From Tricharina praecox (Eukaryota): a stretch of DNA of 64,000 nucleotides. Below, one piece after another: positions 1 through 64,000 of this stretch. Both the position numbers and the translations under genes were made by a program. How positions within the stretch are numbered: position 1 is the first letter of the stretch; each line of letters starts with the position of its first letter. The notes beneath the pieces are model-generated. The model was not told where the DNA came from. It saw only the letters and a list, made by a program, of their open reading frames with translations, and ran no database searches. The DNA lies in the NCBI RefSeq assembly GCF_024521635.1, contig NW_026250413.1, forward strand, positions 496,001-560,000, written 5' to 3'.

Positions 1-1150
1 ACGGATCACCGCTTCCGTCCGAACTCTATCACTGGACCAGCTGGAGCCTGGAGCGGCCGAGAGATAGGCTCCAATGCGCCATGGAAAGACTAGAAAAGCT
101 ACTCCTGGAGAAAAAAAAAACATGCCCGCCATGTGATAAGGTATGCTACACGCATAGTTGGGGTTGTTCAGCCCCACCACCCAGACACAACTACATGTGA
201 AATTCTGGGCCATTGGAGCAGGGCCGCCAGCTATTCACCAGTTCTTATAGAGTAGTATCGCGCCACAATACACACGTCAAGATAAGCTTTTCGGCTGAAC
301 GAAACGGGTAACGGCTATGTGCTAGTAACTACTCGCTTGTTCGGGACACCTTCTCTTTCCCAACGTCCTGTGATCATCCACAGGACCGCTGGGTTGTACC
401 ACCAACTACGTCTCGTTGCTGAGCAAATGCTAATCACAGCTTCCGCAGGTTTGGGTTTGTATAACCACCGCCGCACCCGCAAATAGACACTGCCGGTACA
501 TACTAAAACTACTTCCCGGGAAACTGGGTGTGGAGGTCGGCTTTGTCACTGGGAACTGCTGAACATGTGTCAAGTCCGATGGGCTCAGATGCGGAACTGC
601 CAGGTCCGAACGGCCTGGACGTGGCCGGAAAAAAGCCATCCTCCGCACTGATGGCAATGTGGTTCGGGGAAACCGTAATATCCAAAGTTTTTGCACGACA
701 ACAAAGTTCCCCGGGTTTATAATATCTATATAATGTATATGCACTACGAACGGCACATCTACGGGCCAAAAGTCTGACCAGGAGAACGACGAAACCCCCA
801 AGCTTCTGCCAGCAATCACTCGCTGCTACATACCATGATAACAAATAGGTAGTAGCCCGAGCAAGGAAAATGAACCTATCGTAACTCCCAGTCTCCCACA
901 GCCAAATGGGACTATCTATATGTATTGTACAGATTACACAAGTATTAGAGAAAGGGATCAAGAATGCGGCAGACCGAAAAACGCCACAACATGTTTTCTA
1001 CTCAACAATAGTGACCACGGCAGAACAACATATGGATGTAAAAGGAAACTGGCATTTCCCTCAGAAAAATGAAATACGGTAAACGAGCCCACCAGACGCC
1101 GAAGAGCAAACAAAATCCTCTGCAATCCACCACTCAAACGCTCCACTGAC

Positions 1151-3975
1151 CTACGGCGTACGTTCGTCCCCCGAGTCGTAATTTGAGCCCGAATTTGGCG
1201 TCTCCACCTTTTTGCTATCGGCAACGACGCACATTGGGCACACCCAGTTCATGGACCACCGGGTGACCTGGTAACACGAGCGATGAAACCACCGCGTGGA
1301 ACAACTCTGCAGGTTCACGTTAGCTGCTTGGTGGTGGTGGTTAGGCGTGCAGGATCTGGAAAAAATCTCACCTTTCCGCGGCAGAGCACCATCTGCGTCC
1401 GATCCCACGGTCCCTTACAAATGCAGATGCCGAAGGGGGACGCCGTTTTATCTGCCAGTGCTTTGGCTGCGAATTGCTTCACTTTGTTGGCCTGGCCGAG
1501 TTGACTCGCCGATAGCAGGTCACTTTCGGCATCGACATCGATCGTATCCCCGCGCGTTACACGCCCCGGTCTCCGCATGCTTGACCGCCTCCGGTTCGCC
1601 ATTGCCACCGGCGATGGCGGCGGCGAAGGACTCGGCTCGTCCAGCACATAGGGGCCTTTGAGTCCGACACCGCACTCGGTCTTCCCCGCCGACGACCAGT
1701 TGTCCTTGCCGCCCTTGACGACTTCCATCACCACGCGCAGGCACTCGGCATCGATTGTGCGGTACTGGATTTGGTTCAAACAGTGCTTCCAGAATTCGAC
1801 AAAAAGTGGCCCGCTGCAGAGAAGTTCCCGGTGTTTCTTTGCGAAGCGGTACACCGAGGGGCCGAGGTGGGACATGCTGGGTATTCTGTTTTCTCGTTAA
1901 ATTCATTCAGTCTCAGTCTCAAGAACCCTCGGAACGCAAAACCATGCAGAGGAGTTTACCGTTCTTCGAACATGTGCTTATCCCACAACTTCATGAAGGT
2001 GTGCTCAGTCTTAGCTATGTCTTCGAAATCACAGATCGTCTGCCATGGAGGGGTCAGTAAGCAGGACTCCAAACAACATCAACTTCACAAGCTCCCAGCA
2101 GAAAACCACGTATTATGGTGACACCTGCCGACAATCCCCAACTGGCGGGATGGTTGAAGTTCACTTCACGGTTTGTCTGTCACAACCCGGCCGTCCAACG
2201 GACAACTTCAGAGAATTTGAGATTTGCCAACACTCTCCCACTGCCATTGGACAGGAATCGCCGCCAAAAGACTACACCGACTACGAGATTGGTACACACC
2301 TCTTCGTGCTTTCGAAACAACCATTCTTCATCGACGTCATCGTCGCTGTCACTCAATACCTCCCCAACCTCAACGTATCGTTTGGACACGGTCCGCACGT
2401 AGACCAGTCCCTTCTCTGTATGTCGAGGCTTCTTCACCAGAAACCTTCTCTTTTCCCTCTGAGTAACATCACGTATATCGTTCCAGTCGAAATGCCTCTT
2501 CATTCCCGCCGGTTCGGGGAATTCGGGGCCTGCAACTGGGCGGTTGGCCGCAACAGTGCCTTTCCTCTCGTTCATCCAACTCCAATCACCCTTCAGTATC
2601 CTGTTGACATCAAATTCTCTGGTTGGCCTGACCCAGGTCATTATTCTGTGGTCCGGGGTGTGGTCACTAGCCCTGCTATGTGTCGTGTCCCGGGCTAAAT
2701 CTACGACAACTTTGATATACAGGTCGGCGTACTGGTCGCCGCTGCGCAAACCCGGCTGCGGCTTCCTGGACGTGACCTTGAAGTGAAACAGCGCGTGGGC
2801 AGTAACAAAATGAAAGTGCAAGTATTTCACAGAAGGGAACTGTCGTCCATCGCATAGGCAACAACCGAATCCTGGGGTGGTAAACGTGTGCTGACCTTTC
2901 GAATCCGGCGGGCCAAACGTACTCCGTCCGTTCCTGACTTCGGCGACGAAAGTGTAGCAAGTCAGTATGGTATTGAAACTCGACGCTGCTTCAAGAGCCC
3001 TTCCGTCCGAGCCCGGAGTCGCTTGTCTCTTAGGTTTCTGCTGCCGTAGTAGCAAACGCTTCCTCGGATTCCGCCATCCAGTCTCTATCACTACACTCAG
3101 ATGGGCGCTGTTCTTGCCGACCACTCCTGCCGACCTGAAGAAAACTCTGGTCGGAGGCGTGTTGCTGGGTGGTTTGAGCCTATGGGTTTCGAACCATACG
3201 ACGACTTCAACGTTCTTAGCGTTACGCCCGAAGCCCGGGTCTCCCGTATGAAGGGGTGGCCATGTGCTCGCATGGTCAACGGCGGATATCGCGAGCTCGT
3301 AACGGTATCTATCAGCTACTCTGAATTCTGGCTTCCCGTCGTCGCTCTCGATCGTTGCGCGCAACTTGCTGATCCCCAAAATGAACCAATCATCCATGTC
3401 TACTGTGGCCGAGTCCTCGGTGTCGTATGTGATGGTGCCCATCTCCGTTTCACAATGTAGCTGTTGCGTGTAAGAGATATCGGCTGGCGTTGTGCCGTCC
3501 TTGAGGTACCAGACCGTCAATTTGACAATACACCGAAACGACATCGGACCCGACGCTGCCTCTTCCACGAGATCATCAGCACTTCCGCCACTCCACCCCA
3601 TCAAGCCGAACAGGAAACGTTACGGGTAGATGTGGCTGCGCTGTTCCTCGGGGCGGAGGAGGTGCGTTTTACGGCGACGACATTGATTTTGAGTCTCGCC
3701 TCGTCCTTTGGCGGCTGCAGTTTGTTGCAAATCTCGGCGATGGTTTCCCCGCGTGGCCGCTGGACTTCAGGGGCGGGTTTCCTCCTCTGCCGACTCGAAG
3801 CCCCGGGCTCTTGGGCGTCCCAGCTGGCCTCGTGCGTGGTCGCGTTCGCTTTGAGAACCGCATTGATGTTCCGCGGCAGGAACACTCGCTGCCGGTAACA
3901 GTACTGCTCCCGGTAGAAGGTGATGTTGCCCGTAAACTTTCGCCGTGCCGTCTCGTTGAACATCGGTGGAGGCAT
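1151..3975 (-). CDS. SUZ12: SUZ12-like Polycomb (PRC2) subunit: C2H2 zinc finger + VEFS box + C-terminal PHD finger, 5 exons
   Basis: Zn finger CCLCDGRQFPSVKYLHFHFVTAH. VEFS box SDSDDDVDEEWL..DFEDIAKTEHTFMKLWDKH is built across introns 2040-2299 and 1886-1959. Intron 1307-1371 joins CICKG..MVLCRGK to SCSTRWFHRSC..WVCPMC. First intron lies near 3556-3622. Confidence 0.85.
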
Positions 3976-4259
3976 GGCTCGGCGGGCCCTGACGTGTGGA
4001 ACTAAACAATCGAGCGGGTGAGTAAGTGGGGGTGTGCACGCCGTGTCTGCATTCGTTAGCCAGAGTCGGCCAAGAAGGAAGACTCAATGGGGGAGGGGAC
4101 ACGCGCGCATACCTCGGTGGATGGGACTTTGTCGAGCAGTGTGAAGTTTAAGGACAGTCGTAGTCGCTGGGTCTACTGGAGGGGCAGGCAATTCGCGGAT
4201 TTCGGGTTCTGCGGGACCGGGAAGAAGTTGGAGGAGCTGTTAAGTTTCGGAGTGGAAGT

Positions 4260-4355
4260 TTTCGTCGTGGTCGTGGTCGTCTTCCGTGGTCGTGGTCGTC
4301 TTCCGTGGTCGTGGTCGTCTTCCGTCGTGGTCGTGGTCGTCTTCCGTCGTCGTCG
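4260..4355. repeat. Minisatellite of 19-22-nt units (cttccgt[cgt]ggtcgtggtcgt)
   Basis: About 4-5 near-identical units seen directly, upstream of the SUZ12 start. Confidence 0.85.
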
Positions 4356-5052
4356 CGCGTAACGCTTATGCTCGGCGAGGGTAAGATCACTGCTGTGGAA
4401 GTGCTCTAGATCAACACCAACGGGTTCTGTTAGTGTCGCGGAATATACCGAGACATCCCAACACAAACCACATGCTTGGACGTCGCCATAACAATTGATC
4501 TGCAGTGACACCGATTCCTCAGCGAATGCCAAGAAAAAACAGTGTCTTTTCAGGATACTTTTATTATTATTTCAAAATGAGACTGATGATTGTACATGTA
4601 TGAGCACCGCACTCACTCTTCCGATACGAACTACGTCGTAGTGAGCAGATATCGAACGCAGGGCTCCACATTGGCCGTTTCCCACAACAAATCGTGGGCA
4701 TCTAACGATGTGGCCCATAGTTAACTACAGCAGCTAGGTAACTTACAATAACCTCTAATCAGCGTCAGCCATCCGATTCCGTACATAAGGAAATATCACT
4801 GGGTGAATGTCTGCATCAGTTTGAATTAAAGCCTAGGTATCAATTTGCGGTCATTGTCGAATGAATGCTAGTCAGCGAGCAACGAAAGAAAGAAACAAAG
4901 AAAAAACCGCAAATTCAATTAGTACTCTCCACGCCTCTGGATTGACACCGGCCCTTCCGTCGGTCCGCTGCCGTGAGTTCAATCCCGCTGCACGTCAGTA
5001 CATACCATCACCCCATACTATGTATACCTACCTGGTATGATAGTACATACCA

Positions 5053-5814
5053 TCACCCAAGCCGATGCAACCTCGCAATACGCAGCCATTCCTCATCCGC
5101 ATCACTCGGGACCTGGAAATGGCCGCCCAGGCGACGACCGTCGCCGACGAAGCCCCTGCCGTCGATGGGCTCGTTGGGCATCCTCACTTGCGGGGGATTG
5201 TTGATGGTTGCGGGGTTATTGCCGCCGCCGTAGCCTGGTCTTCTACCTGGAGGGCCACGACGGGGTGGTGCTGCTGCTGCTGGTGGTAGGACCGGTGGAG
5301 CCCGGCCACCAGCCCGGGGATGCTCGCGGTGATGGTCCCATCCTCCCAGAGCCTGCGGACGCCGACCATGGCCGTGGTCGTGGTCTTGATGGTGGCGGCC
5401 ATCTCCCTGTCTCTCCGGCTGGCGATCATCACCCTGCAGGGACATAAGCAAATAATACTGATCCTTAAGCCCCTTTAGATATCCGTGGAAATCCGCACCA
5501 TGCCTTCCGAAGAGATTATGCGTCAGCTCATGCAGGAGGGTGCCCAACAGGTCCTCCTCAGGCCTGAACTGGTTTATCCCGCGGTGGTTGTTCTTGCGCA
5601 GGCCGATGCAGATCCACCAGCCCTGGCCGTAGTTGCGGCCCAGGAGACGCTCCTCTGGCTGTGGCAGGAACTCGGTTAGGTGCTCGACGAAGAGACCACG
5701 GGATATCATTATCGGCTCGACGATTCGCGCGAGACGCGTGAGGAGGGCTAATGCCTCCCCGGCGTTATGCAGGTGCGGCATCACGGTTATATGGCCGAAG
5801 ACGTTGCGCAACAT
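5053..5814 (-). CDS. Wss1-like WLM-domain zinc metalloprotease, copy 1 (intact, with SHP-box-like motif)
   Basis: LARIVEPIM, LTEFLP..LLGRNYGQG..ICIGLR, TLLHELTHNLFGRHGADF (HExxH..H); C-terminal FVGDGRRLGG. Confidence 0.88.
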   Translation of the reverse strand: MLRNVFGHITVMPHLHNAGEALALLTRLARIVEPIMISRGLFVEHLTEFLPQPEERLLGRNYGQGWWICIGLRKNNHRGINQFRPEEDLLGTLLHELTHNLFGRHGADFHGYLKGLKDQYYLLMSLQGDDRQPERQGDGRHHQDHDHGHGRRPQALGGWDHHREHPRAGGRAPPVLPPAAAAPPRRGPPGRRPGYGGGNNPATINNPPQVRMPNEPIDGRGFVGDGRRLGGHFQVPSDADEEWLRIARLHRLG

Positions 5815-6750
5815 TGTGTGGGTGGTTTCCCAGCTGGGTTCGCAGTGCTCGTTATTGGAAACTAGATGTAAGTGAAGGGGTTGAGTTTCTTCTGGTCCTT
5901 GATCTGGTGTGAGGTATGTATCTGTCTTTGTTCAGTGTGATTTTGAAGTCAGCGTGTATTGTGAGGAGAAGAAAAGGGAAGCCGTGGGTGACCGGCCCTG
6001 CTTATAACCATATGGGCTTCTTTAAATATGGCACTCGGCCAGAGCACTTGAATCTTGCGGCGTGGATCTTGGACCTTCCCGCCCATTCCAGGTATCTTGA
6101 AGAAGAAGCTGCGGTACTGCTTTCGCTGCCGGATGCAGTCGGATTCTTCACCTCCATCCTTGGAGTGCTCCGGAAGTTTTGGAATTCTTGCCCGTTTCAC
6201 TGCCGAGGCCCTATACCGCTCGGCAGTAGGGATAACTAACAGCGCACGCACTGCGCGTGACCTTGCGGGCACGCGACGTACATAGAAAGGCAGGTGCACC
6301 GTGCTCGAAGTATGTATCAGGTAGTTGCCTACTACCTGCCGTTGCCCGGATACGACCGGCGAGGGAAGTTAGGTCTCCCAGGTATGTAATTTAGTAGTGA
6401 GCCGACCAACCACTGCCAATCACCCCGCCGTCACTCGCAAACGGCGCTCTTTGCGATGTTGGCGCATATGTTGCAGTGAAGTAACCACAGACGTTGAGCA
6501 AACGCGCCACCGTGCCCACTGCCGCGCTACCCCATACCTACCATATGGAGCAGTGTACTAAAGTCAAAAGCATTATGGCAGCCATATATGAGGGCGATTT
6601 TGACACAACACTCTTGACGAAAAAATACTAATGTATTATTACTTTAAAATGAGACTGATGATTGCACACGATATCGATGTGGCCCATAACTTAGTTACAG
6701 CAGCTTGGTATATCATAACCGCGAATCAGCGTCAGCCATCCGATTCCGTA

Positions 6751-6934
6751 CCAGGAGCTGCCAAAAAGTGGTGCCTCACCACCATTACGAATTCTGAGCA
6801 CTAGTCTGTACTAGGAGCGTACTAAGCCAGATACAATGAGATGAGTGAGGGATTGTGACTAAGTTGTAAGGGGGGAAAACGCTAAGCTGTATAGGGGAAA
6901 AACTGGTGAGGCAGCACTTACCCTTACACCCGAG
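6751..6934. mobile_element. 184-bp MITE, Tc1/mariner-like (TA target-site duplication)
   Basis: Absent from unit 1, which reads ccgTAcataagg. Here flanked by TA at 6749-6750 and 6935-6936. Inverted repeat agtggtgcctcacca / tggtgaggcagcact sits at the same distance from each end. Confidence 0.8.
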
Positions 6935-7414
6935 TACATAAGGGAATATCACTGGATCCGGTTCGTCGATGCAAGCTTAATGCTTCTGGTAAGAAATATC
7001 ATTTGGTTATAGGTATTGGGGGTATTGGGGGTACCATCGTACGGACAGGATTCGAGTGAACCGGATGGACTTCTCGACCAATATTGGACTCAAGATATTC
7101 ACTGCCGACTAGCCATTCACCCCGTGCACCAAGAGCCACCAACCGAGAAGGAAACTTTAAACCATACAGTACTCTAGACGTTGAACCAGAAGTGAAGCTC
7201 TGCTTCGGTTTGAATCAAAGCCAAGTAGGTATTAATTTGCGGTCATTATAGAATGAATGCTAGTTAGCGAGCAACGAAAAAAGAAAAGAAAAACGGCAAA
7301 TCCAATCAAAATCGGTAGTACTCTTCATGTCTCCATGTCTCCAGGATTGACATCTACCCTTCCGTCCGTCCGTCAACGTGAGTTCAATCCCGCCGCACGT
7401 CAGTACATAGGTAG

Positions 7415-7918
7415 TTACCAATAGTACATACCATCATGGTCCCGTCCTCCGGGCACCTGCGGACGTCGCCCAGGGTCGCGGTCGCGGTCTTGGTGGTAGC
7501 GGCCGTCTCCCTGTCTCTCCGGCTGGCGATCATCACCCTGCAGGGACATGAGCAGATAATACTGCTCCTTCAGCCCCCTTAGATATGCGTGAAAATTCGC
7601 GTCATGCGGTCCGAAGTGATTATGCGTCAGCTCATGTAGCAGGGTGTCCAGTAGATCCTCCTCAGGCCTGAACTGGTTTATTCCCCGGTGGTTGTTCTTG
7701 CGCAGGCCGATGCAGATCCACCAGCCCTGGCCGTAGTTGAGGCCCAGGAGATTCTCTTCTGGCTGTGGCAGGAACTCCGTGAGGCGCGACACGAAGAGAC
7801 CACGGGATATCATTATCGGCTCGACGATTCGCGCGAGACGCGTGAGTAGGGCGAACGCCTGATCGGCATGAGGCAGGTGAGGTATCACGGCTATATCGCC
7901 GAAGACGTTTCGTGACAT
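7415..7918 (-). CDS. Wss1-like WLM metalloprotease, copy 2 (C-terminally shortened, 167 aa)
   Basis: MSRNVFG start aligns with the copy 1 ATG; LLGLNYGQG and TLLHELTHNHFGPHDANF are intact; the tail is deleted relative to copy 1. Confidence 0.82.
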   Translation of the reverse strand: MSRNVFGDIAVIPHLPHADQAFALLTRLARIVEPIMISRGLFVSRLTEFLPQPEENLLGLNYGQGWWICIGLRKNNHRGINQFRPEEDLLDTLLHELTHNHFGPHDANFHAYLRGLKEQYYLLMSLQGDDRQPERQGDGRYHQDRDRDPGRRPQVPGGRDHDGMYYW

Positions 7919-8644
7919 TTTTGGGTGGTTTTCTTGCTGGGTAGTGGTGATCGTTGTGGAAACTAGATTGATGTGAAGAGGTTGAGTTGCTTCTTGGCCT
8001 TTGATCTGGTATGTATCAGTCTTTGTTCCGTACGTCAAGTTCAGCGTGGATAGGGAGGGTAGGAGGAAGAAAAGGGAAGCCGTGGGAGACCGCCCTGCTT
8101 ATAACCCTCAGAGCTTCTTCAAAGATGGCACCCGACCAGAGCACTTGAATCTTGCGGTGTGCATGATTCCGAGAGTCTTGGAATTCTTGTCTGTGTCACT
8201 GCCCAGGCCCCATACCGCTCGGGAGTAAAGCATAACTGACTAGCAGCGTACTCTGATTCGTGACCCTGAGGGCACGCGACGTACATAGAAAGGCAGGTGC
8301 ACCGTGCTCGAAGTATGTATCAGGTAGTTGCCTACTACCTGCCGTTGCCCGGATACGACCGGCGAGGGAAGTTAGGTCTCCCACTGCCAGGTATGTAATT
8401 TAGTAGCGACCCGACCACTGCCAATCCCCCCGCCGTCACTCGCAGACGGTGCTCTTTGCGATGTTGACGCATATGTTGCAGTGAAGTAACCACAGACGTT
8501 GAGCAAACGCACCACTGTGCCCACTACCGCGCAACCGCGCTACCCCATACCTACCATATGGAGCAGTGTACTAAGGTCAAAAGCATTATGGCAGCCATAT
8601 ATGAGGGCGATTTTGACACAACACTCTTGACGAAAAAATACTAA

Positions 8645-8853
8645 GGGCCCATTTGGATAGCCTCAGTTTTTGGGAAAACTGAGCAACAAAACTGTAACCC
8701 TGTTTGGATGGTACAAAAGCTTAATAAAGAAGAACTGAAACTGTGCGGCTCCAGCGACGAAACTGGTACTGACCTCGGGGAGGTTATTTTTTTGCCGCCA
8801 CACAGGACCCGTTTGGATGGCTTCGGTTTGCAGTTCCAGTTTTAGAGCGAAAT
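8645..8853. mobile_element. One end of a PIF/Harbinger (Tourist)-like element; other end missing
   Basis: Begins GGGCCCATTTGGATAG immediately after TAA; internal gtttggatgg repeats near 8702 and 8811; replaces sequence present in the sister units. Confidence 0.55.
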
Positions 8854-9026
8854 AGGAGATTCTCTTCTGGCTGTGGCAGGAACTCCGTGAGGCGCGACAC
8901 GAAGAGACCACGGGATATCATCATCGGCTCGACGATTCGCGCGAGACGCGTGAGTAGGGCGAACGCCTGATCGGCATGAGGCAGGTGAGGTATCACGGCT
9001 ATATCGCCGAAGACGTTTCGTGACAT
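8854..9026 (-). pseudogene. WLM metalloprotease copy 3, truncated before the HExxH site
   Basis: About 57 codons nearly identical to copy 2, then cut off by the 8645-8853 insertion. Confidence 0.88.
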
Positions 9027-9335
9027 TGTTGGGTGGTTTTCTTGCTGGGTAGTGGTGATCGTTGTGGAAACTAGATTGATGTGAAGAGGTTGAGTTGCTT
9101 CTGGTCCTTGATCTGGTATGTGTGTGTCCGTCTTTGTTCAGTATGTTGAAGCGTGAATGGTGACGGGCAAGAGAAGGGAAGCCGTGGGCGACTGACCCTG
9201 CTTATAAGTTATAACCTGAAGGGCTTCCTCAAAGATGGCACTCGGCCAGAACACTTGAATCTTGCAGCATGGATCTTGGACCTTCCTGCCCATTCCAGGT
9301 ATCTCGAAGCCGCGGTAGTCAGTGCCTTCGCTGCC

Positions 9336-10122
9336 TGACTCCCAAGTCGAAGTTGTAAATTCGTATCCGTTTCCGAAATCCGCAGGCGCAGTCCCGCGCC
9401 TGACCAGTGCGCCTGGGCCGTAGTTCGGTAATGCAGGTCTCCAACGGCGGTGTATGTGGCCTTGCCATCACCTAGACCATATTCAAATTTTTTGTTCCTC
9501 TGTTTAATCAGAATCATCAAGTGGCCCTATTTGGCTTTCTCTGCCCCCGCCGTGGCCTGTTCCAGCGATATATGAGTGCACTAAGGAAATGACACTAGGA
9601 AAAGACAAATTCCACTCCCTCGACTCGTCTCTGCCTCACCGCAAGCCACTAGTCGTCGTCGCCGCTTCCTGCCTCTTCCAAAAGGGATGCATTGAAAGAA
9701 AGTGTGGGGAGGAACAGCGGGCCTGAGCTCGGCTCCTCAACCCCAGCACCATCCTCCTCCTCTCGCCTCAGTTCCGCCTTCCTTTCTTCCCGCCCCCTGA
9801 GCTCCCACTCGGAAACCTCGCTCTCTGTATCTTCCTCAGCGGTCTCAGGCATCTATCTGCCCACATCAGCGGAAGAGAGTAATTCCAGAATCGCCTTGCT
9901 GCAGCGCTCGTCTGCGAAGAGGTTCTGGATCTTGAATCGATCTTTGCCCCTCCTCGTCTGCTTCCGGACCTGGGCCCACAGAATTTTCTGCTGGCTCTTC
10001 AATTCGGGGCGGTTCTTGAAAAGGTGCTCCCGGGTCTGAGTCTTGTAGCGGCACCATCCGTAACGGGCGTCTGGTCGGCCTGTTGTCCACTGGAAGTACT
10101 GGCCGGTGAGGCAGTTTCCTGT
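9336..10122 (-). mobile_element. 5'-truncated, degenerate non-LTR retrotransposon (LINE) 3' end
   Basis: TGNCLTGQY..RYGWCRYKTQTREHLFKNRP..LFADERCSKAILELL resembles the decayed CCHC-type C-terminus of fungal LINE ORF2. Flanked by 18-bp direct repeats 9318-9335 and 10123-10140 (16/18 identical). Absent from unit 1. Confidence 0.75.
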
Positions 10123-11129
10123 GTCAGTGCCCTCGCTACCGGATGCAGTCGGATTCTTCAGCTCCATCCTTGGTGTACTCCGGAAGTCTTGGAATTCTTG
10201 TCTGTGTCGCTAGCCAGGCCCCATACCGCTCGGGAGTAAGGGATACATACTAACAGCGCACGCACTGCTCCGTGACCTTGCGGGCACACGAAGTAGAATG
10301 GCAAGTGCTTAAACTTTAAAGTATGTACGACCACGTGTATCCCTTGGAAGGGCTGTATGTACTACAGGTTCTTGTCTACTGTGGACTGCTACCTAGCAGT
10401 ACCAGTAATTTGGTAGTGACCCGACCAGTACCACTGCCAATCACCCCCACCATCACTTTCAGACGGAGCTCTTTGCGATGTCGGCACATGCGGTACCTTT
10501 GTTAAAGACAAGACTCAACTCCCCAGAGACCACAAATGTCGAGCAAACGCGGCACTGTACCTGCCTACTACCGCGCTATCCCATACCCACCCAGGTAGGC
10601 TACTCCGACGATTTCGTTCTTCACGTAAGAACGCTCTGATGGGCAAAGGAATATTTTCACTTGATCTTCCCAGGTGAACTGCTCAACGGTTCAACTGTTC
10701 AAGCAACGCTCCGAATCTCTACCAACCAACCACTGTGCTACCAGCACCACCGCCACCACCACCACCACCAACACCACCGCCGCCACGCAAGATATCCGTA
10801 ATACTCCTAACTCCACGCCCATACAATGACCATAGCACCATGAATGATGAAAGCACCCGCCGAAATCAGAAATCAGAAGGGGAAAAAAACATCGTCAGGA
10901 ACAACCGTGAAAAACCGTGAAAAACAGAGTAGCAAATCTAAAAGGACAAATGTAAATGGGAAAGGAAAGCAGGCTCGAGTCTTGACCGATGATCCGTGGT
11001 ATGAGTTAAGAGTCGACATGCACGCATGGTGATACGGTAACTAAACTAGATAGCTAGCTAATCATCCACATCCATTTTGGTCGTCGTGTTGTCTGGGTCG
11101 CTCTGCGTCTAGACGCTCGTCAGCACTCG

Positions 11130-12128
11130 TCAGCACTCGTCTGTCGTTGAGGATGAGGGCGGGCGGGCGGGGGAGAGGTTAGTTAGCCCAACCTTGTTCT
11201 CATTCAACACCATGATATTTTCTTCTGCAACGGGCACACTCTTAGCCTTACGCAGCGCCATCCGGTTTACCTGCTTCCTCATCTTTTGGGGCGGCGCCGG
11301 CGGCGACAGCGCACCGCCTGGCTGCCTCGCGCGCTTGGGAGTTGACGTCATCGGGGTTGACACCTTTGGAGCTGACACCTTCGGGGTTGACACCTTCGGG
11401 GTTGACACCTTCGGGGTTGACACCTTTGGAGCTGACACCTTCGGGGTTGACACCTTCGGGGTTGGACCCTTGGGGATTGTGGAGGCTGGCTCCTTTGGCA
11501 CCTGTCGGGCAGCTTCGCCATCCTCCACCTGCGACGGCGGCGGCAGCATCGACGGTACGACCGGATCCTGCACCTCCACCTGCACCTCCACCTCCACGTG
11601 GGGCTGCAGCAGCACGGGCATTGGCATGGGCACAGCAGCGTCCGAATCCCACTCCCTCATGGGGGGGAGTGTGTTCTCGAGTGCATGATGAAAAGCTCTA
11701 AAGACGACCCTCTCCTCACCGGGGAGGAACCACCTGACATCGTCGTAGTCGCTGCCGGTGGGGTTCAGCCTGACGGATGCGCGGGGCCGCCGCCGCTCGA
11801 ACCGCACCGCGCGCGCGATGAAGCGCATTTGGTGCGCCCGCAGGGAGCGGTACTGTAGCACGATGTTTTCTGCCCATTCGATCGCCGACGTGGATGGGCG
11901 CTCCGGCGGCTGCCGGCGTGGAGGAATCGCGGCGTCGCTGTCGTGGTCACCGTCGGCACCGGCATTGGCACCGGCGTTGGCGGCGTCGCCGGCATCGGCT
12001 GTGGCGTGAGACATGTACTGTGGCTGTGCGAGCGGAGAGGGTCTCGGTCCGAGGGGGGACAAGGGTCGGGAGGCGTACTGATCGGTGGGTTGAAGCTTGG
12101 CTGGGGATAGCTCGTAGCCGCCGAGCAA
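11130..12128 (-). CDS. Hypothetical Pro/Ser-rich protein with (VSTPK)n repeats; 5' end uncertain (may extend to ~12391)
   Basis: 332-aa ORF with a TTG start. An upstream ORF (12137-12421) is out of frame across a purine-rich repeat. Confidence 0.5.
   Translation of the reverse strand: MLGGYELSPAKLQPTDQYASRPLSPLGPRPSPLAQPQYMSHATADAGDAANAGANAGADGDHDSDAAIPPRRQPPERPSTSAIEWAENIVLQYRSLRAHQMRFIARAVRFERRRPRASVRLNPTGSDYDDVRWFLPGEERVVFRAFHHALENTLPPMREWDSDAAVPMPMPVLLQPHVEVEVQVEVQDPVVPSMLPPPSQVEDGEAARQVPKEPASTIPKGPTPKVSTPKVSAPKVSTPKVSTPKVSTPKVSAPKVSTPMTSTPKRARQPGGALSPPAPPQKMRKQVNRMALRKAKSVPVAEENIMVLNENKVGLTNLSPARPPSSSTTDEC
11335..11475. repeat. 15-bp coding minisatellite (ggggttgacaccttc), ~9 units
   Basis: Seen directly; encodes VSTPK/VSAPK. 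Confidence 0.9.
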
Positions 12129-12138
12129 GCACTGGGTC

Positions 12139-12310
12139 AGAGAGGGGAGGGAGAGGAGGGAGAGGAGGGAGAGGAGGGAGAGGAGGGAGAGGAGGGAGAG
12201 GAGGGGGAGAGGGGGGAGAGGGGGAGGAGGGGTAGTGGGGTTGCCTGTCGTGGAGCGAGAGGAGAGGAGGAGGAAGAGGAAGAGGAGGAGGAGGAGGAGG
12301 AGGAGGAGGA
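12139..12310. repeat. Purine-rich repeats (gagaggagg)n and (gag)n
   Basis: Seen directly. Confidence 0.85.
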
Positions 12311-12764
12311 ATGACGAGCGAAATAGAGTGGGGTGGAGTAGGTAGAGCTCACAGCGTTTTCGACGACCGACATGACCGCCTCTCCGCCCATGCCCGCCAG
12401 CCCCGCCAACGTTTGTTCCACCCAGTCAGCTCTAGCTTCAGTTACAGGCCGCAGCCTCCACCGCCGCCGAGAGTTATTCGATGAATCCTCGTGCGCTCGG
12501 CTCGCACTCGCCGAACGGAGCTCTACCTAGATGCCCAGCCAGCGGAGTCTACTCTGCCTACCTCAAGCTTCCGTCCGAGTCTTGTGCGACCCACGTTGCA
12601 TAGCTGCTGCGGCTATGGTTCAGGATCAATGCACATGACATATCATCATCACTCCTGCGCAGGCAGCACAGCCCCACCAAGAGCTGTAGAGTATTAGGCC
12701 CTGCGCAAAAACACCGCATCACCTTCGGTTGTATCTCCTTTAGTAATACATCGCCATCACCGAG

Positions 12765-14405
12765 ATGGTCTACTACGCCCGCCCGCCCGCGGACCTAGAA
12801 GCCGATGTCCTCCCAACCTACGAGGCGGCTATCGCTACTGTGCGGGATCCAGCACCACTATTCTGCAGGTACATCCACCGCAGCGATGTATTCTCGGCGA
12901 CGCTGGTGTGTAAATCCTGGCACTCAGCTCTGGACCCGATTATCTGGGAGGCGCCGCATCGATATTGGGGCATGGGCGAGCGCAGCGAGCTAAGTAAGTG
13001 AGTGAGTTTGTACGCCTAACCCGCCGCCCACGGATTATGCAGACGTTGATATGCACCCACCTATGTCACAGCCAGCTTTGAGCTCTTCGCACAAGTGATC
13101 TCCTCGCTGCGACAGCCAATCCCTCACACGCGCACGCTCTCGCTCGAACATGTGCAGCCATCGATCTACACCTCTCTCCCGCCGCGGTGGCTGCACGACC
13201 TCCTCGCGGCCTTCCCGCGGCTTCAGGAGCTGCGCATGAGCAACTTCCCGTTCCTAGACTCCGCCTCGCTCCTCGCCGTGGGGGGGCTACGGCAGCCACA
13301 CACGGCGCTTCTCCGTCTCTCCGCGCCAAAGAGCTACAACGCCACCGCGGCGGGGCTCGCCGCACTACTCTCGCGCCTCCCCCGTCTGCAGTCCTTCGAC
13401 CTCTCCACCTGCAGCGGCGCGGGTAGCGCCGCCGCGCTGAGCTCCATCCCGCGCTCCGTCACCAGTCTGGCCCTGCGAGACCTGGACCTGACCGATGCCG
13501 CGTGGAAGCCGCTGGCGGAGCGGATGGCGCTCGGGATTCGCTCGCTCGACGTACGTGGAAACGCACTCACTGATAAGGCCGTGCAGGCGATGCTCGACTA
13601 CTCGTTTGCGCCGCCGGGATACCACGATTCCTCCTCCGCGGGGGAGGCCGCAGAGCTTCGCCCAGAAGCAGGCTTAACCCACCTCCGCATTGCGGACAAC
13701 CACCTGACCGTGGCCGGCGCAATAAAGCTGCTCAAGACCTCACGTCTGGTGACCCTTGACCTAGGCACCCCCACCCCTGCCTCCGCTGACGGTAGTGGCG
13801 GTGGCGTTGGGGGCGGCGGGGGCGGGGGCGGCGGGGGTGGTAACATACTCGCCCTCCTCCCAGCGCTCCTAACCTCCCACACCCTGCGCACCCTCCGCGT
13901 TTCCCACCGCCTCGTCACAGACGCGCACGGCCTGCGACGACACATGCTGCCGCGCCTACGCACGCTAGTGCTCTGCGGCGTGGCCGAGTGGATGCCGCGC
14001 GCGCAAGTGGCGGGGTTGCTGCAGTTTATTGATACCCCCGCCGCGGTCGAGGGGGAGGGGGATGGGTTGGTGGTTTTGGGGCTTGAGATGGTGGGGCTTG
14101 GTGAGGGGGGGGATGGAGGGGTGGGATGGGAGGGAGGGGGCGGCTGGGGGGGGGAAGGGGAAGCGGGGTTTAGTTTCTTCGACGGCGATGGTGGTGGGGA
14201 GGGTGGTGGTGATGGTGGGGAGGATGGTGGGGGGGAGGGTGGTGGGGCTGGAAGAAGCGAGACCCTAGCGGAGGTCAAGAAGCTGCGTGATGCGAAGACG
14301 GGCTGGCAGGGGAGGATCGCGGTGGTGAGGGATCTGGGGGGCCGCGAGTCGTACGAGACAGGTGTGGAAGGGGAGCGCTGGGGGGTGGTTAGTGAGCGGT
14401 ATTGA
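12765..14405 (+). CDS. F-box-like / leucine-rich-repeat protein
   Basis: Exon 1 has SATLVCKSWHSALDPIIW (F-box-like). Intron 12994-13071 restores frame. LRRs include LQELRMS, LQSFDLSTC, IRSLDVRGNALTD and LTHLRIADNHLT. Confidence 0.8.
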
Positions 14406-14882
14406 AGTTTTAGAGAATGGGAGTTTAGAGGATACTGGGATACCTACTCGTGCACCTACAGCCTCACTTGGGAAGTTGGGAGGACGCCTTCTGCGTGGAC
14501 AGGGTCTTTGTCGGATGTCTATGTAATATATTCACGCCTTCTACGGCTGTCCCCGCCCGTTCAACCCGCTACGGCTCCTCCATTTCCGTGAACCGTATTC
14601 TACCGTAGTTATCGCCGGCGAGTGTAGCGTCCAACAGTATCGGCACTTCACGCTGCGAGTAGGTAGTATGGATCGTCCACAGCTCAGAGCGGGAAGAAGT
14701 TTGCTACAGGCAGCAGATAGATTCGAAAGCAGCAAGCAAAAAACTACAAACGCAAACGCAAACGCAAAAAGCACAACCCAATAACCACAATGCCCAACCA
14801 AAAAGACCGCAATATCCGACTTGGTACCTCATTCCAAAAAGACAACTGAGTATCCACGTTTCCCCCCGCCACGCCTGTTCGT

Positions 14883-16988
14883 TTACCTATAATAAGCGCT
14901 CCGCTCCTCCCTAACGCGATGACCCTCGAGCGTAAACTCAGGCATCCTCGGCGGTGGCGGCGGCGGCGAGATGATGTTCAGGGTCAGCTCCCATCCGGGC
15001 GTCACCAGATCCTGCCACTCTTCCGGCCTGATCCTCCTGCCGTCGGCCTCGAGGAGCTCGTACATGCCCGACATCACGGCGGGACCAATCTTGTCGAGGT
15101 AGCCGCAAGCGCCCTTGATGAGCTCTTGCATGTCCTGCGGGTATCATATTACGTCAGCATTCTAGCCAAGATGGGTGGGAAGTTGGATTTTAAAGCTTAC
15201 ACCAAACTTCTTGCACTGCGCGTAAGGGAAAGAAACGACACGACCGGTGGGATCGATCAGCTTCAGCGGTGTGGGTAGGGGCGCTGGCGAGCGGAAGGCT
15301 GGTTCGCTCCAAGCGGGGTCATCCCTTGCCGGTGGTGGCGGCGGCCCGCGAGGGTCGAAGGGATATCCGGACCCTGGCGGGGGAGGTCCACGAGGTGAAG
15401 GAGCTCCGCGGGGCGGCGGTGGTCCACGGGGTGCCGGGGCGCCACGGGGCGGCGGAGGAGCGCCACGGGGTCCCGGGTGGAAGTCGTCGTCGTCACTGCC
15501 ATGAGTGCCGGCGCTGACGTATCGGACGGGGGATGGTCGATCACCGCCGAAGTCACGATGACTACCTGGGCGGCTGTGTGGGGCTTCGGCATATGGTCCC
15601 CCATGGCGGGATGACGGAGGCGGGGGCGGCGACGGCGGACCACGGGGCGGGTGACTGGCATATTGCGGGCCGTCGAGGTAGTCTTCGGGATCGGAATCCA
15701 TTGTGTACGGGTCCATTTGCGGGGGGCCTCTCGGACTCGGTGGCACCGGGGCACCCCGGCCGTAGCTTGCACCATGGCCAACTCTCGGGGGAGGCTGTTT
15801 TACAGTTAGATCAGGCCGATCAATCACAAATATTCTCTCCGAGAACTCACCCTGCCCCCGCTACCACCGGGTGGTCCACCACCCCTACTGCTGTGGCGGG
15901 ATGGACCGGGCGGCGGACGCCCCTCACGTCCCTTTCCACGACCATCGTGCACTGCATCCTGCATCGCCTGAGCCTGTCGCGCCTCGTGCATGGCCGCTGC
16001 TTGTCGGTGCTCTTGCATCGCCTGTGCCTGTCGGGGATCGTGTATCGACGGCGCACGGCCCTGATGCCTTGCAAGGTCTTCGGCTATACGGGCTTCCTGC
16101 AAACGGAGGCGTTCAACCTCGTCTGCCAAAGCTGACGCCTGAGAAGACTAAAAAAAACACGCATGAGTTTTTTTCCCGCCAATCCTACGATCACGATCAC
16201 GATCGCGAACAAACTTACATGACTGCTGCCGGCATAGCGGGGAGCACCCGGCGGGTTGTGGTAGACCTTTGCGCGACGGCCGTCGGCAGTGGCATAAGAT
16301 GCGTACGACGCTGATGCCGGGGAGTGTGGATCTTGGAACTCTCCGCCGCCGCCTCGGCCTTCCGAATACTGCGCACGCGAGACAGGAGAATCGGCCTAAT
16401 AATGTCAGCCCCGCTTCGCCTCACCACCCCTGCTCGGCCCCCCCTCCCATAATCCCTTACCCCTCCTTTCTGTTCCCGCATTTTCCGCAACATCTCCTTC
16501 AGCTCCTCCTCCTCTCGCTTAAGCTTACGCTCTTCATCGGTAGCCGTTGAGCGCCTGCTATGGTGCGACTGCGGGTGAGGATGTTGTTCTCGTTGTTGTT
16601 GTTGGTGGGGGTGCTGTCCCGGGTGCTGTCCTGGGTGCTGTCCCGGGTGCTGTCCCGGGTGCTGTCCCGGGTGCTGTCCCGGGTGCTGTCCCGGATGCGG
16701 TCCGCGAGGGTGCTGCTGCGGATGGTGAGGAGGGCCATGAGGATGGGGACCATGAGGATCGGGATGCTGATGGGGATGCGGGTGCTGTCCATGGTGTTGA
16801 CCCGGATGGGCATGTTGTCGCGGCGCGACGTAGCCGTCCTCGCTGTCGTAGCCATCGTCGTTCGGGTCACCGCGGTACGTCTCCCACGAGCCTGGCCGCG
16901 ACGGCGGCCGTACTAGCTCGTAGTCAGACGTGGAGTCGCCAAAGTCGCTGTCTTCATCGTCGCTGCGCACGACAATATTAAGCGGCAT
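14883..16988 (-). CDS. Multi-exon Pro/His-rich protein with a C-terminal fungal ubiquitin-like domain
   Basis: LKLIDPTGRVVSFPYAQCKKFG|DMQELIKGAC..GMYELLEADGRRIRPEEWQDLVTPGWELTL matches the fungal 'DAVGRKFSFP..GHYDL..W..PGW' domain. Start MPLNIVVRS at 16988; internal exon borders are approximate. Confidence 0.7.
16609..16692. repeat. 12-bp coding tandem repeat x7 (HPGQ)
   Basis: gggtgctgtccc seven times, one unit with a single substitution. Confidence 0.95.
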
Positions 16989-19900
16989 GTTTCTCGCGAT
17001 GTTATGGAAAAATAAATAAGGAGGAGGAGTTGTTGACGGTGAGGTAAATGAAATGAGGGGGCTGATGCTGCTGCTGAGGGGCGGAGCTCGAGCTGCGTGT
17101 GATGGATGGATGGATGGCTGGACGGATGGGGTGTTATGTATGATGTCGAGCACGGCGGTATGTACGTGGGTATATGTACTCAACGTCTAGCTCCCCCAGG
17201 CAGCAGCTCGCTGGCTGGCTGGCTGGCTGGACCGTGGGCTTAATGCACGCAGTGCGCACACCGCATCCATCTGCTCGACGCAGGTTTTTTTTCTTTCTTC
17301 CTTCCAAAACACACACACACGCCCAGACTAACATACGCACGATGAGGGAATGTGGGATCGCAGCGGCCTGCCCCAGCCAGCCAGCCATCCAGTCATCCAT
17401 CTACAAATCCTCTACCGCCCGCAAGTCAGGAGACGCCTGCTCGCGGGAAGTTCAATATCCTTGCCGCCGTACGTATCTCACGTAGGTATCTCACGTTACA
17501 CGGGGCCTAAGTTCCAACTATTCACTGCAGCCCTGCGGAAAACCGCCGTGTCGCGCAGGTGGAAGGGAGCTGGATAAATGGGTAGGCGACTGGTAAGCCC
17601 GTAGGTATGGTCGCCTCGAAGTCGAGTCAGACAGACTGTTCCACAGAGGTGGCGTAGCTCTCAGTGGGCTTTGATCGGATCGGCGGTTTCGTTCCGGTGC
17701 GGGAAAGACGTTGACGGTGGAGGGACTGGAGTATTGCAGAGTAGAGTAGAGTACCGGTAGTGGTGGTAGAGGCAGAGGCAACCCCATTCGCGGTTATCCT
17801 CGTTGTCTGTCCGTCCTGTCAGTCAGTCCGCCGACGAGTGTGAGTGTTGGGACGATCGCGAGGGAGATCATGAGCTGGCAGCTCGGGTTACAGGCTTACA
17901 GCGCGGTATCGGTACGACGACTTTTGTTGGGCGGCGGCTCTGGCGACGGCTCTGGCGACGGCTACGGCCTGGTAAGGTAAGGTAAGGTAATATATTGGTC
18001 AAAAGGCAGGACACTGGGGACAGGGCTTGAGTGCCTGGGTCGTGCTATATATAGGGCTTCAGTCTCATCGCTTTACTCTATATTCAGCCATGCTCGTCGT
18101 ATGTACTCTATATTGTACCCACTGTATGTAGGGTGTTCCGTTCCATAATTCTACCTATATTCAGTCATGTTCTGTCATGATGTAGGAGAGAGTGAAGAGA
18201 AAATCGATTTGTTGTCGCATGCAGCCTTACTACCTACACTATGGTAACTGCTATGCTGTGGGAGCCATCGGGCTCCAAGTTCGGGCTTCCAAGTTCGAAA
18301 CCCACACACCGAGTGAGACCTCATGCGCCCATGCCCGCCGTGGCAGAGTGAAGCAAACGAGATTCTATATTCCAAGCTCCCACCTACTTGCTTACATGTG
18401 TTTAAGCAAGTCCCATTCAGTCCGCCAGAGTGCACGTAATGCACCGTTCGCCCTGGGTAAGCAAAGGCGAGCATTTACCTAGTAACTACGTGAGTAAGTA
18501 GTTGTGTGTTCATTCAACTTGCAACTAGACGACAGTGGACACTAGAACTCCCCATTGCAATACCGAACACTCGACTTTATCGTTCACACATATTTTCCCA
18601 CATATCATGTATGTACAAGACGTGCGTCCCCGCTGCACCCAACCAGCTACTTACCACAATCCGCAGCTGCACTCCACATCGCCCCACACCACACGGCCGT
18701 GAAAGCCCCAGACTCCAGTGACCCTCAGACTACCTACCTAGTCCGCAAGCTTGACACCGAACCGTTGAATTTGCCGTTCCGTCTTCACGAATGCACTGGT
18801 ATTTAGCCCAGCCATTACCAAACGGAAAGGATAGGTAGTCTGAGCCCACCAGCAAAGATCCCTCGTATGCATCCACAGTGAACCCCACGCAGAAAACAAG
18901 ACATATTTGTATACACTTGGGACACAGCATCTCCGTCCTGCCCGCCAAGAGACTCCGCTCCCGAGCCAGCCTGAATACCACAAACTTGATATCTCTTTGA
19001 CTGCCTTTAGCACTCTTAGGAGCAAGGGAGTGAGCGGGCTGAACTTTTTTTATTTGTTTAATCATCGTTGCATTCGACCTTATTAGATCATGGCAGATTA
19101 TATAACCTTTTCCACCCGGCTGTCCCGGACCGCTGGCCGGCCGCGAGCTCGATACCGGTTCCCTATTGCTCTCCGCCCAGCCCCTCCCCGCGAGTCAAAC
19201 CTCCCCCCACTCAAACTCCTGTTCAAATATCGCCGCTCAAAATTTCCATTGTGGAATTCTCTTGCTGCCATCCAACTACCGAAACTTATTGATATCATAA
19301 GTTGTAGCGTCGATAGACTCTGGATTCGTGACCAGTCATCTCGTCGGATCCACCACTATTTACTGCTCACATGCGGTTAGCACAACTCGTTTATTTGCAA
19401 TGGTTCAGACATACATAGTTGCAGTCGGCTGCAATCCATCTTAAAGCGCTTTTGCAGCTGATAATCTTCGGTAGTTGGCGGACGAAAATCGTTCATCTCC
19501 AGTTCATGTCTGGAGAGGCTGCCGGATGACTCGTGATTCCCTCGGACTAGAGGTTTACGCTTTCTCTTTCAACCCTCCCCGCTCAACCATCGCCGCGCAA
19601 CCTTCCCCTCCCCGGGGTACTTCGGTACCTCCTCCTCTATCTCGCCCGGGGGTAAGCGTAGCAGCAATGTGGCAGGTCGCTAACCTGGCCGTTTGGTTGG
19701 CGAGAGTGCGCTATTGTCCACATCCGACTGGGTTCCCTTTCTCAACAGAGCAATTTCCTTAATAACACGTCAGTACTGTTGCGGTCCCATTTAATTAATT
19801 ACCAGCTCAATAGTAACTACCTTCTGCATAACTGCTGCGCGTTGGACTTTGGCAGGAACTTTTAGTTGCCCATTCCTCACCATCTCCACCATTAGCTTGA

Positions 19901-20171
19901 GAGTATTCTCATCGGTGCTGTCGGCTTATTTGTTGACATCGTTGTCGTCGTGATTGTCTTCATGGTTTGCATCGTGGTTGTCTGAGCTTTCGTAATCCTC
20001 CGCCTCATGCAATGCTGCTAGCTCTTCCTCATGGTGGGAGTTTGGTGACCTTGCTGGTCTCTGAAGTGTGTTAATGAACCGTAGACTGTGGAGACCTGGT
20101 CAGCGGCCTTGGACAGATGGGACGGGATGTTTAGTGGAATGAACGTACCTTGACGGACCCCAATTTTGTGT

Positions 20172-20495
20172 CGTGAGTGTGGAGGGGGGAGAGTGTGGAG
20201 AGGGGAGAGTCGAGAGGGGGAAGAGTGGGAATCGGTCGAGAGTCGGGAGGGGACGAGAGTGTGGAGGGGTCGAGACAGTGGAGTGGACAAGAGTGTGGAG
20301 GGTCGAGAGTGTGGAGGGGTCGAGACAGTGGAGTGGACGAGAGTGGAGAGCAGGAAGAGTTTGGAGGGTCGAGAGTGTGGAGGGGTCGAGAGTGTGGAAG
20401 GGGGAGAGTGGGGAGCTGTCGAGAGTGTAGAGGGGATGAGAGGGTGGAGGGGGAGAGACAGTGGAGGGGGAGAGTGTGGAGGGGAGAGACAGTGG
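20172..20495. repeat. Degenerate purine-rich minisatellite (gagagtgtggaggggtc / gagacagtggagtggac)
   Basis: Many imperfect 17-18-nt units seen directly. Confidence 0.85.
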
Positions 20496-21324
20496 TCTTG
20501 GAGTGAGCTGCAAAGCGCCGCACTGGGATACGGACACCTGGTTAACGCAGTCGCATCCGTGGAAGAGACGCGGGATATAGCGAGCATGTCTTGACGGCCC
20601 CAGCGAGTGTCTGGTCGAAGGAATCGAGTGAGAACTGAGTCAGATATTGAGATCTTTGGTTCTGTAGGCGCTGCAGATCTTAGGCGTCTCCCTGGCCGCG
20701 AGGAGTCTCTCTTTGGCGTCTCCCTAACAGCGAGAGGGGAGTCTCTCTGGCCGCGAGGGGATCGCCGCAACATATATCTCCACTGCATCACCATCCCCAC
20801 GTCAGAAGCAAGCCTTCTTCAACTCGGTGGTGGACGAATTCTTGATGATGCTCCGCTGCCGACCGCCCACCCCTCCACCACCCCGTCTCCGCCGGTGGGC
20901 TGTTTGTTTTGCCGATCAAATGGGTGTGGCTTCATACGATAGGTATTGCGACTTGATTTCTCCAGTTTCTAAGCAGAAACAAGCCACAGCAACTCCGGCC
21001 AGTTAATGGCCAGTCTCACTCCTTCCCGTAGGTATGGGTGGGCAAGGTGTAAGAAGGAAATGAGACCGTATAGAACTGCAACTTGTTTCACGATGTTTTG
21101 TGTTTGCGTCCATCTTCCGCACTCACTCACTCACTCCCTCACTATCAGCTGCATAAGACCGTATTACCTGGTTTTGCAAAGAATTGGATGGACTCTTCGG
21201 CCATACTCGTGATGATTTGACTACTGAATACATACGCGCTCATGGCGAGATTGATACAAAAAATAGCCTGAGCCCTTAAATATGCACCCAACGACCCGGT
21301 GCATCCCAGCCCTTCATTCCCTTC

Positions 21325-21945
21325 TTAAGCCATATCCGAAGGCAAATCCTCCGCCACTCTCTCGCCCTTATTCCCCCTATTATTCCCCATGGGTAACTCA
21401 TGGCCCAGTCCCCTCTGCCTGGGGTCCTGGCGTGGATTAGCGCCACCGAGCTCCTCACTGGCCTGGGAGACCTGTCCCGTCGCATGTTTCGCGAGGCCGA
21501 GGCGCTGGCGCGTGCGCTTATGCTGTCCGTCGTGGTGAACCTCCTTACTGGTCATGCCGGAGCCGGGATGTCCCAGGCCCTGGTGGACGTCGCCAGATGT
21601 CGCACCCGGCATGCCTTCTATCCCCGTCGGGAAGATCGAGTCGCCTACTGTGTTCTCGGCGGCGTTGGGCTGGAAGGTTCGCTCGGGAGGCGCGCTGCCC
21701 GGTGCCATGGTCTGCGCGTGGAAGGTCGGGACTGTGTCAGAGGGGGAGGTGATCCGGCCCGGTTGGTGCTGGAAAAAGGTTAGATGGGAGGAGGAACGAG
21801 GGAGGGGGAGGCGTACGCCGCCCGTCATCATCGGGTGGTCCCGAGGTCGGCTCGCGTGGAATTGGCCTTGGTTGCTGACGGCGTCGATGTTGTAGGAGTG
21901 CTGGTCCTTGGAGGCGGCGATGGGGGTGGAGTGTGAGCCTGACAT
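21325..21945 (-). CDS. Conserved fungal hypothetical hydrophilic protein
   Basis: ATG at 21945, intron 21769-21816; motif GATSGDVHQGLGHPGSGMTSKEVHHDG recalled from uncharacterised ascomycete proteins. Confidence 0.75.
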   Translation of the reverse strand: MSGSHSTPIAASKDQHSYNIDAVSNQGQFHASRPRDHPMMTGGVRLPLPRSSSHLTFFQHQPGRITSPSDTVPTFHAQTMAPGSAPPERTFQPNAAENTVGDSIFPTGIEGMPGATSGDVHQGLGHPGSGMTSKEVHHDGQHKRTRQRLGLAKHATGQVSQASEELGGANPRQDPRQRGLGHELPMGNNRGNKGERVAEDLPSDMA

Positions 21946-22818
21946 TGTTGGAGTGTGTATATGAGTTTGCGTGTGTATATGTGTGTGGTGTATGCTTCGA
22001 AGCTGAATAGATGCAAGTTCGTTGAAGAGTCTCCCACCACAGTGCGAAACCCCATCCTTGATATACACACCTCAGTAGCTTCCTCGGGCCGTGACGTCAA
22101 CCGTGCCTCAGTGGTGATGAACGTCAACGTTCGACGTCATGTCACGGGGATGCCACCACGGATCTACGCGGGCTATTGCCGTGCTTGGAGGCACCGGTGG
22201 ATAGGTCCATCTGATCGTCTGTAGATAGCACAATCGTGACTATTGGGTATGTAAGCCGCTGATTCGGCGAGGGATTGGCGGTGATCATAAGGTAAACCGA
22301 TGATAATCATTGAGGGATCATCATCAGCGCAGAGTTAGGGCCCTGGGGGTTGCAGATACGCACAGATGAGGACTTCCCATCGCAACGGCCTGATTGTACA
22401 AAACTGACCGGAATCCACAATTCTTGTCGAACTCGGGTGGTAAATTGATCCATATGATATCACTCGCTGATAATAGAACGTGATATTTGGCGTGGACCTT
22501 GGCGGGGCTCGTAATGCAATCAATGACTAAACAAAATGATAGTCACCATGGCGGTGTGTTCCGGTACATAGTACTAGAGGGACCAAAGTTGAAAAGATGA
22601 GAAATTCGCAGTTCCAGCTCCAGCCAGCAAACCACCAGGCCCAAGTATGAGGAGAGATACATACCGGTACTCGTACATCGCTGTCCCATTATCGACACCA
22701 ATCAAAAAATTCCCACCGCCTATAGTACAAACAAGCCGAAGCTACGTAAAGGCAACCCAATCCAACCATCCACATCCCATAACGCCTCATAAAAACGGAA
22801 ATCCAAAGCACAGCACGC

Positions 22819-23568
22819 CTACCGTTTCGCATGCTTAACCCTCTCGCACTGCAGCGCCAGGCCTCCGCCACTAGTCTGCCCCCTCGCCTTCCCCAGCAAC
22901 CACTCAGTCACAGTAATCACGCCAGCCAAACTCTCACCGCCATCGCCCTTCTCGCAATTCTCAATGACATGCCGCTTTACCCTGCCAAGCTCATCAAACT
23001 CGAACTCGAAGACCCCCTCGAACTCTTCCTCGCCCTTCCACCGGATCCGCAGCACCTCGCCGGCGAGCATCCGCTCACTCACAACCTCGAGCGTGGTATT
23101 CCGCCCCGGCAGCCGCCGCCACGCTATGGGCGCCGTCCATAGCGCCGCGATGTAGGCCACGCGCCCCCGCACGACCGGAAGGTGCGGATGTGTACTGGGA
23201 AACAGGTGCAGCGAGATGGACGGGCTCAGGATCTCGGTTGGTAAGGGCGAGTGCAGAAGTGTCGGCATGCGCTCTTGCAGCACGCGGATTGTCCGCCCAA
23301 GCCGGATTGTCCGGTCGTCTTCTGGCGGCGAAGAGGAGGAGGAGGAGCTGGATGCGGAGCTGGAGCTGGGGTTGGTGGAGCTGGTGCGTGGTGTCGACGG
23401 AAGGAAGTAGGTATTCGGGAGTGTCGTGGGTGGTGCTGTTGGTGGTGGTGGTGGTGGTGGGGTTGGTGGGGGCACCCGCGTGGATGTGCCGTAGCAGTAG
23501 CAATGCGTCGTTGCAGACGTACTTCCTCCTCTGCGAAGAGACGCACGGAGAGATGGTGGCCTCCACAT
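22819..23568 (-). CDS. Conserved fungal hypothetical protein, probably mitochondrial
   Basis: Arg/Ser-rich N-terminus; block LGRTIRVLQERMPTLLHSPLPTEILSPSISLHLFPSTHPHLP..GRVAY.AALWTAP. Confidence 0.78.
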   Translation of the reverse strand: MWRPPSLRASLRRGGSTSATTHCYCYGTSTRVPPPTPPPPPPPTAPPTTLPNTYFLPSTPRTSSTNPSSSSASSSSSSSSPPEDDRTIRLGRTIRVLQERMPTLLHSPLPTEILSPSISLHLFPSTHPHLPVVRGRVAYIAALWTAPIAWRRLPGRNTTLEVVSERMLAGEVLRIRWKGEEEFEGVFEFEFDELGRVKRHVIENCEKGDGGESLAGVITVTEWLLGKARGQTSGGGLALQCERVKHAKR

Positions 23569-24282
23569 GGTGTATTATTGGGGATTGTGGTGGAATGCTG
23601 TACCCAAAGAACTGTATGTGGGGTTGTTGAAAGCACTAGGATCGACGTCATTCTGGAATTGGTGACGGCCGGGTAGGAATTGGATAAGGGACTTTGTTTG
23701 GCGCTTGCGGCTCTGCGGCTGTGGAGCTACATTGGACATGGCCTGGTTATCTGACCTCAAGATGGCACTCGGAATCTCAGGGCCAGACCACTTTATGAAA
23801 TCGAAGCCACTCCCGCTGGTTTCCAGGACGGATACACACACTGCAAGCTGACCTTCGTCGTCCATAGTATAAGTATACGAGTGGTATCATGTGATCTAAA
23901 AATACACCACGCGGCACACCTATAGCTAAAATATCCACAGCCTTACCTCGGAGATCCCTAGGCATCCATCCTCTCTGCGGAATCTAACGCACGGACGGAA
24001 CCTCAGAACCCACCTGAGCCGAGTCTATGGCCACATTCGATGAAGAACACACATCCATAGCAATAATAGAACAAAAGCAATTACAAGATGAAATAGGTAC
24101 TTTGAAGACACCCGCACCCGCATCCGATCCGACCATACCAGCCCAGCCCAGCCCAGCAGCCAAATGCAAAGAAACTTACAGAAGCAGAAGAAACACAACA
24201 TCGCAAACGAAAACGAAAACCAACCCACAACGCCATGCCTGATTTTTGCTACCACTGCTAGTACCACATGTGACCCTTCCGT

Positions 24283-24667
24283 CTATAGCCTGACGTTGAC
24301 GTCCACGCATGGCAGCCGCCACTCGCGTCTTCCAACCACATTCCGTAGCCACCCGAGGCCGATCCCGGTCCACGGCGCACCGTCGGTCGAGAGCGAGTAT
24401 AGTCGGGGCTCGAACCAGCGGCCATCGTTGGAGTCGAGGAAACAACGGTCGGACCAGTAGCAGCTCGACGAGAACAGCGTGAGCATGATCAAGGAGCAGT
24501 AGATACTATTCTGTGTTAGCGGGAGCAGCGACGAAAAGCAACGGGGGGTTCGGCGTATACCAGGGGCGATGGAAGAGGTATGTCGAGATCAGGAAGAGGA
24601 TTATGAACGCGGGCGAAGCCGACGTTGGGATGAATAGAAGCGGGAGCCAGCTGCGATAACAGGCCAT
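24283..24667 (-). CDS. BLCAP: BLCAP/Bc10-family small membrane protein
   Basis: MACYRSWLPLLFIPTSASPAFIILFLISTYLFHRP|CIYCSLIMLTLFSSSCYW, joined by intron 24506-24560; matches the BLCAP pattern WLLPVLLIP..KPCTIC. Confidence 0.8.
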
Positions 24668-25416
24668 GTCAGTCGGTGCGGCTTGCGGGTTGCATAAATA
24701 AAAACCATGCATTTACATTACGAACCTGCGGAGACAGAACATGACGGGCGATGGGCCGGTCGATGGTCGATGTGACGACGTGTGCAGATGTCGGTGGGGA
24801 AAGGGGTGGTGGGCGGTGTGTTTGACGCGAGGGAGGCGGGGTGAGGATGCGTGCGTGCGGGGGTAGGGCAGCGTTCGCTCGTTCAATGGTTCCGTTCGGG
24901 GGATTTTTTCTCTTGCTGTGGCTGTGACGAAACGTTGGTTGGTTCCGGGCGTCGATGGCAGCATGCCAGCGCAGGTTGATGTCGTTGTCGGCAGGGCGGA
25001 GAACACCACCTCGAAGAGAGGCTCGCGTTAATTGTCGAATGTGGCCTAGTGCCCTACTCACATGTGCGGGTCAACCACGTTCAGCACGCCGAAAACTACA
25101 ACCGACGCTTTGAGTTTGAGAACATCGAACAAAAGCACTTTTCTTTGCAGTCAGTTGATGTTGCTTTGCCATCGAGTTCGGTCACGTGCTTTGGAACATG
25201 GCCAAGCCAACCAACGGCACCTTTTCATTGCAGAGATGTGATGTTCATCATTCATGTATCACCTATTTATGTCCGGCAGCCACCGAAGAGGATATCACAC
25301 GTGTCTTGCCCGTCGCTCTCCATCACACGCATCAACCAAACTAACCACATGCCCAAAACTCGTCTCCCCGTCATTACAGTACATCACGCTTCCTCCCTCC
25401 GACCGAACCGCGTCTA

Positions 25417-28400
25417 CTAGTACGCAACCCTACTCCGCATGTCCGCAATCTTACGCTCCACATCCCTTACTGTCCTATCCAGTTCTCCTGCGATCACCGC
25501 CTTCCGGTCTCTCGGCAGTAGCGAGAAGCGCTCGCAAAGATCTCCATCCACGACTCCCTTAACCGGAACATAGTATCCCCGGTAGATGAGATGGTCCCTA
25601 CCGGTAAGGGGCGCATCGTCGGTCCTCATGTGCTGCTCAAGCGTCTGGAAAAAGTCGACATCCTCCTTGCTGACGAACGGCACCATGAGTCCGATTGTAC
25701 CCTGGAGACCAGTCCACACGATTGCCTCGCGGCCTCCCGCCACAAGCTGCGCCTTCTGCACACTCGTCGGAATGTCCTGTGTAAAGAAATGGGCCATGAG
25801 CTCGAGTCGGTTCGGAGTACCCTGCAGGTAGGAACGTTCGTGCAGAAGGTGACCACCGGCAGGGTCTTCGTCGGATTCTTCCGAGGCCTTCTTCGGGCAT
25901 CGCAGGATCCAGAAGTTGCCAAACTTGTCACCGCCGGCGACAGATTCGTAGTCGAGCATGTGCGTCGTGGTCGTCCAGCGAGAGATCATGTCATCGGCGA
26001 AAGGGATGATTTTGTTGTCTTGGTACTTGTATACCGCATACGTAACCGACTCCTGGATATCTGAGATGATGATTCTCGAACCCTGGGTTTGAAGGCCGAC
26101 AATCAGGTTGGCGGCGATGTCAGCCTGTGTCTTTCGGAGGAGTTGTCGCATTCCCAGGTCGTAGATTTTGAGACTCTTTCCGGTACCAGCAAGGAGACGT
26201 CCCTGGAATCCTAATAGCGCAAGCGCTGGCTCGTCGGTCTTAGTCTTGTGAACGAACTCCAGACCCTTTCCGTCGTCAAGGAATCGGTAGATGTGGATGA
26301 ATCCGCACTGAGACTTCCGTGGGACAACCTCGGAATTCTTTCCAGTGCCAACCACAAGGAAGGTTTGGTCGTCCTGGGAAGCAAACGGGACGATGGCAAT
26401 ACTGTACGCTGCCTCGTTCTCAGTCATCTCAATCTTTTGTGTGACCTCCTTGTTCAACGGATCAATAACGGAGATGCACGATGCCCAGTGCCCTTCTCCT
26501 CGCGAGTAACCAAAGTCTTCGGCGGGAAGGTCGTATGCAGCTCTATCGCCGTTCGGGGCACCATTCGCCTTCTCAATCAAACTCTGCTTTGTGGCGAGGG
26601 AGAGGGTGTTGGGATCCGCTTCAACCGTGTAGAAGTAAGGCTGATCGGGGTGCTTGATCATTTTCCGAGGAGTGTGAGAGAGAGGAATAGTCTCTTGCTG
26701 AAGGTTTTCGGTGAGTCTTTCGACTGCAAAAATCCGCAAGTTCTGGCCCTGAATTCCGACCATTCCTTCCGGACACTGCTCGCTGCTGAAGGTCCAACCC
26801 CATTCCAACGCCGGATAGGTGAGCGGCGTCAGCATGTACTGTCCTCGGCTGTCATTGTAACCTAACCACGGGCGTGAACTCAGGGCCAATACTGCGGGCT
26901 GTCCTTGAACCACTACTGGTGAGATTTTCACCGGCTTTGGTCCAAGGAATCGGGTCCGGGTGTCGGTAAGTTCGCCTGTGATAGTGTCAAGCACGGTCCG
27001 CAGGTAAACACCGCTGTACAATCCGATGTGGAGGTACAACGTAGATGTCTTAGACACTTCGGAGGCAGAGTCCGGCATTGACATGATACACAGCGCCGAA
27101 GGAGCAGATGTCAGAGCCTGTACCGATTTCGACTCCAACGTAGAATCCGGATCCAAGGACAAGATACGAACGGTCGAGTCGTCACATCCAACAGCCAAGT
27201 ATGACGACCGCAACCTCCCCTCAGGCACCTCGCCAAGCGACAGGCACGTTACTGTGCCAGCCATCTCTTTCTTCTCCTCGTACTCGGCAAGCTGGCCATC
27301 CGAGTCCATCTCAAAGTATACGATTTCACCACTGGAAAGGGCCACGGCGACCTGACGGGAGTTGGTCGTCGCCGCCACAATGGATCTGTGTTGCGGAGCA
27401 GGCCACTCGTTAACTCTTCGGTCGGCACGGATATGCCGGATACCTTTGGGGTGGACTTGGAGAAGTCCGTCGTCGCCAAGCTGCTGGACCGCGAGAGTAG
27501 GTGCCGACGACAGAAAGCCGGTGTCTGTCACTTCCTCGACTGTTTCCCCGATGCTCAACACGAGAGTTCCATTATTAAAAGAAAGAATGATATAAGCATC
27601 GAATTCATCACTGCTCGTCAACTTTGTGGTCCAGACGGCACTCGGCACACCTGGAAGCTCCGAAGCCACAATTTCCGTTGTCTCCAATCCGTGCTTCAAA
27701 ATCCGGAAAGTCGAGCGAGCGCCGCCACCACATACCGTGTAGATTTGGGGGGCATCTTCGTCCGTCAAATTCGCAACCTTGCAGTCAAGCAGGGGGTTCA
27801 TGCTGTGCATGGATTCCACCAGGGACAGATTCTCTGGAGCGCGGATTTGGAAATAGCACGGCTGGTATGAGTCCGAGGGGTCAGGCGAAAAATCTTCACT
27901 GTTGAATTCCGCCTCCTCGTCATCATCGCCCAACTTCTCGAACTGGTAAAAGTTACTATAAAGCGTCTGGTTAGCACCAATCCTCACACTCCGGATGAGA
28001 TGATACGTACTGGTTGCCCGTTTCCGAGGCCACAAACAGGAAACCGCTCTTGAGAATAAGCAAACTCGTGGCCACTGGTACGGTATCGAAGTATTTGATT
28101 CTGATTCGCGAAACTCCGATGTCGTCGTCGTAGTCTAGTGTAACCTTGAACAGATCGCCATCCTCCGTCTGCAGCAGAAAGAAAAAGGCGCCTCTCATTT
28201 TGTGCATGACACCCGACACAATGGTTCGTTTCCGGTTCGGATCTTCGGTAGCACCTCTCCTCCTCGGAATTGGCACTCGCGAAGCCAGACGTCCCACGTG
28301 CCTGTAGTAGATGCAATCCTCCGCGCACACCAAGACTCCGGATGGGCCATCAGCCCCCCCGGGAACTTGGAACAGCATGTTTGCACTCCTGTCCACGGGG

Positions 28401-29255
28401 TCCGACCATTTCCGGATAACGTGATTCAATCCCAAATCCAGTTCGTAGTACACCAGCATTTTCTCGATCTCATCGTACGCCTGTCCTGTAGAATCCTGAT
28501 CCGACTCGCCGTACTCTACCTCCAGTGCCGCGAAGACCGGATTCTCGTAACCGACGTCCAATGCCGTCAGCGCGAACACTAAACAGTGAGGTTTGTGAGC
28601 TTCCAGAGGGCTCGAGATTGTAAGCTCTGCCTGAGCATTTCGGTTCAGCACATATACAAGCTTGTTCTTTTCCACCGACGCAATGAGACACGCTCTGCCT
28701 TTCGGATCGCACGCGAGGTACTGTCCGGGGATGACGCGCCGCACGCCCGACTTTCCGAAGGTCTCCAGATGGAGGCGATGGAATCTGTTGACTTGTGGCT
28801 GGTACTCGAGGATCGTGATACGTCCCGAATCCGTACCGACAATGATGTAGTCTAAAGATCATCGCGTTAGCAGGCGCTCCTCCTAGCAAACCAATCTCCC
28901 TGGGCCCCGGTTCCGGCAAATGCGATCTTGCTGACCTTAGACCACTTGCAAAAATCACTAAACTGACGCGGAATGAGGGTTCGAGAGGTCGGGGATGGAT
29001 TAAAAACATACCTTTGGAGCTTCCTGCCAACCTGAAGGCCGCCATGCACCTGATGATTCCGAAGACATCGTGCGTCAGCACCTCGTGGACCTTCCCTTGG
29101 GTGGCGTCTGGTCGGAAGAGCGATAGTCGCGAGCCCTGAGCCACAACTATCTCTTGTTGTTTCTTGCCACTGAAAGAGCCTAGGATTGCCTGCGTCACGG
29201 CGGAGGGCTGCAGAATCGACAGCGAGTACAGGAACATATTCGAACCGCCCGACAT
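25417..29255 (-). CDS. RSE1: Pre-mRNA splicing factor Rse1 / SF3B3 (SAP130)
   Basis: [73 protein letters not shown]; introns 28852-29011 and 27956-28010. Confidence 0.97.
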
Positions 29256-29589
29256 GGTGAAGAAATGCGGCGCACGAACGCGCAATCCCTAAGGTGAAGA
29301 AGGTGAAGGGCTCGGAGAAGATCTGTGATTGCGGGAATGTGACGAGCGTGAGTGCGGCCGGCTACAGGGTGTTCAATGGGGTCGTGAGTAGATCGTGGGA
29401 GCGCGAAGTTGATGGGTGAGCAGCTCCCACGGTGAGAGTGTCTAGGGTTTGTGTGGAATCTGCTTGGGTCCGTGCACCGATTATCGCGATTAGATCTCAA
29501 GATACTCCAGCCAACCAGACGTCATCGAAAGTAACCTACCTGGCACGCAGGAACAGAAGATCGATTCACTCCTCAATCTGTCATTCATA

Positions 29590-31223
29590 ATGCCTCTCCC
29601 TACGCGTGCCGTGAGGACAGTGTGTCGGCTTCCCATACGGTCATCTCTCTCATTTCCACGGATTCCGACGCAACGAGCCGCCACGTGTCCCCTCATCTTA
29701 CGCCGGAAGCTCCATGGCGGCCAACAGCAACAGCACCGACAATCCTTTTTCAATAGACTCGGCGAAGCGCTCAGAAACACGAAGACGGAATGGTACGCGA
29801 TTCCAATTGGTGTCGGCATAGGTGTCGTGGGCTTCACACAGATACGGAAGAACCATTCGCGTAGCAATGAGGATGCCAGTGGCGGGGAAAGGTTACTTGA
29901 GGAGAAGCAGATTCGCCCCATGGGCTCATGGTATTTTCCTCCTACGTTGGCTGTTCCCTACCACACCGGCACTGACTACGGTATAGGCAAGTCCAAATTC
30001 TCTCCACACTCCCACTCAAGGCCCTCTCGTACTATTGGGGCCGCTTCAACGAGATCCCACTTCCTCGTTTCCTCCGTGCACCAGGCTTCAAGCTGTACGC
30101 ATGGTTTTTCGGCGCCAATCTCGAGGAGGTAGCGGAACCCCTCGACCACTACAGAAACCTCGGCGAGTTCTTCTACCGTCAACTCAAACCTGGAAGTCGT
30201 CCGATCGACCCACGCTCCAGCTCTGTGGTCTCCCCCGCCGACGGAAAAGTCCTACAGTTCGGTGAAGTGCGAGCTGGTGGTGAAGTGGAGCAAGTGAAGG
30301 GAATGACATACTCGCTGGACGCGCTGCTTGGTGCACAAGGTGGGCCGATCCACAGCGAAGGTGAATCTCCGAATGCGGCCGCCCTCGTAAAAAAGAAGCT
30401 GCAGGGCAAGGGCGTTGAGCCTGGGGAAACCACAGCACGCTACGGAAAGGGCGGTGACAGCGGCCCCAATGCTACCGTGTACAATTCGGAGGAAGAATTC
30501 GCCAACGTTAATGGCATATCTTACACACTTCCGTCACTACTTTCCGGAAAACCTTCCTCGAAGCCATCCCCGGCCACCCACGATGCGTCCCTTCCCGCCT
30601 CTACCAGCGCCGCCCTCGAGGTTGGCACGGAAGTCGCTAAGCCCTCGGGAACAAGCTGGTTCGCCACGCCGCAAAAGCGTCTCTTCTTCTGCGTCATCTA
30701 TCTCGCCCCCGGTGATTACCACCGCTTCCATTCTCCTGTCTCGTGGGTCGTCGAGCAGCGCCGACACTTCGCAGGAGAACTCTACTCGGTATCTCCCTGG
30801 TTGCAGTCGCGACTGAAGGATCTTTTCGTCCTCAACGAGCGCGTAGTGTTGCTCGGACGCTGGCGACACGGAATGTTCTCGATGACCCCCGTCGGCGCGA
30901 CCAATGTAGGCAGCATCATAATCAATTTCGATCGTGAGCTGCGGACAAACAGCTTCACCAAGGATCCCACCGAGGCAACCGCGAAGAACGGATTCGCCGA
31001 GGCCACATACAAGGGTGCATCTGCATTACTGGGTGGCCATCCCATCACCAAGGGAAGTGAGATTGGAGGCTTCCAATTAGGTAGCACCGTTGTTTTAGTC
31101 TTTGAGGCACCAGCGGTGGCGGCCGATCCAGATGGTCCGCCAGTTCGGGGAGGTTTTAGATTCTGTGTGGAGCCAGGACAAAGGGTAAAGATGGGTGAAG
31201 CATTGGGTGTTGTCGAGATGTAA
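29590..31223 (+). CDS. PSD1: Mitochondrial phosphatidylserine decarboxylase 1
   Basis: LGEFFYRQLKPG, VSPADGK, IYLAPGDYHRFHSP, VGATNVGSI and the FQLGST autocleavage motif; intron 29931-29986. Confidence 0.96.
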
Positions 31224-34200
31224 CCATCTGAAAAAGCAAAGTTGGTACAAAATCATCCACGAAGACTGTCACCTCTATCCGTTCGTGCTGCGTTGCGCTA
31301 GACCATATCTCAGGAAGTGCAAAAAGATCACACTTATTTATGCAATAGTTCCAAGACCCAGTGTTTGTTTCCCCACTTCCGGAGAAAGTGACAAAGTCAA
31401 AATCAAAGCTCCGCCAATCTCTGGCGGAGTCTCGCATCCCCACCTTTTGACTGTGGGGCAAAATACTGGATGCCATCCATAACGATTCAGATGGGATTAG
31501 AACTAGATTTTGACGCCCCAAAGCTTAAAGTATCGGCTGTGATTGGCTCGCAGTAACGCTTTACGTCAAAGTAAGGCTTTCTTAGTTCTCCAGAACCTTA
31601 GGGGCAAGGACTAGATCCGCCGCGACTTCGAGATCAAGGAGTCTCAGGACGGTATGGGGGTTCGAACGCAAATGCAGCCGGTCCTGTGATCAAATTCGTC
31701 CCCGCCCCCCGTCTCCCTCTCCTTCTCACCCACGGTCAACCCACCCCACCGCGCAGGTACGATGGGGCTAAGAATCGCCACATCATTCTGGGAGAAGATA
31801 CAGCTACCTGCTGCAGCTGCCTAGCATAATTGCTTCTTACGTTGACCTCCAATCGACGAGTAGGTCGGACACTTTTCGGAGGCTAGAAAGCTTTAGATGC
31901 GTGGTTCATGTGAGATCACTCGACGACCTTCTGCGGAAGAGAGAGGATGAGGGTGTGGGGAGAAAAAAAAAGCAATTCTGTCGGCATTGACTAAAATGCT
32001 ACTTCCTAAGGTTCTAGACGTTCGTTAAAGTATGTGTACATCTTTTCTCGGAAGAATTCTGCAGATATATGGACGGTAAATAGGTGTGCACGTCGATTCT
32101 AATTCTAGACGTGTCTGGATGCCTCTTTTCAAGACCACCCCTCCCCCTCCACGCAATGGACCATCTCATGGTCATCCAACTCTCCACCTCTTTCCAAGTG
32201 CCCATAAGTAAATACATGTTACAATGTCAAAATAGAACCAGCAAATAGCCGCTAACTCTCGCGTCCCTTCTGTCAACCTAGGTAGGTAGCTCCAACTTTC
32301 AACGTCTTGCTGTTCTTTTTTTTCGGTCCGTCAGTTTTTGTAACAAGGTGATGGACAACAAAGACTCACCCGCAATCAAATACTGGAGGTTTTTACTCTA
32401 TGGGCGTGACATATCGGGCACCAGGGGCGGGAACAGGAGCTGTTGCGCCTTGCTGATGTGGCAGGTGTGGAGTGCACGTTCCCCTAGCGCCTCCGTGGCC
32501 GCCAAAGATCGGCGGAAGCGCCATAGGCGGATGAAGCCATTCCGGAATAGGAGGCGGTACGACGCGGACGGCTTGCAGGGCTGACTGGAAACCCATGGCT
32601 GCGGCGCGCAATGAGATGGAAGCTCGAAAGAAGTAAAGGGCAGAAAGCACAGACGTGGAATTGTCGCTGGAAAGTGCGGATCGAAAGAGTGACCGGTGGA
32701 GGACCAGCGATTTGGACACGGATGTGAGCCCACATTATATCCCTTCCCGTCGACCCGTGAGAGTCAATTGCTGGATCTACGGTGCAAGAACGGTGGTGAC
32801 GCCCGTCCTGCATGCACACCGCTTTCCGTCGTGCAATCTCCATCCGCCACCTACATATCTGAGACTCGAAGGATTGCCAGCGAGCGTAAAGTTAGAGTTA
32901 AAGTAACGCTGGACGATGTTCAATCCGTGAATGATGGTTGGGCGAGCCTCGCAGTGACTACAAGGCTTGATGTCTCAGGGGGGGATATTGGGAGGGTGGA
33001 GGGGTAGTATGCCGCATACCTCCCGGAAGAAGCAGTTGGGAGTTGTGGAAACTCGTCTTGGAGGATTACGAGCAAACTCAGGATAAGTCTCCCGTGTGGA
33101 AACGGCAAATTGGACTGGGGAGGTTCTCTTCGTCATGACGGAAAGGATCGAGACTCGAGTCTCCCCGGGGGGCTCTGCTGCTGCTGCTGCTGCTACTGGT
33201 TTCCGTGGTCCTGCTACCTAGTCAGAAACCTGATATCACATCTCAACATTTGACCAGATAACCCCCCGTAGCGGCGGGTGAAACTGCAGTAGCTCGCATC
33301 TGCACCTGTATGCGCCGGGCCCAGTACGAGGGACTGGTCGGTCCCCAGCGCACGGTAAGCTGGGAAATAGTGGGCCGCATACCCACCACATGCAACCACG
33401 CTTCTTTCCTGTGGTTGGTGGTTGGCAGCGGTGAATTCCAGTCGTTCTGGCCAAGATGTGCCTCTGTATCGAGTTAGAGAGCATGTCCTCCTATCAGGCT
33501 TGAAGCAGATCATGAGACAGTCGCCTACCCACCTGGCCTCCCACACCACCCTTCTGCAGAGCACGGCTTGAGGGGAGGTCTTGATCGCTCTCGTGCCCGG
33601 CACCGGCCACCAGGGATCCGATCTCTGGGTTCACAGATAGAGTATCCCGAGGAATCTGTTCGACGCTGCGGTTGGGGGTATGTAGATGGCGTGTTAGTGC
33701 GGCCCATCGTTGAGAACGAAGTGGTATGATACAATGGTCAAGCCTTCAGCTTGCTTTTTGGCTCGAATACACTCCGCATGCTCGATACTGCATAGCGGCT
33801 GGCAAGTATGTACGCTTACATTAACGCGTCACTGTACGCACTCAGACACCCGCAGCATGACTTGCGAGGGGAGTGTCTATGACAATCAGCCCGCCTTAGC
33901 TTGAATTTTCCTCGGACTTGCTGGCTAGCAGCGGCAAAAGATCCAAGCTGGACCGTTTAGGCGCGGAGGGGCCAAGGATCAAGAATGAGTAGGCAGCAGA
34001 TGCCAGCCGCTCCGATAGTAAAGCGGGGGCAAAGTGAGTGAAGAAATGAAGCTGTATATTTCAGCCGTCACCTTACATCGAGAGTGAAAGTTGTGGACAC
34101 GAACCAGTTGGCCATGGCTAATTAATGGGGGCTGCACTGTTTGTCACTCGTCTATTTTACCGTAACTGTGGGGCCAGGCGTAGGATTGTCCGTTGCCGCC

Positions 34201-37200
34201 CACTGGCACTACAAGGGCCTCGAAAGGTAAGATGCGGGTACTTGCGATAGATCTTCGCTATTGGCTCGCAATTCTTTGCTGCAGCCAATATTGATCCAGG
34301 AGCAGAAGGGGAGGTGTGGAAGATAGCAAGCCAGAAACAGGGGTGGGCAGTTCTCTGTTCACATGGACGGCTTCCGCAGGGTGCGACTGTTCATATTACA
34401 TTCGCCGGTGGATATCCGATGGTGATACCGGACGGCCAGGCGGGACCCGGAAGGTGGGTGAAAAGTGGCTTCCGCCATGCACCATGGGAAGACAGCAAAC
34501 AGACGGTCGCTCAACTATGTATGATGAGGTAGGGGAGGAAGGGAGTGTGATTGGCGTCAGGTAGAGCGATATGCGACCCAGAAACACCATGAAAGTTTAA
34601 ACACAAGGATTCAGAACGACCTGGCCAGGTGGGGGCGCCCGGGTGTAGAACGGGGTCATGCGCTTCCCTTTGGCTGTCCCTTCACTCACATCCAGCAATA
34701 AGTGCTCACCGATACGTAGTCAGTACGCATTCTTCAGCTCGAAACCGACTCTCACGACCACGTATCTTGGATATCAAGACATGCAACAAGCGACGGCCAC
34801 ACTAAGAGTCTCGTATGTATGTACATACATCTGCGTGGCCAATACGGCGGAATTGCAGGCAGGTAGTGGGCGGGCAAGCTCTAGGCTTACTCCGGGCTCC
34901 GTGAGGTATGTGGCTCGGTGATGATTGGAGCTCGACGGAGGGCAAGAAGACGGAAGAAGAGGAGGAGGATGAGGAGGAGGAGGCGGAGGAGGATGGAAGG
35001 AGCTCTTCTCGGGGGGTCCATGTGACTTCATCTTGGGCGATCGACACCTGGGTATCCACTCGTATACTGCGGCGGATATCTCAAACCTGTTGCACGTTCA
35101 GCCTATAATACGAAAGAACCATCATACGTACACGAAACCGGCCGGGTAGCAATGTCAATTATGTGCATAGGTAGCTGGACACCATGTATGTACATTAGGT
35201 ACCTACATATCACGACCGCAGGACTCGCCTTTCTTTCGTGCCCTGCCTTCATACCAATGTACCTCACCCCATTCCGTTCTGGCCAGCCCAACGCCAAAGG
35301 TCTTTCACAGACTCGAAGCCGATGCATTGGTCCGATTAGAGGGGCCCGGAAGCGACGATGCCAGCATCCGGCCGTGCAGTCCGTCAGATACTCGAAGTGT
35401 GTACATGTCGGTATGTCCTTCACCTTGTAATCAAAGGACATAGCCCCCTCGTAGCCTCCACTCCCTCAGGGTTGAGCGGTTGCATAGAGGAATACTGGTT
35501 TGTGTCATAGACGCAAGCCTTTGAATTGCCGTTGGCTGCCGATCCGAGAAACCTTTAACCCTCTGCATAGATCATTACTACGTCCCGTATGGTGTGGCCC
35601 CGGCCTCACCGCAAGACCGATGCCAACGAATGGGAAGCATTCCAGAGCCAACAGAAAGCAAGGTTGCAATATCTACGTACCAAAGTGGAGACGTTTTTTT
35701 CGCGAGGTTGACTTCGAATGAATGTTGCAGTCGTCACGCTAGCAAGGGGGGCTTCATCCACATGCATATCCAGATGGGTGAATATACATTTGCACGGCGA
35801 AACCCCCAATCGGAGAGCCGGCCGGACCGGCGTCGAGCGCAGAAAGGCCCACGAGCGGCGTCATTCCTCAGACTTCTACCCCTCTCCACCCTCCCCTCAA
35901 AAAAAGCCGAGTTCCTCGCAGAGCGGACTGTGAGTAATCTCGGACAGTGGAGGACATGGCCGTGAGGTGTTCGAGCTTGGCATCTGAACTCGAGTCCATG
36001 ACGGTGGATAGAAGTGTTTGATTCTTAGGTATTCCTGTACGTATGTGCGCAACCTGTACAGAGGTACATCGGTACTTGGCTACATACCGGTGCCGATGTC
36101 GTCACGCTAGAGTTGCGCAGGCGCAGCGGCTGAACGGTCGTATGCCGCTGAGAGGGTTTTCATTGCTGCATTCACCCATATCTCCAACAAGCGGTCCGAT
36201 GATTCCTTTACTGGGAAGTTGCAGCCGACATTCGAGGAATCCGTAACAGATGTGGAGCGATATCATCGATTTGTAGTAGTGTGTTCTTGGTTTATTTATC
36301 GGTTTCCTCATCATTGCAACCGACCTTATTATCATAGCAGTGTCGTTAGTCTCGGTTAGGGTTCAGGGCTTTGGCGAAATAAACGAGTGAGATCCTGCTT
36401 ACGCCCAGTGTCCACCGACTATGTATCTAACCCATCTAACCTACCTCTGTGTCGTCTACGTCGTCAACCAGCCGCTCGAGTTCACGCCCTGCACCTAATC
36501 CCACCGCTCCAGGTGCGCGCATTTCCTCCCCAAGCCACGGATATCAGCCGTGATCCGCGCACTTTTAACGCCATGGCCGCTCGCCGGTGGCCAAATGTAG
36601 CTGAAAAGAGCTCCCACCCGACTGACCGGACGCAAATATTGCAGGGCCATGTGTGTACTCTTGGTATCCAAACGCGATAAAGCGATCCCAGTGGTCCGTG
36701 GTCAAGGGGGTCTGGATTGTCTCGCTGCACTCCGCCGCCTATATACGCCATGGTGCTACCAAGCGACTGACTGCATCTCAGCGCCTCGATGCATACAGTA
36801 GTAAAAGAAAGGTGAAAATTCAGTAGGTACCGGATTTTTCTGCGATTCCGTAATAAAGCGGTTGTAGGCGGTAGATATCGGTGCTGTGGTGCTGCATTCG
36901 AATCGTCAATTCCGCCCTGTCGCCGAATTCGTGTGAAAAACGGCAATTCACCACAACGGATTTTCACCCCGCGAGAGATAGAAAATAAATTTACCGGTAC
37001 TTACCGGTATTTCGCTTACAGCCCTAAAAGACTATGGCGAAACAAATCAACCACATAACCGTTCCTGCCTGCTCGGTGGTGGGTCGGGCTGGGAAACCCG
37101 CTACCATGCAGTCCGTTGTGGCGCCACTGATTTTACCCCGTTTTTGTAACTGTACTCAAGCACCTAATTACATCATATAGGCAAGAAGTAACTCTATGTA

Positions 37201-37605
37201 TAGCTTACACCGAGTGATAATCATGAAAACAACATCCAAGCCATGGCAAACGCTCCAACGCCAGCTATGAGGACCATCACCATCACGCCAAGCTGACCTA
37301 GCTTTCAATCGGTAACGGATAGGTACTCACCATCCATGTATCCATGCAAGGAAGCGTGCGTTCTCGGCCGTTTTCCTTTGAGAAGTGGTCTTATACGTTC
37401 CACAGTGGGAATAACTTCGCTCAATCACTATCAGTCTCTAGCTCACCTCCATCATGACCCGCACATCTGTGGGGTAGTATCCAGTGAACGGTTTGCCGGG
37501 TTTTCCGGCAGTTTCTTCGTGCCATGGGGTTAGTGGTCCGAATGCTTGATCTATATATGGATGTGAATGATCGACCAAGCACTACCCTTTCAACACAAGT
37601 CTTCG

Positions 37606-39597
37606 ATGATGATGCACACCCTGCACAGAGCTCTTTCCCCCATAGCCCGGCCGGCTGTTCGTTTGAAGCGTCCATACCTCTTCTTTCATCCCCAGAGTCG
37701 TCATCAAACTGCCCTGGTCTGTCCTAGGCCACTGCTGCGTCCATACCAGGAGGAATGCATTGCCGAGGTGCTGAAAAGCATCAAACTAGGATATCTGCGG
37801 CTGGCGGTTTCCCTCGCTACAGGAGGCGGCAAAACCGTTCTTTCCCTTGCACTCTTCGTATGTAGCGTGGACGCAAACTAACGGTTCAGACAGATCATCT
37901 TCACTCACCTAATCCAGTCGGTGCAGCATCCCACTCATCCTCAGCACGCAACACGCACCTTGATTCTCGCCCACCGTGTCGAGCTTGTCCTCCAGGCCTT
38001 CAAACAAGCTCGTCTCCTATATCCAGGCTTAAGGATCGACATCGAGATGGGGAAAAAAGTGGCCACTGGTACAGCGGATATCACGGTTGCGTCGATTAGA
38101 TCCATCTCCAACTGGAAGAGGCTTCAGAAGTATGATCCGAGCACGTTCAAGCTGATATTGATCGACGAAGCACACCATGCTACTTCCAACAACTACCATT
38201 ACACGCTGCAACACTTTGGTGTGTTGGACACGGAAGGGGGTGTCGAGAGCAGGCCGATTGTTATCGGAGTCAGCGCTACGATGTGTCGTTGCGACGGACA
38301 GGAGCTCCAAACAGTCTTCAATCATGTAGTCTTCCACAAGTGCGCAATATCTGATCCGTGAAGAGTGAGTAACCTATAAGCAGTACCCCGTGGCCTGACG
38401 AAGGTGCGTGTGTAAAGGGACTCGGTTGACTTGATGGAACTCGGCTGGTTGTGTCCGGTCAAGTTCGCCCCGGTTCAAACCACTATCGATCTCACACGGG
38501 GGGATACCGGCGATATGTCGAAGCAAGCGAACGAGCTCATAGTCTGCAACTGGCTCTCCCTCGCCCAGGGTCAACGGAAGTCCACCATCGTTTTCGCCGC
38601 CAGCATCGCTCACGCGGACGGACTCACCGAGATGTTTAAAGCCCACGGCATCGGCGCGCAACTGATCACCAGTAAAACATCGCTCAAGGATCGTAAAGAG
38701 CGCCTAGACGACTTCAAGGAAGGAAAGTACCCGGTGCTTGTCAACAAGGGAATCTTCACCGAGGGCTCGGACATCCCCAATATTGACTGTGTGGTGCTCA
38801 CGCGACTCACCCATAACACCAACCTTCTAGTGCAGATGATAGGTCGCGGCCTGCGCCTGTGGCCAGGAAAGCGGGACTGCCTGGTGATCTATTTTCGTAA
38901 CCCCGATGAAGCGGGCATAGTACCGACACCCGCCTTGTTCGGATTGGGACCCGACCTTAGCGCGGACAGCAAACGCAATACCCCCTTACCGCCGCATACG
39001 AACTGGAAAACCGCTGCATCGAATTCACAGACCATGCATTTCCTCGCAGTGACCCCCGACGACAACGTCGTGATTTCTCCAAATTCCGTCAAGCCCAAAT
39101 GCTTCGACGTCACATCCCGCGGGAATCACTATTCCAGCCCCTCGTATGGCATTGCACGAGGCGTCAAAACTCTTAAAACCGCCATCAGGATCGCCGACGG
39201 CTACGCACGTGCTCGAGCAATGTTTCCAGGCGAAATCGTTGCGGGCGGATATATCTGTGAGCCAGTTGATTTACATCGTCATGGGCTAGTTGACCTACCC
39301 AAGTTCCTCCCGCTCCCAGAAGATCACGCCGATGACTTGCATCATCGTGGGCCAGTCGATCTACCCAAGTGCCTCCCGCTCCCGGACGATTACGTCGATG
39401 GCTTGCATCGTCGTGGTCCAGTTGACCAGCCCAAGTGCCTCCCGCCCCCAGACGATTATGCCGATGACTTGCATCATCGTGGGCCAATTGACCTGCCCAA
39501 GTGCCTCCCGCTCCCGGACGGTTATGTCGAAGAAATCCGAACGGAAAAGGCTGCTGGGGGAAGGGATGAGTTGGATGGCAATCACTTGGAAGAGTAA
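37606..39597 (+). CDS. Irc3-like SF2 DEAH helicase, paralog A
   Basis: LRPYQEECI, SLATGGGKT, LILAHRVEL, DEAHH, SAT, FTEGSDIPNIDCV, QMIGRGLR; introns after GKT and after VFHK; basic N-terminus. Start could be 37567. Confidence 0.85.
39268..39531 (+). repeat. 66-bp (22-aa) coding tandem repeat x4
   Basis: DLHHRGPVDLPKCLPLPDDYAD-type unit four times. Confidence 0.93.
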
Positions 39598-39862
39598 GCT
39601 GTGCAAGTATGAGAGGGAGGAACTTATTCACCTAGCCAATCGAACATAGGTAGGTATGTAACTAGAGAATAACACGAGTGACCACATGTGAATCGAACGT
39701 ATGTAGCTAGAAGTGCCCGGAGTACCAGTAAGCCCACAGGTAACAATGCTCCAACCTTAGAACCACTTTTCACTGCGAAGCTACGTAGAACTCGAGTACT
39801 CCTAAACCTCCATCCTATGCATAGCACACCCGAGTGCCCTCTAGTGAACCTACCATGTGCAA

Positions 39863-41410
39863 TCACATCATGTTGCCCATCCAGAACCCGCTGGCCAAAA
39901 GAATGCCGCAAATCCAGATCGGTGGCCAATGCAAGGGCCTCGGGGGCGGTGATTGCGGGCTTTCGGGGCTGCTGGATGTGTCTGTTACTTCGGATCCTCG
40001 AGTTTGAGGCTGTGGAAGGGCTTGTGGCTCGTCTTTGTTAATACTTGGCAAGGCTTCCACAGGCAGCGGATGTATGACCGGTTTGCCCCCAGCCTGCCTA
40101 CACATATCGATAACAAGGCAATCAGCCTTACTGGGATGCAGGTGGGTGCCTTGCCCCACCATCCGCCCGAGGTGGCTCCCGTTCTTCGTGTGGTAGGCCA
40201 AAACGATACAGTCTACTCTTGGGATGGCGGCGCCTTCGGCGAGGATACGGCAATTGACGAGTACTGGAAACGCTCCGGCTTTGAACGCATTCAATATGGC
40301 CGTACGGTCCGGCCATGTCGTGTAAGTGGTAACAAGCCTAGCATCGATGCCGGAATTCCTGAATTTTTTCATGATGTCCTCAGCTTGGGAGGTATCGGCG
40401 CAGAAGACAATGGTGGACTTTCGATCCTGAGCTAGTTGCAACCATTTGTGCACTGTCTTTACGTTCCGTTTATCATCGCTGAGGCGTGAGACATCAGTGC
40501 CGTTCGATACGATCTTGTGGGGGCATAGCCAGCCAAGTGTGAGCAAGTCAGCGTACGATCTGCGCCTTCGTTAGCTCTCCATTCTCCTATCAATATTGGT
40601 TCCTTCACTACCCACCTGCGATAAACAATGCGATCAAACACCTTTCCAAGCGACTGTTCATCTGGACGTTCAATTGTAGCGGTAAGACCCAATACCACTG
40701 GCTTCTGCCGTGGATCTCCGTTGCCCATATTCAACACGCCAAAGTAGTCCAATACGGTCTGATACTGCGAGTTGACGGCATTGTGGGCCTCATCGATTAT
40801 CACCAGTTTGTATTTTTGGGCATCAAACTTTCCCAGTCTTGCTTCGTTCGAGATTGAAGCTATCGATGCAATCGTGATATCCGCTTCGCCCGTGGCGCAG
40901 CATTTCCCCATTTCGACGTCGATCTTCATGGAAGGATGGGCACGGTGGCACTGTTCGTATGCTTGCCGTACACGGCTATGGCGATGCGTAAGAATCAATG
41001 TTCGTGTTGCATGCTGAGGCCGCGAAGGATGCTCCATCCGCGAAATAACGTGCGTGAAGATGACCTGCTGTTGTTAGCAACCGTAGCCATGATTTCGGTA
41101 AGGGAAAGACCGTTTTCCCGCTGCCGGTTGGAAGGCAAACGACCATCCGCCTACACTCTTCGTAGATGTTTGCCAGAACCGTGTCGATGCATTCCCCCTG
41201 GTACGGGCGTAATTCTACCGGCGGAGGGCTGCGGACTGGTTTTTGTGGCTGTTGATTCACAGCACGACTAGCCGATAGGCACCGACCATGATTGGACAGT
41301 AGATATAGACAACGGCTAGCCAGTAGATACCGACCGCGACAGACTGGTGAGTATATAGCGTGACTGGCCGGTGGGGTGGCCGCGGAGGTCAGGAAACGCC
41401 GCATATGCAT
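39863..41410 (-). CDS. Irc3-like SF2 DEAH helicase, paralog B (degenerate motif VI)
   Basis: LRPYQGECI, LPTGSGKT, DEAHN, TAT, LAEGAAIPRVDCI, RMVGQGTH; same two intron positions as paralog A. Confidence 0.82.
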
Positions 41411-43030
41411 GGCAGTGGCTGTTTTGATCAGTCCTACCCATCCGAGAGCATGAGGTGATCTTGTACTCTACTCAAGAGGACCAGAAGCTTCCTCCCACAT
41501 CCATTGTTCAGATGTCGAACAAAGGACCCCGCGCGGGTCCCATGGATTGTACATATCCGAGTGCTGATTTGTGATGCAGTCGGGGAGCCAGGGGCCGGAC
41601 CGCATAGCGCTAACCGCCAGTAGCATGCATAATGCTGCTGGTAGCAGCGGCACCCATAGGTCTGGAATCAGGTGCGGACCACGCCGCTATACTGCACTCT
41701 ATGTTGGCTACCCGGACCGGCATGTACTGGTAGATACGTTGGTTGGCTCGTCCGACAGGTGTCTCGTCTAGGCAATGCGTCGTCAAAGAGCTTGGCCAGA
41801 CGTATGCGTTCTTTCAGCTCGTCATACGCGGGCCTGTCAATACTTCAGAATGCGTCTCAAGATAGTGAAGTGACAAATTTAGACGGTACCTACCTCATAC
41901 AGTAGTACTCAATGAGGGTTCGGAGCAACTGGCCTAAAGCCATTCCTCCAAATCGCTCGCGAGAAATTCCATCCTCTAGTGCGTATCTCCAAACATTTCC
42001 ATCGTGTTGTTTAGGGTATTGGGCTGCTTGAATCGGTACCTTAGGAGTATATATCTCTGTAGCATGTGGCTCTCACGGTGCCTTGGCTGCTGCCTCCCGG
42101 GCCGAACCGCGTATAGGTACGCACCAAGCCCACGATCGAGTGAGAGTCGCGGAAAAAATCCTAAAATATATGCACTATAGCAGTTATATTGAATTCGGCT
42201 CTTTGCATTGTATGTGCCAATACACAAACGAACAATAAACAGGCCATGACAAAATCAACCTGGCAGTTGTGGAAGGAGGAACTGGAAATCGAATGCGTGG
42301 ATTTCTGATGAAAGAAACTGCAGTACGGTGGCCACCGAACGGAGGTAGGTACGCGATCGACATATAGTGTATAAAACTTAGGCAGCAATTCCGCTCCATA
42401 GCCAACCATATCGCGCGATCCTAGAAGCGGCCAGCCATCGTAACAGCGCCGGCCGCGGACCTTGGGGACACAGTATGCAAATAGTTGGCCTCCGCATGTC
42501 CCTATTCTCGCAAGTCGGAGCCGATTCAACGAAAAGACGGAAGTCGTCCGCTCTAGGCATCATCCGGTGATTCGGATCATCTGGAATGGCGAAATTCCAT
42601 TCTGTGACGGAGTGTGCAGGTGCCGTGGTCCATGGCGGTGAGTCGTCCTGCCATCACTTTGTTGCCGCCGAAGGGAAACTGGCGCTAAACTGCATTGAGC
42701 TGCTGCAAACAACCAGCAACATGCTCACGGCGACAACACATCAAACCATAGCTCCCCCATCTCCTCCATCGCTCTTCCCTCAACAATCAACCTTCCCGCC
42801 TCTACATCACATCTAATCCCCCCGCCATCCCCACATTCACACATCCCCCCACTATCCACACGCTCTGACATTGCATCGCATTCTCTATTCTCTGCTTTGC
42901 ATCCCCGACCGATTGCCGCCCGCCCGCTTACACCGTAAGTCATCCGCTGCAAATCTCGTTTACATCATCTCCCGAGAACTGCCACTGAAAATTCTTCCCG
43001 CAGCCGTGCAATCTCTACGCAGCAACGAGA

Positions 43031-46000
43031 ATGGCAGACCCCGGGTTAGAGGGTCTCTTCGCGAACCTCCGGAGGCAGGCCACCCAGAGTCCGCACCAAA
43101 TGCAGCAATCTCCGCAGCCGCAACAGCAGCCGCCGCCGCAGCAACAGCAAACCTCGTACACTTCCCAGACTCTTCCCATGGAATCGGTCCAGCAATCGCC
43201 TTTCCATCCGTTCCCTTACCCACAACACCAACAATATCATTCAGAGTCTCCTTCATACGCCCCTCCGATGCCACAGCCTCACTCTTCCACACCGGGGTTC
43301 CCTTCGAGCAACGAGAACGGCTTTCCTGGTTATTACCAGCCACCGCCCCAGCAGGCCCAGCAGGGTATTCCGTCGAATCATTCTCCTGCAATTCCAGCCT
43401 CGTCTCAGCAGCCGTACAATATGCCCATGTCTCCCTCGGCGGGCGGCGCCGGTGACAACAGGAATAGTCTCTTGTCGCTTCTGAAATTCTCCCAAGCAGT
43501 CCCGCCATCCGACTCTCCTACGTCTGAACACGCGCCTTCTCCACAGGGACAGAGAGGGCCAACTCCTCCCCGCCCTGCTGTCAATTCGCCACCTCCGGTC
43601 TCGCAGCCGCCGTTGCCTCATAATAGATCGATTTCAGCTTCGGACCTCGTCGCGTCGCTGTTCAACAACGCGAGTAGAGAGAACATAGCCTCGTCGGCGA
43701 GCTCGAGCCCTGTACATCAACGCGCGCCTACCCATCTATTGCAGCAGCGCAGCGCGACGGCGGAATCTGTTCCTCACAACAAGTCTCCAGTCAACCCACA
43801 GGACTTGGTTTTCCAGCTTCTAGGGCGCACGAAACCGGCGCAGGAAGAGTTGGGTCCTCCTCCGGCGACCCCAAGTCAAGAGGCAGCGTCAAACGCAGAG
43901 CAGAGTCGCGGGGAGCAGCCTTTGCTGAGGTCATCCTCGAGCGTGTCTTCGATGCCGCCGCCGCCGCCGAATTACACTTCAGCAGGTCCATCTCACGGCT
44001 TACCATCTCTTCCCGCTGAAGGTCCTCCGCCTAGCCATACTCCTAGCAAGGGTCTATTCACCTACGTCAATCCTTTCGAGCAACTCTCGGCTACCAGTCC
44101 ACGGAATAAGACTCCTAAGAGCGCAACGCCAGGTCCGCTGGCTACCAGGAAGAGCACGTTGGGAACCAGTGAGATGAGAGCCGAAGATTTCCCCTTGCCG
44201 GGATCGACTTCAGTTTCCCCTCCTCCCCCTGCTCCGGTTGAGGCTGAGGCTGCCATGGACGCTTCTACTCTGGACCAGGTGAAAGAGCGCGAGCAACAGC
44301 TGATGGAGCAACTTGGTCAACACGCAGAAGAGTACGTTCCTTCGCAGCAGTCACCAGAGGAGACTCGTGTCGAAGACGGACCTCAGTCTGAGCCGTCCCA
44401 GCAATACGAGGGTAGTGTCAAGGATGCTGTAGTCGAGGTTGAGCAGCGAAAGAACGACTCTCCATCCGTCCTTCCCGAGGTACAGATGCAAGTGCAGGAG
44501 CACGTTGACGGAGAAGAGGATGGATACGAGTCTGCTCCGGAAACCCAAACCATCGAAGTTTACAACTTCCCGATGAAGCCCTTTTCATCCATCACTATTA
44601 TCCCCACCGCCATTAAGAGGCCCAAGTATCCGTCATCCAAGATTTCCGATGTTGCCAGGATGGCTCGAACCTTCGATCAACTTGACAGGAATCTAATCGC
44701 CGCTTCTCACCAATATATCGCCTATGCTCTCAGCAAGAGCAATGGACGCGGTGGAATCAGAATCCTCAGGCAATACGATGGACTTGACAGGGTTCTCATG
44801 AAGGATAGCACCGACCGAACCTTCAATGTTACGGTTGGAAAGAGTGAGAAAGTGCTGGGTACGGGTGTTTCGGGCGCCGTAGTCTGGGTCGACCTGCAGG
44901 CAGATTTCGATGGCGATAATTGGGACAGCATGTTCGTGTTTCCACCGAGCGAAGAGCAAGGACAGAGCAATGGCGTGCTGAAGTCACGTGCTCGAAAGAC
45001 TTCGCGGCACCACGATGCGTTTGCTATCGGACGTGGCAAAACCATCAGCATCATTCACGCTCCCACAGCCAGGGCGTATGCCGAGGGTCGCAAGGGCAAC
45101 GTTGTGGCGTCGAAGAAGTATCTCGCAGATCACACCCGCACCATTGACACTGGGAAGGCCTCCAAAGATTTCGCATTCTCCGACGACGACTCGGTCATCA
45201 TTTCCATCGATAAGGCCGGAAAATTGAAGCTCTGGGACGTGTTGGATCTGCTCAATTTTACCGAGAGCGATGCCTACGACATTGCCCAAACTCCTGAACC
45301 TCCGATGGTTCTGTCTACTCCCAATCTTGTGTTCTCTGCAGTTGCCGCCGGTGAATCTTACCGAGCAACTTCAGTTATGTTTCTTGACAAGTTCCGACCG
45401 TACTTGAAGTGTTTGGCCCTGAGATACGTCATTGTCGGAATGAAGCAGAACCACACTTTCCAGCTATGGGATCTTGCTTTGGGACGACCGGTACAGGAGA
45501 TCAACTTCCCTCAGGAGAGCGACACGGATGCACTCTGCTCCGTTGCATACCATCCACTCTCGGGAATCATCGTTGTAGGCAACCCGACGAGAAACTCGAT
45601 CTATTTCATCCACCTCTCGGCACCGAAGTACAACCTTCCTCCTATGTCGCAGGCTCAGTACATCAGGGGTCTTGCTGACAAATCGTCCGTAATCCCGAAA
45701 CCCGATGCAACTGCGATTCTTAGCGGGCTACGCGAATATTCATTCGCTTCCAAGGGTCAACTGATGAGCCTCGATATTCTGGACTGTGAAAGCGACCCAC
45801 AGGATGACAATCCAGTTCTCTTCGAACTCTACGTCGCTCACAGCAAGGGAATGACGACTCTGAGCGTTTACAAGGAAGATCTGGGTTGGGACACAGACAG
45901 CAGGGTCAAGAACTCGGTCGACGCGATTGCAAAAGGCGTCTGCGCCATGACCAGCCTGCCACCGCCCCCTCTGCCTGAGCGAGACGACAAGAGCGAGAGC

Positions 46001-47645
46001 ACCGAAGCTTCTGGCCAAGGCCTTAAGCCCAAGTCTAGCAGAACGAAGTCGCGAAGTGTCAGCCCAGCAGCAAGAGCTCCGGAAAAACTTGACGTAGAGG
46101 ACAAAGCCGCTGCCGCCAGCAGCGCTGGAAAGAAGAAAAAGAAGGACAAGGCAAGCGCAAGCGCGTCCGCGGCAACCACGTCTGGTACTGACGAGCCTCA
46201 GGCGGAGAAGGCAGCGAGCGCTAAGGCTAAGGCACCCGGTGCTACTGCCCCCGCTCCTCAGAGCGTCGAACAGGAGCTTGGTGTTTCTTCCGGGTTCCTC
46301 GATCGTGAGGTCAAGCGAATCGAACAGACAGTCTCTGCCGAGTTCACGAGGGTGATCAACAACGAATTAGAACAGCTCTGTAAGTATCTAGTGCGGGATA
46401 AGGATTATTCATGGCTAATATATGGAGTAGATCGCCGATTTGATGACGACAAGAGGATCCAGCAAGCTGCCGGCGACGCCAAGCAGGATGCCATCTTGCG
46501 TCTTCTGTCCAGCACTCTGACGGACAACGTCGACCAAGTCATCTCTCGCATTGTCATGAATAACATCCAGACACAAGTTGTGCCGGCGATTGCAGACGTC
46601 ACTGCCACCTCGATCAACCGCGTCTTGGGAGAGACTTTGACCAGATCCTTGGCTGTCTCACTGCCGCAGGAGCTTCGCGCGATTGTTCCGAATGCTGTGA
46701 ATCAGTCCTTGGCTCAGCCCGACTTGCTGAACAGGGTTACCGAAAACCTTTCACGTCCCCTGACTCAAGTGGTTGAGCGCGAACTCACCCACTGCATCCA
46801 TAACACAATGGTTCCCGCCTTTCAGAAGTTGGCCATCGAAACTGCCCAAAAGGCTGTTACTGAGGCCGAGAGGAAGCACAATGAAACCATTACCGCGCTG
46901 GAACAAATGCACAGGAACGACTCCAGGAAGATTGATCAACTCATGGCGACCGTTCAGCAAATGGCCGAGACCATGAACAACATGGCCAAGAACCAGGCTG
47001 AATTCCAAGAGCAGGTCCGGCAAGCCCAGGTGGAGTACTATGAACACGGTGGGCAAGCCATTGAGCCGGAGAAATCTGCTGAGCAGCTCGAGGCTGAAGA
47101 AATTGAGGATCTTCTGAGGAGTGGGAAGTACGAGGATGGAACCATAAAGGTACTTTGAAGCTCTAGTCGGGTTGCTGTAGTTATGATGCTAATCATGTTT
47201 CCACAGTGGTTGCAATCTAAGGAACGTCAAGCCGAGCTTTTCGACGAGGTTATGGTCCGCTACAGATACGACTTCCTCCCTAACCTCAGCCAGCTGGTTC
47301 TGCTCTCTGTTTCTGCCGCGGTCAGCGTCAAATTCGAGCACAAAGTGATGGAGCGTTTGAGCTGGCTTGAAGGCGTTCTGGCAGTCCTCGATCCCATGGT
47401 AAGTCGGAATGCAGACAGCTTCCCAGACGAACTCCCGCTAATCGCAGATTTAGGATCCTGAGATTCATGAGATTTGCAACAGAATCATGGTTGTCGTCGT
47501 TCAGAGACTGGAACAACTATACATGAGCACTGCTGAGACCTCTGAGCATCAGAACCAGCAAATCAGTCATCCTATTCTCAAGAAGATTCCGGCAATCGCC
47601 CGTCGCGCCCGGGAGCTCAGCGCAATGGCTCATCACCCGCGTTGA
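43031..47645 (+). CDS. EDC4/Pdc1-like mRNA-decapping scaffold (low-complexity N-terminus, WD40 propeller, coiled coil)
   Basis: GLFTYVNPFEQL, FPMKPFSSI, FDQLDRNLIAAS, DKAGKLKLWD, QLWDLALG; introns 46380-46430, ~47150-47206 and ~47399-47453; stop at 47643-47645. Confidence 0.8.
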
Positions 47646-48968
47646 TGGTGCGTCTTGCAACGCAGGGATTCCGACAATGAAATACGTAACTACTGCTGCA
47701 TTGTCGACTGCAGTTGCAAGGACACTGACGACCTGTCCGAATAAATTTGTGTACTGTTGGGTTCCCATATATCAGCCTTTTTCAGAAGAGGGATATATAG
47801 GGGGTCTCTGTACGCTTATTTTGTTATCCATCCAACCTTCTTGTTACGAGTCTCCTTGTTTTTGTTCGATTATTGTCTCATTTTCTTTTCTGGGTTTCTT
47901 CTTACTGGGTCTCTTCGTACTGGGTCGCTTTGTTGGATCTAACTACAACACGATCCAACAGAAATAAGGACACTCCAGGGTCACCGGCCATACCGCGTGT
48001 CCTCATTTTTGTTGAATCGTCTAGTACCGGGTTTGTTTTTGCCATTTGTATTCTTCTTTGCTATTTGTATTCTTGTTTGCTTTGGGGTTTGTTTTCCTCA
48101 TGGGTCTCCTGTAGTGATATTATGTTGTGGCCTAAGCGGTACGCTGGATTGGAGGATTAGGGGATTTGGGGGGATTGTGGTTAATGATAAAAGTTGCGTT
48201 CGTCTCTTTCCGTTGAGCCTTCATACGTCCAGCATTGCAATTATTTCTCACGGATCGTGACTCGATTGTGTGGAGAATGAGCATAGTAAGATGTGCTCAT
48301 TCGGCTTAATAAGCGATATCTATAATAAATATAAAACAAATGAATCCATGCGTCCACATGGAAGTAGATAAGGAGACTTTTAGATGTCGTCTATGAAATG
48401 TAGCGGCCGAGCAAAGCCAGATGCAATCTCCCTCTTCACGGTGCCTAGTGACCTCCCAAAACCCAAATTGCTCCATACGATGCATCTGGGGATGTTGAAG
48501 TAGCTCTTAGGATAGCTTTCAAGCTTCCTCGAGCAGCATAAGCATCAGGAAAAAACGTGGCACCCAGACGCAGGAACGGTGAGCCACTCCACGAAGCCCC
48601 CGAGACGGAGGCTATTTCTTACGGTTTACCACCGCCATTCAGCTCAACGACAACCAGGCTCCAGCCACTCCTAACCAAACACACGAATAGCAACGGTTGG
48701 AATAGTTGATGCTCTCCGTAAATAGCGCCATCAACGGCCGCTGTGGGTAATATACTTCGGTACGTCTAGTTGAGGGTTTGGTTCTTTGAAGCTTCACGGA
48801 CGAACAAGACCACTCGGCAGAATTCAACGACGCTCAGATTTCAACTAGCCGTTGTTTTGAAGAAAAAAGCCAGAAAACCCCCAAGAACTCCGTCCCATTC
48901 CCCTAATTGCCCTTAAACATCAGCTCCTTCCCATCCCATCTTTTGTACCCTGGGATGGAACCGACCTT

Positions 48969-49334
48969 CTAATGCTGTCGGGAAGCGGACCAGACGTTCT
49001 TGAGCAGACCGTCACGCTGAGCGAGGCGGTTCAGCGAGTCGTCGCTCTCACCCATGGAGCGGACGAAACCACAGAGAGCGTAGTTGACGCTCTCGCCAGT
49101 GTAGCGACCGGTCTCGTCGACCTTGCCGACCGAGATCTGGACGGACGCGTGATCCTTGGCCTTGATGATGCGGTTGGTGGCGCTGCACTTGCGCGGCACG
49201 TAGCTATTGAAATTCGAGAACCGTCAGCTTCGTGAAGTTGGGCTAAGCTAGATAGCTAGAGTTGCGTGTGTGTGGTGGGTGGGGTTTGCGGGGACTCCGT
49301 ACAGGTCGACGATCTCTCCCTTCTCGTTCTCCAT
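48969..49334 (-). CDS. RPS21: 40S ribosomal protein eS21
   Basis: [34 protein letters not shown]; intron 49204-49302. Confidence 0.97.
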
Positions 49335-49711
49335 TGTAGCGGTTGTTTGGGTGGTTTTGGGGGGTGGAGGAGTTGAAGCTGCGTGGTCCGGAGGGTCAGT
49401 ATTTCTGGCTGGCCGTAGGTGTGGTTGATACGTACGAGGGTTTAATCGTGGAGCGTTTTCGTGGACTTGACGATTGGCCTAGAATTTGCGTTGCACTTGT
49501 TTGCAAGGGAGAAATCAGTGGTGTGGGGAACAGCCGTGACTGTTGTGCGATTGCTGGATCAGATGCGATTAGATTAGAAGCTTCGATCTAATCGGTGTTA
49601 CAGGGGTCTAATTTACCTAAGCCTCATACGGATTATCATTGATCCGGAGCTTGGTTTTTACAACACCTTCAAAACTACGCGTGTAGCTACGACTTCCTCC
49701 CCAACTTCACC

Positions 49712-51191
49712 ATGGCCGACTCCGACTCCGATTACGTTGGCTCCTCCGATAACGAAGCCGGCATTTCCACGTCCAAAAAAGGGCGCGACGGTCGCAAACG
49801 CGAGAAAGGCAAATCACGAGAGAAACCACGCGAGCGATGGGAGGAGGTTCAGCGAGCTTGGGACGTGGGTCTCGGTGACGATATCGAATCGACAGTAGCG
49901 GGGCTGTTGGAAGCGGGCAAGAAGCGGCGGTACCCCCTCCCTTTCCTTCTTTAGCAGACTCTGCCACTAAACCCGAGTCCGTAGCCTCCTTAAGGACGAG
50001 ACACCACTGCAGCGAGGTATCATTCGGCATCTTGTTCTGATTCTAGACCTGTCTATTGCTATGGCGGAGAAGGATTTGCGGCCTACCCGATATCTCCTCT
50101 CGATCCGGTATGCGTGCGACTTTGTCCGCGAGTACTTCGAGCAGAATCCAATTTCACAGATGGCGGTGGTGGGCATGCGTGACGGACTTGCGCTGCGCGT
50201 GTCAGACATGTCGGGGAACCCAGTCTACCACATCGACGCGATTGAGAAGCTACGACTCGACGACCCGTTGGGCTCGCCGTCACTGCAGAATGCCCTCGAA
50301 ATGGCGCGTGGAGCTCTCTTCCATACACCGTCGCACGGCACTCGGGAAATCGTCATCGTCTACGGCGCCTTGTGGTCTGCCGACCCCGGTGACATCCACA
50401 ATACCATACGATCGCTGGTCACCGATAAAATCCGCGTCGCCATCGTTGGTCTTGCAGCGCAGGTCTCGATCTGCAAGGAGCTGGTCAAGCTCACGAATGC
50501 GGGCGATACCGGTAACTACGCGGTGGCGCTACATGAAGTCCATTTCCGCGAGAAGCTGCTGGAGGCAACCACTCCTCCCGTCACTCGGTCCCAAAAAATG
50601 TCGGCAAACGGCCTATTGATGATGGGGTTCCCTTCACGTATAGTGGAACGTACGGCGTCGCTCTGCGCCTGCCATTCAAACGCGACGAAGGGGGGCTACC
50701 TCTGTTCGCGCTGCAACACAAAAGTGTGCCAACTGCCCTGCGAGTGTCCATCCTGTGGCTTGACGCTTATCCTGTCTACACATCTGGCACGGTCGTATCA
50801 CCACCTCTTCCCGCTACGCAACTGGCGTGAGGTAAACTGGGTAGAGGCAAGAAAGAGCACGAACTGCTTCAGCTGTCAGACGGCCTTCCCAGTGCCTCCG
50901 GATGAGGGCACGAATGCGCCCGCAAAAACACAGCACAACACAAGTGTCAGTTCGCGCTATAGGTGTCCGGAATGCGCCCAGCACTTCTGTGTGGATTGCG
51001 ATGTGTTTTGCCACGAAACATTGTACAATTGTCCCGGCTGCCAGAGTCTATCTGATGGCGCCAAGTTGGCCGCGACGAGAGGGAGGAGGAAGAAGGTGCC
51101 ATCAGCTGCAGCTCCAGTGGACGGGGAGGCTCGAGCTAACGGTGGGAATAATAACGTCATGGCGGCGGGGGAACCGATGGTCATTGATTAA
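49712..51191 (+). CDS. SSL1: TFIIH subunit Ssl1/p44
   Basis: TPLQRGIIRHL, EYFEQNPISQ, PSLQNALE, LILSTHLARSYHHLFP, C4 and RING-like C-terminus; intron 49930-49984. Confidence 0.96.
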
Positions 51192-51397
51192 TGGGACTTG
51201 ATTTGCATAGTTCTGCAGGTGTTTGGGATGATTTTGTTCGGACGACGCTGTATCATATCTTGCGAGCGTGTATAGCATAGGCGGTCTTTTGCACGTGGAC
51301 ATAGCAACTCCGCCCTCTTCTTGTTTAATTACAATTGATTAATCCCATGTAACTGACTCCATAAACGCCATCTACACGATGCAATGTAAATAAATCA

Positions 51398-52405
51398 TCA
51401 AAAGTCACCCTGGACCGGTCGCCCATACCATCCCGCCAATCCCGAGCCTTCCCCCCCAGCCCCAAAGAATCCCGTAATTTTCTGCGTGCCCTCATCGTCA
51501 TCATCCGGCCAATCCGCCGTCGCCGCAATTGCCGTCTTTCCCTCCAACATATCCCTCACTGTTCTCCAGGAAAATCTTGCCAGCCTCCCATCCCACCCAA
51601 ACACTGGGTCTATCGTCTGGCGCAGCCACTTCTTCGTCTTCTCATCACCGGGGTACCCAGAACCCAACGCCGCCGCATCACCACTCTCATTCTCAACAAA
51701 CACCTCGATCACCGCATCGCGCGTGACCTTTGCGCACACACTCGCCGCCGAGACAATCGGGTATATAGAATCGGCCTTCTTACTAACCGTGACACTCGCG
51801 CCGGGAAACAGCTTCGCGAGCTTTGCCTGGTAGCTAGTGGGCGGGCCGACGGTATCCACGTAGATCTCGGCAACATTGACACCCGCGTCAATGACGCCGC
51901 GAATCAACGCGGCCGTCGTGTCGTGCGCCTGCGCATTGAGGTTGTAAGCTCCGGCGCCCCGGAGCATTCCCGCAGAAATGTCCCGTGGCGACATCAGCGT
52001 CGCGGACCACCCCATCGATTCGAACAGGTCTGTCCCCGGCGTGCATGTGGCTCTGAGTAGCGATGTGCGCACCCCCGCAGTGAGCTTCTTCGAGTCGTCG
52101 AATTTGTGCGTTTTCAGGATGTCGGCGGTCGTCTTGGGCATGTAGGAGACGGCGTATACCATGGGCCCGAGGACAGGGCCGCGCCCGGCTTCGTCCACGC
52201 CGAGGATGCAGGGAACGCTCGAGTCGGCGAGGACTAGCGACGGGACCGGGGAGTGGTAGGTGTAGGATTCGCTGCAGAGGAGCTTCGCAATGATGATTGA
52301 GGGCGGGACGAAGGTTTCTGATATGGGGATGTCGCGCTGTGGCTCGGTCGGTGACTCGATCGGAGACTCGGCTGCGACTTCGGGCTGGGTTTCTTGGTCT
52401 GCCAT
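51398..52405 (-). CDS. RNH201: Ribonuclease H2 catalytic subunit A
   Basis: LGVDEAGRGPVLGPMVY, DDSKKL, YVDTVG, KADSIYPIVSAASVCAKVTRD, GSGYPGD. Confidence 0.97.
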   Translation of the reverse strand: MADQETQPEVAAESPIESPTEPQRDIPISETFVPPSIIIAKLLCSESYTYHSPVPSLVLADSSVPCILGVDEAGRGPVLGPMVYAVSYMPKTTADILKTHKFDDSKKLTAGVRTSLLRATCTPGTDLFESMGWSATLMSPRDISAGMLRGAGAYNLNAQAHDTTAALIRGVIDAGVNVAEIYVDTVGPPTSYQAKLAKLFPGASVTVSKKADSIYPIVSAASVCAKVTRDAVIEVFVENESGDAAALGSGYPGDEKTKKWLRQTIDPVFGWDGRLARFSWRTVRDMLEGKTAIAATADWPDDDDEGTQKITGFFGAGGEGSGLAGWYGRPVQGDF

Positions 52406-52654
52406 CGTTGAGAGTTGTGTTCCGGGGATGCGTGAGTGAGAGGCAATGAGTGCGTATGGCTGTGTCCTCGAGAATTCGCGTTGCGACTTTTGGCGCGTCT
52501 TAGGAATGTCTTGGCAACAACCGTCTCCGCCATTCCTGGAGATCTAACAAAACATCGCGAAACAATACAAACACCAAGACCCACCACCACACCACACGCC
52601 CCGGAGTCCCCACGCGAGTCGATCATCACATCTTTTCCAAGCACCCACGCGACA
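52406..52654. promoter_or_regulatory. Bidirectional promoter region between RNH201 and MIF2 with MCB/SCB-like CGCG cores
   Basis: Head-to-head starts 250 bp apart; TTCGCGTT 52475, GGCGCGTC 52492, CGCGAAA 52556, ACGCGA 52612 and 52647. Confidence 0.5.
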
Positions 52655-55600
52655 ATGGCAGAGAACGGGGCTCGTGGCTCGCGCCAGACCAACTTCTGGA
52701 ACGTTGGTACACAGGGACGGTATTTACATCGAGTCAGCCCTGTGTCTGCGGGACGGTGCTGACAGGGCGCGTTCGCAGGAAAACGGGAATCACAGTTGAA
52801 GACACCGGAAAACGCGATGCACACGGCTTCGAGGACATGGACAACTTCTTCTCGCCGGAGAAAGCAGAGCTACCACCGCCGCCAGCGCCGAAACCGGCAC
52901 CAGCAGCGGGAGGGGGGATATTCCGCGGCCACTCGGCAGTGCCCTCCTCTACAGGCAATGAAAAAACTGCGACGGAGGGGTCCATGGCGGTTGCTGAAAG
53001 TATAGCTTCTCCTTCACTCGATTCCGGTGGTTATGTGGGGTGTTGATTTCCCAGCAGGTAGTGGATTAGAGCCCAAAGAGGCGCGCGCGTTCCAGATGCG
53101 ACAGGCGTCGTTGCCCCCGTATATTTCACGGTCGCCGGGGAATTTTACGGTTTCGGGTTCCCCCAGACGCGGATCTTCGATTGGACCCAGGAGCTCGCCG
53201 ACGCGACAGCTGGATAGTTCGCCTATACGCTCGTCGTCGCCGAATAAGAAGCTTGATTTTGGAGTTGCGAAACGTGCAGCGAGTGTGAGTAGTGTGTTGG
53301 GCTCGCCGATACGAACGATGATTGCACCGCCGAAAGCGAATGGAAGGGCTACGTCGGTGGGTCCAGCGGTGCCGGAGAAGCAGGAGATGTCCAAGCCCAG
53401 GGAGCGTGAGATGAGCAACCCGCCGAGGGAGCACGAAAGATATGTGGCTCCAGTGGCAATGATGGCTACGAATTCGCAGCCTTCGAAGCGACCGCCGGTA
53501 GTGGAAATGATCGCGGAAGAGGATGAGATGAAGACGGAAGATTCAGAAGTCATGCAGTCTTCACCGGTCCAGAAGAAGAAGCCTGCAAAGCGTGGGTTGA
53601 TCTCTGCGAAGACGGTCGCAAAGCCGTTTATCTTTGACGACGATGACACCGAGGAGGAGGAGGAGGAGGAGGAGGAGGAGGACACAACAAATGCCAACGG
53701 AGACGCGACGAACGGGAGAGATAGCATAGATGAAGCGGTATCAAAGATGCTGGATAGCACCCCAGAGCCACCATCAAGAGATGCAGATGTGGTTATGTCC
53801 GATGCTCCCGATGGCGATGACACACAAATAGAAGACTCACCAGCACCATCGCCGGCAAAACCCAACCAAAGAGCCAAAGCCCGCAAAACTCCTACCCCCG
53901 AACCAAAACCGCAACCTACACCAACGCCCGAGTCAGAGAACGAAGCCGAAACAGAGGAGTTGGAACCCGTCAAGCTCCAGACCAAGAAACGACCTGAACA
54001 GAAGAAGGCGGCACCAGCGCCTGTGTCCGAGCTGACGCCAGAAGCCGAAGAGGAGGAGGAGGATAGTGACTCGGGGCCGGATGTGATCGAGCCCAAGGCA
54101 TTCCAGAAGCGGGCACCTGCGAAAAAGCCGGCTCCAGCCAAAGCCAAGAAGGCACCCGAGCCTGAACCGGAATCGGAACCGATGGAGGAAGAGGAAGAGG
54201 AAGTCGACGAGGATGACTTGGAACCCAAGAAGTTCAGTTTTTCGAAACGACCAGCTGTCAAGCCCGCGGCAGCTAAAGGAAGGAAGGCGCAACCCCGGCC
54301 CGAACTGGAAGCTGAAGAGAAGGTGCAGGAGCCGGTAACACTCAAATTCAAGAACCGGACGGCCAAAGCCAAACCCGTCAAGGAGGCGGCGCCTGTGTCT
54401 GAGGCTGAATCAGAAGTCGAAGAAGAGGAGCAGGAAATGACTACTTCTAAGAAACGCCCCAATGGCAAATTTGCATCAGGCAGAGGGAAGAAGCCAGTAT
54501 CCCAACCCGAACCTGAACCGGAGGCGGAAGAGGAAGAAGAGGCGGAAGTAGTTGTTCCGACTAAGAAGCAAAGCAAGCCAAGGAAGAAGTTGACAATGAA
54601 AACGTCGTCCCGCGCTACTAAGAAAGCTGTATCGCAGCCGGCACCGAAGCAAGAAGCAGAGGAGGAGGGGGAGGCACCTCCCGTACCACCGATAGCACGA
54701 CGAGGAGGAAAAGCCCCGAAGAAGGTGCCGACCCCAGAATCTGAGGAGGAAGATGAGCCCGCACCTAAGCCCGCGAAGCCTACACCAAAAGGCAAAGGTC
54801 GGGGGAAGGCGAAGGTTGTCGAAGAAGAACTCAAGTCTGAGTCCACGAAACCTGCAGCAAAAGCTAAAGGTAGAGGAAAGAAGGTTGTTGAGGAACATGA
54901 ACCCGAGCCTGAGCTTGAGAAACCTGTGCCGAAAGCTAAAGGTAAAGGAAAGGCGCCCAAAGCACCGGAACCCGAACTTAGCGAGTCATCCTCTCAATCA
55001 GCAAGGAGGTCGTCCACGGCAAAGGCGAAACCAAAGGATGTCCCTCAAGATGATGAAGAGCCGCCCAAAAAGAAAGCTCGGTCTAGAGGAAAGGCACCAA
55101 AGTTAACCATGCCGAGCCGAGTATCCCCCCAAAGACGAAGCAATGTTCCAGCCCGCAAACCCGTCCCTGCACCTGAAGAGGACGAACAAGAGCCGATGGA
55201 TGTGGATGAGCCCGAGGTGGATGAGGAACCCGCGCCGCCGCCCCGAAAAGGCAAAGTCAAAGGCAAAGCTCCTGCTGCTGTTGCTAAGAAGACCGCGCCT
55301 GCCGAAGCGCACGGGTCACCAACTGCCAAGGAAACCCGTGGAACTCAACGAATCATCCGCGAGAAGCCACCTCCAGCACCTCGACAGCAGTCCGCCGATG
55401 AGGAAGGTTCTCGGCGTTCCGGTCGTGCCCGCGTCGCACCTCTCCAGTACTGGAAGGGAGAAAAGGCCGAGTATGCACTCGCCGATATCGATGAGGAGGA
55501 AGACCCTCGGAAGAAGACGATGCGTATGCCTCAGCTCGTCGGCGTGGTCCGTATCGAGAGCGACGAGGAGCAGAAGCCAAAAAGGAGAGCGCCTGCGCCC

Positions 55601-56220
55601 AAGAAGAAAGCTCCTTCTGCTGGTACAAAACGCAAACGGGTTCCCGATGGCGAAGGCAGTGACGATGACTCCGATCCTGGTGAGCCCGACGTATGGGAGC
55701 ACAGCGGCAACAACGACGAAGTAGGTGTCAAGAAGGGCATCGTACGTGCATTCCCAACCGTGGTGGATGACGACGGCGAGGAGCAAATGGAAGAGGCACA
55801 GCTCGCGTTCTCGCGGAACCGGATGGTCACCGTCGATGTCGCCAACGGCGAGTTCAAATTCGTCAAGACCTTCACCGAAGACCACTTCGGCACGGGGATC
55901 ATCGAGATTCCGCCCGGAGGCGCGAAGAGGCTCAAGAACTCGGGGAAAATGCATCTGGTCTTTTACATGCTCAAGGGACGCGCCACCGTCACTATTTCTA
56001 AGAACAATTTCCGCGTCGGCAAAGGAGGTCAATTCATGGTGCCCAGAGGTATGTCACATCCACTCACTCGCCTACCTACTCCTCTGCACTAGTATGTACT
56101 GACAATACTCCAGGCAATCTGTACAGTATCGAGAACGAGTACGACAAACCGGCAAAGATGTTTTTCGCGCAAGGCTGCGAGCCGGTTGTGTACTTTGAGG
56201 ATGGGGATTCTTCCGACTGA
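52655..56220 (+). CDS. MIF2: Inner kinetochore protein Mif2/CENP-C
   Basis: N-terminal motif GRKTGI..RDAHGFEDMDNFFS, CENP-C motif RRSGRARVAPLQYWKGEK, C-terminal cupin (GIIEIPPGGAKRLKNS..FMVPRGNLYSIEN); three introns. Confidence 0.93.
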
Positions 56221-57432
56221 GCTTTCTTCATTTCTTGGGTTTCGTTTCGGCGCGTGTTTGTTTGTTGGTCAATATCCCATTTTTTAGTTTTCTCTTTGTG
56301 CAGCAGGTTGATTTGTATATCTTGTTTCTTCTCTTTGACTGAGGATGTTGACACCGGCGGCCGTGGAGATGCGATGAGGAGTATCGGGGCGGTGTTTATT
56401 TTGCTAGATATCTCGATGTGAAATCACAAATTACGCATTGGGGATTACCTATCGGATGCTTTTTCGCCGCTCAGATTTGGGTCTGTGGAGAAGTGTAACC
56501 GAGTGATCATGCATGATCTTACGCATCGTACAGTCCTCCTGGTGATATCTCGTGAAGAAGACGGAGACCCGTGTCTCGTGCGGGCCAGTCCAATCATCAA
56601 TCTCAGTGCCAATTTAGATACCTGTTGTTCCCGCCATGACACTTCTCGTTGCCGATCATCACATACTCTTCCCAGATCCCCCCCTCTCCACCGCACAGCA
56701 GCACCGCAAAGTTCAAACCCCATGTCCGCATCCGATCCCGACAGTCATCCTGCATCTAGATTCTATGTATGCACCTATCGCGGCCTGCGGGAAGCTGGCG
56801 TTTATTTATGCAATGTGCATAGCACTACTCTAGTTAGTGTGCACTTTCCGATGTTCCATCGACTGGTCGTTCTAACTAGCGGGCTCGTTTCGCTCGCCAC
56901 CCAAACAAGGCTGAGTTTAGTACACGCTCCAGAAGTATCGCGGTTTTGCACGTTCTCAACGGGCGCCCGTTGTGTTGGTGCGGTATGTTGTTTTGCGGCT
57001 ACGAAAGACGGGATCCGTCTGTTCCACATCACATCGGAAACAGGGCCGAGGTGTTAAACACCCTTGCCTTACATACATACCTCCCTCCCTCCCTCCCACC
57101 CTCCCACGCTCCCTTTTGTCCTTCAAATTCGGCGGTCGTTTCAATTTGCGTGGGCCAATCAAATCGCTGCCTGGCGAAATTGAAGGTGGGCTGGCTGGAT
57201 CGATGTTCATATGGCAGTATGAAAGTACCTGGTAATTTTGTTCCAATTTTTTGCCCGAGATGAACCTTTGAACTTTGATGGCATGTAAGGAAGGTGTGTG
57301 GAACCGGCTCTGGTGTCTATGTAGGTATTGTGCGGGCGCTCAATCAAGAAGGCGCGACCTCCTCCAAGGCGTGGGTGGGTGGGTGGGTCAGAATGAGAAA
57401 CCCAGCCACTCTTCCTGCTCGTTCTCGTTCTT

Positions 57433-57507
57433 CCTGCTTGCTTGCTTGCTTTGCTTGCTTGCTTGCTTGCTTTGCTTGCTTGCTTGCTTGCTTGCTTGCT
57501 TTGCTTC
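57433..57507. repeat. (GCTT)n microsatellite
   Basis: Seen directly. Confidence 0.95.
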
Positions 57508-57883
57508 CTGCCTTTCGCATCGCTGCATCCATCCATCCATCCCGCGCGCCCGTCCGTTCTGTCGGCTACTCTAGTGAGTTGACTTTGCGCTCGACTGCGG
57601 ATTGTGTGAGAAAGTACCCACAACAACAAGCTCCAATTAGAGTACCTACCGTGATTTCCACTACATACCAACCTACCCACCGACCGACCGGCCTACTCTA
57701 TTTACTCCACCGACTGTTCACTCGGTCGCTTGCTCGCTCGCTCGCCCGCACGCCTACACGACCATCGTTTCCTCTCCCTCCCCGTCCATAGTTACTCGAC
57801 CTCGGGTGGTTGCGAGACGAGACGAGACGAGAACTCCGCTCTAGCGGCACTCCAACGCGCGCGGCGGCTGATACGACGACATC

Positions 57884-59136
57884 ATGTCTCAATTCGGGAA
57901 TTTCCACGTACATACACCTCTCTCTCTCGAAAATCGTCGGAAACAAATCGGTTGCGGTCGGACTGTCAGACTAACGAACGGCTGTCGTATGTATCTAGGA
58001 CTTCTGTCGAGACTCAACGCTACCCGTCTGCAACGTACGTTCCACTCCCCGTCCTCCTCCTCCTGCTCCTCCTCCCACCATCGCCGTCGCTCATCGCGTA
58101 CGCATACACAGTTATTCCTCGAGCGTTCCGGCACGCAGTACGGCGGGGGCATAGACAAGTCGTGCGCACTAGTCGGCTTCGCCGCGGGCGGGGGACGAGT
58201 CCGGAACCTGGGGTCGATAGTTGCCTGCGCCGTTGCCGTGATCGTCGCCGGCCTGTTGATATGGCTGTCGGAGCGGAAGAAGGCGGCCGTCGGGCGCCGG
58301 GAGATGCAGATCTTCCTTGTGGCATACGCTATCGTCTCGATCGCGGAGATATTCAGTGTTGGCGGGTTTCTGACGGATAGGAAAAAATTGGTGGTATGTT
58401 GTGTTCTTCGATGCTTGGCTTGTGGGGAGGGTGTTGATGGATGTGCGGTGCGGACAGTGGTTCTCGGCCATACATATAGGCGCCATCGCGGCCGCGTGCT
58501 GGATCCTCCTCATCAACGCGATCGTCGGGTACCAATTGATGGACGACGGGACGCCGCTGAGTAATGGTCTGACGGCGGGCTCGGGCCTCGTCGTGTTCAT
58601 TGGCGTCGCATACGTCGCGGTCGACACGGGGTTCAACTACTCGGGCGAATTCGAGATCAACGACGATAACCTCCGGAACTACGCGCTCTACGTCCTGTAC
58701 CTACTCTTCCCGCTGCTCCTGCTCGTCGCGTTCTTCATCCTCGAGAGCGTGCTGGTGCTAGGGGTGTTACGGGAGACTCGGCCGATGGGTATGTACACCA
58801 CCACCACCTCCCCCCTCCCCCCTCCCCCCTCCCCCCCTGTCCCCTCCCCGCATCCACTGACAGGAACCCACAGTCCTCCTCACGATCTCAGCGCTTCTAT
58901 TCATCATAAGCCAAATCTTCAACTTCGTGATCAGCGTGCACCTGTGCACCGCGACCAACGGCAAGATCGACGGCGCACTGTTCGAAACGCTGTTCGTGCT
59001 GCTCGCCGTAATAGCGCTGTGGTTCTTCTGGAGCAGCATCACTGAGGACGAGTGGCCCGATGATAACTACACCTCCGGCACTACGCCGTTACCGTCTACC
59101 ATCGGTGGTGGGGCTGGTGAACGCGCTTATGCTTGA
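57884..59136 (+). CDS. CHS7: Chs7-family chitin synthase export chaperone (multi-pass membrane protein)
   Basis: DFCRDSTLPVC, RKKAAVGRREM, NAIVGYQLMDDGTPLS, KIDGALF, FWSSITEDEW; introns 57908-57998, 58035-58111 and two further ones. May be the Chs7-like paralog rather than the ortholog. Confidence 0.88.
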
Positions 59137-61566
59137 TTTTCCTGCCGACTGACTTCCATCCTTACTACGGAAGGAGGATGGTGATGTGATGGTGCGTATG
59201 TAATGATGTTAATGTGAGGCGTTTGTTTTTGTTTTCCCTTGTTTTTGTCGTTTTTTGTTAGTTTTGCCTGGTGGGGTGGGTGTGGTTTTTATTTTAATGC
59301 GGGAGGGAGCGGCGCCGTGGGAAAAAGGGTTCTTGAACATACTTCTTTGTATACCCATTTTTTTTTGTTTTTGTTCTGTACTTTTGTGTGGGGAGAGGGG
59401 GGCGGAGATGTGTACGCGATTGCTACCTGCATTGTGATAGATGATTCTCTAGATACTCTACACCAAAGCTTTGCGATTTGCGATTTGCTTATATACCTTA
59501 CCTATACCATGACAGTAGTTGCTGTAGTTGTATTTGCTTATGTAACTAAAAAGGACTATAGATTTACTTACTTACGAGTGTCTTGATGGTTGCTGGAGGC
59601 GTGGAAAGGTATGGGAGGGGACAGGCTGGGCTGGGAAGTGGGAATAGTGGGATAGTTCTCTAATAGGTCACACAATTACGAACAAATAGGTAGCGGATCA
59701 TACGATATCACCATCATCATACCGCCATCACGTGCGCCCATTACTTGTAATTGGGTACTTTCTCGCACCCAAGCTCCCTATCACTATCACTAGGTAGATA
59801 TCCCAGTAATTAGGCCGCCGGCTCTGTTCCATTCCAAAATATACGATCCCATCGTGAAGAGGAGGAGATCCGAGCCGTCATTGACCGAGCCGTCATAGCG
59901 GCGTATAGCAGCGTATCTATCTACATACGATAACCGATGACGATGAACGATGGGGAGATCCGGCCCGCCGGTCCCCGCACCCTGCACCCTACCGTGCCTC
60001 ACCATCATTTCCCATCCTACTCGAAGCTCGAAGCGAGCTAGTTAGAGTAGTGTCACGACTCAGGGACGAAGCGCGATGTCCGAGCATTCGTTGAAGCGGA
60101 TGCCCGCTGGTGATCCTCTGGCGGGGGATAAGTAAGATAGGCTAGGCCGGCTGCGCACGGTGTCTTCAAATACCTAGGCCGTTGGAACTTGAGAGGTACC
60201 AGTACACAGACCTTACACGCTCGGCCGCAGCTTGCGGTCGCTATGTAGATTATGTATGGGGCTCGAGGGATCGGTGGGCTACCTACCCCGCAATCGTCCG
60301 GGAAACTGGCTGGATGGCGCTCGAGGAGTCGAGGTCTGCTGTGTGACTTTGCGTATGTAGTCGCTGGTAAGGCGAAGCATCGTGTCCACTGTCCACGGCT
60401 GGCAGTAGAGTGGAGAAGAGCACTGGTGCCCTCCGTCGTCGTTTTATGCTCTGGGCGCCGTCACCGGGACGGTCAGGTCTCCATAGGCCTCGACATGCCT
60501 ATTTACATCCTTTCAATGGGGGCTTTGAGCCTATGTGCCGAGTTTCTGACGGTTTTGCTTGGAAGTTTTGCTTGGAACGGGGGCACTGGTGTCCTCCGTG
60601 CCCTCCGTGACTCCGTTCTCAGTTTATGCCCGGGGGGCCATCGCCACCTCATAGCGATCAGGGCTCTAAAGGCCTCGACATTCCTGGACATACCTATTCA
60701 GCAGCCAGCTCCCGTCAATGGGGACTCTGAGTCCACAAGCCGACTCCCGAGTTGTTGCTCATATTGTCTGTTGGTTTTACTTGGAAGGTCTTGCTTGGAA
60801 GGTCTGCTTGGAAGGCTTGGAACGGCGGATTGTTTTTTTGTTTGTTCGTACTAATCTTCAGCCTATCCAAGACCAAGTCAGTAGGACAGCGTACATCTTC
60901 GTCCTTCCAAGTTCCCTACCCACAGTCCTGCTTGGAATGGGATCCCATGTGTGCATATGGTGTCACTCGGGTGACGAGTGATCGGTGATGTTACAGTCCT
61001 TAGAAGTCACAGTCCTTGGAAGCAAGAAACCGAGATCGGGATGCTAGCAAATATTACCAGTAGTGCTGCTAGGCTGGCAGCTTCCACTGTTCAACCGTGA
61101 TCTCCAAATGGCCGGCCCATGTATGCATGTAACGTGATGCGTCAACCGGTCTATTCAGCGATCACGAGATTTCGCGGACCGCAGGTCCTTATCAGCTGCC
61201 GCATCGACATCGGCATCGGCTTTCACATGCAACTTCCAGCGCTCTCCTCTCACTCATCAGGAACAAAAAGATCCTCTCCCTCAAATTCGTAATCATAATG
61301 TACACCTACACCCCCGCATAAGGAAAGATAAAGAATAGAGAAGATAAAGATTCCAACCCAACCGCGTTATCGTGTTGCCCTCCCCCCTCCCCCCTCCCTC
61401 CACCCTCCACCCCCGTCAAACCGTCGCCCGTCAAACCAGAATAGAGTAAAAACGCCTGTGGATGTGATGCAGCCAGCAATCTCTAGCGAAACAGAACTGA
61501 GAATAGCATACTCTCTCTTCCGCACCGTTACCGTTACCAACAAGGAGATTGGGGGGCGGGGTGAAG

Positions 61567-61569
61567 GAA

Positions 61570-61605
<36 letters not shown>

Positions 61606-61611
61606 AAAAGA
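61567..61611. repeat. (AAAG)n microsatellite
   Basis: Seen directly, in the 3' region of the Rab gene. Confidence 0.95.
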
Positions 61612-61679
61612 AAAACACCCATAAAATTGTCCGTCGGTTCGGTTCATAAGTCTTGCCGTCTGTCTGTCAGTTGGCCTGC

Positions 61680-62396
61680 TCAGCAGCACCCACCCTTCGG
61701 CGGCTTCGCCTGGTCGTCGATCCCAATGCTGGTCTTCGCCGTGTTCGCCTTGATCCCATGGCTCTTATCGTTGAGATCATAGACGCCACCCACGATGTTC
61801 TTATAGATCTCCTTAGCACAGTCCACGAACGCCTCCTCGACACTCTCGCCGGTCTTCGCACTCGTCTCGACCGCCGCCTTGAGCCCATGAGCCTCCGCCC
61901 ACTCCCTGGCCTCCTCCACGGTAACCTTCCTCTTGCCCGGATCCGCCTCTGCCAGGTCGCACTTATTCCCGACGAGGATGATGGATATATTCTGGTCCGC
62001 GGCGGCGCGGAGCTCATCGAGCCACTCCTGGACGTGTTCGAACGTCTCGCGCCTCGTGATGTCATAGACGAGCAGCGCGCCCGTCGCCCCGCGGAAGTAC
62101 GACTTTGTGATGGCACGGAAGCTCTCCTGCCCCGCCGTGTCCCATACTTGCAGCTTGATCTTTTTTTCGGCCGATACGGGGATTATCCGGCTGCCGAACT
62201 CGACGCCGATCGTTACGTCGTGCTGTGGGTTGAAGCGCCCCTCGCATAGGCGGATCGTGAGACTCGATTTGCCGCACCCGCTGTCGCCGATGTTGACGAC
62301 TTTCTGGTGGCTGTTAGTAGTGCGCGCTCGGTGCGGGGAGGGGGGGGGAAGTAGGGGGTGGTGGCGCACCGCTATGTAGTCCCATGGCTGAGGCAT
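61680..62396 (-). CDS. Rab2-like small GTPase
   Basis: GDSGCGKS, HDVTIGVEFG, WDTAGQESFRAIT, GNKCD, ETSAK and C-terminal GGCC; intron 62304-62369. Confidence 0.93.
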   Translation of the reverse strand: MPQPWDYIAVRHHPLLPPPSPHRARTTNSHQKVVNIGDSGCGKSSLTIRLCEGRFNPQHDVTIGVEFGSRIIPVSAEKKIKLQVWDTAGQESFRAITKSYFRGATGALLVYDITRRETFEHVQEWLDELRAAADQNISIILVGNKCDLAEADPGKRKVTVEEAREWAEAHGLKAAVETSAKTGESVEEAFVDCAKEIYKNIVGGVYDLNDKSHGIKANTAKTSIGIDDQAKPPKGGCC

Positions 62397-64000
62397 CGCG
62401 AGGGGATTTATGGGCTGGTTAGAGAGTGAAGCTGGTTTTGCGTAGAGGCGCCGAAACAATAGGACGACAAGGTGGTCGGGGGTTGGTGGTGACGGTGGTG
62501 TGTAGTAGTGGTGGTGGTGGTTGTAGTAGTGGCGGTGGCGGTGGTTGTAGAGGGGACTGTTCGAGTCTATTCGAGTCGGGGGCGTGGGGGAACTCGGTCG
62601 CTGATGTAGTGGAGCGCTCAGCTACGTTCGGCGTTTGCTGGTGGAGGGGGCGCGGCGCTGATAGTGGAGTAGTTGGGTTGGGAGTTGACTTGGAAACAAA
62701 GAAGGTGAAGTGTTCGATGTTGGTTGTGTCTCTTCACGCGTCCGTCCGTTCGCTGTCCGTTGATCGGTGCTGTGCGACGTTGAATTTCTGAGTCAGGGAT
62801 TTATCTCTACCTGTAGAAAGTAGAGCCCTCGGTTTCTATCTATCCACAACGATGCGAGGACAGCACAGAGTCGATGGCATTTGCTGGAACTGGGATGCTT
62901 GTTTCTGATGCCTGTTTGCGGCGGCGAATTTGCGGGTGCGGAGACGTGAGGCGAGGTGAGAAGAAGGAAAAGCGGAGGAGGAAGAGGAGGAGGAGGAAGA
63001 GAACCGGTGACGCAAATGCCGGCCGCGGGAATAGCAGTTTTGGCTGGGTTGGGTAAGATGGCTGAGCGTTTGGGCAAGTGGGACACTCATTCTGGTCACG
63101 AGCGGGTCTAGATACCTGCCATGTGGAGTTGAGGACATGGAGATGCCATTAGCTCGAGGACTACGGTGGGAAGCAGAGTACCTAGCTTCAGACTGGCGGG
63201 GCATTGTTCCTCTAGTGACATGACGATATGGCCAACGAGAAGACGGCAAAGACGAAGAAGATGCGGGGGAAGAGGAGCTCGACGAGCTTGAGGGAAAGCA
63301 GTAAAGCTCGGAGAAGCTGTGAAGAACTTGATGCATCGCCATCTCCATCTCCGTTGTGTACCTGGTGCATCGTAGCGGTTGTTTCTGTCATAGGCAAATG
63401 TCACCGGGAACTCTAGCCATGCTCGTGCCTTCTTTGAAGCTCCGCACTGCCTCTCCCAAAGCTGTCACCCCTCTCCTGCTCTCCCTCGTCGCGGTATCAT
63501 CTTCGTCTACAGCTTCACCCGCGTTAGCATCATCAGCAGAATATTGAAAGTTGCTGTCTGACTCAAGCACTTCTACAATCTTCACCGGACCAAGGCAGCA
63601 ACGAAAAAACCGAATAGGCCCGTGCACCCGCCATTCATCTCTCCGCGCAGAAGAGACAGAGCTACGCAGTCACTCATTCATCCCCGATAACTTATCGACT
63701 GTTCTCACACACATTCACGCTCACACGCTCACACTCATATCCAACTCACTCGATCGCTCACCGTGCATACAAAGCTCGGAGCTGTAGCCAACCGCTGCTG
63801 CCGAGAGTTTTTTTATTGATGCGGCAACGATAACAACGACGACAACGACCGCCTCCACCTCCACCTCCACCTTCACACTCCACCTCCCACTCCACCACCT
63901 CCACCACCTCATCCACCCCAATCCACCCACCTTTCTATCTGAACAAAGACTGGCTACAGCTATATCGATCGTTCATCCACACTAGCCTATCCGTCTCCCG

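What the first reader, a model, noticed from the sequence alone, without database searches (positions are those of the whole stretch)
1151..2350. SUZ12-like PRC2 subunit fused to a hidden, spliced C-terminal PHD finger
Seen in sequence: removing canonical intron 1307-1371 (gtgag..gctaac..cag) after the VEFS box gives CICKGPWDRTQMVLCRGK|SCSTRWFHRSCYQVTRWSMNWVCPMC, a complete C4HC3 PHD that the ORF track splits in two. Established: animal and plant SUZ12 end in VEFS, and PHD readers (PCL, VIN3/VRN5) join as separate accessory subunits. The Met before Cys3 and the Trp of WFH are two of the ING-type H3K4me3 cage residues, but the cage Tyr is Ile here. Inference: a PRC2 with a built-in histone-tail reader. 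The architecture may already exist in domain databases, but I know of no functional study.
Basis: partly seen in the sequence, partly recalled or inferred. Interest (0 to 1): 0.72.

Follow-up and report, generated by a model that had tools for sequence, protein, structure and literature searches.

The report
Fungal SUZ12 with spliced ING-type PHD
This is the SUZ12 subunit gene of the Polycomb complex PRC2 of a cup-fungus-like soil fungus, whose tail carries a real, intron-split PHD zinc finger of the ING kind; the fusion is common in filamentous ascomycetes and already in databases, but nobody seems to have tested what the finger does.

Summary
On the minus strand, ATG 3975 to stop 1151-1153, lies a five-exon coding gene. 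Spliced contigs of two runs from two studies skip exactly 1307-1371 and four other GT..AG introns, while a DNA run reads straight through. The 787-aa product aligns end to end with Pezizomycetes SUZ12 homologues (44% to Sphaerosporella brunnea). It has a full VEFS box at residues 505-618. It ends in a C4HC3 finger at residues 719-762, split by the intron after Cys3.

A profile of 35 fungal SUZ12 fingers hits ING/Yng PHD fingers first in the PDB (E 3e-12 to 7.5e-8). A model of a relative's finger superposes on ING PHD-H3K4me3 complexes.

The fusion is not rare. Of 150 SUZ12 representatives, 39 carry the whole finger and 29 carry half of it, mostly in models that end near the intron position. 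UniRef already names some of them PHD-type, and a 2021 preprint notes the domain in Magnaporthe Suz12. I found no functional study.

What is new here is modest. The finger is ING-type. The splitting intron also occurs in two close unnamed relatives. The methyl-lysine cage Trp is kept mainly in the Pezizomycetes-type fingers, including this one. Histone reading remains an inference.

The parts
1151..3975 (-). SUZ12-orthologue coding region: ATG at 3975, stop at 1151-1153, 787 aa after splicing
   Evidence: Spliced ORF computed from transcript-defined exons. It aligns end to end with P0002 of Sphaerosporella brunnea at 44% identity, window residues 1-762 against 1-766 of 767.
4047..4112 (-). 5'-UTR intron, 66 nt, GTATGC...CAG
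   Evidence: Skipped by the X2 and X3 contigs. It lies upstream of the ATG.
3562..3623 (-). Coding intron 1, 62 nt, GTAACG...AAG
   Evidence: Skipped by the X2 and X3 contigs; DNA run X1 reads through up to 3661.
2771..2896 (-). SUZ12-type C2H2 zinc-finger region
   Evidence: Weak Pfam Zn_SUZ12 match: E 0.24, residues 242-283 of ORF 2183-3619. Homologues give the same family at E 1e-2 to 3e-8.
1726..2401 (-). VEFS box (protein residues 505-618), interrupted by introns 2040-2299 and 1886-1959
   Evidence: An HMM built from 19 Pfam-delimited VEFS boxes of non-Pezizomycete homologues matches the spliced protein over positions 1-114 of 115 (125.5 bits). The unspliced ORF pieces match only thirds of it. 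Pfam VEFS-Box scores E 8.9e-4 on the 40-aa exon piece.
2040..2299 (-). Coding intron 2, 260 nt, inside the VEFS box
   Evidence: Skipped by the X2 and X3 contigs. The junction sequence matches the uninterrupted homologue sequence.
1886..1959 (-). Coding intron 3, 74 nt, inside the VEFS box
   Evidence: Skipped by contigs of X2, X3 and X5, which come from three studies.
1372..1425 (-). First half of the PHD finger (Cys1, Cys2, Cys3; residues 719-736), at the end of exon 4
   Evidence: Family HMM hit on the spliced protein at residues 716-763: 48 bits, E 1.9e-14.
1307..1371 (-). Coding intron 4, 65 nt, phase 0, GTGAGA..GCTAAC..CAG; it splits the finger between Cys3 and Cys4
   Evidence: Skipped by the X2 and X3 contigs and contiguous in DNA run X1. 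Relatives L002 and L004 have an intron at the same codon boundary.
1229..1306 (-). Second half of the PHD finger (Cys4, His, Cys5-7; residues 737-762), at the start of exon 5
   Evidence: Pfam on this half alone gives PHD_2 at E 0.022 and PHD at E 0.15. Also.
1151..1228 (-). C-terminal tail of 25 aa plus the stop codon
4262..4355 (.). Tandem repeat (19-nt unit, about 4.5 copies) just upstream of the gene, or within its 5' UTR
   Evidence: The X2 transcript contig has 95 further letters beyond window position 4200.

Best explanation
Shown: the locus encodes the SUZ12 subunit of PRC2 of an unnamed Pezizomycetes-like fungus. From N to C terminus the protein has a SUZ12 N-terminal region with a C2H2 zinc finger, a VEFS box (505-618), a roughly 100-residue low-complexity linker, and a C-terminal C4HC3 PHD finger (719-762). 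The finger only exists after the 65-nt intron is spliced out. It belongs to a finger family found at the C terminus of many Pezizomycotina SUZ12 proteins, and its nearest solved relatives are the ING/Yng PHD fingers.

Inferred mechanism: the VEFS box holds SUZ12 in the catalytic lobe next to EZH2-SET and EED (established for PRC2). The linker therefore tethers an ING-like histone H3-tail-binding module close to the active site. In this organism and its Pezizomycetes relatives the finger keeps a three-residue pocket: Trp at Cys2+4, Met at Cys3-3, Trp at His-2. I think it most likely binds a methylated lysine on a histone tail, with H3K4me3 the first candidate. That would let PRC2 itself sense the state of the nucleosome it is about to modify.

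Which ligand it binds, and whether binding recruits, retains or restrains PRC2, is not shown.

The confidence of 0.55 is for the inferred histone-tail-reader mechanism. The shown part (gene structure, SUZ12 identity, ING-type PHD finger) I hold at about 0.95.
For: Gene structure:
- Five GT..AG introns are skipped by spliced contigs of X2 and X3. DNA run X1 is contiguous.
- The spliced ORF is 787 aa.

SUZ12 identity:
- 44%, 37%, 35% and 34% identity end to end with homologues of Sphaerosporella, Geopyxis, Choiromyces and Morchella (names).
- The VEFS HMM gives 125.5 bits over its full length.
- Pfam VEFS-Box is found in the homologues at E down to 9e-23.

Finger:
- All eight ligands are invariant in 35 of 35 aligned fungal SUZ12 fingers.
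- The window scores 48 bits against a family HMM built without it.
- In the profile-versus-PDB search, the 20 best distinct sequences are all ING1-5, Yng1/2, Pho23 or Png2 (E 2.9e-12 to 7.5e-8). The next hit is NSD2 at 5.7e-6.
- The AlphaFold model of the Geopyxis finger (mean pLDDT 75.4) matches ING1, ING2, ING4 and ING5 PHD-H3K4me3 complexes best: rmsd 1.7-2.1 A over 48-51 columns, TMt 0.70-0.77, probability 1.00.

Pocket:
- Trp at His-2 occurs in 10 of 41 fingers: the window, all 7 Pezizomycetes-type sequences, and 2 others.
- All 8 Pezizomycetes-type fingers have an aromatic residue at Cys2+4 and Met or Val at Cys3-3.
- The same residues are kept in L002 and L004.
- A read passage states that W238 and M226 of ING2 contact K4me3.

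Context:
Against: - No binding data exist for any SUZ12 finger.
- Pfam's own PHD model does not reach its cutoff. Four of the 120 homologues scanned score 16.5-17.7 bits against a cutoff of 24. The window's second half alone scores 12.6 bits.
- The ING cage Tyr position is Ile here.
- The positions matching ING2 D230 and E237 (their H3R2 role is recalled, not read) are both Arg here. His-3 is Arg in 6 of 8 Pezizomycetes-type fingers. This argues against a canonical ARTK4me3 binding mode.
- 31 of 41 fingers lack the cage Trp altogether and have D, E, A, G or other residues there. Whatever function is common to the whole family cannot depend on that Trp.
- The Foldseek E-values are weak (3.7e-3 to 1.8e-2), as expected for a 50-residue domain.
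- I could not fold the window's own spliced protein with the tools.
- Whether this organism has EZH2 and EED could not be checked, because no genome is held.
Confidence: 0.55

Rival explanations
1. The finger reads an unmodified histone H3 N-terminus (H3K4me0), or some other non-methylated ligand. It would steer PRC2 to chromatin that lacks active marks rather than sensing a methyl-lysine.
For: In 31 of 41 SUZ12 fingers the cage Trp position is D (10), E (7), A, G or another residue. PHD fingers without an aromatic cage are known H3K4me0 readers, for example BHC80, AIRE and KDM5B PHD1 (passage read). A function shared by the whole family is simpler than a switch between lineages.
Against: The window and all 7 Pezizomycetes-type relatives conserve Trp at His-2, Met or Val at Cys3-3, and an aromatic residue at Cys2+4. 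Conserving these is unexpected if no methyl-ammonium pocket is needed.
Confidence: 0.2
2. The finger is a structural or docking zinc module with no reading of histone marks. It might stabilise PRC2, bind another subunit or accessory protein, or bind DNA or the nucleosome.
For: Only the eight zinc ligands and one Trp before Cys7 are invariant or nearly invariant across 35 fingers. Mean column identity is 29%. The putative ligand-contact positions vary widely between classes. By recall, some PHD fingers bind non-histone partners.
Against: The specific and strong similarity to ING-family fingers, which are dedicated H3-tail readers. The pocket residues are conserved within Pezizomycetes.
Confidence: 0.2
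3. The finger is not made: the intron is normally retained, or the last exon is unused. The protein would end shortly after Cys3, as many database gene models do.
For: 26 of 150 representative models contain only the first half of the finger, and 24 of those end within 40 residues of it. Contigs cannot exclude a minor retained-intron isoform.
Against: The assembled transcript contigs of two studies splice the intron precisely. The second half keeps all its ligands in frame in the window, in L002 and L004, and in 39 full-length representatives. Intron lengths of 65, 59 and 58 nt are not multiples of three, so read-through shifts the frame. Many of the truncated models come from metagenome ORF calls that cannot splice (sources).
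Confidence: 0.03

Closest known systems
SUZ12 / Su(z)12 / EMF2-VRN2-FIS2 family (PRC2 core subunit; Pfam VEFS-Box PF09733, Zn_SUZ12 PF23320)
   Same: C2H2 zinc finger followed by a VEFS box. End-to-end homology to annotated fungal VEFS-box proteins.
   Different: By recall, animal and plant SUZ12 end at or shortly after the VEFS box. The two Lipomycetes homologues examined have no finger (P0043, VEFS 705-818 of 837; P0060, VEFS 661-774 of 868). This protein continues for about 170 residues and ends in a PHD finger.
Pezizomycotina SUZ12 with a C-terminal PHD-type finger (for example Choiromyces venosus L873DRAFT_1815578, Elsinoe ampelina BDZ85DRAFT_319478, Alternaria panax G6011_00838, Magnaporthe oryzae MoSuz12)
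   Same: Same architecture and the same finger family. The window is an orthologue.
   Different: The window and its Pezizomycetes relatives keep the ING-like cage Trp (the WFH motif) and an 11-residue Cys2-Cys3 loop. Dothideomycetes, Lecanoromycetes and Xylonomycetes members have D, E, A or G at that position and a 12-residue loop.
ING/Yng family PHD fingers (ING1-5, Yng1, Yng2, Pho23), which are H3K4me3 readers
   Same: They are the best sequence-profile and fold matches. The spacing of ligands is the same from Cys3 to Cys5. The Met (ING2 M226) and Trp (ING2 W238) positions are kept, as is the Trp before Cys7.
   Different: The host protein is a PRC2 subunit, not an ING subunit of a histone acetyltransferase or deacetylase complex. 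The cage Tyr position is Ile. The positions matching ING2 D230 and E237 are Arg (the role of these two residues is recalled). There is one extra residue between Cys2 and Cys3.
Polycomb-like (PCL/PHF1/MTF2/PHF19) and plant VIN3/VRN5 accessory subunits
   Same: They bring PHD fingers to PRC2 (table read in PMC7000746; the plant proteins are recalled).
   Different: They are separate polypeptides with Tudor plus two PHD fingers, or PHD plus FNIII. Here a single ING-type finger is fused in cis to the core subunit.

Membership tests
SUZ12 (PRC2 core subunit) | VEFS box | tested here: met
   An HMM built from 19 Pfam-delimited VEFS boxes matches residues 505-618 of the spliced protein (125.5 bits, positions 1-114 of 115). 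Pfam VEFS-Box scores E 8.9e-4 on the 40-aa exon piece. The region aligns with the Pfam-called VEFS of P0002, residues 508-630, E 3.1e-19. The Pfam library could not be run on the spliced protein itself.
SUZ12 (PRC2 core subunit) | SUZ12-type C2H2 zinc finger upstream of VEFS | tested here: inconclusive
   Pfam Zn_SUZ12 gives only E 0.24, 11.6 bits against a cutoff of 28. Most fungal homologues are also below the cutoff. The region aligns with theirs.
SUZ12 (PRC2 core subunit) | Assembles with EZH2/KMT6 and EED and is required for H3K27 methylation | not testable with these tools
   No genome is held for the window, so partner genes could not be sought. There are no experiments.
PHD finger (C4HC3, interleaved two-zinc fold) | Eight ligands with PHD spacing | tested here: met
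   C-x1-C-x11-C-x4-C-x5-H-x2-C-x11-C-x2-C after splicing. The ligands are invariant in 35 of 35 homologous fingers.
PHD finger (C4HC3, interleaved two-zinc fold) | Match to the curated Pfam PHD model above its gathering score | tested here: not met
   Second half alone: PF00628 scores 12.6 bits and PF13831 scores 14.6 bits. Of the 120 homologues scanned, 4 reach 16.5-17.7 bits against a cutoff of 24, and none passes. The spliced window protein could not be given to the Pfam tool.
PHD finger (C4HC3, interleaved two-zinc fold) | PHD fold | tested here: met
   Tested on a homologue, not on the window protein. The AlphaFold model of the Geopyxis carbonaria finger has pLDDT 75.4. All of the listed Foldseek PDB matches are PHD fingers, and the best have rmsd 1.7-2.1 A.
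ING-type PHD (H3K4me3 reader) | Closest sequence relatives are ING/Yng fingers | tested here: met
   The top 20 distinct PDB sequences are all from the ING family, E 2.9e-12 to 7.5e-8.
ING-type PHD (H3K4me3 reader) | K4me3 cage: Tyr before Cys1, Met at Cys3-3, Trp at His-2 | tested here: inconclusive
   The window has Ile, Met, Trp, so 2 of 3 are kept. A conserved aromatic residue sits at Cys2+4, where ING has Ser.
ING-type PHD (H3K4me3 reader) | Acidic H3R2 pocket (ING2 D230 and E237; this role is recalled from Pena et al. 2006, which is not held) | tested here: not met
   The window has Arg at both positions.
ING-type PHD (H3K4me3 reader) | Binds H3K4me3 peptide | not testable with these tools
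   Needs a binding assay.

The most novel reading that the evidence does not exclude
In Pezizomycetes, including this organism, the PRC2 core subunit SUZ12 carries an ING-derived PHD finger that still works as a methyl-lysine reader, using a Trp-Met-Trp pocket. PRC2 itself would then read a methylated histone lysine in cis to its catalytic lobe. The ligand could be H3K4me3, or a different methyl-lysine, since the acidic H3R2 pocket has been replaced by two Arg. The later-diverging Pezizomycotina, which include the model fungi, would have converted the same finger to a cage-less form. That would be a lineage-specific rewiring of how Polycomb senses active chromatin.
Probability: 0.25. Interest if true: 0.65.

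Novelty: new member of a known kind. Interest (0 to 1): 0.4.

Why it matters
How PRC2 avoids or targets particular chromatin in fungi is an open question. Fungi lack PRC1 and most animal and plant accessory subunits. The fungal reviews I read describe SUZ12 as conserved only in its VEFS motif (passage read, PMC7348808). An evolutionary survey of the Polycomb system does not mention the finger in the passages I saw (PMC10638273).

A conserved ING-type PHD fused to SUZ12 next to the catalytic lobe is an obvious and cheap-to-test candidate for a built-in chromatin sensor.

There is also a practical point. The intron, or whatever breaks the models at that place, sits between Cys3 and Cys4. In 26 of 150 representatives only the first half of the finger is present, so domain surveys will under-count this architecture.

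For this window, though, the gene is an ordinary orthologue of a known, database-annotated architecture.

Tried and rejected
- No whole genome is held for the window, so partner genes (EZH2, EED) could not be sought.
- The search for homologous proteins with the 175-aa exon-4 piece and 'longer' lengths found nothing.
- The 'near' and 'longer' searches returned only 9 distinct proteins in all. None was the spliced 787-aa form.
- No listed sequencing run is on record as RNA. X2 and X3 are treated as RNA-derived only because their contigs skip five GT..AG introns that DNA run X1 contains.
- Pfam's PHD and VEFS models on unspliced ORF pieces gave only sub-threshold partial hits. The spliced protein could not be passed to Pfam, structure prediction or the PDB search, so homologues and in-box HMMs stood in for it.
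- I scanned 120 of the 150 representatives with Pfam. P0121-P0150 were not scanned. For them only my own finger HMM and regex were used.
- The regex parse of P0002 is out of register because of an extra Cys. Its row should be read from the alignment.
- Pena et al. 2006 (PMC3190580) is not held. The search for D230/E237 gave only a figure legend naming a D230A mutant.
- Earlier-findings look-ups returned nothing.
- Rejected reading: a chance cysteine pattern. The ligands are invariant in 35 homologues and the intron phase is conserved.
- Rejected reading: the antisense ORF 2015-2698 (+) as a gene. It lies opposite exon and intron sequence of the transcribed minus-strand gene.
Full report
**What is there**

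The finding lies at the 3' end of a minus-strand gene. I laid contigs of four public runs on window 1000-4200.
- One contig each of X2 and X3 (two studies; 0 and 2 mismatches) runs through the whole stretch. Each skips five segments that all begin GT and end AG on the minus strand: 4047-4112, 3562-3623, 2040-2299, 1886-1959 and 1307-1371.
- A contig of X5 (a third study) skips 1886-1959.
- DNA run X1 is contiguous across all five, so the joined form is a spliced RNA and not a genomic variant.
- The runs are not on record as RNA. I infer that they are RNA-derived from the splicing pattern.

Joining the exons gives one ORF from ATG 3975 to the stop at 1151-1153, 787 aa. It has four coding introns and one 5'-UTR intron.

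- It is 65 nt, starts GTGAGA, and has GCTAAC 12 nt before the final CAG.
- It is in phase 0 after the Lys codon that ends at 1372.
- The joined sequence has the spacing C-x1-C-x11-C-x4-C-x5-H-x2-C-x11-C-x2-C.

**Identity of the protein**

- On unspliced ORF pieces, Pfam gives only fragments: Zn_SUZ12 at E 0.24, VEFS-Box at E 8.9e-4 on a 40-aa exon, and PHD_2 / PHD at E 0.022 / 0.15 on the last exon.
- An exhaustive HMMER search with the 479-aa ORF found 211 relatives at E <= 1e-3.
- Of the first 120, most carry Pfam VEFS-Box, down to E 9e-23.
- Named relatives are Sphaerosporella brunnea, Choiromyces venosus and Tuber indicum, and Geopyxis carbonaria, Morchella and Terfezia/Tirmania. S. brunnea is in Pezizomycetes by NCBI taxonomy. 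The class of the other genera is from my own knowledge.
- The spliced protein aligns end to end with them: 44% identity with S. brunnea over residues 1-762 against 1-766 of 767, then 37%, 35% and 34% with Geopyxis, Choiromyces and Morchella. The splice junctions fall in uninterrupted homologue sequence.
- An HMM built from 19 Pfam-delimited VEFS boxes of non-Pezizomycete homologues matches residues 505-618 over its whole length (125.5 bits). Each unspliced piece matches only a third of it.

So the VEFS box itself is cut by two introns, and the gene is a SUZ12 orthologue of an unnamed Pezizomycetes-like fungus. The neighbouring genes are ordinary eukaryotic housekeeping genes.

**The finger**

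I aligned 35 C-terminal fingers from stored homologues. All eight ligands are invariant and a Trp before Cys7 is nearly so.
- The window's spliced finger scores 48 bits (E 1.9e-14 in that small search) against a family HMM built without it.
- A profile of the 35 against all PDB sequences puts ING1-5, Yng1, Yng2, Pho23 and Png2 in the first 20 places (E 2.9e-12 to 7.5e-8). Other PHD fingers (NSD2, PHF2, Pygopus, WSTF, BPTF and more) follow from E 5.7e-6.
- An AlphaFold model of the Geopyxis finger (mean pLDDT 75.4) has ING PHD fingers as its best Foldseek matches. With ING1, ING2, ING4 and ING5 bound to H3K4me3 it gives rmsd 1.7-2.1 A, TMt 0.70-0.77 and probability 1.00, although E-values are only 4e-3 to 2e-2.
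- Pfam's generic PHD model never reaches its cutoff on these proteins. Four of 120 score 16.5-17.7 bits against a cutoff of 24.

A plain Pfam scan would have missed the domain.

**How common is the fusion, and is it known?**

Among the 150 representatives:
- 39 have the complete finger.
- 26 have only its first half, and in 24 of these the model ends within 40 residues of it.
- 3 have only the second half.
- 82 show nothing. Many of these are single-exon fragments.

Named carriers cover Pezizomycetes, Xylonomycetes (Xylona heveae), Lecanoromycetes (Trapelia coarctata) and Dothideomycetes (Elsinoe ampelina, Alternaria panax, and a Dothideomycetidae species).

Two Lipomycetes homologues have no finger. 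P0043 ends 19 residues after its VEFS box. P0060 has a 94-residue tail with no finger hit.

UniRef already calls the Choiromyces, Elsinoe and Alternaria proteins 'PHD-type'. A 2021 bioRxiv preprint on Magnaporthe oryzae says MoSuz12 has C2H2, VEFS and PHD domains (passage read).

Five full-text searches and passages of two surveys (PMC7348808; PMC10638273) turned up no functional work on the finger. The fungal review says SUZ12 homologues differ 'except for the VEFS motif'. Subscription journals and the preprint's supplements were not seen.

**The intron**

In two metagenome relatives (L002 and L004; 65% and 63% identical in the main exon; L003 and L005 gave identical hit tables) all five coding exons are found in the same order. 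The finger is split at the same codon boundary by introns of 59 and 58 nt (GTGAG..ACTAAC..CAG), and all ligands are kept.

P0011's model diverges at the same place. The many first-half-only models end near it. This fits an intron at this position in other lineages too, but I checked DNA only in L002 and L004, and several of the truncated models come from metagenome ORF calls that cannot splice.

**Pocket residues**

I placed residues by their distance from the invariant ligands and matched them to ING through the HMMER alignment.

| Position | ING2 residue | Window residue |
|---|---|---|
| Before Cys1 | Tyr (Y215) | Ile |
| Cys2+4 | Ser | Trp |
| Cys3-3 | Met (M226) | Met |
| Cys3+1 | Asp (D230) | Arg |
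| His-3 | Glu (E237) | Arg |
| His-2 | Trp (W238) | Trp |

- A read passage names W238, M226 and 'Y315' (sic) of ING2 as K4me3 contacts. The role of D230 and E237 in binding H3R2 is recalled. I could read only a legend naming a D230A mutant.
- Trp at His-2 occurs in 10 of 41 fingers: the window, all seven Pezizomycetes-type sequences, and two unnamed others. The remaining 31 have D (10), E (7), A, G and other residues.
- All eight Pezizomycetes-type fingers also have an aromatic residue at Cys2+4 and Met or Val at Cys3-3. L002 and L004 agree.

So this lineage conserves a Trp-Met-Trp half-cage but lacks the acidic R2 pocket. Most other classes lack the cage.

**How it most likely works**

Shown: a SUZ12 with an ING-type PHD tethered by a roughly 100-residue linker to the VEFS box.

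Established elsewhere: VEFS sits in the catalytic lobe. [quoted passage not shown]

Inferred: the finger binds a histone tail near the active site. In this lineage the ligand is probably a methylated lysine, which would give PRC2 a built-in sensor. I put about 0.55 on 'histone-tail reader' in general. Within that I put about 0.25 overall on a methyl-lysine reader specific to the Pezizomycetes-type finger.

Rivals are an H3K4me0 or other unmodified-tail reader (0.2) and a purely structural or docking zinc module (0.2). A finger that is not expressed is about 0.03 and is contradicted.

**Verdict**

The 'hidden by an intron' point is right too, and is a recurring problem in public gene models.

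The architecture is common in Pezizomycotina and already in databases, so this gene is a new member of a known kind.

The functional idea is reasonable, untested and cheap to test. Interest is moderate (0.4).

Noticed in passing
P0011, P0020-P0023, P0025, P0028-P0030, P0033, P0035, P0040 and others (26 of 150 representatives): Public or metagenome gene models of fungal SUZ12 contain only the first half of the finger. In 24 of the 26 the model stops within 40 residues after it, near the place where the window has its intron. Domain surveys will therefore under-count the SUZ12-PHD architecture.
   Followed up: partly
window 2040-2299: The intron inside the VEFS box is 260 nt, four times the length of the gene's other introns (62-74 nt). 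Relatives L002 and L004 have a similar gap of about 266 and 234 nt between the same exons.
   Followed up: partly
window 4262-4355: A tandem repeat with a 19-nt unit, about 4.5 copies and 90% matches lies just upstream of the SUZ12 gene. It probably reaches into its 5' UTR, because the X2 transcript contig extends 95 nt beyond position 4200.
   Followed up: no
window 5056-5931 (-) and 7418-8098 (-): Two neighbouring ORFs both carry a WLM metalloprotease domain (Pfam E 4.5e-29 and 3.7e-31). This is an apparent tandem duplication right next to SUZ12.
   Followed up: no
run X5 on window 1774-1998: A run guessed to be DNA has a contig that skips intron 1886-1959, so at least part of it derives from spliced RNA.
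   Followed up: no
window 25420-28134 (-), 29976-31220 (+), 42989-47155 (+), 49971-51188 (+), 53006-56089 (+), 61683-62621 (-): The rest of the window holds ordinary nuclear genes: an RSE1/CPSF_A beta-propeller protein, phosphatidylserine decarboxylase, an EDC4-like protein, TFIIH Ssl1, CENP-C/Mif2, and a Ras-family GTPase.
   Followed up: no
P0118, P0136 (unnamed Logan/ENA proteins): Two SUZ12 homologues outside the Pezizomycetes-type group also keep a Trp at the cage position, but have C-x2-C and longer loops. Their taxonomy is unknown, so the history of the cage (ancestral or regained) is open.
   Followed up: no
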